From: a virus
Taxonomy: Duplodnaviria; Caudoviricetes
Length of the DNA: 54,242 nt
Virus record (IMG/VR): IMGVR_UViG_3300046835_000018
Location: 1-54,242 of that record
Direction: 5' to 3' (one strand)
In this document: piece after piece, positions 1-54,242 of the stretch
Layout: each line of letters begins with the position of its first letter
Position numbering within the stretch: the first letter of the stretch is position 1
Notes under the pieces: model-generated
The model's input: the letters and a program-made list of their open reading frames with translations, nothing else
What the model was told of the DNA's origin: nothing
Database searches by the model: none
Made by a program: the position numbers and the translations under genes

Positions 1-142
1 TGATCCGGTTTAGACTGGATCATCCCTACGATCCGGAATCGAGACCTCGCTACACAGGTCCGGATCGTCCGATCCACAGCCTCTTTGCTTCCGATCCTGA
101 AGATCTTTTTAGGGGGGGGGGGGGGGTGAAGATGTGGAGGTT
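1..142. repeat. Terminal direct repeat / circular assembly overlap (left copy)
   Basis: 1-142 matches 54099-54242 except for G-tract length (15 G + TG vs 19 G) and one substitution. Confidence 0.9.
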
Positions 143-565
143 CGTGAGGGTTGCCAACCAATCAACCCTTTCGGAAGGAGACAGTCATGTCGAAGAAGAT
201 CGTGATCGAAGAGAGTGACCGTCAGGTCTACCTGGAGGTCCTCCAGACCGTAGTCAACGGAGACGAGTACTCCGCCTACGCGGTCCACACCGTTCTCAAC
301 CAGATCCTGGTCGCGAACGGTCTGGAGAAGGTCCGCCCGCAGATGATGTACAACTACGCGCGGAACGGTCTGATCGTGTCCGGAGAGAAGATCTTCGGCG
401 CGACGCTCCGTACCTTCACTCCGGTGGAGGTCATGGAGTTCCTCATCCGGTACTGCGTCCGGAACGGAATCGAGATCAAGGTAGGACAGCCTACCGACCC
501 GAACCAGGAAGCCCTGTTCGAGATCTAGAAACTGACTGACCCCTCACGAACCTCCTCATGTTCGC
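126..565. repeat. Inverted repeat pair (126-150 / 541-565) bracketing the first gene
   Basis: GGAGGTTCGTGAGGG (136-150) is the exact reverse complement of CCCTCACGAACCTCC (541-555); extends to ~25 bp with 3 mismatches. Confidence 0.85.
187..528 (+). CDS. Putative HTH-type DNA-binding protein
   Basis: ATG after AAGGAG RBS; KVRPQMMYNYARNG segment resembles KVVPPQVVYSYVKNN of 7291-7794. Confidence 0.55.
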   Translation: MSKKIVIEESDRQVYLEVLQTVVNGDEYSAYAVHTVLNQILVANGLEKVRPQMMYNYARNGLIVSGEKIFGATLRTFTPVEVMEFLIRYCVRNGIEIKVGQPTDPNQEALFEI

Positions 566-594
566 CTCTATCCCCTACAGATCGGAGGTACGGC

Positions 595-786
595 ATGATG
601 CCGTACGAATTGAACGCCCGGCACCAACTCGACCGAATCGGAAATTTTGGTTCGGAAAAATGTCCGGGTTGGTTGCTGGATAGACTCGCGGAAGAGAAAC
701 TCTCTGGAGGCTACCTTCCGAAGAGGAATCCAGTGTGTCCGGAGTGTAGGCTCCAGAAAGCGAACTCTGGGGTCTGCGGCTGCTAG
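595..786 (+). CDS. Small Cys-rich (Zn-binding) hypothetical protein
   Basis: GGAGG RBS; CPEC...C.C C-terminus. Confidence 0.6.
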   Translation: MMPYELNARHQLDRIGNFGSEKCPGWLLDRLAEEKLSGGYLPKRNPVCPECRLQKANSGVCGC

Positions 787-1421
787 TTGGGAAGGGTACC
801 CTGGCTCATCCCCAGGGTACCCGACCCACATGCGATCTCCTCCCTGTCCGAGTGGACTAGTTCGGGATTCCCAGACCGGACCCTGAACCGGTCCTACACG
901 AACACGCTAGCCCAAACGTATACTATATTATAATAGGGGGGGGGGCAAAAAATTGGTATAAAGCAGGGGGGTGAAAAACCGACCTGTCCGGGGCGGCCCG
1001 CGTACGGAATTCACGGCTCCCACAGGGCGTGACTTGTGTCTGTTGGTTAGTTTGTTACCAACCGTAACCCACCAGAAAGCCTAACTCTAATAACAACAAG
1101 CCTCTAACGTATAACACGGACAAAACAACTAATTCCTTCTCCTGTTCATTATCCCTTTCATATATTACTAAGTATTCTTATGTGTAGTATATAAAACCAT
1201 AGGAAACAAGCGGTGTAACCAGGAACTGGCGGAGCTAAAAGTGTGAATGGTCAGTGAACTGACACTTGAATTCGCTAGTGGAATTAGCTGAATCCACTAA
1301 ATCGTCACTAGAAACCTTAGAGGATTCAGCTACTTGCACTAACAAGCCACCTGCTGTATACTTAGAGTAGCAAGCAAGCGTGGTATGTAAGTAACCAGGT
1401 AAGTAACCAGGAAGGTAGACA

Positions 1422-1880
1422 ATGACTGTACCAGACAATGAGTGGGTCACAGATGAGGAGCTGGCACGTGTCGCAGCATACGATCCTCCAGTAGATCCCA
1501 ACCTCGCTGCCTTGCGGAAACAAGCAAGCCAGTACTTGAACCCGAGTGAGCCACGTAACGCGCAACCCCGCGTGCAAGGTTTGGCGGGCATTGCTGTGAA
1601 GGCGACCGACAAATACCCGTGGGACAAGTGGATCGACGGCCAGTATCACACGGCTGAGCTCAACAAGGACTTCGCCCTGTCGGTCTCGCGGTTCCAGGTG
1701 CTCTTGCACCGTAAGGCTGCAGACCTCGGAATCTACTGCAGGACCGAGAAGGTGAAGGGTGTCTTTCCTCCCACGGTAGGATTCCTGTTCATGGACGACA
1801 AGATGCGCCTGAACAACGAGTGGATCCGCCTCGCAGGCCTGGAGGTGTGGAAGGAGGACGAAGAAGAGCCCCAAAATTGA
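1422..1880 (+). CDS. Hypothetical protein
   Basis: 152-aa ORF, GGAAGG RBS, phage-like codon usage. Confidence 0.75.
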   Translation: MTVPDNEWVTDEELARVAAYDPPVDPNLAALRKQASQYLNPSEPRNAQPRVQGLAGIAVKATDKYPWDKWIDGQYHTAELNKDFALSVSRFQVLLHRKAADLGIYCRTEKVKGVFPPTVGFLFMDDKMRLNNEWIRLAGLEVWKEDEEEPQN

Positions 1881-1895
1881 CCCATGAAAGACCCC

Positions 1896-1925
1896 TTGCC
1901 CACCTCGCAAGGTCTGAGCTATAAT
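1896..1925 (+). promoter_or_regulatory. Housekeeping-sigma-type promoter
   Basis: TTGCCC-N18-TATAAT upstream of the early gene run. Confidence 0.65.
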
Positions 1926-1993
1926 TAATGTAGCGCCGAAAGTTAAAGTGGCAACAAAGTACCATCACACATCCTCAACGCCTGGAGGTAAAA

Positions 1994-2239
1994 GTGGCAA
2001 TGATCCCAATCGACCTGCGTGACATCGACGCCAGGAGAGAGAAGGATCTCGGATGCATCGACCAAAGAAGTGCGGCGATGATGCAGCCGGGTATCAACAA
2101 AGGCCGCAAGCTGGGGAAGAGGCCGATCTCACGACAAGGGACTCTGAACCAGGGTATCATCGCTCGATCGCCCGGATCTAGGCATCGAGGAATGGACTTC
2201 GTCAAGGCTGTCTATTCCGAGAGGACGGGGCAAGAGTAA
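1994..2239 (+). CDS. Hypothetical protein
   Basis: GGAGG RBS, 81 aa. Confidence 0.6.
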   Translation: MAMIPIDLRDIDARREKDLGCIDQRSAAMMQPGINKGRKLGKRPISRQGTLNQGIIARSPGSRHRGMDFVKAVYSERTGQE

Positions 2240-2245
2240 AAGGTA

Positions 2246-2316
2246 GTCCAAGGGCAGAACACGTCGCTTGAAGAAGCCCCTGTGGGTCTGTGACATCAAA
2301 TGTACCCTTGGACACG
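2246..2316 (+). ncRNA. tRNA-like intergenic element 1
   Basis: GTCCAAGGG/CCCTTGGAC closing stem, ACATCAAATGT T-loop-like hairpin, followed by ACG. Confidence 0.5.
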
Positions 2317-2370
2317 TGGCGAAGGCAAGACACCACATCCCATATCCACCATCACTCCTTAGGAGCGGAA

Positions 2371-2655
2371 ATGGGCAAGCGAATGTATCACCCGGAAGGC
2401 GTGGCAAGCTTAGTAGCCGCCATCTTGTGCACTGGAGACATTGCCAAGCTTCCGACCGATGTGATCCTTCGGGAGAGAAGGGATCTACTGGAGCGAGCGA
2501 TCGACTTCAGGAGAGAACAGATCCTGGAACTAGCCAGGGAGTACTACAAAGTGTACGACCAAGACTACGAGGACAATGTTCCTCTGGTCGAGGTAAGGAA
2601 TGCGGCGAACAACAGGGCCAAGCTCGGGAGGGCGAACCTGATGTTCACTGTATGA
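2371..2655 (+). CDS. Hypothetical protein
   Basis: AGGAG RBS before ATG 2371. Confidence 0.7.
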   Translation: MGKRMYHPEGVASLVAAILCTGDIAKLPTDVILRERRDLLERAIDFRREQILELAREYYKVYDQDYEDNVPLVEVRNAANNRAKLGRANLMFTV

Positions 2656-2659
2656 AGGG

Positions 2660-2706
2660 ATCCCTGGAGCGCGTAAGGCGTAGGTTCGAAGCCACTCCAG
2701 GGAGCG
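2660..2706 (+). ncRNA. tRNA-like intergenic element 2
   Basis: TCCCTGGAG/CTCCAGGGA stem, CGC-GTAA-GGCG hairpin, TAGGTTCGAAGCC T-loop, then GCG and an RBS. Confidence 0.6.
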
Positions 2707-2721
2707 AAAGGAGGTCTCAAA

Positions 2722-2955
2722 ATGAGACTTGCAACACGGACTGTAATCGTAGGCGTTGCCATCCTTGCGGCCCTTGCGGGTTGCGACAGCACTAATGGTG
2801 CAAAGGGAGGTAGCGAATACACCGTCGAGGAGGGCACGTCCATCGACGTCCATGCAGGAGACACCCTCAACATCATCATGAACGGTGGCTTCGAGCGGTG
2901 CGACGATTGGGGTGGTAGCCTACAAGGCAACACCTGCATGGACGTCGACTTCTAA
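2722..2955 (+). CDS. Small lipoprotein
   Basis: Signal peptide with LAALAG-C lipobox; two further Cys. Confidence 0.75.
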   Translation: MRLATRTVIVGVAILAALAGCDSTNGAKGGSEYTVEEGTSIDVHAGDTLNIIMNGGFERCDDWGGSLQGNTCMDVDF

Positions 2956-2974
2956 GGCAGCCCCGAAAGGGGTA

Positions 2975-3022
2975 GGGCTGGCGGCTGAGACACGGCCGTA
3001 GCATCGAAGCGACCAGCCCGCG
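2975..3022 (+). ncRNA. tRNA-like intergenic element 3
   Basis: GGGCTGG/CCAGCCC stem, CGGCTG/CGGCCG hairpin, TAGCATCGAAGC, then GCG. Confidence 0.6.
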
Positions 3023-3051
3023 TCCATCGTCGAGTACTCTAGGAGGTACAA

Positions 3052-3246
3052 ATGGACACCTTCGGTTTTGGGCAGTGGGATGACGACATCCTGAACGACG
3101 AGGAGTTCTTCATCGTGGCGAAGTGGACGGACGGCACTTGGAGACGAGAGCTACCGTACAAGTTCGCCACGCTTGAGCAGGCTACTAACGTGGCCGATCA
3201 GGTAGGAGGAGACGTTGTTAGGGTGAGCGTTACCTACCACCCGTAG
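3052..3246 (+). CDS. Hypothetical protein
   Basis: AGGAGG RBS. Confidence 0.7.
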   Translation: MDTFGFGQWDDDILNDEEFFIVAKWTDGTWRRELPYKFATLEQATNVADQVGGDVVRVSVTYHP

Positions 3247-3252
3247 AAGGTA

Positions 3253-3303
3253 GGTTCAGGGCGAGAAGCTGTCGTGTATGCCATCAAGGCACCCTGAACC
3301 GCG
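3253..3303 (+). ncRNA. tRNA-like intergenic element 4
   Basis: GGTTCAGGG/CCCTGAACC stem, CGA-N7-TCG hairpin, TGCC-ATCAA-GGCA, then GCG. Confidence 0.55.
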
Positions 3304-3323
3304 TTTGACCTAAGGCGCATAGC

Positions 3324-3479
3324 CTTAGGACCTTTATACACCGTTGTGGGTCTAATAGGTTTTAGGGCGGAATAAGCTGTCAGAGCACAGTGACTACACA
3401 CCTGAAACGCTTCCAACCTGGAGCTAAAGGGATTAGACCCACAACGGGATATAGAGGGCCTAGGACCTTCATACACCGT
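3324..3479 (+). ncRNA. Long imperfect hairpin with a downstream competing direct repeat
   Basis: CCGTTGTGGGTCTAAT (~3341-3356) pairs with ATTAGACCCACAACGG (~3433-3448), extendable to ~30 bp; TAGGACCTTYATACACCGT occurs at ~3325 and ~3461. Confidence 0.55.
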
Positions 3480-3527
3480 AAGGGGTTGATGTTAAGGCTG
3501 CGGGGGCCCTACCATCAGGAGGTTGAA

Positions 3528-3698
3528 ATGGTTGCTGACATCGACCGGGAAGAGATGTTCCGTCGTGTTCGTGAGGGTAGCGTGATCGTTGTGCTCGACC
3601 CTCAGGAGTGCGAGACCATGCGGGACATCCTGAGTCGTTTGACGGAAGCCGACCTGAGGCACGAGGACCGCCTTAAGCGGTTCCGGCTCAGTAAGTAA
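3528..3698 (+). CDS. Hypothetical protein
   Basis: AGGAGG RBS before ATG 3528. Confidence 0.65.
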   Translation: MVADIDREEMFRRVREGSVIVVLDPQECETMRDILSRLTEADLRHEDRLKRFRLSK

Positions 3699-3703
3699 GG
3701 TTA

Positions 3704-3769
3704 GAGCTGGTCGGGTATGTGGTCATCAGGACACAAATGGGCCCGTAGCCTCGAAGCAGCCAGCTCGCG
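3704..3769 (+). ncRNA. tRNA-like intergenic element 5
   Basis: GAGCTGG/CCAGCTC stem, CGGGT..GCCCG arm, TAGCCTCGAAGCAG, then GCG. Confidence 0.6.
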
Positions 3770-3799
3770 TACCATCACCAACAAGAAAGGAGTCAAGGT

Positions 3800-4087
3800 A
3801 TGCCTTGGCTTCGGATCGAAGAGAAGGTCACCCTCATCCGCTTTATCGAGGTGGACGAGGCGCACTACCCTGGCATGTCGGTCGCGCAGGCGAAGGAAGC
3901 CGAACTCGACGAGCACGAAGTCGACCGGCTCGAGCAGTTCTCCGAGTCGATGCAGTACGCCGTGCTCGAAGGAGACGCGAACGACTTCATCGACACGACC
4001 GGCAACAGGCCAACATTGACCATGGGCTACGGCATCCAGGTCGATGAGGCCGACGAGGAGTGGTGCAAGAACGCCTTCGGCAAGTAA
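3800..4087 (+). CDS. Acidic hypothetical protein
   Basis: AAGGAG RBS; 95 aa, E/D-rich. Confidence 0.75.
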   Translation: MPWLRIEEKVTLIRFIEVDEAHYPGMSVAQAKEAELDEHEVDRLEQFSESMQYAVLEGDANDFIDTTGNRPTLTMGYGIQVDEADEEWCKNAFGK

Positions 4088-4097
4088 GCACCAAGGA

Positions 4098-4146
4098 GAT
4101 CCCGCCCGAGAAAGTGTCGTGTGCCATCGAGGCAGGCGGGATCGCG
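4098..4146 (+). ncRNA. tRNA-like intergenic element 6
   Basis: GATCCCGCC/GGCGGGATC stem, CGA-N7-TCG hairpin, TGCC-ATCGA-GGCA, then GCG; near-paralog of element 4. Confidence 0.55.
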
Positions 4147-4175
4147 TAAGGTTTCCATCAAGGAAGGGGCCAGAA

Positions 4176-4433
4176 ATGGCTAAGCTCCGAATCACTACCA
4201 CGGTAGTCGTCGTGCGAGAGCTCGAGGAGTACCAGTATCAGGACCTCGCTGAGGTCGGGAAGATGGATGCGGCACAGGCGAAGTTGTTCCTCGAGCGGGA
4301 AGACTTCGACCAGAAGATGGACGATCTCCAGGAGATCATGCCGTACATCAGCTTCCCGAACTACAACGACGGCTTCAATCACCGACGGACGGCCGGCAGC
4401 GGTACGTTCACTGAGGTGATCGAAGCCATCTGA
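4176..4433 (+). CDS. Hypothetical protein
   Basis: AAGGGG RBS before ATG 4176. Confidence 0.7.
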   Translation: MAKLRITTTVVVVRELEEYQYQDLAEVGKMDAAQAKLFLEREDFDQKMDDLQEIMPYISFPNYNDGFNHRRTAGSGTFTEVIEAI

Positions 4434-4440
4434 AACGAGG

Positions 4441-4491
4441 AGGGTTGGTCCGCATGCAACATGGCGGTAGCATCGAAGCAGCCAACCTACG
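4441..4491 (+). ncRNA. tRNA-like intergenic element 7
   Basis: GGTTGG/CCAACC stem, CCGC..GCGG arm, TAGCATCGAAGCAG, then ACG. Confidence 0.6.
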
Positions 4492-4526
4492 CCCTGTGGG
4501 TGTTTGACTAGAAGGAGGGACCCGCA

Positions 4527-4868
4527 GTGACAAAGGCAACAGAGGCAAAGCACAGGTTCGGCTGTCCGAAGTGTGGTGCTCCCGTAGGGGAGTACTGCAT
4601 GTCCAAGGCAGGCAAGACCGTAACCAACGGGCACCTCGATCGGTTGAGGTTGCTCGATGCTGGGCAGGAGGCCTTCAACGAGGTACTCCAGTCCCAGGAT
4701 GTTGTACAGAGCAGCTGGGATGCACAGGTTGACCGGGAGGAGAGGGTTGCCCAGGTTATGTGGGCGATCAACTTCGCACGGACGGCGCTGCTGGTTCCGC
4801 AGGATGTGCTCGATCGCAACCTCGCGGAGATGATCGTCGGCGCCGAGATGGACCTGAAGTTGTTCTAG
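4527..4868 (+). CDS. Zinc-finger domain protein
   Basis: CPKCGAPVGEYC...H.DR motif of the kind common in actinophage small proteins. Confidence 0.7.
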   Translation: MTKATEAKHRFGCPKCGAPVGEYCMSKAGKTVTNGHLDRLRLLDAGQEAFNEVLQSQDVVQSSWDAQVDREERVAQVMWAINFARTALLVPQDVLDRNLAEMIVGAEMDLKLF

Positions 4869-4874
4869 GGTCCA

Positions 4875-4907
4875 GGGTGACGAGCCCTCGAAAGCTCGTC
4901 ACCCGCG
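4875..4907 (+). ncRNA. Hairpin, reduced member of the intergenic family
   Basis: 11-bp stem GGGTGACGAGC/GCTCGTCACCC with CCTCGAAA loop, then GCG and an RBS. Confidence 0.5.
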
Positions 4908-4922
4908 AAAGGAGGTACTACA

Positions 4923-5225
4923 ATGGTACCTGGCAAGGGTCTACACATCGTTCTGAACCAGGAAGGTCTCGACTTCATCGAGGCGTGCCTGGCGGAGATT
5001 CGTCTCGTGTACACCGATGGGGATCACGACGAGAGCCCCAAGGTCGTGCTGGAAGCGCTTCTCGAGAGCGACATGGCCGAGTGGACCGAGGTGAAGGACA
5101 ACTTCGGCCACAAGGTGTTCCGGGGTATGGAGTACAAGGAGGGTGAGCTGCGGGTGACCGTCGTGCTCACCAAGCAGAACGAGCTTCGTCTCGACATCAG
5201 GACGTGGCTCGAGTCGTACTCGTAG
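4923..5225 (+). CDS. Hypothetical protein, possible PC4-like ssDNA-binding C-terminus
   Basis: AGGAGG RBS; C-terminal ELRV...LDIRTW resembles the PC4/YdbC motif. Confidence 0.55.
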   Translation: MVPGKGLHIVLNQEGLDFIEACLAEIRLVYTDGDHDESPKVVLEALLESDMAEWTEVKDNFGHKVFRGMEYKEGELRVTVVLTKQNELRLDIRTWLESYS

Positions 5226-5547
5226 TACTTCGGGCCTTCGCATGCTCTAGGGCATGTGAGGGTCCGTGGTCCTATGATAGGAGATCGCATGCAGAACTGG
5301 GCCGAACAGAGGGAAGACTACTCGATTCAGGAGGAAGTTCTTGTCGACGATGGCGGTCGAGTGCCCACTGTGCGGAGCGAAGCCTGGGAAGAGATGCAGC
5401 GGACGGACCAAGCTGCAACTCCTGCCACTTCCGCATGGGGAGCGACGTATGAAGGCCCTCGGTGCTACATCGGAAAGCACCAAGGGTAAGTAAAAGGTTC
5501 CAGGGCGCAGCTTCAGAGTAGCGGCCCTGGACACGAAAGGAGGTCTT

Positions 5548-5670
5548 ATGCTACCGAAGCGTAAGCCTGGTAAGGCACTGAAGGATGCCATCAAGGCGAC
5601 TGAGCACTGGTGTCCTGACTGTGCGTTGGCGATCATCGACGGGATGGTGTTTCGTGTCGTCGGAACGTAA
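5548..5670 (+). CDS. 40-aa CxxC peptide
   Basis: Strong AAGGAGG RBS; MLPKRKPG...WCPDC... (hand-translated, below the ORF-track cutoff). Confidence 0.55.
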   Translation: MLPKRKPGKALKDAIKATEHWCPDCALAIIDGMVFRVVGT

Positions 5671-5914
5671 GCTGAAGTTCGAGGCATACGAGGGAGCGGC
5701 TACTACAGCGTTCGCTAAGTACCTCGAAGTGCAGAACCGGATCGACAAGATCGAGATCCGGGCTATTGCCAAGTGCTCGGGGAACAAAGGGGTAGCCGCT
5801 TACGAGCTGAAGACCTCCTCCGAGTACTGGATGTACAGGGATCTTTGTGACGATCGTGATCGGTACATGAAGATCGCTAGCCTGAATGCGTCCATGGCGA
5901 ACATGTACAAGTAG
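5654..5914 (+). CDS. Hypothetical protein
   Basis: 3' part of ORF 5585-5914; GTG start after GGGATGG. Confidence 0.6.
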   Translation: MSSERKLKFEAYEGAATTAFAKYLEVQNRIDKIEIRAIAKCSGNKGVAAYELKTSSEYWMYRDLCDDRDRYMKIASLNASMANMYK

Positions 5915-5930
5915 CGAGAAGGTCCCTAGA

Positions 5931-5988
5931 GGTATATCTTGACTTCTAGGGACCCTCTTGTAGTCCAAGGTGGGCCGTGTATTATACT
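5931..5988 (+). promoter_or_regulatory. Promoter with upstream conserved box
   Basis: GGTATATCTTGACTTCT...TTGTAG-N19-TATACT; near copy of 8810-8866. Confidence 0.65.
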
Positions 5989-6289
5989 GGATATATGCAC
6001 ACACTAGAGATGAAGCTAGGGGCCCTGGAAGTGAACTGGATGTTGAACAGGCGGACGCCTTGGTTCAAGAGACAGTTCCGAACACTCGACTTCAGTAAGA
6101 AGCGTCACAACACGCCATATGTGACGACCGCCGGAGCTGCATTGTCGGTCGTCGCTTCTGTTTTGTTGTCCGTGACTCAAGGGTTTTCCATCGAACTCAC
6201 AGGCATCAATCTGGGCTGAGGGCCTGCAAAGACCCACAGGGGCCGCTTTTGGGTTTAGGCGCCTTTAAAAGAGCCCTAGATGAGACCCG

Positions 6290-6320
6290 TTGAAGTCGAA
6301 GAGAGTATCCATGGTATAAT
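6290..6320 (+). promoter_or_regulatory. Promoter
   Basis: TTGAAG-N19-TATAAT immediately upstream of the tRNA-like RNA at 6342. Confidence 0.7.
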
Positions 6321-6341
6321 TAAGATAGAACAGCAAAGCAA

Positions 6342-6467
6342 GGGGTTGTCGCTCAAAGGGCCTTCTCCCCAGCAGGTTCGCGGTAGAGCTGACGTCGCTG
6401 GCCGACCGTTGACGTCGAACAAGTGTCCTAGCACTTGTGTGGAGGTTCGATCCCTCCCAACCCCACG
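6342..6467 (+). ncRNA. Atypical tRNA-like RNA (expanded D-loop, no canonical anticodon loop)
   Basis: GGGGTTG/CAACCCC acceptor, GCTC..GGTAGAGC D-arm, GACGTC/GACGTC arm, ACAAGTG/CACTTGT variable arm, GGAGG-TTCGATC-CCTCC T-arm, 3' ACG. Confidence 0.7.
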
Positions 6468-6494
6468 TATCATCCGGACACACTAGGAGGAATC

Positions 6495-7043
6495 GTGTCT
6501 GAATTGAAGCACATCCCGCTCGGAACGATCTCGTACACTGAGTTCGCTGTGCTCGCACGGCACGCAGTGGAAGAGTCGCAGGAGGAGACGTACGACCAGC
6601 TCCTCGACAGCGGCAGCACCAGTGTTGCCATGGCTGAGACCCTCTTCCAGAGGCTCTCGCAGTTGGTGGAGCGTGCTCGCCTGTATGAGTACGCTCTGAG
6701 CATCCAGGCTCAACGCGAAGAGGAATCCAAGGCTGAACGTCAGGCCAAGATCAAGTCGGACCTCGAGAAGAGGGCCGACGCGATGAGCGACATCTTCAAG
6801 TCGTCACCGGAGAACACCGGCGATGGCACGTTCATCAAGAACCCGAACTACGGTAGCGCCAAGGCGTCGAACCCGACGTTGCTCCAGGAGCACCAGACCG
6901 ACCTGATGTTGGACGGCCTCGACCCGTTCGAGAACACCGCGTTCGACGTTCCCGACACTTCGAAGCCGGCCGGGTGGGCCAACGACGACCATGTGGCACT
7001 CACCGCCGACTTCAGTGACGGGAACAAGAACGAAGCCTTCTAG
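6495..7043 (+). CDS. Hypothetical protein (coiled-coil middle)
   Basis: AGGAGG RBS, GTG start. Confidence 0.75.
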   Translation: MSELKHIPLGTISYTEFAVLARHAVEESQEETYDQLLDSGSTSVAMAETLFQRLSQLVERARLYEYALSIQAQREEESKAERQAKIKSDLEKRADAMSDIFKSSPENTGDGTFIKNPNYGSAKASNPTLLQEHQTDLMLDGLDPFENTAFDVPDTSKPAGWANDDHVALTADFSDGNKNEAF

Positions 7044-7050
7044 TAGCCGC

Positions 7051-7156
7051 TTCACCCTGCTGAAGTAGCTGGTATCACCCGCTCCCGTTAGGGAGACTGC
7101 CTCGATCGACATAGGGCAAAGTCGGAAACGGTGGTTCGAATCCACCCGGGTGAACG
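7051..7156 (+). ncRNA. Atypical tRNA-like RNA with branched anticodon domain
   Basis: TTCACCC/GGGTGAA stem, TGA-AGTAGCTGGTA-TCA D-like arm, GGTGG-TTCGAAT-CCACC T-arm, 3' ACG. Confidence 0.65.
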
Positions 7157-7219
7157 TAAGCGTGTGATCTTGGAACTAGGATGTTGAAAAAAGCCCCAAA
7201 AACATTTTCAAGATCCCGC

Positions 7220-7249
7220 TTGCAGTCGAAAGTAGTCATCCTGTATAAT
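7220..7249 (+). promoter_or_regulatory. Promoter
   Basis: TTGCAG-N18-TATAAT. Confidence 0.7.
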
Positions 7250-7290
7250 TAAAACAAGCCACAAAAAGCTGCGACAACAAGGAGACCAAA

Positions 7291-7794
7291 ATGCAGCCGA
7301 GCACTCCCGACTTCGAAGACGCCGGCACTGAGAACGAGCTGGACCTCGAGGTCAACGACGACGCGAACCTGGACGTGGACATCCCGGCTGACGACGAGAC
7401 GGACGTTCCGGTGAGCGAGGGCGACGAGACCAAGGCGGCCAAGCCGGCCAAGGCCACGCGTCCGAAGGCACCTGAAGGCTTCGTGAAGCCCGTCGAGTTC
7501 GCGAAGATCCTGTCGGCGCACCTGGACAAGGTGGTTCCGCCGCAGGTGGTCTACAGCTACGTCAAGAACAACCAGGGCGACACCGCGAAGAACCCGTTCC
7601 CGGTTCACACCGGCTCGGACGGGTACGAGTGGTACATCAAGCCCGAAGAGGGTCTGAAGTGGTGGGACAACAAGAACGCGCGTGTCACCGCTTCCAAGGC
7701 CGCCAAGGCTGAGAAGGCCGCCAAGAAAGCCAGTGCCGCGGAGGCGACGACCATCGCCGACAGCGAGCCTACGGCGGTAGTCGAAGCCGAGTAA
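7291..7794 (+). CDS. Putative DNA-binding protein (acidic N-terminus, HTH-like core, Ala/Lys-rich tail)
   Basis: AAGGAG RBS; KPVEFAK..PPQVVYSYVKN core; AKAAKAEKAAKKA histone-like tail. Confidence 0.6.
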   Translation: MQPSTPDFEDAGTENELDLEVNDDANLDVDIPADDETDVPVSEGDETKAAKPAKATRPKAPEGFVKPVEFAKILSAHLDKVVPPQVVYSYVKNNQGDTAKNPFPVHTGSDGYEWYIKPEEGLKWWDNKNARVTASKAAKAEKAAKKASAAEATTIADSEPTAVVEAE

Positions 7795-7802
7795 GCTTCA
7801 CC

Positions 7803-7852
7803 GCCCCTGAACAAGCCGTGAGGGTGCCCGATCGAATCGGGCCAGGGGCACG
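7803..7852 (+). ncRNA. Minimal tRNA-like RNA (acceptor + T-arm)
   Basis: GCCCCTG/CAGGGGC acceptor, GCCCG-ATCGAAT-CGGGC T-arm, 3' ACG. Confidence 0.65.
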
Positions 7853-8077
7853 CAAAGCCTCCTATTGAGGCCACCGCAACGCCGAACAGTTTCAACGGCT
7901 TACGCGCGACACGCAAGAGCCACAAGAGGGTCCATCAGGACTCCGGTTGTTGTCGGTGGATAGACGGGAAGCATTGCAGGGAAGGTGTCGGAGAGCGGGG
8001 ACGACTTTTCGACACCTTCCCGAAGAGGCGTCAGTGGTAGGGAGGAGCTGGTGTTCGGGCCAGCCTGACGCCTCGAA

Positions 8078-8168
8078 GGGGAAGGTCATATTGGTGATAA
8101 GCACTACTGGGATGACCGCGCAGGCCTGTTCCAATTTTGCTGCAGGTTCGATTCCTGCCTTCCCCACG
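8078..8168 (+). ncRNA. Atypical tRNA-like RNA
   Basis: GGGGAAG/CTTCCCC acceptor, GCAGG-TTCGATT-CCTGC T-arm, non-canonical middle, 3' ACG. Confidence 0.65.
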
Positions 8169-8277
8169 TGCACAGGTAAGCTGAACACTTCTATTCGACA
8201 GTACCTTTCAGGGACACTCGACCTGGGCGTGTTGCGCGAAACAGCTTACCTGTGCCACTAACTACTTGGAGGGGAAC

Positions 8278-8607
8278 ATGGTCGAAGAGATCACCACTGC
8301 GGATGCCCAGCTCCGTGCCGAGAGGCGCAACAGGGAAGCTGAGGAGGAGCTGGCCCGCAAGCGCAAGGCCATCGAACAGTTCGAGGATCTGACTCAGAGC
8401 CGTGCTGACGGTACGGTAGTCAGGTTCCGCAAGGCGTTCAGCAACGGTGGTACCGCCTACACGTACGCCGCCATCAAGGCGAACGGAGAATGGTACACGA
8501 CAGGCCCTCGAGGCACTGCCTACAGCGATGAGAACTTCTGCCTCTGGCTCGTTTCAGGGCCGGAGATCGCTACGGGCTTCACCATCATGGTGCCGGAAGA
8601 GGGATAA
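8278..8607 (+). CDS. Hypothetical protein
   Basis: GGAGGG RBS; YTYAAIKANGEWYTTG segment. Confidence 0.75.
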   Translation: MVEEITTADAQLRAERRNREAEEELARKRKAIEQFEDLTQSRADGTVVRFRKAFSNGGTAYTYAAIKANGEWYTTGPRGTAYSDENFCLWLVSGPEIATGFTIMVPEEG

Positions 8608-8694
8608 AGCTTCATTGAGGCCCCCGTCTTCGTAGATAACTGCGGAGGCGGGGTGCACCAACGAGAGCGCGGGTGATGGCGCGGCTTTCGGTAG

Positions 8695-8742
8695 AAGAAA
8701 AGGGGTTGGAAAGGCTTCAATGCCTGACCAGCCCCTTTTCTT
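8695..8742 (+). terminator. Intrinsic terminator-like hairpin (possibly bidirectional)
   Basis: AAGAAAAGGGGTTGG...CCAGCCCCTTTTCTT. Confidence 0.6.
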
Positions 8743-8809
8743 GTGCCCAAAGCTATGCGACACAGGCCTAGTTCGGCCCTGTGGGTTTTTGGGAAAGGCA
8801 TTCCCGCTC

Positions 8810-8866
8810 GGTATATCTTGACTTCTTAGTACCTCTTGAAGTCCAATAGCATACCAGGCGTATAAT
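8810..8866 (+). promoter_or_regulatory. Promoter with overlapping inverted repeat
   Basis: TTGAAG-N19-TATAAT; TTGACTTC...GAAGTCCAA quasi-palindrome covers the -35. Confidence 0.7.
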
Positions 8867-8886
8867 AGGATATAGAAAGGGAAAAC

Positions 8887-9102
8887 ATGCCACTGGACTT
8901 TACACCTGATCAGCTGCAACTGCTGACGGAGACACTCGAAGAGGCGGAACAGGACGCACGTGATGTCCTGGATGTCTTGATCGAGAAGGAACAGACGGCT
9001 GAAACCGTGGATGAGTTCCTTGAGTGTACTGCGACGCAGCACGAACGCATCGAAGGACTCAAGAAGCTCCAGGAGATGGTGAAAGAATGTCTGAACAGGT
9101 AG
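8887..9102 (+). CDS. Acidic hypothetical protein
   Basis: AAAGGG RBS, 71 aa. Confidence 0.7.
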   Translation: MPLDFTPDQLQLLTETLEEAEQDARDVLDVLIEKEQTAETVDEFLECTATQHERIEGLKKLQEMVKECLNR

Positions 9103-9497
9103 ACCTTCACGTCATCCCAGCTGTGTTCGAGCATGCTCAGCGGGTGTACAACAAGATGCTCGAAGAGTCCGAGGAAGACAGCGACGGACTGACGGTGTAT
9201 CAGGGGCACTTGACCCGCTTGTTCAAGGACTTGCGGCTGAGTGTCCCTTACTACACTCTGATCAAGAACAAACTGGTCGCCATGGGCTGCATTGAGCAGA
9301 CACGGCGGGGCGGGGGAAATGGAACAAGTCGGTGGGTCCTTTGGCGTGAGCCGATGTTGCCTGCATGGAACGTGGCAGACGCTGCAAGGGCTCGCAAGGG
9401 GAACAAGACGCTACAGCTCGAAGTACGGATCACCGACCTCACACGTCGGATGGCCTTGCTCGAGCAGACCGTCAAGAGGATGCAGGAGGCGATGTGA
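9087..9497 (+). CDS. Putative winged-helix DNA-binding protein
   Basis: LRLSVPYYTLIKNKLVAMGCIEQTRRGG wHTH-like pattern plus C-terminal coiled coil. Confidence 0.55.
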   Translation: MSEQVDLHVIPAVFEHAQRVYNKMLEESEEDSDGLTVYQGHLTRLFKDLRLSVPYYTLIKNKLVAMGCIEQTRRGGGNGTSRWVLWREPMLPAWNVADAARARKGNKTLQLEVRITDLTRRMALLEQTVKRMQEAM

Positions 9498-9811
9498 GCT
9501 TGACAACAATCGAGGTCGCCCGTCGATGCCCCAAGTGTGAACAGCCTGGGGAGAAGGTCGGCGAGCGATCAGTCACAGGAGGACAACGAGGAGCGAAGGT
9601 GCACTTGTTCGAGTGCCGCAACGCTCGCTGTAGGTGGTTCGGGCAGATATGCAGAGCAGTGCAGGTGAACCCCGACGGTACGATTCCGGATCCCGTGATG
9701 AAGCGGGAGAAGCAGTACCCAACAGTACCAGATCGGACCCAGCAAGTGAACGAGATGCTCGAGCGTCAGCTCGCCGCAGAACGCAACGGGTCCGGAGAAG
9801 TAGCAACCTAG
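9494..9811 (+). CDS. Zinc-ribbon protein
   Basis: CPKC...CRNARC; GTG start overlapping the upstream stop. Confidence 0.65.
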   Translation: MSLTTIEVARRCPKCEQPGEKVGERSVTGGQRGAKVHLFECRNARCRWFGQICRAVQVNPDGTIPDPVMKREKQYPTVPDRTQQVNEMLERQLAAERNGSGEVAT

Positions 9812-9904
9812 TAGACTTTCGTTAGACAAATTGGCGCGTCTTTGTAGTGAGGTAGGCTCGTCAGTTTGTCTAACAAGTGTCTAGATAGGTCTGTAAAACG
9901 TCTA
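9812..9904 (+). repeat. 93-bp phased AGAC/GTCT element, copy 1
   Basis: TAGAC 9812, TAGAC 9823, 40-bp spacer, GTCT at 9868/9879/9889/9900. Confidence 0.85.
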
Positions 9905-9930
9905 TAGTAATCCTATACCAAGGGGTTAAA

Positions 9931-10371
9931 GTGAGCAGGGTAGACGAGTTGTACCGGTTGGAATACGAGGCCCTTCAGAGCAAGTGGGAGGAGCTCTTCG
10001 AGAACTGTCCGACCCCTGAGGCTGACGCTATCCTCGATGCTTCACACCCACCGCCTGGTCTTGGTCGAATGATCGCCGAGGTCCAGACGGAGCTGATGGA
10101 GAAGCTCGAAGCTCTGGGTGAAGAGGGCGACGATGATGACACACGTGTCATGCGCTTGTTCACAGCAAGCATGAACGCGCTCTCCTTCATGACTGTACGT
10201 TTCTACCGCCTTGGCGGAGCGATGGCATGGCATATGCCTTACGAGAACATGACGCCATGCAGATGTACTGTCGCGCACGACGAAGAACTAAATGACCTAC
10301 TCAGTGAAGGGTTTCCACTCGACGGGGATGGGTGGGTGATTCAGAACTTCGTACCTAGGAGGGAGTCATGA
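9931..10371 (+). CDS. Hypothetical protein
   Basis: AAGGGG RBS, 146 aa, coupled to the helicase. Confidence 0.75.
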   Translation: MSRVDELYRLEYEALQSKWEELFENCPTPEADAILDASHPPPGLGRMIAEVQTELMEKLEALGEEGDDDDTRVMRLFTASMNALSFMTVRFYRLGGAMAWHMPYENMTPCRCTVAHDEELNDLLSEGFPLDGDGWVIQNFVPRRES

Positions 10372-11822
10372 AGCTTTACCCATTCCAAAAGGAGATGGTC
10401 GACAAGTTCGAGTGTACTCCTGCCGTCCTCTGCGGGGATGACATGGGCGTGGGTAAGACATTCGAAGCACTGGCCCTAGACTTACGTAGGAGAACTACGC
10501 AGCTTAATGGGTACAGGCAAACGGACTGCAAGACACTCATTGTGGCGCCGCTTTCAGTGACGTCGTCGTGGGTTCGTCACGTGCAGACAATTTGGCCAGC
10601 AGCTAAGATCGCTGTGCTGAACCCGAAGAACCGGGACGCTCTCGCCAAGCAGTTGCGAGAGCCTTACCACTACTACGTTGTCCACTGGGAAGCTTTGCGC
10701 CTCATGCCAGAGCTGTACGAAGTGAACTGGTGGCACGTAATCGCCGATGAGGTGCACCGCGCCAAGAACCGTAAGGCGCAGCAAACCATCGGGCTCAAGA
10801 AGTTGAAGACGTCGTACAAGACTGGTCTGTCTGGCACGCCGGCCGACAATCAGCCACAGGATCTCTGGTCAATTCTTCATTGGCTATATCCGAAAGTGTG
10901 GTCTAGTTACCACAGGTTCGTGTACCATCACGTCAAGATCCAGAAGCACCCCGCTGGACAATGTACTGCGTTTGGGTGTGACAAGTACCACAAAAACGCG
11001 TACCAGAAGATCATGGGCGTATCGAATGTAGAAGAGCTGCACAAGAACATACAGCCCTACTACATGCGGCGCACTAAGGAAGAGGTCATCAAGGATCTTC
11101 CTGACAAGTACTTCAGTCAGATCGAAGTCGAGTTGCCGCCGCGTCAGAGGCGGATCTACAACCAGATGAAAGAGTCCATGCTTGCGTGGGTGGGAAAGCA
11201 TGAACAAGAGCCCATCGCAGCGCCCATCATCGTAGCCCAGCTCACACGGTTGAAGCAGTTCGCTCTTGCTTACGCCGAGCTGGAGACCTACTACAAGACG
11301 GACGATCAGGGCGAGAAGGTAGCGTTCCAGCGCGTCAGGCTGACTGATCCATCAACGAAGCTTGATGCGGTAATGGACGTACTCGAAGATTCACTGGAGC
11401 AAGTAGTTGTGTTCAGTGAGTCGAAGCAGATGATCTACCTGCTCAAGGCTCGTCTGGACAAGGCAGGAATCACCTGTGCAACACTGACTGGAGATACTCC
11501 CCACGCAGAACGTGGCAAGATCGTGGATGAGTTCCAGGCAGGCAACATTCGTGTGTTCGCAGGGACAATTGCTGCTGGTGGTGAAGGCATTACGCTGACA
11601 GCAGCAAGCACCGTCATCTTCTTGGACAGAACGTGGAACCCGTCCAAGAACAAGCAGGCAGAAGATCGCCTGCATCGTATCGGACAGAAGAATGCCGTAC
11701 ACGTTATCGACATCGTGGCGAAAGACACAGTCGATGGCGGACGGCTCCAGCAGTTGAAGCTGAAGTGGTCATGGCTGAAGCAGTTGCTGGGTGACAAGAC
11801 AGTGGTGGAGATCGATGCGTAA
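10368..11822 (+). CDS. SNF2-like superfamily 2 helicase
   Basis: DDMGVGKT Walker A, DEVH, SGTP, QAEDRLHRIGQ motifs. Confidence 0.93.
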   Translation: MKLYPFQKEMVDKFECTPAVLCGDDMGVGKTFEALALDLRRRTTQLNGYRQTDCKTLIVAPLSVTSSWVRHVQTIWPAAKIAVLNPKNRDALAKQLREPYHYYVVHWEALRLMPELYEVNWWHVIADEVHRAKNRKAQQTIGLKKLKTSYKTGLSGTPADNQPQDLWSILHWLYPKVWSSYHRFVYHHVKIQKHPAGQCTAFGCDKYHKNAYQKIMGVSNVEELHKNIQPYYMRRTKEEVIKDLPDKYFSQIEVELPPRQRRIYNQMKESMLAWVGKHEQEPIAAPIIVAQLTRLKQFALAYAELETYYKTDDQGEKVAFQRVRLTDPSTKLDAVMDVLEDSLEQVVVFSESKQMIYLLKARLDKAGITCATLTGDTPHAERGKIVDEFQAGNIRVFAGTIAAGGEGITLTAASTVIFLDRTWNPSKNKQAEDRLHRIGQKNAVHVIDIVAKDTVDGGRLQQLKLKWSWLKQLLGDKTVVEIDA

Positions 11823-11829
11823 AAGGGAA

Positions 11830-12000
11830 GTGGATTGGGAAGGAATTGTTATCGGGTCGCTCATCGCTGTGTTCATTATCGCACTCTTGGTATGGGCAGG
11901 CGTATCGACCATTAGAGACCAACGAGCGAAGAGTGAATGCTTCGCCGGCAACAAGCAGGTAGTCCAAGCAGAACATGGCGAAGGCTGGTCTTGTAGGTGA
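11830..12000 (+). CDS. Small membrane protein
   Basis: One strong hydrophobic helix. Confidence 0.6.
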   Translation: MDWEGIVIGSLIAVFIIALLVWAGVSTIRDQRAKSECFAGNKQVVQAEHGEGWSCR

Positions 12001-12013
12001 AGGAGCAAGAAAT

Positions 12014-12078
12014 GGTAGCAGGAGCGTTGAGCCTGGAGAACCCGAAAGGGAGGCTCAGCGTTCCTGCTGCCTTTTTTT
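12014..12078 (+). terminator. Intrinsic terminator
   Basis: ~21-bp stem GGTAGCAGGAGCGTTGAGCCT/AGGCTCAGCGTTCCTGCTGCC followed by T7. Confidence 0.8.
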
Positions 12079-12102
12079 ATTCCTTCCGTTAGGAGCCATC
12101 CC

Positions 12103-12321
12103 GTGCGCCACACATACCACCGAGAAGGTGTCACAGACCTGAGCGCCTTCCGTGAGGAAGCTCAGCGTCGACTGCTCGACAAGTACTACCCGGATGAGAC
12201 AGTCATCCACCTGCATGACAAGGAACTGTCGTGCAAGGAAAACAAGCACGAAACGGTCCTCTTCGAGAAGCCCGAAGCGACCGTCGATCCCGAGTCAGGT
12301 ATCCTCACCTGGGACAACTAG
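12103..12321 (+). CDS. Hypothetical protein
   Basis: AGGAG RBS. Confidence 0.6.
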   Translation: MRHTYHREGVTDLSAFREEAQRRLLDKYYPDETVIHLHDKELSCKENKHETVLFEKPEATVDPESGILTWDN

Positions 12322-12479
12322 TGAGTGATACCAAAACCATCGTCAGTATGACGTGCATAGTAGACGATGAGACTCAGGTCGTGAAGGTGTTCGAGACCTT
12401 CAGTCGGGTCGTACTCGGGTTGAGCCTCGACGACATCGACGTCAGCATATCCGTACACAAGATGGAGGAGGTGGAATAA
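12321..12479 (+). CDS. Hypothetical protein
   Basis: Translationally coupled GTG ORF (3' part of 12231-12479). Confidence 0.55.
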   Translation: MSDTKTIVSMTCIVDDETQVVKVFETFSRVVLGLSLDDIDVSISVHKMEEVE

Positions 12480-12826
12480 TGGCTAAGTACGTTCTCATAC
12501 AGTTCGACAACGATGACGACGCTGAGGGATTCGTCGGAGGTCTCACAACGACCAACCCGAATGCGTCAGTCAAGGTCGCCGGCATCTTCAAGAAGCCCAC
12601 GCTCTTCTGCGAGTGTGTACCACAGGAAGAGAAGAGCGCTCGCGGAGCCAAGTGGGGATGGTGGATCTGCAAGAAGTGCGGCCGATGCAAGAAGGGTCAA
12701 TGGCAGTCACCTAGGAACCTGCTCGACCCTGCAGACATCCTCTCGAAGGAGCGCACCTCCTTCCTGCAGACGCACGAGCCCATCGGCGAGCGTCTTCCGA
12801 CAGTGACTCTGATCGAGCCCCGATGA
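12479..12826 (+). CDS. Cys-rich hypothetical protein
   Basis: GGAGG RBS; FCEC...WWICKKCGRC. Confidence 0.7.
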   Translation: MAKYVLIQFDNDDDAEGFVGGLTTTNPNASVKVAGIFKKPTLFCECVPQEEKSARGAKWGWWICKKCGRCKKGQWQSPRNLLDPADILSKERTSFLQTHEPIGERLPTVTLIEPR

Positions 12827-13016
12827 CTTTCGGTGACTGGCTCCTAGCAGGGTTCGTCGTTGCCATGCTCGGACTTCTATTCTTGCTGAGCAAGGGCAAG
12901 ATATAGAGGATCTTGAATGCGTGCCTGTGGAATACAACCACCCACAGGGCGGCTGCAGTGAATGGAGGAACTAATATTGCCTATTGTGTCCTAATCAGTT
13001 CTTTGAAGGGAATAGA

Positions 13017-14222
13017 ATGGGTAAGCACAGAATGTCTTCTCCCCTGCAGAACGCGTGGGAGAAGCAGTGGGGCAACATCAAGAAGTTCGGACCGACTACT
13101 TGTGCCGTCCTCGCCTTGGCGATGTCAGCCTTCCTTGTGGGAGGCCCGACGCCGTCGTCAGCCAATGAGACCACCTTCGTGGACGAGCAAGGCCTGATCT
13201 GCGTCAGGACTGACTTTGAGAATGGAGGTATGAACCTCGTATGCAAGCCTCAACCAGGTACACCGTCACCTACGCCAACGTCCTCAAGCTCCCCGACGCC
13301 GAGCGCAACTCCTTCGGCAACGGAATCCCCTACGTCATCCCCTTCCCCGTCGCCTACTGTGACTCCTTCACCGACCGCGCCTCCGAGTCCGACTACAACA
13401 CCTTCTCCAAGCGCCTCGCCGACGTCGTCGCCAAGCCCGACTACCAGTCCGACCCAGACGACGAACTGCATGCCTGTACCTTCGGCGTGCGGATGGCCGG
13501 ATGCAACCAATACGGGTACTACCGGTAGCCTCGGCATCGTTCCGAATGACGTGACGCTCTCTACGGCCGGCATGGTCTACGAGAACCGTGACGTTCGTGG
13601 CTGCATCACAGTGCGAGCTGTCGGCGTGATCATCCGCAACGTGAAGATCACCTGCAGTGCTGACTACGCGATCGCAGTCAACACGGGACCATCTTCCAAC
13701 CGATGGAATTCACCCAACGCGAACCTGCTCGTTGATCGTGTCGACATCAACATGGCCGGACAGCTCGACGGCAAAGCCATTGCCTTCGACGGCTACACAC
13801 TTCGACGTGCCCACATTCACGGCGGCTCGGACTGCGGACACTTCGGTGAGAATGTCGTCATCGAGGATACGTTCTGCGAGATCCCTGCAGGAGGTCCTCA
13901 GGACGGTCCTCACTACGACGGCTACCAATCCGACGGCGGCCGTAACATCCGAATCAACCACAACACTATCCGAGTTCCCTACTCGCAGACATCAGCCATC
14001 CTGATGTCGACGAACACCTCACCGATCCGTGATGTGACAATCACCAACAACCTGGTAGCAGGTGGTGGCTACAGCATCTACTGCGGAACCGGCCAAGGCG
14101 GTCCTGTACTCGGCAGCTTCACCTTCTCCGGCAATGTCGTCGCTCGAACGTATTTCCCGAACGGCGGCTTCTGGGGTCCAGAGACCGAATGTCCCGCGTC
14201 AGGGTGGCGTTGGGATAGCTAG
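13017..14222 (+). CDS. Secreted protein with Pro/Ser/Thr linker and right-handed beta-helix (pectate-lyase-like) domain
   Basis: MGKHR + signal peptide, PSPT-rich linker, CGWPDATNTG, HYDGYQSDGG, repeated I.I.NN strands. Confidence 0.8.
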   Translation: MGKHRMSSPLQNAWEKQWGNIKKFGPTTCAVLALAMSAFLVGGPTPSSANETTFVDEQGLICVRTDFENGGMNLVCKPQPGTPSPTPTSSSSPTPSATPSATESPTSSPSPSPTVTPSPTAPPSPTTTPSPSASPTSSPSPTTSPTQTTNCMPVPSACGWPDATNTGTTGSLGIVPNDVTLSTAGMVYENRDVRGCITVRAVGVIIRNVKITCSADYAIAVNTGPSSNRWNSPNANLLVDRVDINMAGQLDGKAIAFDGYTLRRAHIHGGSDCGHFGENVVIEDTFCEIPAGGPQDGPHYDGYQSDGGRNIRINHNTIRVPYSQTSAILMSTNTSPIRDVTITNNLVAGGGYSIYCGTGQGGPVLGSFTFSGNVVARTYFPNGGFWGPETECPASGWRWDS

Positions 14223-14295
14223 TTGAATTGAAGTCGGGTCAAAATCGTACCACAGTGTCTCGTCTAGACATCTATAAAGACGATTTTGACCCCTC

Positions 14296-14326
14296 TTGAG
14301 GTCAACTACGTATCCAAGGGTATAAT
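14296..14326 (+). promoter_or_regulatory. Promoter of the recombination/replication operon
   Basis: TTGAGG-N19-TATAAT; TTGACC..GGTCAA palindrome over the -35; 13-bp IR 14236-14248/14280-14292 upstream. Confidence 0.7.
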
Positions 14327-14345
14327 AAATGGAGAAGGGATAAAT

Positions 14346-15593
14346 GTGGATATCTCAAAATATATCGACAATAAACTTACGCATTCACTTCACACCAGCG
14401 AGCGGATGAGCTTCAGGGCTTGTCGTCGTCGCTGGTCATGGCTCTTCCATGATCGTTGGTATCCGACGGTCACGCCTAAACCGTTGGAGTTCGGCTCCGC
14501 ATTCCACAAGGCCATGGAGTCGTGGTACGAGCCAACGATGTGGGACAAAGATCCTGAGACAAGACTTCAGCTCGCCATCGTGACATTCGTGCAGGTCTGT
14601 AATGAGCAGAAGCAGGCCTTCCTGAAGCAGAGCGGCTCGAGCGAACTTGATCCAGAGGTCAAGCTGGACTACGAGGAGAGAATCGAGCTCGGTACTGGAA
14701 TGATCCGGTATCACTGCACCAAGGTATCTCCGGTCAAGGATGTCGGCTTCAAGCCAAAGGCCGTCGAGATCGAGTTCGAGGTCCCGATCACCAACCCTGA
14801 GACAGGCGACCTCCTCTGGTGCAAGTGTGACCACTGCTGGAAGCAGTACTACGAGTGCTCAGACGAGCGCATCATTGCGTTGGGCGCAGTTACTCGCGAG
14901 AGTTGGAATGGTCTTCCCGTCACGTACGGTGGTCGCATCGACATGCTGGCTGAGGACGATCTTGGTCGGCTCTGGATCTTCGACTGGAAGACAGCTGCTA
15001 GGTTGTCCGGACAGGAAGAGGGTGATTCTCCTGACGAGTTCGTCTACCTCGAGGACCAGATCACTTCCTACCTTTGGGCCCTGTGGGGCTTGGGCATCCA
15101 GGTTGCCGGCTTCGTCCACCACGAGATGAAGAAGGCATTCCCTGTCGAGCCTGAGCCGAACAAGACGCAGCGCAAGGGTTGCTGGTACTCCGTCAACAAG
15201 ATGCAGAACACCACATACGACCTGTACCTCGAGACGATCACCGAAGGCGATCCTCAGGGCTTGGCTTCGGGATCGTACGATGACTTCCTGGACTACCTCA
15301 AGTCTTCAGGGCCAAGGTTCTTCAGCCGCAAGCAGGTCCACCGCAACGTGCGTGAACTCCAAAACGCTGGCAAGAACATCTGGCTCGAAGCCTTGGAGAT
15401 GACCGACCCCAACATCCGGATCTACCCTTCGCCCGGTAGGTTCGGATGTACTTTTTGCGCATATCGTCAACCGTGCCTGGCGACAAATCAGGATGAGGAT
15501 GTCGAGTACTTGTTCCTCTCCAACTTCGAGAAGCGCACTCGCAGGTACTGGGAAGAAGCAAAGCCGTCAACTGAATCGAAGGGTGGACAGTAG
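14346..15593 (+). CDS. PD-(D/E)XK Cas4/RecB-like exonuclease
   Basis: SERMSFRACRRRW, FGSAFH, GRID..DWKT, C-terminal C.FC.Y..PC. Confidence 0.88.
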   Translation: MDISKYIDNKLTHSLHTSERMSFRACRRRWSWLFHDRWYPTVTPKPLEFGSAFHKAMESWYEPTMWDKDPETRLQLAIVTFVQVCNEQKQAFLKQSGSSELDPEVKLDYEERIELGTGMIRYHCTKVSPVKDVGFKPKAVEIEFEVPITNPETGDLLWCKCDHCWKQYYECSDERIIALGAVTRESWNGLPVTYGGRIDMLAEDDLGRLWIFDWKTAARLSGQEEGDSPDEFVYLEDQITSYLWALWGLGIQVAGFVHHEMKKAFPVEPEPNKTQRKGCWYSVNKMQNTTYDLYLETITEGDPQGLASGSYDDFLDYLKSSGPRFFSRKQVHRNVRELQNAGKNIWLEALEMTDPNIRIYPSPGRFGCTFCAYRQPCLATNQDEDVEYLFLSNFEKRTRRYWEEAKPSTESKGGQ

Positions 15594-15766
15594 TGCCTAG
15601 GCCAGTTCGTAAATGCCGATTCTGTGGTGAGGAGATCACGATCGGTGGTGGGATGTCTGGTTGGAAGACTACTGAGACCCTCAAGGCCGCTTGCACAGTC
15701 AACCCGCTAGCAGTACACAGACCAGACAACAAACTCATCACACGGCACCAAAGAGTAGAAGAATAG
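15593..15766 (+). CDS. Small Zn-finger protein
   Basis: Hand-translated 57 aa, KCRFCG...C...H. Confidence 0.5.
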   Translation: MPRPVRKCRFCGEEITIGGGMSGWKTTETLKAACTVNPLAVHRPDNKLITRHQRVEE

Positions 15767-15784
15767 TCCAACAGTGAGGACGAC

Positions 15785-16594
15785 ATGGTAATCACATCCA
15801 ACAAGATCGCTGGCCTGAACATTCAGAGGGTCAGGGATGTACCGGCACACTTCAACATGCTGGTGTACGGACGGTCAGGTGTCGGCAAGACGCGGCTGGC
15901 TGGATCAGCATTTGAGGTTCCTGAGATGAAGCGAGTTCTCTTCGTCGACATCGAAGGTGGATCTCTCACGCTTCGCAAGGAGTTTCCCGACGTCGAACAG
16001 GTCCGTGTGAAGACCTGGTTCGAGATGCAGGGCTTGTACGATGCCCTGTTCGCTGGCGGCCATGGCTTCAGTACGGTCATCGTCGACAGCCTGACGGAGA
16101 TCCAGAAGTTTAACATGTCGGAGATCATGCGTACGCTGGTCGACAAGAACGAAGAGCGTGACCTCGATGTTCCCTCCCTACGCGAGTGGGGAAAGAACCT
16201 CGAGCAGACACGACGCTTCGTGCGTGCCTTCCGAGACCTTCCGCTCAACGTCATCTTCACTGCCCTGGAGCGTGAGGACAAGGACAGGATGAACCGACCT
16301 GTCAAGCTCCCCTCGCTGTCCGGGAAGATGTCCAACGAGGTTGCAGCCTTCTTGGACATTGTCCTCTACTACAACGTCAAGGAGGTGCACGGAACAGAAG
16401 GAGTCAAACAGCTCAGGGTCCTACAGTCCCAGGCAACCGAATCTACGATCGCCAAGGACCGTTCAGGGTTGCTGCCGCCCGTCATGACGGACCCCAACAT
16501 GGAGCAGCTGTACGATATCATCGTACGAAAGACCTCTTCAAAACCGAAACTCGATGAAGTGACGGACGAAGAACTCGCATCACTCACAAGCTGA
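15785..16594 (+). CDS. AAA_24 / Sak4-like ATPase (recombinase)
   Basis: YGRSGVGKT, DIEGG, IVDSLT, AKDRSG. Confidence 0.88.
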   Translation: MVITSNKIAGLNIQRVRDVPAHFNMLVYGRSGVGKTRLAGSAFEVPEMKRVLFVDIEGGSLTLRKEFPDVEQVRVKTWFEMQGLYDALFAGGHGFSTVIVDSLTEIQKFNMSEIMRTLVDKNEERDLDVPSLREWGKNLEQTRRFVRAFRDLPLNVIFTALEREDKDRMNRPVKLPSLSGKMSNEVAAFLDIVLYYNVKEVHGTEGVKQLRVLQSQATESTIAKDRSGLLPPVMTDPNMEQLYDIIVRKTSSKPKLDEVTDEELASLTS

Positions 16595-16604
16595 AAGGTA
16601 TCAC

Positions 16605-17171
16605 ATGTCTGACGAAGAGTATGGCATCGACATCGCACACGACAACATGGGCGAAGATGGTGCTCTGTACATCGACTTCTCGAGCGACGAGGCGGCTTCC
16701 GAGTCGCGTGACATGGAGCCCCTCCCGACCGGCAAGTACCTGGTGAACATCAGCGACGTGACCCTCAAGGAGTCGCAGTCGACGAAGAACCCAGGCAAGC
16801 CGTTCTACGCAATCGAGTTCACCGTGGTCGAGGACCTCGCCGGTGGCTCGTACCGCAACCGCAAGATGTGGACGAACGCGATGCTCTTCTCGCCGGCCCT
16901 CTTCACGATCACTCACATCATGAAGGCGCTCGGCATGCAGGTCAGCGAGGGACGCATGCGCATTCCTCGTCCGGAGGAGCTCGTCGGCTCGGTCCTCGTC
17001 GTCGGCGGTATCAAGATCGGCGAGACGAAGGACAAGAACGACGCGTCGAAGACCTACCCGCCGAAGTTCGAGCCGAAGTCCTTCTTCGGCCAGGACAAGT
17101 GGAAGGGCAACACCGGCGGTGTTGTCGCCACGAAGGCCGGCAAGACCGACGCCGCTTCGCTGCTGAGCTAA
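16605..17171 (+). CDS. Single-stranded DNA-binding protein (DUF669-like)
   Basis: EPLPTGKYLVNI motif, acidic N-terminus, position after the Sak4-like gene. Confidence 0.75.
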   Translation: MSDEEYGIDIAHDNMGEDGALYIDFSSDEAASESRDMEPLPTGKYLVNISDVTLKESQSTKNPGKPFYAIEFTVVEDLAGGSYRNRKMWTNAMLFSPALFTITHIMKALGMQVSEGRMRIPRPEELVGSVLVVGGIKIGETKDKNDASKTYPPKFEPKSFFGQDKWKGNTGGVVATKAGKTDAASLLS

Positions 17172-17190
17172 TCACCTCGGCAGTATAAAC

Positions 17191-17273
17191 GAACCCGAAC
17201 GCTTGTAGCCAAAGCACTGCGGCAACAGTAGTGCAGGCCAATCAGCCATAGTTGGATGCAAGCGTTCGGGTTC
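17191..17273 (+). other. Branched hairpin upstream of the primase
   Basis: 17-bp outer stem GAACCCGAACGCTTGTA/TGCAAGCGTTCGGGTTC with internal hairpins. Confidence 0.65.
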
Positions 17274-17293
17274 CTTATACATTTGAATAGGAG

Positions 17294-19549
17294 GTGAAGT
17301 GCATGGTACAACCGGATACACTGGAAGAAGATAGAAGTGCTTGGAACATCTTCTTTCGTGTCGTCTTTGGTCAGCGGGTCGATGGGTACGTCTGCATTGC
17401 CTATATGAACATCGGCGACGGTGGAAAGAAGAAGTGGGAAGAACACTTCTTTCAGTGGCCGGAAGAGCTTCCGCGGATGTTGACTCACCTCGAGGTGAAC
17501 TACAAGCAGGGCAATACGTACTTCTGTCCGCAACTCATGCTGACAAAAGATCGCCCTCCAGGAGCCAAGAGCCCACGAGTCAAAGAGAACATCGCACCTT
17601 GCACAGTCGCCTGGGCTGATCTAGATACGTGTTCGCCAGAACTAATGCTGGTAGAGCCTAGCGTAGTGGTCCTAAGTTCGGACAACAGATACCAGGCCCT
17701 GTGGGTTTTCGAGCAACCAATTGACCCTGCCGATGCGGAACAGATCAGCAAGAACATTGCCTACCACCACGTGTCCGATGGCGCTGATGGAGGTGGTTGG
17801 GACCTAACGCAGATGCTGAGGGTGCCTCACACCTACAACATGAAGCGCGACATACCATTTCGTGTCAAGACTCTGAAGATCACCAAGGTCAAGCACACCA
17901 TTGAAGACTTCAACGTCTACAAAGAGTCACGGATCAGTTCTAGAGACCACGACCCGATGCCTCAGGTGCTGCCGACCGAGACGCCATTGGATATCCTGCA
18001 GAAGTATCGCAGGTCATTGAATCCGGTGGCGTTCAGCATCTTCGATGTGACACCACAGATCACCGAAGTCGATGGTGGATGGAGCAAGGTTCTCTGGCAG
18101 CTGATCATGCTTCTATTCGAAGCTGGTCTCTCAAGGGAAGAAGTGTTCGTCGTCGCGAGCGACGCGGCCTGCAACAAGTACAAGCGAGACGGTAAGCATC
18201 CCAAGCTGCTCTGGGAAGAAGTGTGCAGAGCATACCAAGCAACCGTCGAGAAGCTGAACATCCTCGTACCTGAAACAGTCAAGCAAGCACCGCTGATCAC
18301 TCAAGAAGAGCTCGACTCGATCTCACATTATCACACCTTCATCGACCGCTATGTATCGTGGGCAAGTAGACTTGGCGACGCGGCAACACAGTACCATCAC
18401 GCAGGTGCTTTCATGATCCTCAGTTCACTACTCGCAGGCACAATCCGATTGCCCACATCATTCGGCGTGATCATGCCCAACATGTGGTTCATGCTTCTAG
18501 CTGATACGACATTGACACGTAAGTCGACGGCCATGGACATCGCCATGGACATCGTTGACCAGGTCGATGACACCGTCCTACTAGCAACGGATGGTTCACT
18601 AGAAGGTCTTATGCAGTCACTCGAGATCAGACCAGGAAAGCCGTCGATGTTCCTTCGCGACGAGTTCTCGGGCCTAATCGAATCGATGACTCGTAAGGAC
18701 TACATGGCAGGCATGGCTGAAGCACTTACCAAGTTGTACGACGGCAAGACAATGAAACGAGTACTAAAGCGTGAGACAGTAACTGTTCGCGAGCCCTGCC
18801 TCTTAATCTTCGGAGGTGGCATCAAGACGCGAGTGCAGTCACTGCTCACACTCGAGCATGTTGCTTCTGGATTCGTACCTCGATTCATCTTCATTACGGC
18901 TGAATCGGATGTAAGTCGGCTACAGCCACTAGGTCCACCTACTCCTGACAACCTAGCTGAGAGAGACGAGATCGTCGAAGAGCTCATGGAGCTTCGAGAC
19001 AGGTACGTCTTCGATCAGGAGATCGTCGTCAAGGGTAAGGCTATCGGCGTCTCTGAATCTAGGATCATGGCGAGCTTGACCGAAGAAGCTTGGGCTCGCT
19101 ACAACATCCTCGAAGCTACAATGCTGTACGCAGGTGTCAATAGTGATCAGCCAGACATCATGACGCCTGTATACGACCGTCTGGCGAAGTCAATTCTCAA
19201 GGCATCGGTGCTTATTGCAGCATCGAATCAGAAAGAACGTGGCGAGGTAATCGTTACACTGAACGACCTACTCACAGGGTTGAAGTATGGCAGTGAGTGG
19301 TTGAAGTACAGTACCGAGATTGTGAACGGTATCGGACGTACTGCCAATGAGCAGCTACTGCAACGCATCATGCAGAGCATTCGTAGGCACAAGGGCGTAT
19401 CTCGTTCACAGTTGATGCAGTGGTACCACCTCGAAGCTCGACAGGCTGAAATCATCTTCAACACGCTCGAGCAACGAGGCATGATCATTGCAACACGCAT
19501 GGGCAGAACTTGGGTATACGATGCAGTAGGAAGGATCAGGGCAGAATGA
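17294..19549 (+). CDS. Primase-helicase (RepB'-like primase + DUF3987-like P-loop domain)
   Basis: WADLD, SSDNRYQALW, LRVP.TYN.K; RKST, GSLEGL, RDEF, LYDG, SGFVPRF. Confidence 0.85.
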   Translation: MKCMVQPDTLEEDRSAWNIFFRVVFGQRVDGYVCIAYMNIGDGGKKKWEEHFFQWPEELPRMLTHLEVNYKQGNTYFCPQLMLTKDRPPGAKSPRVKENIAPCTVAWADLDTCSPELMLVEPSVVVLSSDNRYQALWVFEQPIDPADAEQISKNIAYHHVSDGADGGGWDLTQMLRVPHTYNMKRDIPFRVKTLKITKVKHTIEDFNVYKESRISSRDHDPMPQVLPTETPLDILQKYRRSLNPVAFSIFDVTPQITEVDGGWSKVLWQLIMLLFEAGLSREEVFVVASDAACNKYKRDGKHPKLLWEEVCRAYQATVEKLNILVPETVKQAPLITQEELDSISHYHTFIDRYVSWASRLGDAATQYHHAGAFMILSSLLAGTIRLPTSFGVIMPNMWFMLLADTTLTRKSTAMDIAMDIVDQVDDTVLLATDGSLEGLMQSLEIRPGKPSMFLRDEFSGLIESMTRKDYMAGMAEALTKLYDGKTMKRVLKRETVTVREPCLLIFGGGIKTRVQSLLTLEHVASGFVPRFIFITAESDVSRLQPLGPPTPDNLAERDEIVEELMELRDRYVFDQEIVVKGKAIGVSESRIMASLTEEAWARYNILEATMLYAGVNSDQPDIMTPVYDRLAKSILKASVLIAASNQKERGEVIVTLNDLLTGLKYGSEWLKYSTEIVNGIGRTANEQLLQRIMQSIRRHKGVSRSQLMQWYHLEARQAEIIFNTLEQRGMIIATRMGRTWVYDAVGRIRAE

Positions 19550-20382
19550 AGGTACTCGCTGTTGTGTCAGGTGGATTGGACTCCACCACACTCATGTACG
19601 ACCTCCTCTCGGGAGGTGACGAGGTCCAAGCGATCTCGTTCAACTACGGTCAGCGCCACAAGCGTGAGCTGGTGTACGCTGCGGCCAACTGCAAGGCGCT
19701 GAACATTCAGCACGACATCATCGACCTTCGCACTCTGACGGAGTTCCTCAGCAATTCGGCGCTCACGTCGAACAAGGAGATCGAGGTTCCTGAAGGTCAC
19801 TACGCCGAAGACAACATGAAGCAGACGGTCGTTCCGAACCGCAACATGATCATGCTGTCGATCGCCACAGGCATCGCGATCAACCGAGGGCTCAACACCG
19901 TCGCGACAGCAGTTCACGCCGGCGATCACTTCGTCTACCCGGACTGCCGTCCCGAGTTCATCTTCTCACTCGGCCAGGCGATCCTCGATGGCAATCAGGG
20001 CTTCCACAACTTCTTCGTCGAGGACATCGAGCCCATCGTGATCGGCGATCGCACCTACAGCAAGACGGCCAAGCCGCTTACCACTCCGTACATCCACCAG
20101 ACGAAGGAGGAGATCGCAGTTCGAGCCCTCGAGCTCGGCGTGCCTCTTCACCTCACGTGGAGCTGCTACAAGGGTGGTGACCAGCACTGTGGTCGATGTG
20201 GCACCTGCGTCGAGCGTCTCGAAGCGATCCACAATGCGCTCATCACGTGGAACGCTCACACCAGTCCTGCAGAGCGACGCTACGACGCGACACCGTACGA
20301 GGACGAGGAGTACTGGAAGGTCGTCGTCGGCAAGACGAGGGTCGAGACCACCTCTGACGTCACAGCGTACGAGGAGAACTGA
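19546..20382 (+). CDS. queC: 7-cyano-7-deazaguanine synthase
   Basis: SGGLDS, YGQRH, VPNRN, YPDCR, TWSCY..CG.CGTC. Confidence 0.97.
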   Translation: MKVLAVVSGGLDSTTLMYDLLSGGDEVQAISFNYGQRHKRELVYAAANCKALNIQHDIIDLRTLTEFLSNSALTSNKEIEVPEGHYAEDNMKQTVVPNRNMIMLSIATGIAINRGLNTVATAVHAGDHFVYPDCRPEFIFSLGQAILDGNQGFHNFFVEDIEPIVIGDRTYSKTAKPLTTPYIHQTKEEIAVRALELGVPLHLTWSCYKGGDQHCGRCGTCVERLEAIHNALITWNAHTSPAERRYDATPYEDEEYWKVVVGKTRVETTSDVTAYEEN

Positions 20383-20849
20383 TGCACAGCATCTTCGTGA
20401 ACCACAACATGGAGATCGCCCACCGGCTCTCCATGCTCCCAGGCAAGTGCCAGAAGATCCATGGACACTCCATGCAGATCACTCTTCGGCTCGACGGTGA
20501 GCTCGACGAGGACGGCATCCTCTGTGGTATGGACTTCGGTGATCTGAAGCGGGCCTTCCGCAACTTCATCGACACCGAGTTCGACCACCGACTCATCCTC
20601 AACGAGTCCGATCCCTGGGCGCGGCAACTGAAGCAGCTCCCCGAAGACAACGGGATCTCAGAAGCATCTGCCCATTACCAACGACTTCCAGGTCTCAAGA
20701 CCACGCCTGGAGATCCCACTACAGAGAACCTCAGCAAGTGGATCTGTGAGTGGGCCGTGGGACAGGTTGAGGTGTTCGGCATCACAGCCGTGCACGTGAC
20801 CATCCACGAGACCGGCACCAATGGTGCTATGACCAAGTGGTCAAAGTAG
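20382..20849 (+). CDS. queD: 6-carboxytetrahydropterin synthase
   Basis: AHRL...KCQKIHGHS, DFGDLK, FDH, PTTEN, ET. Confidence 0.95.
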   Translation: MHSIFVNHNMEIAHRLSMLPGKCQKIHGHSMQITLRLDGELDEDGILCGMDFGDLKRAFRNFIDTEFDHRLILNESDPWARQLKQLPEDNGISEASAHYQRLPGLKTTPGDPTTENLSKWICEWAVGQVEVFGITAVHVTIHETGTNGAMTKWSK

Positions 20850-20861
20850 TAAGGAAGTTGC

Positions 20862-21209
20862 ATGTCCGAAATGTTGCTCTCCGCCGATGTCTTCTGGGCA
20901 ATCGCTATGACCCCAGTAACATTGGTCGTACTGGTCCTCCTCGCTTGTGTGCTCAGCAACCGGTCAAGTCGTAGCCCTCATCAGCACGACCTGGCCGACA
21001 CAGCGTTCTGGACAGCGGTAAAGCTCGACCAAGCTTCACGCGGCGCCGTACTTGGTACGCCAGAGCCTCTCGAGCCAGTCGCCGAGACAATCTCGTTGTA
21101 CACAGCAACACTATCTGAAGTGCAGACCTACCTGATCAAGGCACGAGAGGCCCGACGCCTCGAGCGCCGCGAGTTTGGAGCACTTATGCGAATGGCTCGT
21201 ACCGCTTAA
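20862..21209 (+). CDS. Membrane-anchored hypothetical protein inside the que cluster
   Basis: N-terminal TM helix. Confidence 0.6.
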   Translation: MSEMLLSADVFWAIAMTPVTLVVLVLLACVLSNRSSRSPHQHDLADTAFWTAVKLDQASRGAVLGTPEPLEPVAETISLYTATLSEVQTYLIKAREARRLERREFGALMRMARTA

Positions 21210-21258
21210 TCCGTCTGGGAGGTCCTCTTCGGAGGACCTCCCCTATCAAGGAGGGCAT

Positions 21259-21951
21259 ATGCGTCTATCAGAGGTGTACACCTCGACGCAGGGAGAAGGA
21301 CCGAAGGTAGGCATTCCAACCACCTTCGTCAGGTTCGCAGGCTGCAACCTGAAGTGTGCTGGATGGGCTTGCGACACTCAACACGCTATCGATCCGAAGC
21401 TGTACCGCAAGGACTGGCTCGAGCTCGGTCCCGAGCAAATCCTCGAGATGATTCTCGATGAGACAGGCAAGACTGGTGCTCGGAACGTCTGCTTCACCGG
21501 CGGCGAGCCTTTCCTTCAGGAGCACGATCGCCTGCTCAAGCTCATCTCGATGTGCGCCATGGAACGCCTCGACATGGAGGTCTTCACCAACGGTACCATC
21601 GAGTGGCCTCATCGAGCCATGCACCGGATGAACTTCGTCATGGACTGGAAGCTCTCAGGATCAGGCGAGAACGTTCGCGAGAGCGACGCCGTGTGGCAGA
21701 ATGCTCTTCGGCTCGGACCGAAGGATGCCATCAAGTTCACCGTCGCCTCCGATGACGACCTGGGCGAGGCGTACGACACATACATGCGCATCCAACCCCA
21801 GGTCCGCGACGTGCAGTTCTTCGTCGGCCCGGTCTGGGGCAAGATGGAACCTTCAGTCGTCGTCGACTGGATGCTCCGAATGGGTCTTCCATGGCGCCTT
21901 AACATCCAGGCGCACAAGTACATCTGGCCAGCCGATGCAAGGAGGACATGA
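21259..21951 (+). CDS. queE: 7-carboxy-7-deazaguanine synthase (radical SAM)
   Basis: QGEG, FVRFAGCNLKC..CDT, TGGEP, TNG, QAHK.IW. Confidence 0.95.
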   Translation: MRLSEVYTSTQGEGPKVGIPTTFVRFAGCNLKCAGWACDTQHAIDPKLYRKDWLELGPEQILEMILDETGKTGARNVCFTGGEPFLQEHDRLLKLISMCAMERLDMEVFTNGTIEWPHRAMHRMNFVMDWKLSGSGENVRESDAVWQNALRLGPKDAIKFTVASDDDLGEAYDTYMRIQPQVRDVQFFVGPVWGKMEPSVVVDWMLRMGLPWRLNIQAHKYIWPADARRT

Positions 21952-22313
21952 TGGGTGGTCACCCGATGGAGAACGTTCCCGATCCTCGACACGAGGAGCA
22001 GCAGACCGCCTTGGAGAAGCTGCGAGCACTCTTCGTAGCCCAGCCAAAGCCGTCAGCTCCAAGGCCTGAGGTTACTCCGAACCGCAAGGACCTTCGCTCG
22101 AAGGGAATCGGCACGAGCAAGTCGTTCACCAAGGGTACTCCTTTCGCGAGGATGACCCGCTACAAGGTGAACGGATCCGATCTCGACCGCTACGTCACGT
22201 TCTACTACAAGGACGAGAACGGCAAGACGACCAAGAGGGTCACGCTCCCGAAGGACAAGGTCGACATGGACTCGGTTCGTGCCCAGAGAGAGGCTCAACG
22301 TGCCGCTCGGTGA
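21948..22313 (+). CDS. Basic hypothetical protein inside the que cluster
   Basis: AGGAGG RBS, coupled to queE and folE. Confidence 0.65.
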   Translation: MMGGHPMENVPDPRHEEQQTALEKLRALFVAQPKPSAPRPEVTPNRKDLRSKGIGTSKSFTKGTPFARMTRYKVNGSDLDRYVTFYYKDENGKTTKRVTLPKDKVDMDSVRAQREAQRAAR

Positions 22314-22974
22314 TCCGCTCCGCAACATCAATCCTGAACTGCGACTCAAGATCGAAGAGAGGATGGCCCACATGACCAACGCACTCGGAGCGGACGGACC
22401 TACATTCCGTCAGATGGCCTTGGACAAGGAGGCTGAAGAGGCTGCCGAGGTTGTTCTTCGCCTCGCTTGCGACCTCGACGTGAACGACATGCACGGCAAG
22501 GAGACACCGCTGCGCTTCGTCCAGATGCTTCGGGAGCTCACCACGCCGCAGCCAATCAAATGGAAGACGTTCCCGAACGAGGGATACGATGAGATGATCA
22601 TCGAGCGGAACATTCCGTTCACAAGCCTCTGCAACCACCACGTCATCCCATTCATCGGCGTCGCTCATGTCGGCTACATCCCCGACAAGATCGTTCCGGG
22701 TCTCAGCAAGATCGCCCGAGTCGTCCAGCACTACGCCAAGGCTCTCCAGGTTCAGGAGAAGCTGACCAAGCAGGTCGCAGACTTCCTGGAAGAGAACATG
22801 CAGCCTCTCGGTGTCGCCGTCGTGCTCGAGGCTGAGCACATGTGCATGACGATCCGAGGCGTGCAAGTTCCCGGCACAACAACGTACACGGCTGCAATGC
22901 GTGGACGCTTCGCCGACCACGAGAAGACCGCAAAGGCTGAGTTCCTCAGCCGTATCAACGGGAGTCACCGATGA
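22300..22974 (+). CDS. folE: GTP cyclohydrolase I
   Basis: ETPLR, SLCNHH, GLSKIAR, QVQE, EAEHMCM.IRG. Confidence 0.96.
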   Translation: MPLGDPLRNINPELRLKIEERMAHMTNALGADGPTFRQMALDKEAEEAAEVVLRLACDLDVNDMHGKETPLRFVQMLRELTTPQPIKWKTFPNEGYDEMIIERNIPFTSLCNHHVIPFIGVAHVGYIPDKIVPGLSKIARVVQHYAKALQVQEKLTKQVADFLEENMQPLGVAVVLEAEHMCMTIRGVQVPGTTTYTAAMRGRFADHEKTAKAEFLSRINGSHR

Positions 22975-23306
22975 CCGAGCCTGAAGAAGTCGATCCTGCA
23001 AAGGTCGAGTTCGCCCAGTTCATCACCGAACTCAGCAAAGAGTTCGACGATGTAACCTTCGATCGACACAAGATGGGCGCCGAGAAGTATGGCGCTGGCA
23101 AGTTCCTCACGGTCGACACGATCACCGAGGCGTTGGAGGAGATTGCCGACTTCTCCAACTACATGCGGTACACCTACATCCGACTGCGCCTTCTACAGGA
23201 GCGCATCTTCATGATGCAGGCCGAGAACTTGCCGGAAGAGACCGTTCCGATCACCGGCTTCATCAAGTCGTCCGAGGCAACAGCAGTTCGACCTCCGAAG
23301 GAGTGA
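22971..23306 (+). CDS. MazG-like / all-alpha NTP pyrophosphohydrolase
   Basis: R..MGAEKYG and EALEEIAD..NY acidic metal-binding motif. Confidence 0.6.
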   Translation: MTEPEEVDPAKVEFAQFITELSKEFDDVTFDRHKMGAEKYGAGKFLTVDTITEALEEIADFSNYMRYTYIRLRLLQERIFMMQAENLPEETVPITGFIKSSEATAVRPPKE

Positions 23307-23307
23307 C

Positions 23308-23430
23308 ATGAAAGAGTTCTTCCTAGACATGATGGCAAACCTCATTGGAACAGGTCTTGCCTTCGTGTGCCTCATGGTGGCTATCAAGTGGCAAGACAGT
23401 AGCAACAAGAAGCGGAAGGCAGGAGAGTGA
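23308..23430 (+). CDS. 40-aa membrane peptide
   Basis: AAGGAG RBS; one TM helix; coupled to the next gene. Confidence 0.5.
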   Translation: MKEFFLDMMANLIGTGLAFVCLMVAIKWQDSSNKKRKAGE

Positions 23431-24170
23431 AGGCTGCACTGATTGCTCCGAAGGGGTACGAGCACACAGTACTCCAAAGCGACATCCACCTCATCCTTCC
23501 CTTCAAGGACACGCTATCCAATCCCAACTACCTCCGAACCTACATGGACGCGAAAGACCGAGGGGATTATATCATCCTCGATAATGGTTGTGCTGAGGGT
23601 GACCTGGTAACCAACCAGGCACTCGCAGAGGCAGCTCACGTTTTCCAGCCAGATGAAGTCGTCGCTCCTGACGTCATGGGTAGCTACACAGGCACTCGTG
23701 CACTCACTCATGAGTTCCTTCGGGAATTCGAGGGCGACTACAAGATCATGGCTGTCCTTCAGGGCGAGTACTGGATCGACCTCGAAGCTCTTCTGGCGTA
23801 CTACGTCACAGAAGCTCGGATCACGACCATCGGCATCCCGAAGGTGCTCGTAAAGAACCGAGGTGATACCATGCGAGTTCGTATTGCCAGACACATCGCG
23901 GCAACGTATCCTGATCGCTTCGACATCCATCTCCTCGGAGCGAGTCCTCACTTCACGGACGAACTGGACCTGCTTAGCTTCTCTTCAGGGATCAGGTCTA
24001 CCGATTCAGCTCTCCCGTACAAGTTCACGTACGCCAAGCAGGAGCTCGGCTTCGACAAGGCTCACGTCAAGCGTTGGCCTGGCTACTTCAAAGAAGAGGT
24101 GAACCTCGATCCTGAACTGCTGGAATCCAACGTTCGCACCTACATGAGATGGGCGGCGAGGCATAAGTGA
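23427..24170 (+). CDS. TGT/DpdA-like guanine transglycosylase (TIM barrel)
   Basis: ILDNG, PDV, AVLQG, HLLG, S.DS motifs match TGT-fold catalytic elements; adjacent to preQ0 genes. Confidence 0.7.
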   Translation: MKAALIAPKGYEHTVLQSDIHLILPFKDTLSNPNYLRTYMDAKDRGDYIILDNGCAEGDLVTNQALAEAAHVFQPDEVVAPDVMGSYTGTRALTHEFLREFEGDYKIMAVLQGEYWIDLEALLAYYVTEARITTIGIPKVLVKNRGDTMRVRIARHIAATYPDRFDIHLLGASPHFTDELDLLSFSSGIRSTDSALPYKFTYAKQELGFDKAHVKRWPGYFKEEVNLDPELLESNVRTYMRWAARHK

Positions 24171-26551
24171 AGGCGCAGCATCTAGGTGCTGACTGTGACA
24201 ACTGCCCTCTTCGCAGCGCCGCGTACGTGCCTACCAAATACCCACAGGGGCAACCGCAATTGGGCGAAGGCGCCAAGAAGATAGCGGTCGTAGGTGAAGC
24301 GCCAGGGTTTTACGAGGCGACATTCGGTCAGCCGTTCACTGGTCCTAGTGGCAAGTTGCTCAACACCATCCTCCAGCACCATGGCATCGAGCGCAACGAG
24401 GTGCTCCTAACCAATGTCACCCTATGTCGTCCTACGGATAATGCAACGCCTAGTAAGGATGCGGTTGCTGCATGCTCGGGTCGCCTCGCTCGTGAGCTTG
24501 CCGAGTGGGGTGCTACAGATGTACTTGCACTTGGTGGGACCGCTGGGACTCTGCTCGTGGCGGATACAGGGACGATCACTACCTTACGGATCGGGCCGGC
24601 AAAGAGTCCATCCCGACTTCTCACCAACAACGGAGTTGCGAGTACTACACGAGTTGTTGCGTCATGGCACCCGGCGTACTGCCTCCGAAACGCAGATGCG
24701 TTTCCAGCTCTGGTCACGGACGTAGGCAAGCTGTTCGAGACAAACGCCAAGGCATGGAGAGAGCCCGAGTGGCATCTGGCTGACGAAGAGGAACCAGCTC
24801 TCGACTACATCAAGATGCTCCAAGGGCTTGACCAGCCGATCATGATCGACATCGAGACAGGTCTCGACAAGGACGTCGACTTCGACCATCCGAACAACTA
24901 CGACATCCTGTGCGTCGGTATCGCATATGGACCTGACAGCGTTATCGTGATCGGCGAAGAGGCTCTCAAGTTCGACAGCGTGAGAGCCTCACTCAAGAAG
25001 TTGCTTCAGACCAAGAAGCTGATCGCTCAGAACGGTAAGTACGACCTCTCCGGCTTGTTCCCTTTGTTCGGCGCGCTCGAGCTTTGGTTCGACACGATGC
25101 TCGCCCACTACGCATTGGACGAACGACCTGGAGGTCATGGCCTAGACGTCATGGCGATCGAGCTTCTCGGATCACCTGACTGGAAAGCCGAGATCAAGAA
25201 GTACGTCCCGAGGCGTGGTAACTACGCAAACATTCCTCGACCGATCCTGTACAAGTACAATGCCCTCGACTGCGCTAACACGTGGCGACTGTACGAGGTC
25301 TTCGATGAGCAGCTCGAACGAACAGGCATGCGCCATGTTCACGACTTCCTCGTCAAGGCAGCTAACCAGCTCATGTTCCTCGAGCTGAATGGTATTGCAC
25401 TGGACAAGGACTACAGCAACCAGCTCATGAACGAGTACATCGAACGGCTTGATGTCATCGAGCAGGAGCTGGACGACATCGTCAGAGCGTCGACAGGTCA
25501 CCTCGAAGATGGACCGCTGCTCGGTATCAACCCTCGTTCACCGATGCAGGTGAAGAAGTACCTCGAGTCGCAGGGGGTCAAAGTTGCATCTACGAACGAA
25601 GCAACACTCACAGCGGTGCTCCCTCGACTGCGTGAGGGGAGTTCCCGACGAAGCTTTGTCGAGACTCTTCTCAGATACCGACGACAGCATAAGCTCTACA
25701 GTACATACATTGTTGGAATCCGCAAACGGGCTTACCGGGGACGTGTTTACACAACTTACATGCTCCATGGTACGACGAGCGGACGGCTGGCATCTCGAAA
25801 CCCGAATCTCCAGAACATTGTCCGTGATAAGGAGATCCGACGGCAGTTTAGTGTCAGTCGACCTGGTAACGTACTGATCCAGGCTGACTACAAGCAAGCC
25901 GAAGCACGTGTCATGACCTTCCTCGCTCAGGATGAGTATCTGCGAGAGATCCTGTCACGTGACGAAGAAGGGTATGACTTCTTCAACGAACTCTCAGATC
26001 AGCTGTACGGAGCTGGCAAGTGGGGTAAGGAACAACGAATCAGGACGAAGGCGTTCTTCTACGGCATCGGCTACGGTCGTGAGGCGTTCTCGATCGGCAA
26101 GGAGTACGGACTCACACCTGTCGAAGCTCAGAAGGCCTACGACGACTTCACCAACCTGATCCCAGGCATCGTCGCTTGGCAGGAGAGCATCAAGCGAACT
26201 GTCCTGTCAGGCAGGCCACTCCAGACGCCCTTCGGACGTCGTCGACACTTCTTCCTCATCACCGACCAGAACAAGAAGGATGTTCTCAATGAAGCCCTGT
26301 CCTACCTGCCACAATCTACTGCATCAGATATTTGCCTCAGCGCCCTTATACGAGTGCGTCCACTGCTTCGTGGTCTGGGTTTTCTCCGGCTCACGATTCA
26401 CGACGCCCTTGTTGCCGAGTGTGCCGAGGAAAAACAAGAGGAGGTCAGTAACCTACTCCGTGAAGTCATGGCCGACGAGGGACGTAAGTTCACAGGATAC
26501 CTCCCTTTCCCAGTCGACATTAGCGTCGGCAAATCCTGGGGCGAGCTCTGA
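24167..26551 (+). CDS. polA: Family A DNA polymerase with N-terminal uracil-DNA-glycosylase-like domain and 3'-5' exonuclease
   Basis: CDNC..GEAPG..GPSG..TN..LCRP..HPAY (family 4 UDG-like); DIET, YNALD; SGRLAS..NLQN, ADYKQAEAR, K..F.GI.YG, TIHD. Confidence 0.93.
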   Translation: MKAQHLGADCDNCPLRSAAYVPTKYPQGQPQLGEGAKKIAVVGEAPGFYEATFGQPFTGPSGKLLNTILQHHGIERNEVLLTNVTLCRPTDNATPSKDAVAACSGRLARELAEWGATDVLALGGTAGTLLVADTGTITTLRIGPAKSPSRLLTNNGVASTTRVVASWHPAYCLRNADAFPALVTDVGKLFETNAKAWREPEWHLADEEEPALDYIKMLQGLDQPIMIDIETGLDKDVDFDHPNNYDILCVGIAYGPDSVIVIGEEALKFDSVRASLKKLLQTKKLIAQNGKYDLSGLFPLFGALELWFDTMLAHYALDERPGGHGLDVMAIELLGSPDWKAEIKKYVPRRGNYANIPRPILYKYNALDCANTWRLYEVFDEQLERTGMRHVHDFLVKAANQLMFLELNGIALDKDYSNQLMNEYIERLDVIEQELDDIVRASTGHLEDGPLLGINPRSPMQVKKYLESQGVKVASTNEATLTAVLPRLREGSSRRSFVETLLRYRRQHKLYSTYIVGIRKRAYRGRVYTTYMLHGTTSGRLASRNPNLQNIVRDKEIRRQFSVSRPGNVLIQADYKQAEARVMTFLAQDEYLREILSRDEEGYDFFNELSDQLYGAGKWGKEQRIRTKAFFYGIGYGREAFSIGKEYGLTPVEAQKAYDDFTNLIPGIVAWQESIKRTVLSGRPLQTPFGRRRHFFLITDQNKKDVLNEALSYLPQSTASDICLSALIRVRPLLRGLGFLRLTIHDALVAECAEEKQEEVSNLLREVMADEGRKFTGYLPFPVDISVGKSWGEL

Positions 26552-26700
26552 TGAGGCTCCTGCTATGGCTAGCGCATAAGTTCGTAGACTTCCTCATCTG
26601 GATTGTCAGTCACGCAGACAAGTGCATACACGGCAAGCCGATGTGTGATGCATGCAAACGCGAATGGCACAAGACCCGTCACTCGGCAGGAGGCTGGTAA
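26551..26700 (+). CDS. Small Cys/His peptide
   Basis: Hand-translated 49 aa, CIHG..CDAC. Confidence 0.45.
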   Translation: MRLLLWLAHKFVDFLIWIVSHADKCIHGKPMCDACKREWHKTRHSAGGW

Positions 26701-27036
26701 GTGAGAGGAACTGAATCTGAGATCGGCACGGAGCGTGTATCTGCGAATGGATACCGCTACCGGAAGATCTCCAACGGCAAGTGGATACTCGTTCACCGTC
26801 TCATGGCTGAAGAGATGCTTGAACGAGAACTCCACGAGAGTGAGTACGCATCCTTCAAGGATGGCGATCGGACCAACTTCGATCCTTCGAACATCGTCGT
26901 GCTCACCCGAGGTGCTCGGTCGCTCAAGAAGCGTCAGGCACAACTCACAGTACGTATCCAAGAGCTTCAGGCTGCCCTCGCCGACGTCAACAGCCGACTA
27001 GAGGTCAGAGAGTCTCTCGGTAGTGATGTAGAATAG
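26701..27036 (+). CDS. HNH-like protein with degenerate active site and C-terminal coiled coil
   Basis: NGY..HRL.AE..L.R.L..E.ASFKDGDRTN..PSN; the expected VHH is replaced by ASF. Confidence 0.7.
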   Translation: MRGTESEIGTERVSANGYRYRKISNGKWILVHRLMAEEMLERELHESEYASFKDGDRTNFDPSNIVVLTRGARSLKKRQAQLTVRIQELQAALADVNSRLEVRESLGSDVE

Positions 27037-27126
27037 ACGTTCTACAGACCTAGTTAGACTCTTTGTAGACTAAGTGAATCTATAGCCTCACTAGATGGAG
27101 CTGCAGAATCGTCTCTTTGCGGTCTA
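27034..27126 (-). repeat. 93-bp phased AGAC/GTCT element, copy 2 (inverted)
   Basis: Reverse complement reads TAGAC-N6-GAGAC-N40-GTCT-N7-GTCT-N6-GTCT-N7-GTCTA. Confidence 0.85.
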
Positions 27127-27191
27127 ACGCGTTCGTAGTTGTCACTCACCCACAGGGCCGATGAGCCGCTATTGGGAATGGAGGAACTAAG

Positions 27192-27686
27192 ATGTTCGTT
27201 GTGACTGGTGGTAGAGCGTCTGGGAAGACCTCTGCCATCGTTAGATGGTTGCTAGAGAATCCTATGGGACGGGGTGTGGTGGTGCTCAATGAGCAGCGCC
27301 GGACTCACCTACTGCGCATGCTGCAAGATCGTCTGCCTCGGCATGACTGGAGGCCTCACGTCATCTCGATCGCAGGCATTGACCTTCGTGGCCTGCCTCG
27401 ACGCGGACGACTGTTCGGGTTCCACGAGATGGCGGTCGACGACCTGCAGGAAGTCTTCACCGAGATGTTCGGCAGCGACTTGGAGTTCGCAACGCTGAAC
27501 GCTACGTGGCTACCTCTCGGAGGTGAGGAGCCGGTCAAGGCTGAAGCCGAGTACTACCCAACGGCCCTCGAGCTGATTGACCGGGAGCTCAACGAAAACC
27601 CTCCGACGTCCAAGAAGAAGGTTGCACCTTCACCGATGCTCGCTGTTCGCAGAAGAGCGATCACGGGGACGGTCGATGAAGCCTAA
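27192..27686 (+). CDS. Small P-loop NTPase
   Basis: GGRASGKT Walker A, MAVDD Walker B. Confidence 0.7.
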   Translation: MFVVTGGRASGKTSAIVRWLLENPMGRGVVVLNEQRRTHLLRMLQDRLPRHDWRPHVISIAGIDLRGLPRRGRLFGFHEMAVDDLQEVFTEMFGSDLEFATLNATWLPLGGEEPVKAEAEYYPTALELIDRELNENPPTSKKKVAPSPMLAVRRRAITGTVDEA

Positions 27687-28188
27687 GGTCATCATCGCCA
27701 TCGACCCCGGAGGTACTACTGGCATTGCCTGGTGCACCTTAGGGCCTGATGGTCCTATCTGGGGTCGCGAAGAGATCGGCCCTTGCACCGACGATGCTGA
27801 GCTGGCTCTAGTGCTGCGGTACATCACCGACGTCACAAGGTACGCTGAGCCCTTCAACAACAGGCCTGACCAGGTCGTTGTGATCTGTGAGCGTTTCGAG
27901 TTCAGGCTCGACGAACGCTCTCGAACCAAGATCGACTACACCGCCGCTGAGGTTATCGGCGCCTTAAGGATATGGGCGCACGAAAGGCCTTACGTCAGAT
28001 TGGTTATGACAGGTGCAGGCCTCGGAAAGGGCTTCTGGTCTGACGACAAGATCAAGACTCTCGGCCTGTGGGTGCCTGGCCAGCGGCACGCCACTGACGC
28101 ACTTCGGCACCTGCTCCGCTACCGATTGTTCGCAATGAACCACACCGAGCTGCTTCAGCCATTCAAGCCTGAGCCGTCTTCCGAGTAG
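27676..28188 (+). CDS. RuvC-like Holliday junction resolvase
   Basis: IAIDPGGTTG, VICE.F, H..DA.RH. Confidence 0.8.
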   Translation: MKPKVIIAIDPGGTTGIAWCTLGPDGPIWGREEIGPCTDDAELALVLRYITDVTRYAEPFNNRPDQVVVICERFEFRLDERSRTKIDYTAAEVIGALRIWAHERPYVRLVMTGAGLGKGFWSDDKIKTLGLWVPGQRHATDALRHLLRYRLFAMNHTELLQPFKPEPSSE

Positions 28189-28192
28189 AGCA

Positions 28193-28236
28193 CTAGCCCG
28201 GCATCGCAGGGGAGGGTATCCTGGATGCCGGGCTAG
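28193..28236. terminator. Hairpin at the convergence of the two transcription arms
   Basis: CTAGCCCGGCATC/GATGCCGGGCTAG 13-bp stem. Confidence 0.7.
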
Positions 28237-28244
28237 CGGTCTCT

Positions 28245-28598
28245 TTAGCAGAAATTCCCTGGTACAGGCAGGGGATTCTGCGAGCGCTCGAGATCTGTCC
28301 GTGTGCGTGTAGCTACGTACTCCTGCAGCGCCTTCAGTGTTTCAGCGCCTGTGGTCGAGCTGAGAATGGATGTGACCATGTCGTCGGTGGCTTTCCTGTC
28401 GTCAAAGCTCGCACGGTCACGGGCTCTAAGAGCAGCAGCACTCGCCTCACTGTACGCCGCCTGGCAGCGGTAGAGTCGAGTGACTTGGTACGATGCAACG
28501 AAACTCAGGATGATCGACAGTACCACCAAAAGGCGTAGGACTGTTTCACCCATCTTACTGACAAGGAAGTCTTGTGCCTTTCGTAGTAGCTGACCCAT
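28245..28598 (-). CDS. Membrane protein (lysis-associated)
   Basis: N-terminal TM helix, C-terminal P.P...C. Confidence 0.65.
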   Translation of the reverse strand: MGQLLRKAQDFLVSKMGETVLRLLVVLSIILSFVASYQVTRLYRCQAAYSEASAAALRARDRASFDDRKATDDMVTSILSSTTGAETLKALQEYVATRTRTDLERSQNPLPVPGNFC

Positions 28599-28601
28599 TC
28601 G

Positions 28602-28697
28602 TTATCGCCTTCTCGTTACCCTCACTGCTACTCCTATGAACAGACCAACGATGTGCAGGACCATCATGATGACCAGAACTCTTTGCCAGTACGTCAT
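28602..28697 (-). CDS. 31-aa membrane peptide
   Basis: ATGA coupling to the upstream gene; single TM. Confidence 0.45.
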   Translation of the reverse strand: MTYWQRVLVIMMVLHIVGLFIGVAVRVTRRR

Positions 28698-28891
28698 TGT
28701 GGTGGTGGCTCCTGCTTCTTGGTTGGGAATGGTGGGTTGAGCGCCAGCCATACCATTCCAGGTACTCCCCAGATTGCAGGATCGGGAATAGCCTCGCCGG
28801 CGAAGATCCACTTGCCGACTCCCACCAACATATAGATGGTCCAGACAATTGTAACTGCTGCCATGACGGCGCTTTTGATCCATCGATCCAC
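28694..28891 (-). CDS. Two-TM membrane protein (holin-like)
   Basis: Two hydrophobic helices, charged tail, GAGGGG RBS. Confidence 0.55.
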   Translation of the reverse strand: MDRWIKSAVMAAVTIVWTIYMLVGVGKWIFAGEAIPDPAIWGVPGMVWLALNPPFPTKKQEPPPQ

Positions 28892-28909
28892 GCCGTCGCC
28901 TACCCCTCA

Positions 28910-29650
28910 CTAGAACGGTTCAACCAGGATAAGCCTGTCTGCGTAGTTGCCTGTCACACCAGTAGGGCTGGCACGATACATCATCTTGAACGTGTTAAGC
29001 CCTGGGTTGAGAACCGGCAGGCCTGCAATAGCCGGATCGAAGATGTGTGTGTACGAAGCCCTGAAGACACGGTGGTACAAAGTGCCACCAATGCTTGGAC
29101 TGATCTCTAGCAGGTCACCCAACGACCAGTCACCATTGCCTGCAAAGGTGGTTGCTCCTGAACACTCGAAGCTGATGCCGCAGTTGGATGATACAAGAGG
29201 GTTGGCAAAGGAGTGCTCGAGCGCTGCACCAATAGTTACCTTACATCGACGCGATTCTCCTACCAGTGCCGTTACCGTAGGACCAGCTGTTCCAGTAGTC
29301 GGATCAGTATAGCCCATACCAGTAAGCCCAGTTATCGTAGCTGCGCCTGTATCGAAAGAGCCCCCTTGCCCAAAGGCTAGGGCCGCCAAGCGTACCTCTT
29401 CACCAGAGGAAGTCTCGACAGCTGCGATGTCGTACGAGCCGTCATCGAGCAAGCCAATGCGAATGGTTTCGTTGCCATCAGCATCGACAATGACGATGCG
29501 ACCTTCCCTGATTGTCAGCGTGCCTCGGTCGATCGTTGAGCTGCCGAGTCGAGTCGTTGACTCCATCACACCGAGTCTTCGTTCGAGCTCAGCTACACGT
29601 GCGATGATATCTGTGTCGTCGCTACGATAGCGACCACGTGTACTAGACAT
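28910..29650 (-). CDS. Minor tail protein
   Basis: IARVAELERRL coiled coil followed by a beta-rich domain; position after the Gp37-like gene. Confidence 0.7.
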   Translation of the reverse strand: MSSTRGRYRSDDTDIIARVAELERRLGVMESTTRLGSSTIDRGTLTIREGRIVIVDADGNETIRIGLLDDGSYDIAAVETSSGEEVRLAALAFGQGGSFDTGAATITGLTGMGYTDPTTGTAGPTVTALVGESRRCKVTIGAALEHSFANPLVSSNCGISFECSGATTFAGNGDWSLGDLLEISPSIGGTLYHRVFRASYTHIFDPAIAGLPVLNPGLNTFKMMYRASPTGVTGNYADRLILVEPF

Positions 29651-30728
29651 CCGGATCTCCCTCGAATACCAAGCTTGCCTCTTCAGCATTCTCGGAGCTC
29701 TGCGGTGTAAGCTCCCACTTCAGTAGCCTCTTGCGAAGGAAGATACCATTTGGGAACCTAGGATCCTGAATAGAGATACCGCAAGTATCTCCCAGGCCGT
29801 AGCTGCCAAAGACTGGCTCGAGGTTCGACTTGACTTGAAGCTTGATGACAGGCATCGGAGGTCGGCGCTTTACAGCCTCGAGCGCGGCGACGCTATCAAT
29901 GATGGTCTGGTCGTGGATGTCTTTGCGACTGATGTGAACATCCCATCGAGCAAAGCCCAGAGCCAGTAGGTCATCGTTGTTGGACTCACCATAGATCATG
30001 GTAGAGCCCTCGCCCTCACCAAGGACAGAGACGTGAGTGCCTGCATCACTCATCGCTTCGGTGAAGTAGTACTGAGTGATGTTCCCGGGGAACTCAAAGA
30101 CCGTCATACCTTGGAAAGGGTTTGTGCCTAGGTATGGGTAGCCGATGAGCAACTCCTTGTGATAGAAGTTGCCGTCCTTGGTAACGTTGATATACCAGTC
30201 AAAGCCATCTTCCGTGTTGGCTAGCTGACTGATTGCTTCCCAGTAGAACTTCCTGTCCGTAGCTAAGGCACTGAAGTCCTTCAAGACTGCATCAGAGTAT
30301 GCAGCCGGCACGACGATGTTCAGGTCGCTACCTGCGTCGTCCTGAAGCTGAGTCCACAGCCCGCGCATGATGTTGCGTTGCTCAGTAGCGACGTAGGTAG
30401 TGTCTTGAAGGATGCGGCGCTTCTCGATGTAGTGCTCGAACGACAAACCGAATAGCTGCACGGTCTTGGACTGAGCTGAGTACACTCGGCTCCAGATGTA
30501 TCCATGCCAGATACATTGACCGTTACGTTCGACAGCTACCCACGTCCGACCAGGCTCAGTCGCATCGAGAAGCGCCGAGTTATCCTTGCCGTCCTGGTCA
30601 AGCTGGAAGGTGCCTTGGAACTGACCTCCGACATTCAACTCCATGTTCATATACACACCGAAGATGGGAATCTCTTCAACCACCTGCTCGCTGCGTAGAG
30701 TCCCAAAGATGTATCGGAAGTCAGTCAT
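29643..30728 (-). CDS. Minor tail / baseplate hub protein (Gp37-like)
   Basis: VERNG.CIW.G, DGFDW, FEFPGNI, YGLGD motifs typical of actinophage minor tail proteins. Confidence 0.8.
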   Translation of the reverse strand: MTDFRYIFGTLRSEQVVEEIPIFGVYMNMELNVGGQFQGTFQLDQDGKDNSALLDATEPGRTWVAVERNGQCIWHGYIWSRVYSAQSKTVQLFGLSFEHYIEKRRILQDTTYVATEQRNIMRGLWTQLQDDAGSDLNIVVPAAYSDAVLKDFSALATDRKFYWEAISQLANTEDGFDWYINVTKDGNFYHKELLIGYPYLGTNPFQGMTVFEFPGNITQYYFTEAMSDAGTHVSVLGEGEGSTMIYGESNNDDLLALGFARWDVHISRKDIHDQTIIDSVAALEAVKRRPPMPVIKLQVKSNLEPVFGSYGLGDTCGISIQDPRFPNGIFLRKRLLKWELTPQSSENAEEASLVFEGDPDV

Positions 30729-31540
30729 TAGACAGGCTTTCCAGTTCCCTTGAGCTCGATGCTCAGGTTGGCGACGCCGCCTGTACCAACGGCAGCCAGG
30801 TCGACCCCGCAGATGCGAGTTCCGACGTTGAAGCTCTTGAGGTTGCTGCCTTCCTTGATCTGCTTGTCAGGCATGCCGTAGAACGAGCGGTCCTTCAGGA
30901 ACTGCTGCTCGCCGCCAGGGTAGTCCTTAGGCACCCGGAAGAAGCCTGTCCAGTCGTTGTTGATCGCGATCATCTGACCAGTCTCGTCACGCGCGATGAA
31001 AGCCATGTCCTCACCCTCCTCAGTACTACTGTTCCAGTCCTCCCAAGACTGTCCCGAGAGAACAGATGCGATTGCCTTCTGCGCATCCATATCGTCGGCG
31101 TACTCGGTGAACTCCGAGATGTGATCGTGCCAGAGGTGACTATCGTCCGACGTCACCCATACCCAGTCACCTGTACCGGTCTGACTGAGGCCAGTAACGT
31201 TGTTCAGGTCGACTGTTCCGTAGAACTCTCGTACTCCGTAGAGACGATTGTCCTCCGGGTGCTGTGCTGACGCAATCAGGTACCCTGTACGAAGCACCAT
31301 CTGATTGTCGTCCATGGTAAGATCGATGGCCCGAGCCTTGTTGTCAGGCATCGTTAGATCCAGCGGAAGCCGAATCGAGTAGTCGCCAGGCCAACCCTTT
31401 TTGTTCGAGTTGACTGAGTTGTGGTATCCCGACTTGTTCGCGTAGATACCACCGAGGCGGACACCTGGGATGAATGTCGTACACTCTTCCCAAAGCCACC
31501 ACATCGCATCTGTAATATGAGACGGATCGGGATTCGTCAT
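30728..31540 (-). CDS. Endolysin (Zn-peptidase-like)
   Basis: GYH, ARAID, SHLWHDHIS metal-binding pattern typical of actinophage lysins. Confidence 0.75.
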   Translation of the reverse strand: MTNPDPSHITDAMWWLWEECTTFIPGVRLGGIYANKSGYHNSVNSNKKGWPGDYSIRLPLDLTMPDNKARAIDLTMDDNQMVLRTGYLIASAQHPEDNRLYGVREFYGTVDLNNVTGLSQTGTGDWVWVTSDDSHLWHDHISEFTEYADDMDAQKAIASVLSGQSWEDWNSSTEEGEDMAFIARDETGQMIAINNDWTGFFRVPKDYPGGEQQFLKDRSFYGMPDKQIKEGSNLKSFNVGTRICGVDLAAVGTGGVANLSIELKGTGKPV

Positions 31541-31707
31541 TCCAACCCCTCCGGACTCACACCCTCGTTACGAAGCTGATCGAACTGCTCGTGCGTGAGC
31601 TCGAAGATTGTTTCATCCTCGCGCTTCACCAACCAGTGCTCACCCTCGCGTTTGACGAAGTAGTTCTTCTCAGCGTCAAACAGGTGCCAATCATGATCCG
31701 TAGGCAT
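31537..31707 (-). CDS. 56-aa hypothetical protein
   Basis: Hand-translated MPTDHDWHLF...; GGAGG RBS; coupled to the lysin. Confidence 0.55.
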   Translation of the reverse strand: MPTDHDWHLFDAEKNYFVKREGEHWLVKREDETIFELTHEQFDQLRNEGVSPEGLE

Positions 31708-31718
31708 CTCTGCCCTCC

Positions 31719-32450
31719 CTACTTCGCCCTAGTAACCGAGCACGGCGAGTAAGCGACGTGAGGGATTCGCCAATCACCAACCATGCCACACAAAGGTTGA
31801 GCCACATCCGGAAGACCGAACTTGGCACGGATACGGTTGTAGATCAGGATTGCCTTCACGTCGTACCCAGCCGGCGACGGATGAATACCGTCTTCGCTGA
31901 GGTACCACTCAGGAATCTGCTGGTAGTCAACAGGAGGCCATATGACTCGAGGACCCTTAGCAGAGTTCATGGTCACGCGGTAGATGGAGTCGTTCACTAG
32001 CGACTCCGCATTCTGAAAGCCTGTGCCGCCGAATCGGTAAGAGGTGTACTGAATCCAGCCCGGAAGAATTACTGCTTGAGGTGCTTGAGCTAGCAACGCA
32101 TCTAGCAGTGAATTGTACGGTCCATCAATCGTAGGAACGAACGCATCATTCGTTCCACAGTCGATGATGACCAGCTCAGTGTTAGTCGGAACCTGTGGCA
32201 CCAGCGACTGAAGCATCCCGCAGCTCCAACCACCATGAGCAACCGTCGTGAGGCGCGATGTTACACCTGCTTGGGCCAGCAGTGCTTCGAGCTGCGGAGC
32301 GTATGACGGCCCGAGAGAGATCGAGTCGCCGAACATGACGACATCGAATTCTCCATCAATGCGAGCTTGGGAGCCGAAGGCTGTCTGCGAGAACGTTACG
32401 CTCGCAACAACTAGTATTGCAACTGCAAGTGCTTCCAGTACCTTTCTCAT
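31719..32450 (-). CDS. Secreted SGNH/GDSL hydrolase
   Basis: Signal peptide; FGDSIS, G, GTND, DGIHP blocks. Confidence 0.88.
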   Translation of the reverse strand: MRKVLEALAVAILVVASVTFSQTAFGSQARIDGEFDVVMFGDSISLGPSYAPQLEALLAQAGVTSRLTTVAHGGWSCGMLQSLVPQVPTNTELVIIDCGTNDAFVPTIDGPYNSLLDALLAQAPQAVILPGWIQYTSYRFGGTGFQNAESLVNDSIYRVTMNSAKGPRVIWPPVDYQQIPEWYLSEDGIHPSPAGYDVKAILIYNRIRAKFGLPDVAQPLCGMVGDWRIPHVAYSPCSVTRAK

Positions 32451-32468
32451 TTACCCTCCTAGTATTCA

Positions 32469-33539
32469 TTACGCAGCTTCGTACACAATAGAGCAGAGGA
32501 TCGTATCGTTGACGGCCCAAGCCGTACCCGGACCAGCCGCTCCAATAGTAGTACCACTGGACAGGAACACGACCACGTGAGTCGCATCGGCATCGAAGGT
32601 GCAGGCGCCCGTTATCAATGCTGTACCTGAGTCGTTAACGAAGACCTTGCCTACGGCAACTCGACTGCTCTCACAAGCAACCGGAACCAGGAAGCTGTAC
32701 GAGCCTGTTCCGGCAACGAAGGTAGACCCAATCGTCACCTTGAAGTTATACAGAACGTCCTTACCGTTCTGCTTGTACTTTGCGACGTAGGTCGAGTTGC
32801 CCTTAGTAGGGTTGACACTGCTTGCTGTGACAGTGAACGTGGAGGAGTAGTCTGTCCAGGCTGTGGCGCGCTGAGCAATGACGCCCCAGTCGGTACCGTT
32901 GTACACCTCCATCGCCTTTGTGTCACGTCGCCAGCAGCACATGCCGTCGTACAAGCCAAGCAGCAAGTCACGCTCAGCCTGATTGGCAACCGAGATCAGT
33001 CCGCCAGTACCAGCCAGGTAGACTCGCATGTCAGTGATCTCGCCGTTGGTGATCGACGTATCGTTAGCAACAATCGACACCTGGGCAAGCTCGATGCAGT
33101 TCGCAGGAAGCGTAGGAGCGGCCGGCGACGATGCCGGAGTGCCTGCAACGACTACCAGGCTGCTCGTGTTCGCTACACCTGAGTAGGCGCTGTCCTCGAC
33201 CTTGAAGACAATCCTGTCGATCCGATGCAGCGTGGCATGTGAGGCACCGATGCTCAACGTGACATCAGCATCATTGAGGCACATGTACACGCCTTGCTTG
33301 GTTCCCTCCGTACCCATGATAGCTGCATGTCCTGACTTGACGATAACGCTCATGCCGGGAGAAGCGGACTGGGTTACCTGCAGCTTGTTACCAAGGCTCG
33401 GATTGATTCCACCTCGAGCGATGAGGCTTGTAGACGCCTTAGCTCCTGCCAGGAGGATACCACTCCAGTTGCGGAACTGTTCAGCAGTATGCGTAGCTCC
33501 AGCATTCTGAAGGAACCCTGGAGGGTTAAGAACCGTCAT
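32469..33539 (-). CDS. Minor tail protein / receptor-binding candidate
   Basis: RIDRIV, P.APTLP, ITDMR, ERD..L..G motifs; position after Dit. Confidence 0.8.
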   Translation of the reverse strand: MTVLNPPGFLQNAGATHTAEQFRNWSGILLAGAKASTSLIARGGINPSLGNKLQVTQSASPGMSVIVKSGHAAIMGTEGTKQGVYMCLNDADVTLSIGASHATLHRIDRIVFKVEDSAYSGVANTSSLVVVAGTPASSPAAPTLPANCIELAQVSIVANDTSITNGEITDMRVYLAGTGGLISVANQAERDLLLGLYDGMCCWRRDTKAMEVYNGTDWGVIAQRATAWTDYSSTFTVTASSVNPTKGNSTYVAKYKQNGKDVLYNFKVTIGSTFVAGTGSYSFLVPVACESSRVAVGKVFVNDSGTALITGACTFDADATHVVVFLSSGTTIGAAGPGTAWAVNDTILCSIVYEAA

Positions 33540-33543
33540 TACG

Positions 33544-34410
33544 TTACCTCCAAGCCGATCTGAAGTTGATGTCCAGAGTAGCGCCTGTTCCAGACAATCC
33601 GCCAAAGCCAATGATGTTGTCGCCAGGCTCCAAGTGGAACCACTCAGCAGGTGAGTTCAACGTGTTGCGCCTGTTGACATTGCCATTCAAGTACACAGTG
33701 CGGTTACGTGTGTTGATCGTCAACGTGTCGGACGCAGTCAATTCGATGGTGAAGCCTAACGTGTCGTCAGTCGTACTGTTCGTGATGACCGGATTGATAA
33801 TCGGTCCAGTGATAATGAACTCGACAGGAGCTGGACGGTTACCTTCATTAGTAACCGTAGCACCTCCCGGAGTAGCACCACCGCCGAAGTCGATGCTGAA
33901 CCCCGCACTGAAAGCCAAACCTAGACCAGCATCGCCGCCGTAGCTGACCGTGGTCTGACTTTCCTCCGCAGTATAGATTCGAGGGTCCTCTGCGAACATC
34001 ATGAGCTGGATTGGTGTGATGCCAATCCGTCGAAGCAGTTCCCAGTTGTACCGAACGCCTCGAGGCTTGACGAAGATCAATCGCTCCTCGACACCCGGCA
34101 CAGAGAACACGAACGGTATCGGTGTCTGAACTGGTGCGTAGTTAGCCTTGATGCTATCCAAGTAGACTTCAGTGGCTGTAGCATCAGCTGCGTCGCTAGC
34201 GTACACCGTACCCTCTAGGACGACGTCGCGACCACGCTCGAACTCAGCATCGATGAATCCGCCATCAGAGCCTTCATGGTCTCGAATGGTTTCTCTGTAA
34301 GGCGCAGAGTCCAACCCGACGACTTTTTCCACATCCACAAAAGGCAGTGTAGTGTCATCGTTGAGTAACACCCCACTATCCAACTGGAACGTGTAGTCAT
34401 CCAGAGGCAT
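33544..34410 (-). CDS. Distal tail protein (Dit)
   Basis: AEDPR.Y, N.G.RPAP, L.PG.N, RSAW; position after the tape measure. Confidence 0.85.
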   Translation of the reverse strand: MPLDDYTFQLDSGVLLNDDTTLPFVDVEKVVGLDSAPYRETIRDHEGSDGGFIDAEFERGRDVVLEGTVYASDAADATATEVYLDSIKANYAPVQTPIPFVFSVPGVEERLIFVKPRGVRYNWELLRRIGITPIQLMMFAEDPRIYTAEESQTTVSYGGDAGLGLAFSAGFSIDFGGGATPGGATVTNEGNRPAPVEFIITGPIINPVITNSTTDDTLGFTIELTASDTLTINTRNRTVYLNGNVNRRNTLNSPAEWFHLEPGDNIIGFGGLSGTGATLDINFRSAWR

Positions 34411-37400
34411 TAGTACCTCCCCGCCAAAAGCCACCCGAGCTCAGCAGACTGTCGAACTGGATTGATCTCCTGAGTGTTGACAGTAATTTCTTGGTTCACC
34501 GTTCGTCCTGCATTGCCCGTCCCAGGAGCAGGCAGGATTGACCCTCTAGCATTCGTCGCTAGCGCTGCTGAGGACCCTTGCACCATCAAGTCCTGCGAGT
34601 TCATTCCATCCGCGAGCTGACGGATCATCGTCTGTCCGGCTTTGTACAAGCTGCCAGAACCTGACAGCGGACCAGTCTTGGCTGGCGAGAATGGGAAGTG
34701 GTCCCGAATCTTCTGGGCGAGCTCTTTGATCTTCTCAGTCGCTGCTTCGATGCGACTACTGATACCATCGATGAACGAGTTGATCAGGTTCTGTCCCGCA
34801 TCGTACATCCAACCGAAGTTGACTGTGAAGAAGTGTTTGACAGCTTCCCACGCATCTACGATCACCTGCTTCGCGGTATTGATCCTCTGACCGATGGTGT
34901 CCTTGATCTGAGTGAACGTCTTGTCAGCCAAGTACTGAATCTCGGACCACTTGGAGCTGAGCCAACTAGTAATGAAGTCCCAGGCATTCAGGATGACGTT
35001 CTTAATATCCTCACCAGTACCGGTAAAGAAGTTCTTGATGTTCCCCCAGATGGTTTCTGCAACCGCCTGAATAATACCCCAGACACCTTCGACGTAGGGA
35101 CCAATGAAGTCCCAAACGGCTGTAATAGTGTCCTTAATGCTGCCCCAAACGAAGTCCCAACCAATCTTGAGCATTTCCAAGCCCCAGAGGATGACGAACG
35201 TCACTGAGGCCATAGCTAGCTCGACGGTACCCTTGATGAACTCCCAGATAGCGACGAGCAAGCGTCCGATGTGACCTTCCCAGAACTGCTGCCACAGACC
35301 CTTTAGGTACTCGATGGACTGATTGAACTTGTCAACGACATAGTCCCAAGCCTGAGTCGTGACCTCCTTAATGGAAGTCCAGACATCGCTGACCTTAGTC
35401 TTGAAGCCTTCCCACTTTGCCCCAGCTTCGTCACCCTTGGCACCGATCTTGTCCCAGGCTGTCTTAAGCCATTCGCCAAGCTCCTGACCCTTTTCGTACA
35501 CCCAAACGAAGACCATGCCAATCCCAGTTAGCACAGCTCCGAAGGCCAAGAAGATAGCTAGGATCGGACCGCCAAAGGCTATAGCCAATACCCCGCCAAC
35601 GATCAGTGCAATGATCAACAACCACTTCGCAAGCCAGATTGCAGCACCGACTAGCTTGTCGATCGTTTCCTTGTGGTCATTGTAGTACTTGATCGCCTTC
35701 TCGATAGCTGGGATGACATAGTTGTCGATGATGTAGCCCAGGACTTCGAAGGCCTTTGCCAGCACATCCTTGACGTCGTTCGCTACTTCCTTAGCAGCTG
35801 GAATGATCTTGTCAACGAACATCTGGTACAACTCACGAGCAACAGGCATAACCTTTTCTTCGAGCACCGCCCGGAAACGTTCCAGGGCAGGTGCGAGATG
35901 CTCGTCGAATGCAGCCTTAACTTCCTGAGCAAACGGTATGATAACCTCATGCCATAGCCGTTCGACAGCGGCTCTGACATCGTGAATCATGTTTCGGAAC
36001 TGTTCGCTCTTCTCCCAAGCAATTCCGAAGCCGGCAGCCAGTACTCCTAGTCCTGTCACGAGTAGGGCAATTGCACCGATCAGGTAGAAGAAGGCTGCGC
36101 CGGCCGTTACTACAGCTGCAACCACACCAGCAAGGATGCCCAATAGGATTAGGACAAGACCTGCAACAATTGAGAACGCTGCACCGAGGGCCGCCAGGAT
36201 GACGATAATCTTCTGAGTGCGAGGGTCTAGCTCGTTGAACTTATCCAGTACCTTCTGCAGCCACTTGATCACCGAGACGAAGGCAGGTGTCAAGATGCGG
36301 CCAACAGCCTCTTGAAGGATCTTCCACTTGTTGCGAAGTAGTTCGGTCTGCGAAGCTACAGACTCGCTCATCTCGTTGTAGGCAGAGTCGAAGGCTCCAG
36401 CCGAGTCCTTCATGTCGCCCAAGTACCCGATGAACTCCTCTAGCTCGCCAGGACGAAGAAGAACCTGGTCGAGGAATCGTCGAGCCTGAATCGTTCCGCC
36501 GGCACCCTTGAAGATGTCTACCAGAGCAGCAACTCGATCAGCCTGAGGCAGCGCATCGAGTTTGTCTCGAAGGCCCTTGAGGATCTGTTCCAGAGGAAGC
36601 ATGTTGCCAGCAACATCGCGAACCTGGATGCCTAGGTTCTCCATGTTCTGTACAGCCGTTGGGTTGGAGATCGCATCCAAGGCACGTGCGAAGGAGCTAG
36701 AAGCCATCGCAGCACTAAGACCGTTACGAGTAAGGTAAGCTAGACCAGCAGCAACCTCTTCGAAGTTCTGACCGGCTCGAGTCGCCGATGGAACGACTCG
36801 ACCAAGAACAGATGCGAACTCGCCGTAGGTACCAACACCCTTACGAACGAGCTGGAACTGAATATCCAGGATCCTATTGACATCTTCAAGCGGAATGTTG
36901 AAGGCGTTCAGGATCGGGATAGTACCCTTAGCTGCGTCCTCCAGAGACACTTGACCAGCAACAGCCGTCTTCGCGAATGCCTCGAGCAGCACCGTAGCCT
37001 GTTCGAGGTTAGCGTTTGTCGAAGACAGGATGTTGTACAGTGCTGGTTGAATCTCTTCGAATGGTACAGCGATACGGTTGGCAATATCCAAACCAACCTG
37101 AGAGAGTTCATCAAGGCTAGCAGTGAAGTTGTCAACCTGTGTTGCTGTCTTTCGAACTTGTTGCTCGTAGTCTCTAGCTACGTTAATCGAGCTCATGAAG
37201 AAGGCGAGACCTGCGCCACCGGCGATTACTAGACCTGAGCCTACAGTGATGATCGATGACGAGACTGTATGCAAGGCATTCGAGAACCTGACAGCCTGTC
37301 TTCGAGAAGCTTCAAGTCCAGCTGCAGTATTCTTGAGGTGCTTCGCAAGCTGTTTCTGTGCATCGATCTCTGCCTGCGAAGCACCTACCGACTCTAGGTA

Positions 37401-37559
37401 CATAGCTCGCTCGGCAGCCAAACGAGCACCGGCACGGGCTGACTCAGCCTGGGCCAGAGCACCAGCCCGAGTCAGCTCACGTCCGAAGCCACGCACAACA
37501 CGAGACGCCTCATCCCTAGCTTTCAGGACAAGGTACAAGTTTCGTGTTGCTAGTGCCAT
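34410..37559 (-). CDS. Tape measure protein
   Basis: 1049 aa, TP901-type core, W-rich 11-aa periodic region, PFSPAKTGPLSG. Confidence 0.93.
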   Translation of the reverse strand: MALATRNLYLVLKARDEASRVVRGFGRELTRAGALAQAESARAGARLAAERAMYLESVGASQAEIDAQKQLAKHLKNTAAGLEASRRQAVRFSNALHTVSSSIITVGSGLVIAGGAGLAFFMSSINVARDYEQQVRKTATQVDNFTASLDELSQVGLDIANRIAVPFEEIQPALYNILSSTNANLEQATVLLEAFAKTAVAGQVSLEDAAKGTIPILNAFNIPLEDVNRILDIQFQLVRKGVGTYGEFASVLGRVVPSATRAGQNFEEVAAGLAYLTRNGLSAAMASSSFARALDAISNPTAVQNMENLGIQVRDVAGNMLPLEQILKGLRDKLDALPQADRVAALVDIFKGAGGTIQARRFLDQVLLRPGELEEFIGYLGDMKDSAGAFDSAYNEMSESVASQTELLRNKWKILQEAVGRILTPAFVSVIKWLQKVLDKFNELDPRTQKIIVILAALGAAFSIVAGLVLILLGILAGVVAAVVTAGAAFFYLIGAIALLVTGLGVLAAGFGIAWEKSEQFRNMIHDVRAAVERLWHEVIIPFAQEVKAAFDEHLAPALERFRAVLEEKVMPVARELYQMFVDKIIPAAKEVANDVKDVLAKAFEVLGYIIDNYVIPAIEKAIKYYNDHKETIDKLVGAAIWLAKWLLIIALIVGGVLAIAFGGPILAIFLAFGAVLTGIGMVFVWVYEKGQELGEWLKTAWDKIGAKGDEAGAKWEGFKTKVSDVWTSIKEVTTQAWDYVVDKFNQSIEYLKGLWQQFWEGHIGRLLVAIWEFIKGTVELAMASVTFVILWGLEMLKIGWDFVWGSIKDTITAVWDFIGPYVEGVWGIIQAVAETIWGNIKNFFTGTGEDIKNVILNAWDFITSWLSSKWSEIQYLADKTFTQIKDTIGQRINTAKQVIVDAWEAVKHFFTVNFGWMYDAGQNLINSFIDGISSRIEAATEKIKELAQKIRDHFPFSPAKTGPLSGSGSLYKAGQTMIRQLADGMNSQDLMVQGSSAALATNARGSILPAPGTGNAGRTVNQEITVNTQEINPVRQSAELGWLLAGRY

Positions 37560-37792
37560 TACTTCACCTTAGCCGTCTCACGTTCTTGACGCTTGTTGTC
37601 AGCCTCAAGAACTATGTTGGTCAGGTATACGAAGTACGCGTCTTGATTGAAAAGGCCGCCTGGCAAAGGTAGTGCCTGAAACGCTTGACACATCCGAACC
37701 AAGTTCACAACCTGGACTACGTCCCGATCTGCAGGCCTGCTCATTAGGATCGATGCTTCGATCCTGTAGATCAGACCTGGGACGATTTTCCC
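37559..37792 (-). CDS. Tail assembly chaperone, -1 frameshift extension
   Basis: The -1 frame from GGGAAAA (37786-37792) reads IVPGLIYRIEASILMSRPAD... to the stop at 37559. Confidence 0.8.
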   Translation of the reverse strand, partial: GKIVPGLIYRIEASILMSRPADRDVVQVVNLVRMCQAFQALPLPGGLFNQDAYFVYLTNIVLEADNKRQERETAKVK

Positions 37793-38190
37793 TTGTCGTC
37801 CGTCGATGAACGCTTGGACTGCCGCTCGAAGTCATTCAGCTCAGCGAGCAGGTCGTTGATCTCCTGACCCACGCGAGGATCCAACGAGCGCACGTCTTCG
37901 TGCTTCTGGAAGTTGAGCTTGATCCCGTTCTCGTTCTCCAGGTTGTGATCGAGGACACACCGAGAGAACTCGACGAGAGTGACCATCTCGTTGATCATGG
38001 CGACCTCGGCATCGAGAGCTCGCTTGCCATCACCCTTGTCGCCGGTGTCGGTAGCGAAGCGCATCTTCATCGCCTCTTGGTCCTTCTGGAGCTTCTCACC
38101 AAAGGAGAGGCGACGAATCTCAACCCAGCCACCTTCGACTGTTTCGAGGTCGCGCCTCTCCGCGGTGAGTACAACTGTAGCTCTAGGCAT
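37771..38190 (-). CDS. Tail assembly chaperone
   Basis: GGAGGG RBS before ATG 38190; lies between tail tube and tape measure. Confidence 0.85.
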   Translation of the reverse strand: MPRATVVLTAERRDLETVEGGWVEIRRLSFGEKLQKDQEAMKMRFATDTGDKGDGKRALDAEVAMINEMVTLVEFSRCVLDHNLENENGIKLNFQKHEDVRSLDPRVGQEINDLLAELNDFERQSKRSSTDDKGKSSQV

Positions 38191-38287
38191 TTCACCCTCC
38201 AGTTTGCGCCTAGTGAACGTGGTCAGCGCGCCCATGTGCTTTACATTCCCCACAGGGCCGCGCGCGATAACTTCCGGATAGTTTAAA

Positions 38288-38380
38288 GAGATTAGCTTTA
38301 GACATATTTGCAGTACTAAGCACGTGAGGTGTAGATTCAAGTAGTCTAGTAGAGGTCTAAGCATGTCTGTTTAACGTCTA
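38288..38380 (+). repeat. 93-bp phased AGAC/GTCT element, copy 3
   Basis: GAGAT 38288, TAGAC 38299, 40-bp spacer, GTCT at 38344/38355/38365/38376. Confidence 0.85.
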
Positions 38381-38401
38381 CGGGAAGTTGTAGCCTAGCT
38401 A

Positions 38402-39661
38402 CTACGTGACATTCTCTTGGGTTTTGACGGTGATGGTGTAGGAGTTACCAGAACCGTCGATTGGCATCTGGTAGGCGATGCTCGCTCGTACGAGGTCGCC
38501 CTGACCGCTCAGACCCACTTCGTAGGTGTCCTTGATAGACACCGCAGTGAGAAGTGTGATCGAGTTGTTCACGCCCTTGGTTGCCACGAACGTGATTGAC
38601 TGCGACGTGAGTGCCTTGAAGGCATCGTAGTCAGTCTTGTTCAGGAAGTCGCGCTCGACATTCAAGCCGAGCGCACGCTCGCCGTACTTGATGTACTGAG
38701 CTCCTCGGCCAGTGTCCTTCAGACGGAACTGAGGCTCGGCGTTGTCCTCACACGTCCACTCGAAGGTGTCAACATCGAACACCTGCGAAGCCGTGGGAAT
38801 GGAGATCGCGTACTGGCCGGCACCGAACGGCACGGTCGTCGTGAACGTCGGAACTGGTGTCGCCTGAGTAGCCTCGTCCTGTCCAACGATGCTGACGTTG
38901 AACATCAGGAGACCTTCGTTGATCGTGAACTTGAACGATCCGACGACGCAGCCAGTGTAGCCGAAGACGATGCCGTTGCGCTCCACCGTGAGGCTCAGCG
39001 TACGCACCGGGATAGCCGCCGGTGTGGGTGTTGCGACGTACGTGTAGTTCGAGGATCCGGTCTTGACGATCGAGCACCGGGCGGCATACATGAAGTGGGC
39101 GACCACGTCCTCGAGCGCCTCGATCTCGATGTCACCCTCGCAGTGGGCATTGCCTGCGACAGCGCCGATGATGTCAGCACTCTTGCGAATCGGCCGACGC
39201 CAGATCGTTGCCTGCTGGTACTGAAGCGACTCGCTGACGAATGGGAAGTACTTCGTCGGAGCCACGTAGGTGCCAGAAGCAGATGCTGTGTTGACCGTCG
39301 GGAAGGCTCCGGCAGGAGAGCCGACAGCAGCGTCGTTGTACAGCAGCACGACGCCAAGAGTAGCCAGCAGCAATTCGGTACCAGAAGCGCCAGCAGCGGC
39401 GGTCCGGTACACCTTGTAGCCAGTTGCTCCCGTGACGGCGCCCCACGTCAGGCCGGCCGTCAGGTTACCCGCAGCTGTGGTGACCGTGATCTCGTTGCTG
39501 ACCGAGGTCTCACCGAGCGCGTTGATCGCCGTGACGTAGTACTTGTATGCGCCAGCAGTCAACGCACCGCCAGCGGTAGCACTTCCGGCGAGCACAGGTG
39601 GCGTGAGTACCTCAGCAGCCAGTCCCATTTGCCCGCCAGCACCAATGCCTGGAGACGTCAT
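38402..39661 (-). CDS. Major tail tube protein with inserted N-terminal FN3-like domain
   Basis: Tail-tube-like C-terminal region (SLTVER, YTGC.V.S); N-terminal YYVTA..GET..W..V.GATGYKVYR. Confidence 0.85.
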   Translation of the reverse strand: MTSPGIGAGGQMGLAAEVLTPPVLAGSATAGGALTAGAYKYYVTAINALGETSVSNEITVTTAAGNLTAGLTWGAVTGATGYKVYRTAAAGASGTELLLATLGVVLLYNDAAVGSPAGAFPTVNTASASGTYVAPTKYFPFVSESLQYQQATIWRRPIRKSADIIGAVAGNAHCEGDIEIEALEDVVAHFMYAARCSIVKTGSSNYTYVATPTPAAIPVRTLSLTVERNGIVFGYTGCVVGSFKFTINEGLLMFNVSIVGQDEATQATPVPTFTTTVPFGAGQYAISIPTASQVFDVDTFEWTCEDNAEPQFRLKDTGRGAQYIKYGERALGLNVERDFLNKTDYDAFKALTSQSITFVATKGVNNSITLLTAVSIKDTYEVGLSGQGDLVRASIAYQMPIDGSGNSYTITVKTQENVT

Positions 39662-39892
39662 TTAGCCCTCCTCACCCTTCTCCGCCTCGGACGTAACCTC
39701 AGCATCGGACTCTTCGATGGTCAAGGTGCAGGTCACTCCGGCCGTGAAGAAGCCCTGTGCGACCGGATACCCGTAGACCGCTTCGAACTGCATCTGTGTG
39801 TGCTCCGGGATGACCTTGGTCTCTCCCGGTTCGAACGTGCCGAGCACTGGGATTTGACCGCCATGCTCGGACGTGATCTCAATCTTCAACAT
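39662..39892 (-). CDS. Hypothetical virion-module protein
   Basis: AGGAG RBS. Confidence 0.65.
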   Translation of the reverse strand: MLKIEITSEHGGQIPVLGTFEPGETKVIPEHTQMQFEAVYGYPVAQGFFTAGVTCTLTIEESDAEVTSEAEKGEEG

Positions 39893-39903
39893 GTCGTTCT
39901 CTC

Positions 39904-40386
39904 CTAAGCGAACGGCAACGACGTCTTGTTCTTGCCGTACCATGTGAGTCGTGCTGTCCTGTACAGTGTGCCTGCCTTGTACGTGTATCCGGATTCATTG
40001 GATCGCACGAAGCCATGGATCATGTACGGGTCAGCTGCATCACCATTTGTCAGCTGCAGGTCCTGGTGAAGGAACAATTCTACAGCATACGCAAGCTGGT
40101 CCACTTCCAGCCTGGTCGTCTCGTTGCTCTGAACCTTGTTGTGGTAGATCATCAGGTAGATCTCGAAGATGTTCTCAGTCATGTTCGGAACGCCTGCAAG
40201 CGTCCGTGACTTGTCATTCGGCTCGACACAGATCGCAGGTGTACGTGGAATGCGATCCTGATCGCCGTAGAAGACATCCTGCGCAGCGACTGGCGCAAAC
40301 AAACTCTTCTGCGCGTCTATCATAGTAACAAGTCGCGAGGCTACGACAGCAATGCTTCCTGGGTAGGTAGGATATGGTTGAGTCAT
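39904..40386 (-). CDS. Putative tail terminator
   Basis: Position before the tail tube; P.I.V motif. Confidence 0.65.
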   Translation of the reverse strand: MTQPYPTYPGSIAVVASRLVTMIDAQKSLFAPVAAQDVFYGDQDRIPRTPAICVEPNDKSRTLAGVPNMTENIFEIYLMIYHNKVQSNETTRLEVDQLAYAVELFLHQDLQLTNGDAADPYMIHGFVRSNESGYTYKAGTLYRTARLTWYGKNKTSLPFA

Positions 40387-41084
40387 CGAACGTGCCAACC
40401 CCTTCCTACCTGATCAGCACGCTTCTCCATCCACTCGATGAAGATCTCCTGGATGGCTTCCACATCCTCATCCTGGAACAACGCGAACTCGCGCTGTGGG
40501 ATTACGAACTTGGTCTGCGTCGATGCTACGATAGGTGACTTGTCGCCCATCGACAACGCATTAGCAAGTCGCTCGATGTCACCGCGACTTGCCTGGGGTC
40601 CCAGTGTGCGCCTTGCGAGCATTCCGATGCTACCATAACCACTCTGGTGGAGGTTACCGTACCAGACATTAGAAGGTAGCTGTCGGATGGAAGCTGTCTC
40701 ATTTGTGATTGCCCACACTTCGAAGCTTGATGCCACACTCCGTAGTGCTCCTGATCGAACGAGGATAGGCTCAGTAGCGCCACCACGTTGTTCGACCGTA
40801 TAAGGAGCCAAAGGTTCCCATGCAGTAGGACGTCCACCCTCTGTGAAGTTCCGGAAGATGGAAGGTTCCATAACCGCTCGGATAGCTGTCACGAGCGGAA
40901 GTCTAAAGGACTGAAGTTCCAAGCCTAGCTTGTAGATGTCCTTAGCCACAAGACCAGGTGCAGGGTAGAAAGACCAGCCAGCATACAAGACACGCTGGAA
41001 CTTAAGACCGCCAAAGCCCCCACGTCCGTAGACCGCATACTTGATGTCGGACGGACGGAGAGGACCTAGAAACGGTGATGTCAT
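40383..41084 (-). CDS. Virion morphogenesis protein (Mu gpG-like)
   Basis: F..GG.P..W.PL, IL.RSG.L, HQ.G, IPQREF. Confidence 0.8.
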   Translation of the reverse strand: MTSPFLGPLRPSDIKYAVYGRGGFGGLKFQRVLYAGWSFYPAPGLVAKDIYKLGLELQSFRLPLVTAIRAVMEPSIFRNFTEGGRPTAWEPLAPYTVEQRGGATEPILVRSGALRSVASSFEVWAITNETASIRQLPSNVWYGNLHQSGYGSIGMLARRTLGPQASRGDIERLANALSMGDKSPIVASTQTKFVIPQREFALFQDEDVEAIQEIFIEWMEKRADQVGRGWHVR

Positions 41085-41096
41085 CTACCCTCCAGT

Positions 41097-41543
41097 CTAG
41101 AAGCGCATCCCCATCGAGAATGCGGCTGGACCGAGGGAAGGATCGGCGCGAGTAGGCTCCAAAGCCGACGAAGCATCCGTAGGATAGAATGCCGGCGAGC
41201 CACTAATGTCCTCGACGCCCGGTAGTTCGATTGTTCCATCGAGCAACCCTAGCATGAGCATCTCAGCGTTAGCCTTGAGACGGTCAGCGTAGTTGCTACC
41301 CTGCTCGATGTCTTCACTGTACTGACGGTCGTATACCCACGCCACGTAGAACTTCGAGATGATCGTTCGAACAAGCTTCGGCGTAGTAGCCTCAGTCAGC
41401 CAAAGTGTCGTGTCTGTGATGCTGCTCAGTCGAGTGATGACCTCTGTTGCCAAGTGGTCTTCGAGTTGGAGATCAAGAGCGGAGAGAGACAGCTTGGTAC
41501 CCTCGACCCAGGCTTGCGCTTCAGGCACTGAGATGTGCGCCAT
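41097..41543 (-). CDS. Head-tail adaptor (Mu gp36-like)
   Basis: P.LVR.I, A..L..L.DG.I.L, FSMG..F; position. Confidence 0.65.
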   Translation of the reverse strand: MAHISVPEAQAWVEGTKLSLSALDLQLEDHLATEVITRLSSITDTTLWLTEATTPKLVRTIISKFYVAWVYDRQYSEDIEQGSNYADRLKANAEMLMLGLLDGTIELPGVEDISGSPAFYPTDASSALEPTRADPSLGPAAFSMGMRF

Positions 41544-41586
41544 GCTGTCCCCCTCCTCTCTTGGTTACGCTGGCCGTGCCAACGAA

Positions 41587-41961
41587 CTACGCGTTCGGGT
41601 TGCTGAGGTCGAGGTCCTCGACCGGCGCCGGGGCAGGCTCGCCCGGAAGACCCTGGTCGGGAGCCGGTCCGCCCTCCGGAGGAGTGGTGCCCTCCGGCGA
41701 AGCAGCCTCGACCTCGGTGTCGAGCTGCTCGTTGGCCGCGATGACCTTGTCGAGCTCGGCGATGGCCGCGGTGGTGTCGCCCGACTCGATGAGCCGGCGA
41801 ACGTCCTTCAGCAATTCGGTCTGTCCTGCCTGGAGCTCGGCGATACTCGCCATCAGCTCAGCCTGTCCTGCCATGAGGCTCTCACCCTTCTTGATGATCT
41901 TGGTCGTGAGTGTGATCAGGTCGTAGATCTTCTGGATGACTGGATCAGTTGGTGCTGTCAT
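41587..41961 (-). CDS. Hypothetical protein (coiled coil, Pro-rich tail)
   Basis: 124-aa ORF in the head module. Confidence 0.6.
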   Translation of the reverse strand: MTAPTDPVIQKIYDLITLTTKIIKKGESLMAGQAELMASIAELQAGQTELLKDVRRLIESGDTTAAIAELDKVIAANEQLDTEVEAASPEGTTPPEGGPAPDQGLPGEPAPAPVEDLDLSNPNA

Positions 41962-42331
41962 CCTTGTTGTCCTCGTCCTTCAGCGGCTGTGCCACCGTGC
42001 CGACGAGCTCGGAAGCGATCTCCGGGCTGTTCGGGGTCGGGTTGGGAGCGAGGCCCGGGATCTCGTTGGCGTCCCGAGGAGGGTTATCCTCGGCTGCCTT
42101 CTTCTCGGCCTCGATCGCTTCGATCTGAGCCTTGAGGCGGTCGATCTCGTCGTCACGGTGATCGCGAGGAACCTGGTTCGGGTCGACCTCGCGCAGGACG
42201 CCCGACTGCCACAGCCGAACCATGACCTCCTTGGAGAGGCCAGTGACTTCCTCGCCAGCCTCGAACACCTTGATCTCGCCGCCAGCTTCGCCGTGACGGA
42301 TCTGGTTGACTGCAAAGTACTGCTTCGCCAT
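41945..42331 (-). CDS. Hypothetical head-associated protein
   Basis: GAGGAGG RBS; follows the capsid gene. Confidence 0.7.
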   Translation of the reverse strand: MAKQYFAVNQIRHGEAGGEIKVFEAGEEVTGLSKEVMVRLWQSGVLREVDPNQVPRDHRDDEIDRLKAQIEAIEAEKKAAEDNPPRDANEIPGLAPNPTPNSPEIASELVGTVAQPLKDEDNKDDSTN

Positions 42332-42364
42332 TTCGTTACACCTCCTCAGGTGTGTCGACGCCGC

Positions 42365-43357
42365 TTAAGCGACGGCATCCTTGATCAGGTATCCGCCGAT
42401 GGCCTTGGCCGCCGTGCCGACGGCACCGTCGCCGAGAGCGGTGAGCTTCAGGTCGTAGTAGCGGCAGACGCGAATGAGGTCGCTCTTCCGCTGCTCCTCA
42501 CGCCACCGGTCGACGTACTGTGCCTGGCCGCCAGGATTGCCGACCCACTTGTACTCGTACCCGTAGGCAGGAATCTTCAGGCCGGCACGCTGAGGCACGT
42601 ACGCCAGGATGACGTCCTTGCCCCAGAGGTAGCCGACCGCGATCGGCTGGCCGAGGTTGGTCGAGCCGATGCCGACGCCCGGAACGACGATCTTCGGCAG
42701 GCCGACGATCGCAGCGATCAGGTCCGCGGAGACGATGCCCCGCTCGGAGTACTTGATGCGCTCGAGGAAGTCCGGGTGGTCTTCCAGCTTGGTCATCACC
42801 TGGTACGGGAAGATGCCCACGTTGGGTTCCGTGAAGATCTTCGAGTGGATGGCAACCTTGCCGGTGCGCAGGTCACCGATCGGGTCGGAGTTGACGTAGT
42901 CGCTCCACTGCGTGGTGCCGGAGAGCGTGGTCGTGTTGGTCGAGTTGTAGTTGGCCGCAGTCGTCGCGAGGTCCTTCATGGCCTTCTCGCGCCCGAGCCA
43001 GATCTTGCTGGTGACGAGTTCGGCACCGTCACGATCCGGCGACAGAGGACTGTCGGAGTTCCAGCGCTCTTCGTCCGTCACCGGAATCTGGAGCGAGTGC
43101 TCCTGGGCGTAGTAGGTGTCAGTTGACACAGCGAGACCAGTGATCTCGTTGGCCAACGTGCCCGGTGCCCGCAGGTCGTTCTCGACGAGCCATCCTTCGC
43201 GGCCGAACACGTAGTACTTGTCCGACTGCTTGTTGACATTCACGCTGGGGAAGAGGTTCTCCCCGACGAGACCGTTGTTCGGCCACGCAACGCTGATCTG
43301 AGTGAGGATCTGATCAACGTGAACGTTGCCGGCACCGGTCGGCTGGTACACAGTCAT
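42365..43357 (-). CDS. Major capsid protein
   Basis: 330 aa; LTQISVA, FP.V.V, WSDY..SDPI, P.YGY; very high GC3. Confidence 0.9.
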   Translation of the reverse strand: MTVYQPTGAGNVHVDQILTQISVAWPNNGLVGENLFPSVNVNKQSDKYYVFGREGWLVENDLRAPGTLANEITGLAVSTDTYYAQEHSLQIPVTDEERWNSDSPLSPDRDGAELVTSKIWLGREKAMKDLATTAANYNSTNTTTLSGTTQWSDYVNSDPIGDLRTGKVAIHSKIFTEPNVGIFPYQVMTKLEDHPDFLERIKYSERGIVSADLIAAIVGLPKIVVPGVGIGSTNLGQPIAVGYLWGKDVILAYVPQRAGLKIPAYGYEYKWVGNPGGQAQYVDRWREEQRKSDLIRVCRYYDLKLTALGDGAVGTAAKAIGGYLIKDAVA

Positions 43358-43376
43358 GCTTTACCTCCCTCAGATG

Positions 43377-43808
43377 TTAGAGCGCCGGGCAACCGGGCGT
43401 GAGCAGCACGTCGATCAGGTCACCGTCGGCAGGAGTGCCGATCGGGTATGGGCCCACGACGATCCCAACCGGAATGTTCGTGGACACCGCGAGCTTCACG
43501 CCGCCGGCCGTGGAGGCTGCGACGATCGACCCGAACAGGATTGTTCCAGGAGTAGCAGCGACACGCACCTTGGAGATGCCGAGCAGCCGCACGCTCGCCC
43601 CGACCTTGCCCGTCGCGATGTCGGCAGCGTCGACGCTCTCCTGGAGAATACCCAGAGAGCGCGTGGTCGCCGTAGCGTTCAGGTCGATCTTGCCAGTCGA
43701 CGTGCTCGCAGTGACACACCGGTAAGCCAGTGCACCCGCAGCCGCCGAGCTGTTGTACGTCGACAAGACTTCGAAGGTCTTGTCGAGAACGAAGTTAGCG
43801 CCAGCCAT
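43377..43808 (-). CDS. Capsid decoration/cement protein (DUF2190-like)
   Basis: Gly/Ala-rich, ends GD.IDVLL; between protease and capsid. Confidence 0.75.
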   Translation of the reverse strand: MAGANFVLDKTFEVLSTYNSSAAAGALAYRCVTASTSTGKIDLNATATTRSLGILQESVDAADIATGKVGASVRLLGISKVRVAATPGTILFGSIVAASTAGGVKLAVSTNIPVGIVVGPYPIGTPADGDLIDVLLTPGCPAL

Positions 43809-43821
43809 GATTTACCTCCCC

Positions 43822-44988
43822 CTACGCCTTGAACTGGTAGCTGGACTCGCGGTACTCGTTGAAGAGCCGCGGGTTCATTCGGGCGACCTGCTCGACGGCG
43901 TCGGCGAAGCCCATGTTCTTGTCGGTCTCCATGAGAGCCTTGACGGCCTCATTGAACTGACGTGTTGCGTCAGCGCTCTGCTCGCCGCGCTGACCGGTGA
44001 AGCCACGCTCCGAGAGGTCGACCAGGCCCTGACCGTTGACGATCCGACCCAGCACCTCGGTGAGCTGCTTGCCAGCCTCCGGAGAGGCCTTGAGGAGGAG
44101 GTTCTTGATCTCCTCCTTGATCAGCGGCGAGAGGGCGAACGCCTTGCCCTTCTGCACCTCGGCGATCTGGTTCGTGACCTCAGCGAGACGCACCGAAGCC
44201 TGGAGCTCGGAGTTCTGCTTCTTCTGGGTCTCGAGGCTCTCCATGAGCTTCGCGAACGCCGGACTGGCCTCGACGAGCTTCTTCAGCTCGGGGTCGAGCT
44301 CGTCGCTCTCACCCTTCTTGGCCTTCTCGAGCTCCTCGGTCAGCTTGGTGACCTGCTCGTCGGTCTTCTTCTTGTCCTCAGTCAGCGTCGTGACAGCCTT
44401 GCCGAGCTCGCCCAGCTTGGCGAATACCTCGTCGTCAGTCGTCGTCTCGGCGAGCCCGAGGGCAATCCTCAGCTTCTTTCCATCCACTTCCTGTTCCTCC
44501 TTGCTTGGCTCGTCGAAACGGAGCTCCGAGAGGTTGACCGGCAGGAGGTTCTTCATGTACGGACGGTTTGTAAGACCGCCGCCCAGAAGCACATCCTGAT
44601 GTACGACGCCCTGCGGATCTTGCCAGGAGTCCACGAACTCCGCGGAGAAGTAGCGGTACTTCTTCTCCTTGATCTCGGTCGTGGCATCCGTGGTGAAGTC
44701 GACCTGAAGGTGAAGACCGTCGGCGTCGACTCGAGCGTCCTTGACCCATCCAGCGGCCTGGTGCCCCTTGGCTGGGTCGGTCTTGTGGTCGTAGTCGATG
44801 TCGGGATCGATGCCGCGAACTTTCGACTTGACGCTGTTGGCAAGTGCAGTGAGCTTCGCTGCGTCGAACCGCATCTCGCCGTGCAGGGGATGCTGGTACT
44901 TGCCGAACGGCAGTGCATGCACCCAGGTTGTCGAATCCGAGAGAGTGACCTTACTGAGGTCTACCCACCACCCGAAGTGCTTGTCCAT
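43822..44988 (-). CDS. Prohead protease/scaffold (Mu gpI-like)
   Basis: IDYDH, AAGW, YRYFSAEF, GLTNRP; coiled-coil scaffold C-terminus. Confidence 0.9.
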   Translation of the reverse strand: MDKHFGWWVDLSKVTLSDSTTWVHALPFGKYQHPLHGEMRFDAAKLTALANSVKSKVRGIDPDIDYDHKTDPAKGHQAAGWVKDARVDADGLHLQVDFTTDATTEIKEKKYRYFSAEFVDSWQDPQGVVHQDVLLGGGLTNRPYMKNLLPVNLSELRFDEPSKEEQEVDGKKLRIALGLAETTTDDEVFAKLGELGKAVTTLTEDKKKTDEQVTKLTEELEKAKKGESDELDPELKKLVEASPAFAKLMESLETQKKQNSELQASVRLAEVTNQIAEVQKGKAFALSPLIKEEIKNLLLKASPEAGKQLTEVLGRIVNGQGLVDLSERGFTGQRGEQSADATRQFNEAVKALMETDKNMGFADAVEQVARMNPRLFNEYRESSYQFKA

Positions 44989-45008
44989 TTACACCTCCAC
45001 CTTCTCTT

Positions 45009-45038
45009 AGTATAGCTTAGTCACGAACAATTCCACAA
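45009..45038 (-). promoter_or_regulatory. Internal promoter for the head genes
   Basis: TTGTGG-N18-TATACT on the - strand. Confidence 0.55.
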
Positions 45039-45071
45039 CGTTTCCAGATATCTCAGTTACACCTTCACGTG

Positions 45072-46634
45072 TTACCCTCCCGAACTGTCGCGTCCGGAGT
45101 TGGACCTGGGAGGTGCAGCCTTAGGCTTCGCCTGCCTAGGAGGTCCTACCTTCGGAGGAGCAGGCGCTTTAGGCTTGTTACTATCGCCCCCTTCGCCACC
45201 ATCACCTTCAGGTCCCTGAGGCGTCTCAACGATCCGGGCTGTCGTAGGATCGCGGTGCGGAAGGTCGAGCTCGTCACGAAGGAAGTCCTCGAGCTTGTCA
45301 TCGGGGATGATCGCGGACGAGCCTACCAAGTTTCGGAAGGCGAACGACCACGTACGAAGATCGTTCCACTCACCAATTCGGCGAGCTCGGATCTTCGGGT
45401 ACTTGCCACGTTTGAAGTTCAAGTCCACGAGCTGCGGGATGATGTGCTTGTTGATGATGTTCGCAACTGACTGAGCCAAGTACCTCGTGGACTTGAAGAA
45501 CATGTCCATCGAGTCAGTACCAGCATTAGCCTGGTCCATGAACGGTGCGAGGATGTTTACCTGGATCTGGGAGTTGTGGTGATCGATCGATTCGATGCAC
45601 GATACTGGCTGACCTTCCAGCTTAGCAAAGCCAATCTCCCAGTTCGCCGGGATGACAATGTGCGCACGATCGTTGGTACGAAGGTTTCTACCCAGCTGCT
45701 CGGCGAGCAGTTTGTCTTCAGCCGAAAATCCCGGTGGAAGCTTGATGATAGGCACTCCAATACCGTGACGCTCCTTCTGAATGGCATCAATCTTGTAAAG
45801 CGTATCCTTGTAGTACCAGTGCTTGTACGCACTACGGAGAACGCTGATGCCACGAAGGTCACCCGCCTCGGCTTCGAGTGAGAAGATAGCCAGCTTGCGA
45901 ATCGGGATGAACTGGCCTAGGCTCACGCCCTGCTGGTTGTTCTCAGGAAACTGAGGACCAGGAACGAGATTGCCATATGGAACGAACGGCTCCATGACGA
46001 TGCCGGACGGTCCACCGTTAGCGTCGAATACCCACTCTCGGATGTCCAGCGGATGCCTCGGTGCAAGCTTCCTCAGGACGACCTTTCCGTCCTCGTTGAA
46101 CTTGTACACCTTCTCCATGACGATGTAGCCGTACTCGAACATCAGCAGGATGTCGTCAAGCACCTGCGACCAGTCGACGTTGAGATCCTCGAAGAGGCAC
46201 TTCTCAACGAACTTGGCGATGTTCTCATCGAGTGTGCTGTCACTCGCAGGCTCGACAAACCAACGAGCTGCCTGGATAGGCGTCTTCAGTTGGCGAAGCG
46301 TTCCACGAACAGTTCCGTCGTTACGCTTCATGTCGTACCACTTGCGAATGCCGAGCTTGTCACGCAAGTCTGGAATGAGCTCATCACGCGTCCATGCAGT
46401 CCAAGGACTCATGGAGGTGTAGCCAAGCTCCTGCATACCGAAGTTGGCATCGATACTCGGGTCGCGAAGCCGAATACCATTATACGCTTCGTTGTTAGGC
46501 CTCTCCGCCACGACAATGAAAGCGTTGCCACCACTCTGAGCCGTCACAACATCGTGGCTCATCAGGAGCTCCTGCAGGGAAGTTTCCCGCCACCGGGAAA
46601 GCTCCGCGCTGCCCACGTCTTGAACAGTGTCCAC
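45072..46634 (-). CDS. Portal protein (DUF935/Mu gp29-like)
   Basis: YG..V.EKV, G.SVLR.AY..W..K, ERHG.GVP. Confidence 0.9.
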   Translation of the reverse strand: MDTVQDVGSAELSRWRETSLQELLMSHDVVTAQSGGNAFIVVAERPNNEAYNGIRLRDPSIDANFGMQELGYTSMSPWTAWTRDELIPDLRDKLGIRKWYDMKRNDGTVRGTLRQLKTPIQAARWFVEPASDSTLDENIAKFVEKCLFEDLNVDWSQVLDDILLMFEYGYIVMEKVYKFNEDGKVVLRKLAPRHPLDIREWVFDANGGPSGIVMEPFVPYGNLVPGPQFPENNQQGVSLGQFIPIRKLAIFSLEAEAGDLRGISVLRSAYKHWYYKDTLYKIDAIQKERHGIGVPIIKLPPGFSAEDKLLAEQLGRNLRTNDRAHIVIPANWEIGFAKLEGQPVSCIESIDHHNSQIQVNILAPFMDQANAGTDSMDMFFKSTRYLAQSVANIINKHIIPQLVDLNFKRGKYPKIRARRIGEWNDLRTWSFAFRNLVGSSAIIPDDKLEDFLRDELDLPHRDPTTARIVETPQGPEGDGGEGGDSNKPKAPAPPKVGPPRQAKPKAAPPRSNSGRDSSGG

Positions 46635-46676
46635 CGGGGTCCCTCCTTTCTCACATACCCACAGGGCGGGAATCGA

Positions 46677-48437
46677 TTATGTTCGCCACACTAGAGTTGC
46701 TGTGCTGTCTCTGCATGTGACGTTTTGATTCTCTCGACTACTGAACTCGAGAGACCTGATCGGGACGTAGACATCAATTGGGACATTTTCAGGTGTGGTA
46801 TCGAAAGCGCCTGTGAAGGTGACTGCGATGCCTCTACTGCCTGAAAGGCTCCAGGTGCCACTAAGTGAAGCTGTCGCACTTGCTAGGATGGTTAGGAAGC
46901 CCGAGAGACCACGTTCTGCTAGAAGCGCTGCGGTGGTTGTCGATGTGACTGTGAGAGAACCGTCAGCATTACGTTCGAGCGTGAGTGCGGCGGTGATGGT
47001 TGCTGTGATGGAACTGTTGCCTGACAGTGTGTGAACTACGTCGAGTGAAGCTGTTATTGAGGTGGTTGTGGTAGCTGTGCCTTGGAGTGTCTGCTGTCCT
47101 GCCAAGTCAGCATCACCCGTACGCGATGCCAGGATGGTCAGGATGCCACTCAGCGTATGATCGACGTTGATCGTAGCTGTTCGGGTGTTTGTGACTGGGA
47201 GGCTGCCATCGTAGGTGTGATCGACAGCTGTAGTGCCTGTGAGGGATGCTGTGGTAGCACGGTTGCCTGAGACAACAAGGTCTGTCGCAAGAGTTGAAGT
47301 GCGTGAAGCAGTTACAGCCAGATCACCTTGTAGAGCATGGTCGACGTTGACTGTACCAGTTCGGGTGTTAGTGATTGCGAGGGTACCATCGACTGGCTTG
47401 CCCGTCTCGATGGCTCCTGTGATCGTTGCTGTGGCAGTTGTAGTACCCGAGTAGGTATGATCAACAGCCGCTACGCCAGTGATCGCAGATGTCGCAGCAA
47501 GAGTGCCTGCAAGTGTATGGTCCGCGTTGAGGGTAGCTACAATAGCTGCGGTAATAGGTGTAGTGCCGGAGTAAGTGTGATCGGCATTTAAGGTTGCTGA
47601 GGTGGTTACTGTAGTTGCACGATTGCCGTCGTATGTGTGGGAGACATTGACTGTACCTGTTTCGGTTGCCGTTGTTGCTCGGCTACCATCAAGGGTGTGA
47701 TCAACGTTGAGTGTGCCTGCTTGTGTTGAGGTGGTTGCACGGTTGCCATCAGCATCGACAGAACCGCTCGAGGGCTTCATCTCAGCCCATACGTAGTTCC
47801 ACGTCGTTGATGTTGGCGCAGTAAGGCTTAGGGTGACAGTTGAGCCTGATGTGGTTGGTGTAGTCTGTCGTAGTGTTGCACCGTTGATCGACGAGCCAGG
47901 GCTGGCTGAATCAACGATGGTAGTCCCGGAAGCTGCTGTGAACGTAGTTGAAGACACGTCCCAGTCGGAAGCTGCCGCGAACCCCATCGAGTTTGCAACA
48001 GTGGACGTATACGACAGAGCGTCTAGGCCACCTGTGGTATCAGAGCCCTCACCATTCGAAGCAACTGGTGTAGTGGTGTCTACACCAGTTAGTACGACGA
48101 CCTTCAGTCGTGCATGCCTGCTACCTGATGTTGCATTGTTCGTGATCGTGACCGTCATAGAGCCTGGAGCTGAACCTACAGTGGCTCTCCAGATCGCAGC
48201 TTGACCTTCACGTCCTGAAGCGTCAGCCTCGGTGCGCAAGCCGATCTGAGTGAACGACTGCCCGCCTGTGTTGGCGATGCTAGGTGCTGTAGGTGCAGTA
48301 GCCTGGCTGTTACCTGCCCAGCAAGCTAGGATGACCGATCCTGCTGGAGGTGAGAACGATGGAGAAACGACAGTGGTAGTAGCACCGTTAGTCTGGCTTG
48401 CACCAGCCGGCGTACTGCCATCTATCGCAATTGCCAT
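46677..48437 (-). CDS. Repeat-rich structural (fibre-like) protein
   Basis: Thr-rich; ~25-aa repeats DHT..G..A.T.T.TGT. Confidence 0.7.
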   Translation of the reverse strand: MAIAIDGSTPAGASQTNGATTTVVSPSFSPPAGSVILACWAGNSQATAPTAPSIANTGGQSFTQIGLRTEADASGREGQAAIWRATVGSAPGSMTVTITNNATSGSRHARLKVVVLTGVDTTTPVASNGEGSDTTGGLDALSYTSTVANSMGFAAASDWDVSSTTFTAASGTTIVDSASPGSSINGATLRQTTPTTSGSTVTLSLTAPTSTTWNYVWAEMKPSSGSVDADGNRATTSTQAGTLNVDHTLDGSRATTATETGTVNVSHTYDGNRATTVTTSATLNADHTYSGTTPITAAIVATLNADHTLAGTLAATSAITGVAAVDHTYSGTTTATATITGAIETGKPVDGTLAITNTRTGTVNVDHALQGDLAVTASRTSTLATDLVVSGNRATTASLTGTTAVDHTYDGSLPVTNTRTATINVDHTLSGILTILASRTGDADLAGQQTLQGTATTTTSITASLDVVHTLSGNSSITATITAALTLERNADGSLTVTSTTTAALLAERGLSGFLTILASATASLSGTWSLSGSRGIAVTFTGAFDTTPENVPIDVYVPIRSLEFSSRENQNVTCRDSTATLVWRT

Positions 48438-48445
48438 GGAAGGCC

Positions 48446-48838
48446 TTACGCTGCGATCGGCGTGAAGGAGATGGTGTGGGCAGTGACGTTGACGGTATCG
48501 CCGTTGGCTACTGCCTTGGATGCTGTGAAGGCGAACGAGTAGAGGAAGTTGCCAGCCGAGATGTTGTCCCAGACACTTGCGTGGCTCAGTGTCTCAGTGC
48601 CGGCCGACCAGGTAGCCCACTGCGGAAGCGTCGCGGCGATGGCCTTCGAGCCAGCGCTCGCAGCACTCCAGGTCAGAGCCTTCCGAGTGGTCTCAGCACT
48701 CGCTGCGGTAGTACCTGCCGATCCTGGATCGGCCGTGTGCAGCTTCATGTTGGTGCTTGACGGTGCAGTGAAGGCTGTAGCAGCCAGCATGTCCAACCAC
48801 TTGTTGGCCAAGTTCACTGCGTGAAGACCGACTGTCAT
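48446..48838 (-). CDS. Phage fibre-associated structural protein
   Basis: LHTADPG, WD...AGNFL, GDT motif family. Confidence 0.7.
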   Translation of the reverse strand: MTVGLHAVNLANKWLDMLAATAFTAPSSTNMKLHTADPGSAGTTAASAETTRKALTWSAASAGSKAIAATLPQWATWSAGTETLSHASVWDNISAGNFLYSFAFTASKAVANGDTVNVTAHTISFTPIAA

Positions 48839-49110
48839 AGAATGCCCTCCTTCGGGACAAAGTTGAAACGAGCATCGAGCTCGTTCATGATCTTGCACGA
48901 GAGGTCGTTGAGGTAGTGCATGACGACCTCGGCAGTGTCTGACTCAGCCATCTCGGGATCGACACTTGCAAGCAGCGCGTCCAAGATGACTCGACGAACT
49001 GGTCCGGGCGTCACGTCAGCCTCCCCAGTGATCTGAAACTCGTACAGCTCACCTTCGATCAGCATCTTGTTGTCGCCAACGAGCTTCGTTTCTGCCTGCT
49101 CTGTATCCAT
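48835..49110 (-). CDS. Hypothetical protein
   Basis: GGAGG RBS, coupled to the next gene. Confidence 0.6.
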   Translation of the reverse strand: MDTEQAETKLVGDNKMLIEGELYEFQITGEADVTPGPVRRVILDALLASVDPEMAESDTAEVVMHYLNDLSCKIMNELDARFNFVPKEGIL

Positions 49111-49139
49111 CCCACTACCCTCCAGTAGTTCAAAGCTCG

Positions 49140-49502
49140 CTACGGCAACGCGTCACGTGACACTGCGAGATCCAGATACGCAAAGCCCTTCATCGGCCGA
49201 AGCCGGTTAGCAGCTGTCGTGAACACTTCGAGATCGTACACCCCGCTCGTCCAAGTCATGACAGCTGTCACGTCTGCAGGAACTAGGATGCGTACGACAC
49301 CTTCAGGACCGTCTACCGTGATGTAGTCGTTGGCCGTCGAGGCTTCCATCAGGACGACCTCAGATGCGACTTCCGAACGAACCTGTAGACGAGCGTCGTA
49401 GCCCGTCAAGTCCTTGATAGTGCCATCAGTATTCTGTACAGCCACATTCATGGCGAAGTTGGCGCCCTGAGGCACTGTGATGTCCCTGACTAGAGGTATC
49501 AC
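49140..49502 (-). CDS. BppU N-terminal-like Ig-fold structural protein
   Basis: QGA.F, DLTGY.ARLQVR, GVYDLE. Confidence 0.7.
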   Translation of the reverse strand: MIPLVRDITVPQGANFAMNVAVQNTDGTIKDLTGYDARLQVRSEVASEVVLMEASTANDYITVDGPEGVVRILVPADVTAVMTWTSGVYDLEVFTTAANRLRPMKGFAYLDLAVSRDALP

Positions 49503-49519
49503 GTTAGTTACCTGGCCTC

Positions 49520-51001
49520 CTAGAAGCGCTGACCTAGACCAGCTGAGTCGAAGAAGGAACTTGGAGTTCCGTTCTCGAAGAAGCTATTGTTCTGTCGAAC
49601 CAGTTCCTCGAGGTCGTAGAACTCACTCAGCCTGTACGTAGCGCCGAGCTTGAAGATGTGCATCAAGGCATATCGGATCGCATCGAGAGCGTGGTCATCG
49701 AACTTGCGAGCGTCTTCGCGAATGTTTCTGTCACCGCGGCCAGTATCTGGGGCTCGATAGTTGTTGAACTCGCGGATGGTGTTTCCACAGCTTGGGTCGA
49801 TCGTGAGCCAGGCCTCTTCGAGCGGAGTGCCAAATTCGTCAGCGACTCCGACAACTCGTGGCTTGAGATAGGACTTGACAAGCTCCACTCCCTCTCGCCA
49901 ACCGGACTCACGAGTGTGACGTCCTTGTGTCTCGTTCGTAACCTTAGCTGTACCAGACTTGCTTCGGGGATCTGCCAGGCACGGAACAAGACTGGTACTG
50001 ACCTTTAGAACGGATTCGGGAGAAGCTGCATCTCCGAATGCCATGTCGAGGTGGTACCCGAAAGGCTGATCACGTGCCTTGAGAAGCCTGATGTGATCGT
50101 CCAGCATCAGCCCTCCCTTGTAGTGCTCACGCCAAATGTAGACCTTCTCAGTTCCTGGATCAACTTGGAACTCGATCGCCGCAAGCGGGTTCGTAAATCC
50201 CCAGTCGAACGCTATGTAGTTCGGCCACTCAGGACGGAAGGTATGCGGTTTGACGTGCAAGATCTCATTGAACTCTTCGTAAATCTTTCCGACGAAGGCG
50301 TTGAACATGGCTGCGATCTCTTGGTCAAAGAAGGCAGGTAGTACCGTCGCCTGGATCAAGGCGATCTCAGGATCAGCTTTTCCGCCCGGGTAGACATAAG
50401 GGTTATCCCAGCTCGGAAACTGCCAGCTTTCGTAATCCTTATATACCTTATCCGTGTTTCGACCAAACGCCCAAAGATCATACAGCCAGTTGAAGCCTTC
50501 TGGAGTCGTCGGAAATGTAGCCCAGCCACGAGCATCTGCAAGGGCGGGACGTATGAAACGTTCCCAAGTATCCTTACGATGCTTCGCGGCCTCGGACATG
50601 ATCGCCCCGTGAAGCTTTTCACCAACCAAGTTCTCGGGGTGGTCAGCTGATCTACACTCCACCCTTGTCTGCCAGGGGAACTCAATCCACATCTCCCCCG
50701 ATCGCTTGGAGTAGGACTTCTTGACCCTCTTGTCTAGGCCAAGCTTCTGACCGATGATCAAGTCGTCCCAGATTACCCGGAACTCCTTCTCGGCGAGGTC
50801 GTAGGTAGGACCAACGATCCAGAACCTTCGCTTCGGAAGGAAGAGCTCAGCACCGCAGTCCCGACCAGCCATGTGGGACTTCCCAAACCGTCGTCCGCAT
50901 ACGGGCACTCGAAAGCGACTCAGTGAGTCATGGAACAACTTCTGCTTCGGGTGTGGCACGTAGCCCACCAGCTCGAAGTAGTTCGCTTTCGAGAGAGGCA
51001 T
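49520..51001 (-). CDS. terL: Terminase large subunit
   Basis: PHPKQ, GRRFGKS, TTPEG.NW, DWGF..P, DH.LDA.RY. Confidence 0.95.
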   Translation of the reverse strand: MPLSKANYFELVGYVPHPKQKLFHDSLSRFRVPVCGRRFGKSHMAGRDCGAELFLPKRRFWIVGPTYDLAEKEFRVIWDDLIIGQKLGLDKRVKKSYSKRSGEMWIEFPWQTRVECRSADHPENLVGEKLHGAIMSEAAKHRKDTWERFIRPALADARGWATFPTTPEGFNWLYDLWAFGRNTDKVYKDYESWQFPSWDNPYVYPGGKADPEIALIQATVLPAFFDQEIAAMFNAFVGKIYEEFNEILHVKPHTFRPEWPNYIAFDWGFTNPLAAIEFQVDPGTEKVYIWREHYKGGLMLDDHIRLLKARDQPFGYHLDMAFGDAASPESVLKVSTSLVPCLADPRSKSGTAKVTNETQGRHTRESGWREGVELVKSYLKPRVVGVADEFGTPLEEAWLTIDPSCGNTIREFNNYRAPDTGRGDRNIREDARKFDDHALDAIRYALMHIFKLGATYRLSEFYDLEELVRQNNSFFENGTPSSFFDSAGLGQRF

Positions 51002-51318
51002 TAGTGCAGGTCCTCATCACCAAGTACGAATCGGTGCTTCGACCCAACCGTCTCAGCCTGGGCGGTTGGAATCGGTCCGTCAGTCGCTTCGGTCACCTGC
51101 AGCGTACTGGGTGATGTCTGAACCGTCGTGACCTTGTTCGTCGCATTCGGAACAGCCCACGTCAGGCCGCCGCCGGCGAGAACAGCACTCACTACGGTAG
51201 ACCACTCATCGGCAGTCATACCGTCATTCCGAAGTGCGAAGAACATCACCAGACCTGCGACAAGTGCCGACGTGATCGCCTTGGCGTGCTCATTCAGCCA
51301 CTGTGTCACCCGGTCCAC
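51001..51318 (-). CDS. Holin-like membrane protein
   Basis: Two TM helices, KA...A.VA and W.VPN motifs typical of actinophage holins. Confidence 0.65.
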   Translation of the reverse strand: MDRVTQWLNEHAKAITSALVAGLVMFFALRNDGMTADEWSTVVSAVLAGGGLTWAVPNATNKVTTVQTSPSTLQVTEATDGPIPTAQAETVGSKHRFVLGDEDLH

Positions 51319-51365
51319 CTCCTCACTAGATATATAATGAAGTCATATCCAAGCTATTTTACGCC

Positions 51366-51593
51366 CTAATTCGGTACCCAATACGGGTAAGTCGCTGGGT
51401 GTAGGTTGTCAGGATCGCGGTCTTTCCGGTCAACATTCGACACGTTTGTCCCTGTGTGCCCGATCCGAACTCCTACGTTCGTCGCGCTGTTCACCACCAG
51501 CACTTGCGCACTAGTTACGGTCACGACGCCAGCTGCTTCTTGGAACAGCTGCACGCCGTGACCGACCCTAGGTAGCCTGTAAGGCCCTGCCAT
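51366..51593 (-). CDS. Hypothetical protein
   Basis: 75-aa ORF; PRVG..V N-terminus. Confidence 0.6.
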   Translation of the reverse strand: MAGPYRLPRVGHGVQLFQEAAGVVTVTSAQVLVVNSATNVGVRIGHTGTNVSNVDRKDRDPDNLHPATYPYWVPN

Positions 51594-51606
51594 TTCTGGA
51601 TCTGCC

Positions 51607-52137
51607 TTACCGCTTGATGTACACGTTGGTATCGACTCGCGTGACCATCTTCGTAGCAGTCACACCGAGCTGCCCGCCGACCAGGCCTCCTGTTGGGTTC
51701 AGCAGGCCGACACGGCCATCAGCCGTCGGCAGTGCTCCAGAAGGCGTGATCGCCCCGGTGTCATCCCACGTTCCAGCCACACCAGGAGTCACGGTAGCCA
51801 TGAACACCTCAGTGCCGGCGCTGCGTCCGTAGACCTTGTAGACGCTGGTCGCAGTCGCGTTCGGGAAGGTGATCGTAACCTTGTTCGTCGTGCCACCGCC
51901 AACCACGGTTGTCTTGGCCGAAGCAACAGGTGCCGATTCCACACCCTGCACCACGTTGGTGATCTTGTACGAGTACGTCGCTGCCGTAAGCGTACCACCC
52001 GTACCACTGTTCGCCACCGTGAAGTCTCCAGCAGCCGGAATCGCAGGCTGCGTCTGTATCACGGTTGCATTGCGTGTCTTGCCGGCCGCATTCCGAAACT
52101 GCACGGTATCGCCGACAACTGCTGTCTGGACTGGCAT
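51607..52137 (-). CDS. Structural protein with FN3-like domain shared with the tail tube
   Basis: GGTLTAATYSYKIT..GVES..YKVYGR parallels the tail-tube insert. Confidence 0.65.
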   Translation of the reverse strand: MPVQTAVVGDTVQFRNAAGKTRNATVIQTQPAIPAAGDFTVANSGTGGTLTAATYSYKITNVVQGVESAPVASAKTTVVGGGTTNKVTITFPNATATSVYKVYGRSAGTEVFMATVTPGVAGTWDDTGAITPSGALPTADGRVGLLNPTGGLVGGQLGVTATKMVTRVDTNVYIKR

Positions 52138-52233
52138 TCTGCCTCCTTCACTGTCGGGCGCTCCTGCTCACTCCGCGCCCATGTCCTGCCTGCAAACACC
52201 CACAGGGCCGGCTCAAGTAATGTTCGCACAGCT

Positions 52234-52578
52234 TTAGGCTCCGCGCTGAGGCATCCCAGCGTCTGAGCGCTCAGCGTCGTTGTCTGCCAGCTTGTTGACC
52301 AGGGCGATCAGCAGGTCGTCAGCGCCGCCAGTGACCTTGAAGCCGCCACCGATAACGCCATCGATGATGTACTTGGCCGCGCTGAGCCGAACGTTCTCGT
52401 TGCCTGCGTACGAGGACAACCAGGCAACACTCTGCGCAGCTCCTGGAGCCGCCTGCATCAGGATCTTGCGAGCGAGCTCCTCATCAGTGAGCTCTGCCTC
52501 AACAACCCTCTGCATATTCAGACGCGCGAGCATCTCATCCGGGACCCACTCGTCATCCGGTACGATTTCCCTAGGCAT
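52234..52578 (-). CDS. Putative terminase small subunit
   Basis: First gene of the late arm; helical, VRLSAAKYIID motif. Confidence 0.5.
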   Translation of the reverse strand: MPREIVPDDEWVPDEMLARLNMQRVVEAELTDEELARKILMQAAPGAAQSVAWLSSYAGNENVRLSAAKYIIDGVIGGGFKVTGGADDLLIALVNKLADNDAERSDAGMPQRGA

Positions 52579-52633
52579 CGACGTCTCCCGCTTGCATCTG
52601 AAATGCTGTACACAGTACTGGTCTTCTCTCCTT

Positions 52634-52639
52634 ATTATA
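52634..52639 (-). promoter_or_regulatory. -10 element of the late arm
   Basis: GGTATAAT on the - strand; no clear -35. Confidence 0.45.
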
Positions 52640-52780
52640 CCTTATTCAGCACCAAAATGCATACTAACTCATCTATATTAGTACTACAACCAACGCCCTC
52701 CCCCTTGTATCCTCGACCACCTGTCCCTCACTTTCGCTACGAGCATCATCAACCTACCTTAATTCATTAGGCACCCCTCT

Positions 52781-52873
52781 TAGACTCTAAAGAGACAAAC
52801 AACCGTGACTTTCTAGCTACATAGTAGAGTCCTTTAGTCTCTTATAGGTCTTAACTAGTCTCTTAAACGTCTA
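52781..52873 (+). repeat. 93-bp phased AGAC/GTCT element, copy 4
   Basis: TAGAC 52781, GAGAC 52792, 40-bp spacer, GTCT at 52837/52848/52858/52869. Confidence 0.85.
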
Positions 52874-53183
52874 AACTGATTCTTAAGCTAGCGTTTAAGT
52901 GACCTACGTACTAGGTGATACATGAACACTGTCACTTCCAAAAACAAGCTCGGCGAGATTTTAGCCCACGGGGAGTAAATGATCTTGAAAAAACTGGTAT
53001 AATATAGTTATAACGTGCGAAACCAAACTAAATCGGACCAAATCGGACCAATCCGGTTCAAGTGGGCGAAATCGGACGTTATCGTCATTTAATAACTCAA
53101 AAGCGGAAGAACCAGACAAAAACGGACCTTATCCGGTCCTACCGTCGTATATCCGGTCAAAACCGGACAAACGGAGGTAAAAC

Positions 53184-53402
53184 ATGATAAGTGCGGCTAA
53201 GCTCGTACAAATCCGCGCAGAAGCGGATTTAGTATGCGAAACATGGCAAAACCATGTTGAAGTATGCGAAATGTGCGAAAAATGGTATGAACTCGGACAT
53301 TTCGAGACATACCAGCTTAAATGCGTCGAAGGTTATATCATTCGAGAGAAAGTAGTACTTTTCCTGCTACTTCTCGACAAACCGGAACATTTCAGCCAGT
53401 AA
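53184..53402 (+). CDS. Small HxxxCxxC protein
   Basis: GGAGG RBS; HVEVCEMC...C. Confidence 0.6.
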   Translation: MISAAKLVQIRAEADLVCETWQNHVEVCEMCEKWYELGHFETYQLKCVEGYIIREKVVLFLLLLDKPEHFSQ

Positions 53403-53532
53403 CATAACAAAACCGGATATACGGCGATAAGACCGGATAAGATCTGACGAACCTTGATAAACCGTATCAAATCCGCTTCTACCGGCGCATATTCGGACAA
53501 ACCATCCGAAAGGAGCCGAAATGGGCGAAAAT

Positions 53533-53709
53533 ATGGAGATACGCGAACAAATCATGCAATACCTGGAGGATTTGGGCGAAATCGCGACAGAACATGCGAA
53601 TTCGTGCAAAACCTGCTGGAATCCGGAAACTTCCGGACAATGCATGCTAAAAGCGACGATAACGGTCGAAATTATGACCTATCGGCGTAAGTTCTCCGAA
53701 ACCGTCTAA
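53533..53709 (+). CDS. Small HxxxCxxC protein
   Basis: AAGGAG upstream; HANSCKTC...C. Confidence 0.5.
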   Translation: MEIREQIMQYLEDLGEIATEHANSCKTCWNPETSGQCMLKATITVEIMTYRRKFSETV

Positions 53710-54098
53710 AACCGGTCCAAACCATCTAATGTCCGGATATGCGTCGATAAAAGCGGATTTGTTACGAAGAAAGAGGATAAACCGTCCTCTATGCGGATTT
53801 GTCCGGATTTAACCGGACATTCGCCGACATAAGGAGGTTTCGTATGAAAAGGTACGTTAAGCGCGAGTTCTGGCCGGTTCGAGCCGATTTAGCCGAGTTT
53901 GCGTCGTATCCGCTCGCTATATGCGGATGTTGCCGGATATTTTCCGGTATCGCCGGATATGGCCGGAGAAAGGACCTAATCATCCGATAACTGCCGATAT
54001 GTCCGGACAAATCCGTATAGAAGGCGGTTTATCCTGATTAGTCCGGGTTGAGCCGTTTTGGCCGGATTTGTCCGGCTATATCCGGCTTTAGCCCCAGA

Positions 54099-54242
54099 TG
54101 ATCCGGTTTAGACTGGATCATCCCTACGATCCGGAATCGAGACCTCGCTACACAGGTCCGGATCGTCCGATCCACAGCCTCTTTGCTTCCGATCCTGAAG
54201 ATCTTTTTAGGGGGGGGGGGGGGGGGGGAAGTTGTGGAGGTT
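54099..54242. repeat. Terminal direct repeat / circular overlap (right copy)
   Basis: Matches 1-142. Confidence 0.9.

What the first reader, a model, noticed from the sequence alone, without database searches (positions are those of the whole stretch)
2246..5535. Almost every early gene is preceded by a mini tRNA-like three-way junction ending in RCG
Seen at 2246, 2660, 2975, 3253, 3704, 4098 and 4441, with reduced forms at 4875 and ~5499: a 7-10-bp closing stem, a variable hairpin, a conserved T-loop-like unit (TAG[C/G]NTCGAAGC or TGCC-ATCRA-GGCA), then ACG/GCG right after the stem and the next RBS. Stem sequences differ between copies but stay complementary, which argues for selection on RNA (or ssDNA) structure. 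Established: acceptor + T-arm mini-helices are RNase P/RNase Z substrates. Inference: a tRNA-mimic punctuation system that cuts one early transcript into stabilised monocistronic mRNAs or releases decoy RNAs. Alternatively the folds are attC-like ssDNA cassette sites for gene shuffling. I do not recognise this as a described family.
Basis: partly seen in the sequence, partly recalled or inferred. Interest (0 to 1): 0.85.

Follow-up and report, generated by a model that had tools for sequence, protein, structure and literature searches.

The report
tRNA-like punctuation between early phage genes
An uncultured soil phage separates nearly all of its early genes with small RNA folds that imitate the top half of a tRNA, most likely so that host tRNA-trimming enzymes cut the long early transcript into single-gene messages.

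Summary
In a ~4-kb early operon of a 54-kb IMG/VR soil phage, 9 of 10 intergenic gaps carry a small fold: a 7-11-bp closing stem beginning with G, usually a variable hairpin, a short hairpin with a U-C-R-A loop stacked on the 3' strand, an unpaired purine, then CG. These have canonical T arms, also end in A-CG, and none is a decoding tRNA.

At least four other ~51-55-kb IMG/VR phages have the same elements. In one, 12 of 12 early junctions carry an RNA element. Closing stems differ but stay paired (98% and 94% paired in two alignments; 0 of 500 shuffles each). G-U pairs occur and A-C mismatches do not, so the structure is RNA on the coding strand.

In two sister phages, three equivalent junctions hold hammerhead-ribozyme-like folds instead. 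That points to intercistronic RNA cleavage.

Best reading (0.55): tRNA-mimic processing signals cut by host RNase P and/or RNase Z (or RNase E at R|C). No RNA data exist, so cleavage is inferred. There is no Rfam match, no GenBank phage relative and no description in nine literature searches. This is a new variant of a known kind.

The parts
1896..1925 (+). sigma-70-like promoter (TTGCCC, 18 nt, TATAAT), the likely start of the early operon that carries E1-E9
   Evidence: 10 of 12 consensus matches; function inferred
2246..2316 (+). E1: 9-bp closing stem, 50-nt interior with two hairpins (loop UCAAA), tail ACG; starts 6 nt after the stop of gene 1994-2239
2661..2706 (+). E2: 9-bp closing stem, small hairpin, T-like unit with a UUCGAAG loop, tail GCG, then the RBS directly
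2975..3022 (+). E3 (class A): 7-bp closing stem, 6-bp hairpin, T-like unit UAGC-AUCGAA-GCGA, tail GCG
   Evidence: (73 bits with model R1)
3253..3303 (+). E4 (class B): 9-bp closing stem, hairpin, UGCC-AUCAA-GGCA hairpin stacked on the 3' strand, tail GCG
3704..3769 (+). E5 (class A with a long variable hairpin), tail GCG
   Evidence: (44.1 bits)
4098..4146 (+). E6 (class B): interior nearly identical to E4, closing stem changed in 8 of 9 pairs, tail GCG
   Evidence: (z -2.9)
4442..4491 (+). E7 (class A): first pair is G-U, tail ACG
   Evidence: (72 bits); the minimum-energy fold differs
4875..4907 (+). E8: minimal form, an 11-bp helix capped by a CCUCGAAA loop, tail GCG, then the RBS
   Evidence: (z -3.5)
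5232..5265 (+). plain 15-bp hairpin in the one junction without a mini; the same junction holds a hammerhead-like fold in L023 and a class C mini in L018
   Evidence: (z -4.8)
5499..5535 (+). E9 (class C, interior ..CUUCAGAGUAGCG): irregular, tail CACG offset by one base
   Evidence: its 4 unpaired cells come from the 1-nt offset
5915..5960 (+). strong hairpin at the end of the operon, overlapping the next promoter-like site
   Evidence: z -5.7; role as terminator inferred
6342..6467 (+). 124-nt tRNA-like element: 7-bp acceptor stem, T arm GGAGG-UUCGAUC-CCUCC, A, then CG; no anticodon arm; lies just after a promoter-like site
   Evidence: RF00005 30.2 bits, E 0.002; z -3.1; not called by ARAGORN
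7075..7156 (+). tRNA-like element: acceptor stem 7 bp, T arm GGUGG-UUCGAAU-CCACC, A-CG; 11-nt 'anticodon' loop
7803..7852 (+). 50-nt mini with a canonical-length T arm (GCCCG-AUCGAAU-CGGGC), A-CG; 8 nt after the stop of gene 7291-7794
   Evidence: ortholog L008 9386-9435 has a fully compensated stem
8078..8168 (+). tRNA-like element: acceptor stem GGGGAAG/CUUCCCC, T arm GCAGG-UUCGAUU-CCUGC, A-CG
   Evidence: (tRNA-Sec model 23.8 bits, E 0.18)

Best explanation
The elements are RNA signals on the coding strand that mimic the acceptor-stem/T-arm half of a tRNA (a 'minihelix'). One sits a few nucleotides after the stop codon of almost every early gene.

Proposed mechanism (inferred): the early operon is transcribed as one RNA, and host tRNA-end-processing endonucleases cut at the mimic. 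RNase P would cut at the conserved A(-1)|G(+1) boundary. RNase Z, or an actinobacterial-type RNase E that cuts 5' of C, would cut after the unpaired purine (R73|C74-G75). Keeping C74 while replacing C75 with G would preserve one RNase P contact and avoid the CCA block on RNase Z.

The result would be gene-sized mRNAs. A 3' cut leaves the upstream message capped by a stable minihelix, and the downstream message begins 2-3 nt before a very strong Shine-Dalgarno sequence.

The larger tRNA-like elements (6342, 7075, 8078) and the minis would be one functional series. In sister phages, self-cleaving hammerhead ribozymes would do the same job at some junctions.
For: Shown:
(1) Structure with covariation. 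Twelve class A copies from 5 contigs are 98.3% paired; 10 of 16 pairs change on both sides; 0 of 500 shuffles match; slid controls are 20-49% paired. Six class C/D copies in a plain MAFFT alignment are 94.1% paired; 8 of 12 pairs change on both sides; 0 of 500 shuffles match.
(2) Non-circular selection. Picking sites only by the 12-nt inner motif gives 15 sites in the window and 7 loci, and 13 of them sit in a closing stem of at least 7 bp.
(3) RNA sense. In the closing helix, 10 of 84 cells are G-U and none is A-C. All copies are co-oriented with the genes.
(4) tRNA-like end features in 40 hand-picked elements: G+1 in 31, A-1 in 30, purine at 73 in 32, C74 in 34, G75 in 32.
(5) Shared tail. 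Nine of 10 Rfam-tRNA-model hits in this phage group are also followed by CG right after the discriminator.
(6) Orthologous replacement. Window 7803-7852 and L008 9386-9435 share 31 of 33 interior bases, while the stem is fully exchanged. L010 has a 76-nt tRNA-like element at the same site.
(7) Ribozyme-like folds at equivalent junctions. Three have a complete hammerhead core: L023 3727-3788 and G002 605-669 and 303-360. The L023 copy follows the ortholog of window gene 4923-5225.
(8) In L023, 12 of 12 early junctions hold an RNA element: 11 minis and 1 hammerhead-like fold.

Established knowledge:
- Acceptor-stem/T-stem-loop model hairpins are cleaved by RNase P, which also processes phage M3 and C4 RNAs and some mRNAs (passages of PMC11143913).
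- RNase Z cuts 3' of the discriminator and is blocked by CCA, and C74/C75 pair with RNase P RNA (passages of PMC1874595).
- Mycobacterial RNase E cuts RN|CNU (passages of PMC10641625).
- Clustered hammerheads flanking prophage genes were proposed to cut long transcripts into single-gene mRNAs (passages of PMC3088659).
Against: - No RNA-end data exist, and no cleavage has been shown.
- In most minis the 'T arm' is not canonical: the stem has 2-4 pairs, the loop 5-6 nt, and the position equivalent to U54 is A or C.
- The tail is RCG, not RCCA, and nothing I know explains the conserved G75.
- U at +3, expected for the RNase E motif, is present in only 15 of 40.
- Folding energies of single copies are barely better than shuffles.
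- The host is unknown. The actinobacterial guess rests on a 37.5% identical terminase.
- RNase Z is reported to work poorly on substrates with long 5' extensions (PMC1874595 passages).
- An RNase P cut alone would leave the upstream mRNA without a 3' structure.
- L008 uses other hairpin types, without the N-CG tail, at its first junctions.
- The hammerhead matches score below Rfam's gathering cut-off: 30.4, 27.4 and 23.1 against 37 bits.
- The 40 elements were picked by hand, and about 5 are a base out of register.
Confidence: 0.55

Rival explanations
1. The elements are structure-only mRNA elements with no involvement of tRNA enzymes. They would be 3' stabiliser or insulator hairpins placed just outside the terminating ribosome. 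They might be combined with a cut by RNase E at R|CG(U) or by RNase III, as at the RNase III sites of the T7 early region (recalled).
For: The elements are anchored 3-10 nt after stop codons in 28 of the 33 cases where a stop was found, while the distance to the next start varies from 15 to 317 nt. The tail R|C-G-(U) resembles the mycobacterial RNase E motif RN|CNU. E8 and the class C/D copies are simple hairpins. One junction of the window holds only a plain 15-bp hairpin.
Against: This reading does not explain several features: the conserved U-C-R-A loop; the G+1 and purine-73 preferences; the canonical T and D arms of the larger members in the same positions; or the identical N-CG tail of 9 of 10 tRNA-model hits. 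U at +3 occurs in only 15 of 40. The helices (6-11 bp closing stems) are shorter than the ~20 bp typical of RNase III sites (length requirement recalled).
Confidence: 0.2
2. The elements are operators for a phage-encoded RNA-binding protein, such as a translational repressor or endonuclease of the T4 RegA/RegB kind (recalled). It would recognise the conserved inner hairpin next to the ribosome-binding sites and shut off or process all early messages together.
For: The interior sequence is more conserved than the stem: 87.1% against 66.5% mean pairwise identity in class A. In 14 of the 39 elements measured, the next start codon lies 15-20 nt downstream, so the RBS follows almost directly. The early proteins have no known family, so a new RNA-binding protein cannot be excluded.
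Against: At least five inner-hairpin classes with different loops (AUCGAA, AUCRA, UCAGAG, GUCGUA, UUCGAAG), plus full tRNA-like members and hammerhead-like folds, occupy equivalent junctions. That argues for recognition of shape or for plain cleavage, not for one sequence-specific protein. No candidate protein was identified.
Confidence: 0.1
3. The elements act at the DNA level, as attC-like or other recombination sites, or as boundary sequences that shuffle early gene cassettes.
For: Each small promoterless ORF is followed by a structured element. Near-identical class A copies stand next to different genes in different phages.
Against: The stems contain G-T pairs but no A-C mismatch, and all copies are in the transcript sense. 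The ends are variable and the centre conserved, the opposite of attC. Canonical tRNA arms and hammerhead cores are RNA features. No integrase was found among the 40 ORFs scanned against Pfam; the remaining ORFs were not scanned.
Confidence: 0.04
4. The elements are decaying remnants of a phage tRNA gene array and have no present function.
For: Relatives carry tRNA-like genes that ARAGORN and Rfam still call as tRNA. The series runs from near-tRNA to 33-nt hairpins.
Against: Pairing is kept through many double changes, and the interior of 7803 is 31 of 33 identical across phages whose flanking protein is only 63% identical. Spacing to the stop codon is regular. An element is present at 9 of 10 and 12 of 12 junctions.
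Confidence: 0.03

Closest known systems
tRNA punctuation of mitochondrial polycistronic transcripts, and the tRNA-like 't-elements' of plant mitochondria (recalled; search listings only)
   Same: tRNAs or tRNA-like folds lie between cistrons and are used as cutting marks for RNase P and RNase Z, giving gene-sized mRNAs with minimal leaders.
   Different: Here the genome is a tailed dsDNA phage of bacteria. Most marks are 33-70-nt minihelices with no D or anticodon arm and no decoding role. The tail is N-CG. Cleavage is not shown.
Clustered hammerhead ribozymes flanking genes in prophages (Perreault et al. 2011, PMC3088659; passages read)
   Same: Self-cleaving RNAs placed between phage genes were proposed to cut long transcripts into single-gene mRNAs. 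Three hammerhead-like folds sit at equivalent junctions of two sister phages.
   Different: The window itself has no hammerhead (best match 9.3 bits). Its junctions use folds that cannot cut themselves and would need a host enzyme.
Non-tRNA substrates of RNase P: acceptor/T-arm model hairpins, phage P1/P7 C4 antisense RNA precursor, phage M3 RNA, some polycistronic mRNAs (review PMC11143913; passages read)
   Same: An acceptor-like stem stacked on a T-like stem-loop is sufficient for RNase P. There is precedent for phage transcripts being processed through a tRNA-like fold.
   Different: Those are single sites carrying 3' RCCA. Here there is a repeated series at nearly every junction of an operon, with RCG.
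RNase III processing sites between the early genes of phage T7 (recalled)
   Same: One early polycistronic transcript, a structured element in each intergenic gap, a host endonuclease, and processed mRNAs that keep a 3' hairpin.
   Different: T7 sites are long irregular double helices for RNase III. These elements are 11-13 stacked pairs with a T-loop-like cap and tRNA-like ends.
tRNA-like modules without an anticodon: the tmRNA tRNA-like domain and bacterial YrlA/Y RNAs (recalled)
   Same: Acceptor and T arm (sometimes D arm) are kept and the anticodon arm is lost, as in elements 6342, 7075 and 8078 and those of the relatives.
   Different: No Rfam hit to tmRNA or Y RNA-like models at E up to 10. 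The elements are embedded in mRNA operons and there is no tag reading frame.

Membership tests
tRNA (Rfam RF00005, ARAGORN) | Cloverleaf with D arm, anticodon arm with a 7-nt loop, and T arm | tested here: not met
   ARAGORN finds 0 genes in the window. No RF00005 hit over E1-E9 or 7803 at E up to 10. Only 6342-6465 reaches 30.2 bits, through its acceptor and T arm alone, with 74 nt unaligned in the middle.
Acceptor-stem/T-arm minihelix (model substrate of RNase P, RNase Z, CCA-adding enzyme) | Acceptor-like stem of about 7 bp beginning with G1 | tested here: met
   Closing stems are 6-11 bp; G+1 in 31 of 40, C72 in 29 of 40.
Acceptor-stem/T-arm minihelix (model substrate of RNase P, RNase Z, CCA-adding enzyme) | T stem (5 bp) with a 7-nt UUCRANN loop stacked directly on the 3' strand, about 12 bp in all | tested here: inconclusive
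   Met in 6342, 7075, 8078 and (with A at the first loop position) 7803. In E1-E9 the hairpin has 2-4 pairs and a 5-8-nt loop with a U-C-R-A core. By my reading the stacked length is 11-13 pairs.
Acceptor-stem/T-arm minihelix (model substrate of RNase P, RNase Z, CCA-adding enzyme) | Unpaired discriminator followed by CCA | tested here: not met
   A purine discriminator is present in 32 of 40, but the tail is C-G (C74 in 34 of 40, G75 in 32 of 40). This is compatible with CCA-less precursors, which RNase P and RNase Z do process (PMC1874595 passages).
Acceptor-stem/T-arm minihelix (model substrate of RNase P, RNase Z, CCA-adding enzyme) | Cleavage by RNase P at -1/+1 or by RNase Z after position 73 | not testable with these tools
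   No RNA run holds the sequence.
Hammerhead ribozyme type II (RF02276), for the elements in sister phages | Core CUGANGA, GAAA, cleavage triplet UH, three stems with stem II open | tested here: met
   Alignment to the model and direct reading of G002. All three copies have the full core and a 4-bp stem II.
Hammerhead ribozyme type II (RF02276), for the elements in sister phages | Score above Rfam's gathering cut-off (37 bits); self-cleavage | tested here: not met
   30.4, 27.4 and 23.1 bits. The control genomes also give sub-threshold matches. Self-cleavage is not testable here.
Integron attC site | Conserved terminal core sites with a variable centre, folding as single-stranded DNA | tested here: not met
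   Ends are 66.5% and centre 87.1% identical among class A copies. Ten G-T cells and no A-C cell in the closing helix. The GTTRRRY core motif itself was not searched for.
RNase III processing site (T7 early type) | Roughly two turns of double helix (requirement recalled) | tested here: not met
   Closing stems are 6-11 bp and are interrupted by a junction.
Intrinsic terminator | GC-rich hairpin followed by a U tract | tested here: not met
   None of the + strand terminator-like sites coincides with an element. The tails are RCG followed mostly by purines. Mycobacterial RNA polymerase is reported to need the U tract (PMC3993855; title and start of abstract only).

The most novel reading that the evidence does not exclude
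A lineage of soil phages has evolved a tRNA-punctuation system of its own. Stripped-down acceptor/T-arm mimics at every early gene junction would recruit the host's RNase P and RNase Z to cut and cap early mRNAs, interchangeably with hammerhead ribozymes. This would be the first case of organelle-style tRNA punctuation in a bacterial virus. The minihelices released in bulk early in infection might additionally compete for host tRNA-end enzymes or for tRNA-targeting defences.
Probability: 0.4. Interest if true: 0.85.

Novelty: new variant of a known kind. Interest (0 to 1): 0.72.

Why it matters
If the cuts are confirmed, this would show that bacterial viruses, like mitochondria, can use tRNA shape as punctuation for polycistronic RNA. 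It would also show that a 33-50-nt minihelix is enough in nature.

It would give a natural series, from near-tRNA to bare hairpin, for asking what RNase P and RNase Z minimally require in vivo.

It would link two ways of reaching the same end in sister genomes: cutting in trans through tRNA mimicry, and cutting in cis through hammerheads. It would also offer compact, host-powered insulators for operon design in bacteria.

Finally, it flags an uncultured phage group whose early genes have no match in Pfam (apart from one zinc-finger domain) or in PHROGs, and whose expression logic differs from model phages.

Tried and rejected
- RNA evidence: no RNA holder is listed for 1900-8300. Contigs of four other soil DNA runs were laid on the region and were identical to it, so they gave no natural variants for covariation.
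- Rfam: 0 hits at gathering thresholds. Nothing overlaps E1-E9 at E up to 10.
- GenBank phages: no DNA match to 1-12000. No homolog of protein 7291-7794. Element E7 gave only chance-level 24-30-nt matches inside genes of unrelated phages.
- SNF2 helicase as bait found one distant contig (L002) with tightly packed genes, which I did not examine for elements. The PolA bait gave fragments that I did not use.
- MAFFT alignments of all minis together (A1-A3) were out of structural register and were not used for counts.
- Model R1 is specific to class A and does not find classes B-E. I did not build a general model.
- The pattern scan of viral contigs gave 19 stretches. Two lie in the records already held as L008 and L009. 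Of the other 17, only L018, L023 and L026 had convincing full elements with R1 (E of 1e-5 or better); the other 14 gave no match better than E 0.03.
- The pattern scan of bacterial genomes gave 2 hits in planctomycete MAG contigs. One had only a partial R1 match. The other looks embedded in GC-rich coding-like sequence. I treat both as chance, so they give no host clue.
- A hairpin at 43758-43785 (- strand) that fits the descriptor lies inside a coding frame.
- My automatic gene caller masked several elements with spurious ORFs, so I used hand-set windows instead.
- The most conserved early protein (4923-5225) gave no lead in Pfam, PHROGs or the ESM Atlas.
- Supplements of the papers cited were not seen.

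Full report
WHAT THE WINDOW IS. The window is a whole IMG/VR virus record: 54,242 bp, linear, estimated 85% complete. Replication genes lie on the + strand (about 1-29 kb) and structural genes on the - strand. They include an SNF2 helicase, a PD-(D/E)XK nuclease, a DUF3987 primase-helicase, a UDG-PolA fusion, QueC/QueD/QueE-like/FolE, a tape measure, a Mu-type portal and a terminase. The nearest cultured phage by terminase is an Arthrobacter phage at 37.5% identity. There is no DNA match in GenBank phages. The sequence recurs, letter for letter, in contigs of other soil DNA runs.

THE OBSERVATION. A sigma-70-like promoter at 1896-1925 is followed by about twelve small ORFs and by a strong hairpin at 5915-5960. 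By my gene model, 9 of the 10 intergenic gaps in between hold an element.

The common plan is:
- a purine-rich 5' flank ending in A;
- a closing stem of 7-11 bp that starts with G;
- usually a variable hairpin;
- a short hairpin with a loop core U-C-R-A, stacked on the 3' strand of the closing stem;
- one unpaired purine;
- then C-G.

E8 is the bare core, an 11-bp helix with a CCUCGAAA loop. E9 is irregular. A structural descriptor gives 8 sense hits in the operon against 0.46 in shuffles (0 of 500 reach 8) and 1 antisense hit. Folding energy alone is weak evidence: z ranges from -0.8 to -3.5, and the minimum-energy fold of E7 is a different fold.

The same scan found 7075-7156 and 7803-7852. 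Reading on, I found 8078-8168, and Rfam at relaxed thresholds found 6342-6465 (tRNA model, 30.2 bits, E 0.002). These four have a 7-bp acceptor stem and a canonical-length T arm with loops UUCGAUC, UUCGAAU, AUCGAAU and UUCGAUU, then A, then C-G. None has a usable anticodon arm, and ARAGORN calls no tRNA in the window. The genome therefore holds a graded series, from tRNA-like (124, 82 and 91 nt) through a 50-nt mini with a true T arm down to 33-nt hairpins. All members share the same ends.

RELATIVES AND COVARIATION.
- Finding relatives. The protein of gene 7291-7794 found three IMG/VR contigs (L008/L009, which appear to be the same phage, and L010) at 63-67% identity. They are syntenic with the window. 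A degenerate pattern for the class A inner hairpin found three more phages of 51-55 kb (L018, L023, L026).
- L023. Here 12 of 12 early junctions carry an RNA element.
- Classes. By inner hairpin I distinguish: A (YAGC-AUCGAA-GCRR, after a variable hairpin), B (UGCC-AUCRA-GGCA), C (..CUCAGAG..), D (GUCAGC-AUCGAA-GYAGCG, without a variable hairpin) and E (GGCC-GUCGUA-GGC).
- Class A counts. Twelve class A copies aligned to a covariance model are 98.3% paired. Ten of 16 pairs have changes on both sides, 0 of 500 shuffles match, and slid controls are 20-49% paired. That alignment was fitted to the model, so I added two checks.
- Check one. Sites chosen only by the 12-nt inner motif number 15 in the window plus seven loci on both strands, and 13 of them sit in a closing stem of at least 7 bp. 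The two exceptions are on the antisense strand.
- Check two. A plain MAFFT alignment of six class C/D copies is 94.1% paired. Eight of 12 pairs change on both sides and 0 of 500 shuffles match. All four unpaired cells belong to E9, which is one base out of register.
- Sequence conservation. Among class A copies the closing stem is 66.5% identical and the inner hairpin 87.1%.
- Clearest single case. Window 7803-7852 and L008 9386-9435 share 31 of 33 interior bases, while the stem changes from GCCCCUG/CAGGGGC to GGAUCCG/CGGAUCC. At the same site L010 has a 76-nt tRNA-like element that ARAGORN calls tRNA-Leu.
- RNA or DNA. The closing helix has 10 G-U cells and no A-C cell out of 84, which points to RNA of the coding strand, not DNA.

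ANATOMY OF THE FLANKS. I hand-picked 40 elements in the window and five relatives; about five are a base out of register. Among them, A(-1) occurs in 30, G(+1) in 31, a purine at 73 in 32, C74 in 34, G75 in 32 and U76 in 15. The gap from the upstream stop codon to the stem has a median of 6 nt and is 3-10 nt in 28 of the 33 cases where a stop was found. The distance to the next start codon ranges from 15 to 317 nt. The elements are therefore tied to the end of the upstream gene, about where the mRNA leaves a terminating ribosome. In roughly a third of cases a very strong RBS ((G)AAAGGAGG) also follows at once. Nine of the 10 matches to the Rfam tRNA model in this phage group are followed by C-G right after the discriminator. 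Minis and tRNA-like elements thus share their 3' context.

HAMMERHEADS IN THE SAME SLOTS. An Rfam scan of the relatives gave a type II hammerhead match at L023 3727-3788: 30.4 bits against a gathering score of 37, with E 0.028 in a 46-kb search. A search of the five sister records gave two more in G002 at 27.4 and 23.1 bits. Read directly, all three have the full core (CUGAnGA, GAAA, GUC or GUA), a 4-bp open stem II and closed stems I and III. All three lie between two small ORFs just upstream of an RBS.

The L023 copy follows the ortholog of window gene 4923-5225 (50% identity). At that junction the window has the plain 15-bp hairpin and L018 has a class C mini. The window itself has no hammerhead. 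Perreault et al. 2011 (passages) described clustered hammerheads flanking prophage genes and proposed that they cut long transcripts into single-gene mRNAs.

MECHANISM. Several things are shown: a conserved RNA structure with tRNA-like ends, its position at gene ends, its interchange with fuller tRNA-like elements, and the presence of ribozyme-like folds at equivalent junctions. The rest is inferred. In this reading the elements are cutting marks, and because they cannot cut themselves the cut is made by host enzymes that recognise tRNA shape.

RNase P cleaves acceptor/T-arm model hairpins and some phage RNAs and mRNAs (PMC11143913 passages). RNase Z cuts after the discriminator, is blocked by CCA and prefers short 5' leaders, so RNase P is thought to act first (PMC1874595 passages). 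R-C-G keeps C74, which pairs with RNase P RNA, and breaks the CCA block. This rationalisation is mine. Mycobacterial RNase E cuts 5' of C in RN|CNU (PMC10641625 passages). In an actinobacterial host it could make the same 3' cut, but only 15 of 40 tails have U at +3.

A 3' cut would leave the upstream mRNA capped by a minihelix, and the downstream mRNA would start 2-3 nt before a strong Shine-Dalgarno sequence. An RNase P cut would leave the mimic as a paired 5' end on the downstream mRNA. Which cuts occur cannot be told from sequence.

RIVALS. I considered five: structure-only stabiliser or insulator hairpins with an RNase E or III cut (0.2); operators for an unknown phage RNA-binding protein (0.1); DNA-level recombination sites (0.04); decaying tRNA genes (0.03); and intrinsic terminators, which I rejected because no U tract follows any element.

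COMPARISON AND NOVELTY. The closest known systems are:
- organellar tRNA punctuation and plant mitochondrial t-elements (recalled);
- prophage hammerhead clusters;
- single tRNA-like RNase P sites in phage RNAs;
- the T7 early RNase III sites (recalled).

I found no description of repeated tRNA-mimic minihelices between phage genes. From them I saw listings, starts of abstracts and the passages named above. Subscription journals and supplements were not covered. The minis have no Rfam family. I rate this a new variant of a known kind.

LIMITS. There are no RNA data. The host is unknown. The element list was curated by hand. The descriptor was written after seeing the data, and it replicates in L023 but not in L008. 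The hammerhead scores are below Rfam's cut-off. The conserved G75 is unexplained.

Noticed in passing
window, 13 sites (for example 2278-2286, 4492-4500, 8777-8785 on +; 1019-1027, 6233-6241, 46658-46666 on -): The 9-mer CCCTGTGGG occurs 13 times on both strands against 0.46 expected (0 of 100 shuffles). Several copies lie in intergenic regions, one lies inside E1, and similar copies are seen in the relatives. It could be a protein-binding or modification site, or a mini-hairpin before U runs.
   Followed up: partly
window 6290-6320, 7220-7249, 8836-8866 (and a variant near 5947-5978): A conserved promoter-like motif TTGNAGTC, about 16-19 nt, TATAAT. There are 3 exact matches to AGTC-N14-20-TATAAT against 0.18 expected. 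The same motif heads short operons in L008, L010, L023 and L026. It may define a second (middle?) promoter class distinct from the one at 1896-1925.
   Followed up: partly
window 19510-22974: QueC, a QueD-type PTPS, a radical-SAM QueE-like protein and GTP cyclohydrolase I lie together. This is a 7-deazaguanine synthesis set and suggests modified DNA bases in this phage.
   Followed up: no
window 3304-3527: A 224-nt non-coding stretch follows E4. It has a 12-bp inverted repeat (3345-3356 with 3432-3443) and two near-identical direct repeats. L023 has a comparable long structured gap after its third element. It may be a small RNA or a regulatory region.
   Followed up: no
window 112-127 and 936-945: There are long G runs (about 17 and 10 G) in the left-end non-coding region. 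They may be real or an assembly artefact.
   Followed up: no
L008 3229-4007: The first early junctions of this sister phage use another design: a 10-13-bp hairpin with a loop containing CAUCA(G). At the first two junctions a second hairpin with a loop UCRCGGGGU follows it. The N-CG tail is absent. The string CAUCAGGACAC also appears inside window E5 and inside an L008 tRNA-like element.
   Followed up: no
L008 10918-11014: This is a tRNA-like element (RF00005, 51 bits) with an acceptor stem GGGGAUG/CAUCUCC. It has a G3-U70 pair with A73, which I recall as the alanine identity mark, also used by tmRNA. Its middle part is aberrant.
   Followed up: no
window 8617-8745: Three consecutive very stable hairpins follow gene 8278-8607 (-82 kcal/mol, z -10.5), just before the promoter-like site at 8836. 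They are probably a strong terminator region.
   Followed up: no
window 24167-26551: A family A DNA polymerase carries an N-terminal uracil-DNA-glycosylase-superfamily domain in one 794-aa ORF.
   Followed up: no

Follow-up and report, generated by a model that had tools for sequence, protein, structure and literature searches.

A phase-locked lattice of 10-base units through the early genes of a soil phage, possibly a track for a DNA-wrapping protein

Here we describe 110 consecutive 10-base units (109 of them complete) that lie in one register at positions 53021-54110, at the start of the early operon of a soil phage, and that run through protein-coding genes. The window that we analyzed is the whole virus record IMGVR_UViG_3300046835_000018 (Duplodnaviria; Caudoviricetes), 54,242 nucleotides in length, and the features under discussion are collected in Table 1. 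We read the array as a track of double-stranded DNA that would offer one site per helical turn to a cooperative, DNA-wrapping binder, and we place the probability of this reading at roughly 0.35. A published survey reports that phage genomes generally lack periodicity at the helical repeat (Abel and Mrazek 2012, PMC3431218), and in the open main-text literature that we searched we found no description of a phased lattice of kilobase scale in a phage.

Table 1. Features of the array and of its surroundings, in window coordinates
Feature	Position	Strand	Remarks
TerS-like gene	52234-52578	-	matches PHROG weakly; opens the leftward late operon
Promoter-like element	52983-53013	+	GATCTTGAAA-N8-TATAATATAGTTATAA; reads into the lattice
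Parts of the promoter-like element (sequence)	TTGAAA 52985-52990; TGgTATAAT (extended -10) 52995-53003; TTATAA 53008-53013	+	
A-type block	53021-53760	+	mostly AAA-Y-CGG-A-Y units; AAA 48 vs TTT 8; leader, ORF1 and ORF2 inside
ORF1	53184-53402	+	72 aa, Cys-rich (CxxC..C); frame conserved in L009
ORF2	53521-53709	+	62 aa, YLxDLxEI..EH..CxxC..G.C..ATIxVEIMTYxRK; AGGAG 5 nt before ATG
T-type block	53761-54110		mostly flipped G-TCCGGA-TTT units; TTT 13 vs AAA 6; register unchanged; no conserved ORF
ORF3	53844-53990	+	48 aa; AGGAGG 6 nt before ATG; candidate gene
Post-lattice stretch	54100-54242	+	7 GATC in 120 bp, densest in the genome; poly-G run 54210-54228
gp187	187-528	+	113 aa; first conserved early gene; candidate lattice reader
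gp7291	7291-7794	+	167 aa; acidic N-terminus; Lys/Ala-rich tails (AAKPAKA, KAAKAEKAAKKA); second candidate reader

Written as 110 rows of ten (53021-54120), the array has the column consensus A(70) t(39) C(62) C(49) G(63) G(67) a(52) t(48) A(68) A(61). The Fourier spectrum of strong against weak bases (G+C vs A+T) over 53031-54106 peaks at exactly 10.00 bp with a normalized power of 120.0, whereas in 500 dinucleotide-preserving shuffles the maximum over periods of 2-20 bp averages 7.9 (sd 1.8) and never exceeds 16.4. When 500-bp windows are slid along the whole sequence, the ten strongest peaks between 9 and 11.5 bp all fall inside 52801-54200, and the best peak outside reaches 6.4 (median 2.1), so the sharp signal that the preliminary description had expected here and nowhere else is indeed present and stands clear of the shuffled controls. 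The tetranucleotide CCGG occurs 27 times in 53000-54242, and 25 of these sites lie at or before 54110, a density of 25 in 1.1 kb as against 3-4 per kb elsewhere. Every one of the 25 starts at position 3 (17 sites), 2 (6) or 4 (2) modulo 10, as the preliminary description had noticed, and the chance of this is (0.3)^25 = 8e-14; the two sites beyond 54110 are off register, at 1 and 8. The phase continues through ORF1 and ORF2 and is gone after about 54110, where its loss had been placed, and AA (and TT) is phased 4.9 bp from CG, half a period away as had been claimed. That description was also right to put more than 1 kb in phase, but its figure of about 107 periods was too low. The GC content of the lattice is 0.47 as against 0.56 in the rest of the genome, and its CpG dinucleotides, 101 in 1090 bp, keep a fixed register with an observed/expected ratio of 1.69. 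The lattice is no assembly artefact, because contigs from four soil-metagenome runs, one of them possibly the source, span it with at most one different letter, which sits in a 230-base piece across the poly-G end.

Positions 1-143 of the window repeat 54100-54242 except in the length of the poly-G run. Because the contig ends overlap in this way the map is circular, the "assembly end" is not an end of the genome, and the downstream neighbor of the array is the gene of gp187. The array starts about 10-20 bp past the promoter-like element and ends before this gene, and it belongs to the early operon, between that element and the first conserved early gene. The promoter-like element is missed by a simple promoter consensus scan; it is invariant in the two closest contigs, L008 and L009, and 12 genomes each have a single copy of its 16-base core, 9 or 10 of them with the full element. 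We found no fixed register of the lattice relative to this core, since the peak of the S-block lies anywhere from 5.9 to 9.7 bp across 8 arrays. No tRNA genes were found in the phage, and the genes examined in it offer no integrase context.

About half of the array in the window is coding. By their conservation ORF1 and ORF2 are real genes: in addition to the frame of ORF1, which has GGAGG 6 nt before its ATG and a hairpin immediately upstream, ORF2 is conserved in L009, in L008 and, more distantly, in G006. The two protein genes of the preliminary description therefore stand, except that its second start, 53533, is an in-frame internal ATG of ORF2. Conservation of ORF3 was not seen in L008 or L009. 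We resampled the same proteins with the codon usage of the genome, 2000 times each, and found that the lattice is carried by the codon choice of ORF1 and ORF2. The strong/weak power at 10.0 bp is 15.3 for ORF1, where recoding gives 3.9+/-1.4, and 21.6 for ORF2, where 5.6+/-1.6 is expected. Over five conserved ORF copies the power is 13-25 against recoded means of 2.5-8.1, and the unconserved ORF3, which was included although it was read one base out of frame, falls in the same power range; in each case none of the 2000 resamplings reaches the observed value.

Among relatives with enough flanking sequence, 14 of 39 carry an array and 24 of 39 do not, sisters of array-bearing phages included; L015 is really unscorable. 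The arrays of the window's own clade measure 0.5-1.2 kb and have a period of 10.0 bp, while those of a second clade, G001 among them, extend over about 7-10 kb with a period of 9.2-9.8 bp, show spacings of 9, 18 and 27 nt inside genes, and mix 9-nt with 10-nt spacings. The letters can change a great deal while the lattice stays: in the relative G004/L011 the array has a single CCGG in 1.1 kb and the units take the form nnnnAAATCG, and in L012 and L013 there are 10-11 CCGG each and the lattice is equally strong. The array of G004 thus identifies AAA-Y-CG as the shared core. In L009 the phase shifts by about 2-3 bp in the ORF2 stretch, which has an 18-nt insertion, so that long-range coherence is not strictly required.

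As judged from these alignments, the lattice is kept in the relatives by selection acting on the nucleotides. Identity to the relatives depends on the position within the unit (chi-square p=0.008 for L009 and 5e-5 for L008), being 72-82% at lattice positions 10, 1 and 9 and 52-56% at positions 2 and 7, and the lattice ORFs show relaxation at third codon positions too. The pattern persists across about 31% nucleotide divergence. Unit identity is 0.69 between orthologous units, 0.40 between paralogous units and 0.39 between adjacent units, and the pattern is therefore not maintained by homogenization of repeats.

The arrangement of the units is of the kind known to favor bending. In nucleosome-type bending codes, AA/TT and GC-rich dinucleotides alternate in counter-phase near the helical repeat and are read by shape, and phi29 has in p6 a protein that covers and wraps DNA at a fixed period, with regulatory effects on early promoters and on the origin. 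The distance of AA/TT from CG/GG/CC is 4.0-4.9 bp, half a turn, in 9 of 9 array segments (7 phages), and weak and strong dinucleotides are counter-phased near the helical repeat, which agrees with the bending-type layout proposed earlier; each unit would thus present a narrow-minor-groove A-run and a flexible CpG step on opposite faces of the helix every 10 bp. A wedge model makes the array the most curved 1.1 kb of the genome, at 23.7 degrees per 31 bp against a genome median of 13.2 and a 95th percentile of 16.2, although the predicted intrinsic curvature is only moderate. The array differs from the nucleosome code and from p6 in its exact integer period of 10.0, in its specific Y-CG core and in the polarity of its units; no histone-like or p6-like gene was identified in the phage. 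On the sense strand AAA outnumbers TTT by about 3:1 (131:42 in coding and 203:59 in non-coding array sequence), so that the units lack the strand symmetry of a bending code. Within the window this polarity is reversed after the stop of ORF2, where the A-type block gives way to the T-type block, and this flip is common to the window, L008 and L009.

In the reading that we prefer, the unit would be an asymmetric core composed of an A-run, a pyrimidine and CG(G), on which a small DNA-binding protein would polymerize head to tail, bending or wrapping the DNA. The resulting filament would control the immediate-early block that begins at the promoter-like element, by shut-off, timing or protection of the accessory early genes between this element and the first core early gene. 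Genes inserted in the array would have to keep the track continuous, and this need, we propose, would explain why the choice of codons, and even of amino acids, in these genes is bent to follow the 10-bp pattern. The classic layout for anisotropic bending, together with the highest curvature of the genome, keeps a protein-wrapping track the best reading, and with it the wrapping part of the preliminary proposal, which had combined it with terS, pac and the packaged end. That the T-type block is flipped and nevertheless holds the register of the A-type block supports a DNA track, as does the persistence of the lattice while its letters vary. Against it, the period and the 9/18/27-nt spacings of the second clade fit a helical face poorly, and across the 8 arrays the distance in register between lattice and promoter-like core varies by as much as about 4 bp.

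The closest known systems are operators of small phage regulators. [quoted passage not shown] Recombination directionality factors occupy repeats one turn apart in a head-to-tail arrangement; their binding is cooperative and of low specificity, and it spreads (PMC7498355). Readers of the Cox/Apl/Xis type are small winged-helix proteins, encoded first in the early operon, that polymerize, bend or wrap DNA and spread, and the array resembles the P2 Cox boxes and the operators of 186 Apl and lambda Xis in its asymmetric sites, an A/T-run and then G/C, one turn apart, and in using both orientations at an early promoter or promoter-like element (PMC3936717, PMC7498355). Here the asymmetric sites number 110 at 10.00 bp and extend through genes over 1.1 kb, and over about 7-10 kb in relatives, unlike the known arrays of 3-10 sites, which occupy about 70 bp of non-coding DNA at promoters or att sites. 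The array also departs from Cox and directionality-factor systems in that it is dispensable among close relatives and has no integrase context in the genes examined, and its cognate protein is a candidate only.

The most plausible readers would be gp187 and gp7291, two paralogous early proteins that share a module of about 40 aa (hhalign probability 93.9%, E 1.6e-7). Among the core genes of the operon that of gp187 comes first, as cox does in P2, apl in 186 and cro in lambda, and in array-free relatives it directly follows the promoter-like element. Its family has 620 representatives and no Pfam model, and neither protein has sequence matches in Pfam, PHROG or PDB. A MerR/Xis-like helix-turn-helix is a possible fold for gp187, to be taken as a lead only: a cluster of the MerR family, 24% of whose members have Pfam MerR_1, is among its language-model neighbors (score 0.91), and its profile cross-matches a Mos1-type HTH repeat protein, which is a hint and nothing firmer. 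The model of gp7291 resembles clusters of the HTH_17, Cox, excisionase and Nu1 types at sub-threshold scores. Both candidacies are weakened by the distribution of the genes, since no gene of the window co-varies with the array in the 11 other genomes: among the 84 window ORFs compared with these genomes by tblastn, none is restricted to array-bearing phages, array-free phages possess gp187 whereas the long-array phages G001 and G021 lack it, and gp7291 is weak in G001 and undetected in G021. The ORF at 41587-41961 was the sole candidate for a co-occurring reader after six genomes and failed on G021 and G036; a look-up of doubtful sensitivity gave no match to it in 30 genome records. A more specific form of the preferred reading, which we advance with considerable doubt, is that a Cox/Xis-like module of gp187 and gp7291 polymerizes from the promoter over the block of accessory cassettes as a wrapping filament, so that the whole block would be switched or shielded as one chromatin-like unit and genes landing in it would adopt the lattice.

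The polarity of the units is expected of direct repeats and equally of an RNA signal. Rather than DNA, the functional form could be AAA-Y-CG(G) every 9-10 nt on the early transcript, an explanation that we consider unlikely, if serious; it might be a chain of short hairpins with A-rich loops that bind or exclude an RNA-binding factor, and this factor might be a ribonuclease, Rho, which acts in termination, or a ring or multimer in which each subunit holds one short motif. The array follows the promoter-like element on the sense strand of the early genes, its units are polar in coding and non-coding parts alike, and the density of the motif GGACA in G001, counted per kb, is 11.2 on the sense strand, 2.8 on the antisense strand and 0.70 elsewhere. 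The coexistence of 9- and 10-nt spacings in the long arrays would also be better tolerated by an RNA reader than by a helical face. Predicted folding is stronger than in dinucleotide shuffles (z -4.8 and -3.3) and in shuffles of unit order (z -2.5; 3/300), but the hairpins are not conserved: 19 of about 190 predicted pairs are common to the window and L009, doubly changed pairs still pair in 11/25 and 19/37 cases where 0.35-0.37 is expected by chance, neither strand is favored by G-U pairs (28 vs 32), and the flipped block retains the DNA register. There is no Rfam match at the gathering score, the one sub-threshold match, to a miRNA model, covering only the poly-G run. Rho loading (rut) sites are C-rich and G-poor, and we rejected such a site because C equals G in the array; a CsrA-type reader was rejected because the GGA that it requires is not conserved in G004.

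In a variant at the same low level of likelihood, the array would serve as the hairpin-plus-Shine-Dalgarno "start-associated" element of each small early gene. Of the four distinct AGGAG/GGAGG sites that the array contains, three have an ATG 5-7 nt downstream, and inverted repeats stand before ORF1, ORF2 and ORF3 (TCCGG..CCGGA, TTCGGA..TCCGAA and GTCCGG..CCGGAC). In G001, too, an inverted repeat and AGGAG lie immediately before each of the small early genes. ORF1-3 and about a dozen early genes of G001 carry ATGTCCGnC...AAATCGGACA-AAGGAG-N5-7-ATG, and ATGTCCGnC...CGGACAT is found upstream of small early genes in G001 (19 ORFs listed) and also in L048. The SAS/ESAS elements, known from Cluster K mycobacteriophages and from Cluster EF Microbacterium phages, consist of a conserved motif, which overlaps the ribosome-binding site in some of the non-structural genes, and of imperfect inverted repeats upstream at a variable spacer, in a single orientation and with a function given as unknown (PMC3203893, PMC7302621). 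The array shares the motif at the ribosome-binding site and the imperfect inverted repeat upstream; the described elements, however, are isolated and intergenic, 11-19 per genome, whereas here the motif family fills the region, ORFs included, as a phase-locked lattice (PMC3203893, PMC7302621).

It is also conceivable, though again we think it improbable, that there is no reader at all and that the lattice is the footprint of how a hypervariable early region is made. A 10-base unit from the start-associated element would have been amplified in tandem into a product open in six frames, small new genes would arise within it, and unequal exchange would add or remove cassettes. The array is dispensable and varies 20-fold in length, between 0.5 and 10 kb; roughly one in two of the long gaps in the alignments has a length exactly divisible by 10 (10, 10, 10, 20, 30, 140); the array GC is about 0.46-0.48 whether the genome is at 0.42 or 0.56; and all the lattice genes tested are orphans, the ORF2 family having been found only in contigs L008 and L009 and 10 of 10 lattice genes of G001 being without a PHROG family. 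As in a minisatellite, units of fixed length follow head to tail, some gaps comprise whole units, and a perfect 2.2-copy duplicate lies at 53030-53051. Unlike in a minisatellite, the units are not homogenized, Tandem Repeats Finder reports no more than five short patches, and real genes lie inside. A neutral relic should, moreover, decay equally at all lattice positions, while this pattern outlasts the divergence of the relatives with position-specific conservation and persists even within genes that are under protein-level constraint.

Packaging or ejection offers a quite unlikely alternative, in which the array would be a wrapping site for TerS (pac), a run-up track on which the motor moves in 10-bp bursts before the terminal cut, or a bendable segment packaged last and ejected first. 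The TerS-like gene diverges from the early operon over a 440-bp gap, which contains a 21-bp repeat (52835-52877); the array lies 440 bp from the start of this gene, and the period is exactly 10.0 rather than 10.5 bp; the packaging motor of phi29 contacts DNA every 10 bp. A pac site should be present wherever its cognate TerS is, but the complete or near-complete genomes G007, G008, G013, G015 and G023, which have homologous TerS-like and TerL proteins (57-58% and 76-78% identical to those of the window in G007 and G008), have no array anywhere, and a 20-fold variation in length is likewise unexpected. With the array in the early operon and these homologs array-free, the link to terS, pac and the packaged end that had been suggested is not supported. 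About as unlikely is a delay line for transcription, in which the polymerase would be slowed once past the immediate-early ORFs and before it reaches the core early genes. Bacterial RNA polymerase has an elemental pause signal with G at -10, a pyrimidine at -1 and G at +1, so that a CpG every 10 bp could set a pause at each unit; the 101 CpG in fixed register, the place of the array between the promoter-like element and the first core early gene, and a length that could tune the delay would all suit this, but a pause signal does not explain the A-run, the best conserved of the lattice positions, and the 9-nt spacings of the second clade break the -10/+1 relation. The suggestion that proteins reading CCGG, for restriction, methylation or defence, have in the array their decoy or target, which the local excess of CCGG had invited, is highly improbable and as a decoy array refuted, since the lattice of G004/L011 is equally strong around a single CCGG, that of L012 and L013 around 10-11, and the core is AAA-Y-CG.

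In two phage clades selection keeps a 10-bp code that lies over real genes, and nature thus provides a clean example of how synonymous and even non-synonymous sites are constrained by a second code, a structural one. Should a filament read the lattice, the one-turn cooperative binding of Cox, Apl and Xis would extend from a switch of 70 bp to a domain of 1-10 kb, and a tractable model for silencing of the spreading type would be available in a virus; if instead the lattice records the making of new genes, the birth of small phage genes out of tandem repeats would be visible here with unusual clarity. In both cases the simple Fourier signature could be used to find such domains in viral metagenomes.

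Neither the array of the window, nor that of G001, nor gp187 has a nucleotide match in a collection of cultured phages, in which the best TerL match is Arthrobacter phage Wollypog (37.5%). Relatives with 52-56% TerL identity come from metagenome bins labelled Saccharibacteria (2), Chitinophagaceae (2), Pedobacter, Leptolyngbyaceae, SAR202 and others, and a third relative from a Saccharibacteria bin has a TerL identity of 34%; these labels point to no consistent host, and within the stretch fetched none of these relatives has an array. A link with 7-deazaguanine was rejected, the pathway genes being absent from the array-bearing G001 and G021. Past the end of the lattice, assembled contigs break at the poly-G run, and the stretch at 54100-54242 contains a GCTACAC box that is common to the window and its relatives.

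The S/W (G+C versus A+T) spectrum of the array contains a single sharp peak at 10.00 bp, with a power of 120 against a maximum of 16.4 in 500 dinucleotide-preserving shuffles, and no 3-bp peak; in 500-bp windows elsewhere in the genome the power never exceeds 6.4. When 53021-54120 is written in rows of ten, 110 units line up with the consensus A-t-C-C-G-G-a-t-A-A, the AA and TT maxima lie half a period from CG, and all 25 CCGG sites within 53031-54110 begin in registers 2-4 modulo 10. The phasing of CCGG, the confinement of a sharp 10.0-bp peak to this stretch and the half-period offset of AA/TT, all claimed or expected in the preliminary description, are borne out. The same stretch, with at most one letter different, occurs in contigs of four soil-metagenome runs, one of which may be the source. 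One study describes strong helical periodicity as generally absent from phages (PMC3431218), and the openly searchable literature yielded no description of a phased lattice of kilobase length over phage genes.

The array occupies the divergent gap between the rightward and leftward gene arms. Its onset is 10-20 bp downstream of a promoter-like element that is unchanged in the two closest relatives and whose 16-base core is present once per genome in 12 genomes, the full element in 9 or 10 of these; past the lattice lie a GATC cluster and a G-run, followed by gene 187-528. The window is one entire phage contig of 54,242 bases. Since the first 143 bases repeat the last 143 (54100-54242) except for the length of the G-run, the map is circular or permuted; the catalogue lists the record as linear with 85% completeness, though its contig ends overlap. 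GATC is also frequent across the whole genome (402 sites, 7.4 per kb). Five relatives (L008, L009, G004, G006, G015) have G-rich runs at the equivalent place, and metagenome contigs end at the G-run; such runs could be a transcript or R-loop signal, or merely a sequencing hazard. Contigs L012 and L013 have words resembling those of the non-coding gap, possibly a site for packaging or replication.

Features of the window around the array and genes considered with it
Feature	Coordinates	Strand	Content
Rightward arm	187 to about 28.2 kb	+	helicase, exonuclease, Sak4-like annealing protein, SSB, primase, PolA, FolE/QueD/QueE/QueC set
Leftward arm	about 52.6 kb down to 28.9 kb	-	TerS-like gene, TerL, portal, capsid, tail
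Non-coding gap	52579-52982		TerS-like gene to promoter-like element; rich in CTAG/TAGAC-type words
Direct repeat	52835-52877		21 bp, within the gap
Promoter-like element	52983-53013		GATCTTGAAA-N8-TATAATATAGTTATAA; just upstream of lattice
Lattice	53021-54110		
ORF1	53184-53402	+	
ORF2	53521-53709	+	
ORF3	53844-53990	+	
GATC cluster	54100-54203 (= 2-105)		7 GATC in 120 bp, the genome's densest
First G-run	54210-54228 (= 112-126)	+	19 (or 15) bases; between lattice and first core early gene
Second G-run	936-945	+	10 bases; upstream of next block
gp187 gene	187-528	+	
gp7291 gene	7291-7794	+	
Que genes	19510-22974	+	QueC-like, QueD-like, QueE-like, GTP cyclohydrolase in tandem (PHROG E 1e-30 to 1e-64)
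124-aa gene	41587-41961	-	head-tail joining block

Within the array AGGAG/GGAGG occurs at four distinct sites, three of them with an ATG 5-7 nt on that opens an ORF (72, 62 and 48 codons). The frame of ORF1 is preserved in L009, a contig of a related phage; ORF2 is preserved there too, as well as in L008 and, at a greater distance, in G006. Cys motifs are conserved in both ORFs, whose third codon positions are the least conserved. ORF3 shows no conservation in the aligned relatives. On this comparative evidence ORF1 and ORF2 are real genes, and the lattice does overlie two protein genes, as first proposed. In all three aligned phages the unit flips from AAATCCGGAC-type to GTCCGGATTT-type past the ORF2 stop, with the register unchanged. 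The 10-bp power is 13-25 in the five ORF copies that are conserved (the window and L009 supplying two each, L008 one) and in ORF3 when its reading is shifted by one base; for these proteins, re-coding with genome codon usage gives a mean power of 2.5-8.1, none of 2000 resamplings attains the observed value, and six ordinary small window genes score 0.1-1.0. Identity to L009 and L008 varies with lattice position (p=0.008 and 5e-5, respectively), being highest in the A-run (positions 9, 10 and 1; 69-82%) and lowest at linker positions 2 and 7 (43-56%); the pattern is kept despite divergence, which had been put forward as a check. Because orthologous units are more alike (69%) than units within the window (40%) or neighbours (39%), the units are not homogenised. 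Judged from these alignments and re-codings, the lattice is selected and not a relic.

Among 39 TerL-defined relatives whose sequence reaches 3.5 kb or more upstream of terL, the array was called present in 14, absent in 24 (including L015, really unscorable) and ambiguous in one. A quick TerL tree places the arrays in two clades: the window's own, with 7 of 11 members positive, arrays 0.5-1.2 kb long and a 10.0-bp period, and one of lower GC, positive in all eight scorable members and with a much longer periodic zone. In G001, a complete 81-kb genome (L088) of the second clade, it covers about 5.8-15.9 kb (~10 kb) with a period of 9.2-9.75 bp and a GC of 0.47 (genome, 0.42), and holds ~16 small orphan genes, each with ATGTCCGnC...AAATCGGACAAAGGAGACAAAATG upstream; GGACA is enriched 16-fold on its sense strand. 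The same is true of L048, L050, L052, L053, L057, L058 and L077. Scanned over their whole length, seven array-bearing genomes each contain a single periodic zone, and five further genomes contain none. In array-free genomes a gp187 homologue directly follows the promoter-like element, so the array and its small genes are an accessory insertion heading the early operon. In place of the lattice, array-free G013 (L115-L118) has A/T repeats of the TTAATTAA type over ~60 bp right after the conserved element, and G023 an A10 run just after it. Contigs L125-L132 (whole-phage-sized, TerL 52-56% identical) are binned with Saccharibacteria, Chitinophagaceae, Leptolyngbyaceae and SAR202, unrelated phyla; as this is probably mis-binning, the labels are not usable as hosts.

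Nine segments from seven phages share an A-run (or T-run) in counter-phase with a CpG-centred G/C block; units are AAAYCGG in G006 and nnnnAAATCG in G004 (contig L011), whose whole array holds one CCGG. A CCGG-specific reader is ruled out by this pattern being kept with almost no CCGG, and with it the suggested decoy for CCGG-reading proteins.

The closest known system is Cox-box/Apl/Xis. Its sites, A/T followed by G/C, recur at a spacing of one turn, and their reader, a small winged-helix protein whose gene comes first in the early operon, polymerises, wraps and spreads (PMC3936717, PMC7498355). By analogy the array may work as an over-sized version of this mode, a tentative reading to which we give a probability of about 0.35. 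We do not class it as a Cox-box member, since it is more than 10 times larger, overlaps genes and has only candidate readers. Its intergenic hairpin-plus-SD motif copies match SAS/ESAS elements (PMC3203893, PMC7302621). Against a DNA track stand the second-clade periods (9.2-9.8 bp, with 9-nt spacings), the polarity of the units (AAA ~3:1 over TTT on the sense strand, coding and non-coding alike), a variable register relative to the promoter-like core and a phase slip in L009; these keep alive an RNA-level signal and a repeat-derived gene nursery, either of which we consider unlikely. The packaging role first suggested (terS, pac or genome end) is weakened by the array-free relatives and is now improbable, and a polymerase pause lattice, which leaves the conserved A-runs unexplained, is about as improbable.

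As to readers of such an over-sized Cox-box-like array, no window gene was found to co-vary with it across the compared genomes. A ~40-residue module, YTPYxIxKVxN...IRPQMMYNYxRNG, is common to the candidates gp187 (the first conserved early gene product) and gp7291 (hhalign probability 93.9%); gp7291 also has an acidic N-terminus and tails rich in Lys and Ala. Sequence and profile searches give neither a named family; language-model and model-structure neighbours, at lead level only, are MerR/HTH_17/excisionase/Cox/Nu1-type winged helices. The gp187 family is uncharacterised and probably DNA-binding; it lacks a Pfam model and numbers 620 representatives at E <=0.001 in a library clustered at 50% identity. 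In G001 gp187 is absent and gp7291 weak; in the incomplete genome G021 gp187 is likewise absent and gp7291 undetected. The 124-aa gene is patchy among close relatives: G004, G005, G006 and G001 have it, and it went undetected in G007, G008, G036, G021, G013, G015 and G023. The Que/GTP cyclohydrolase set is that used in 7-deazaguanine DNA modification, with no transglycosylase (DpdA) recognised; missing from G001 and G021, it is present in 9 of the 11 compared genomes.
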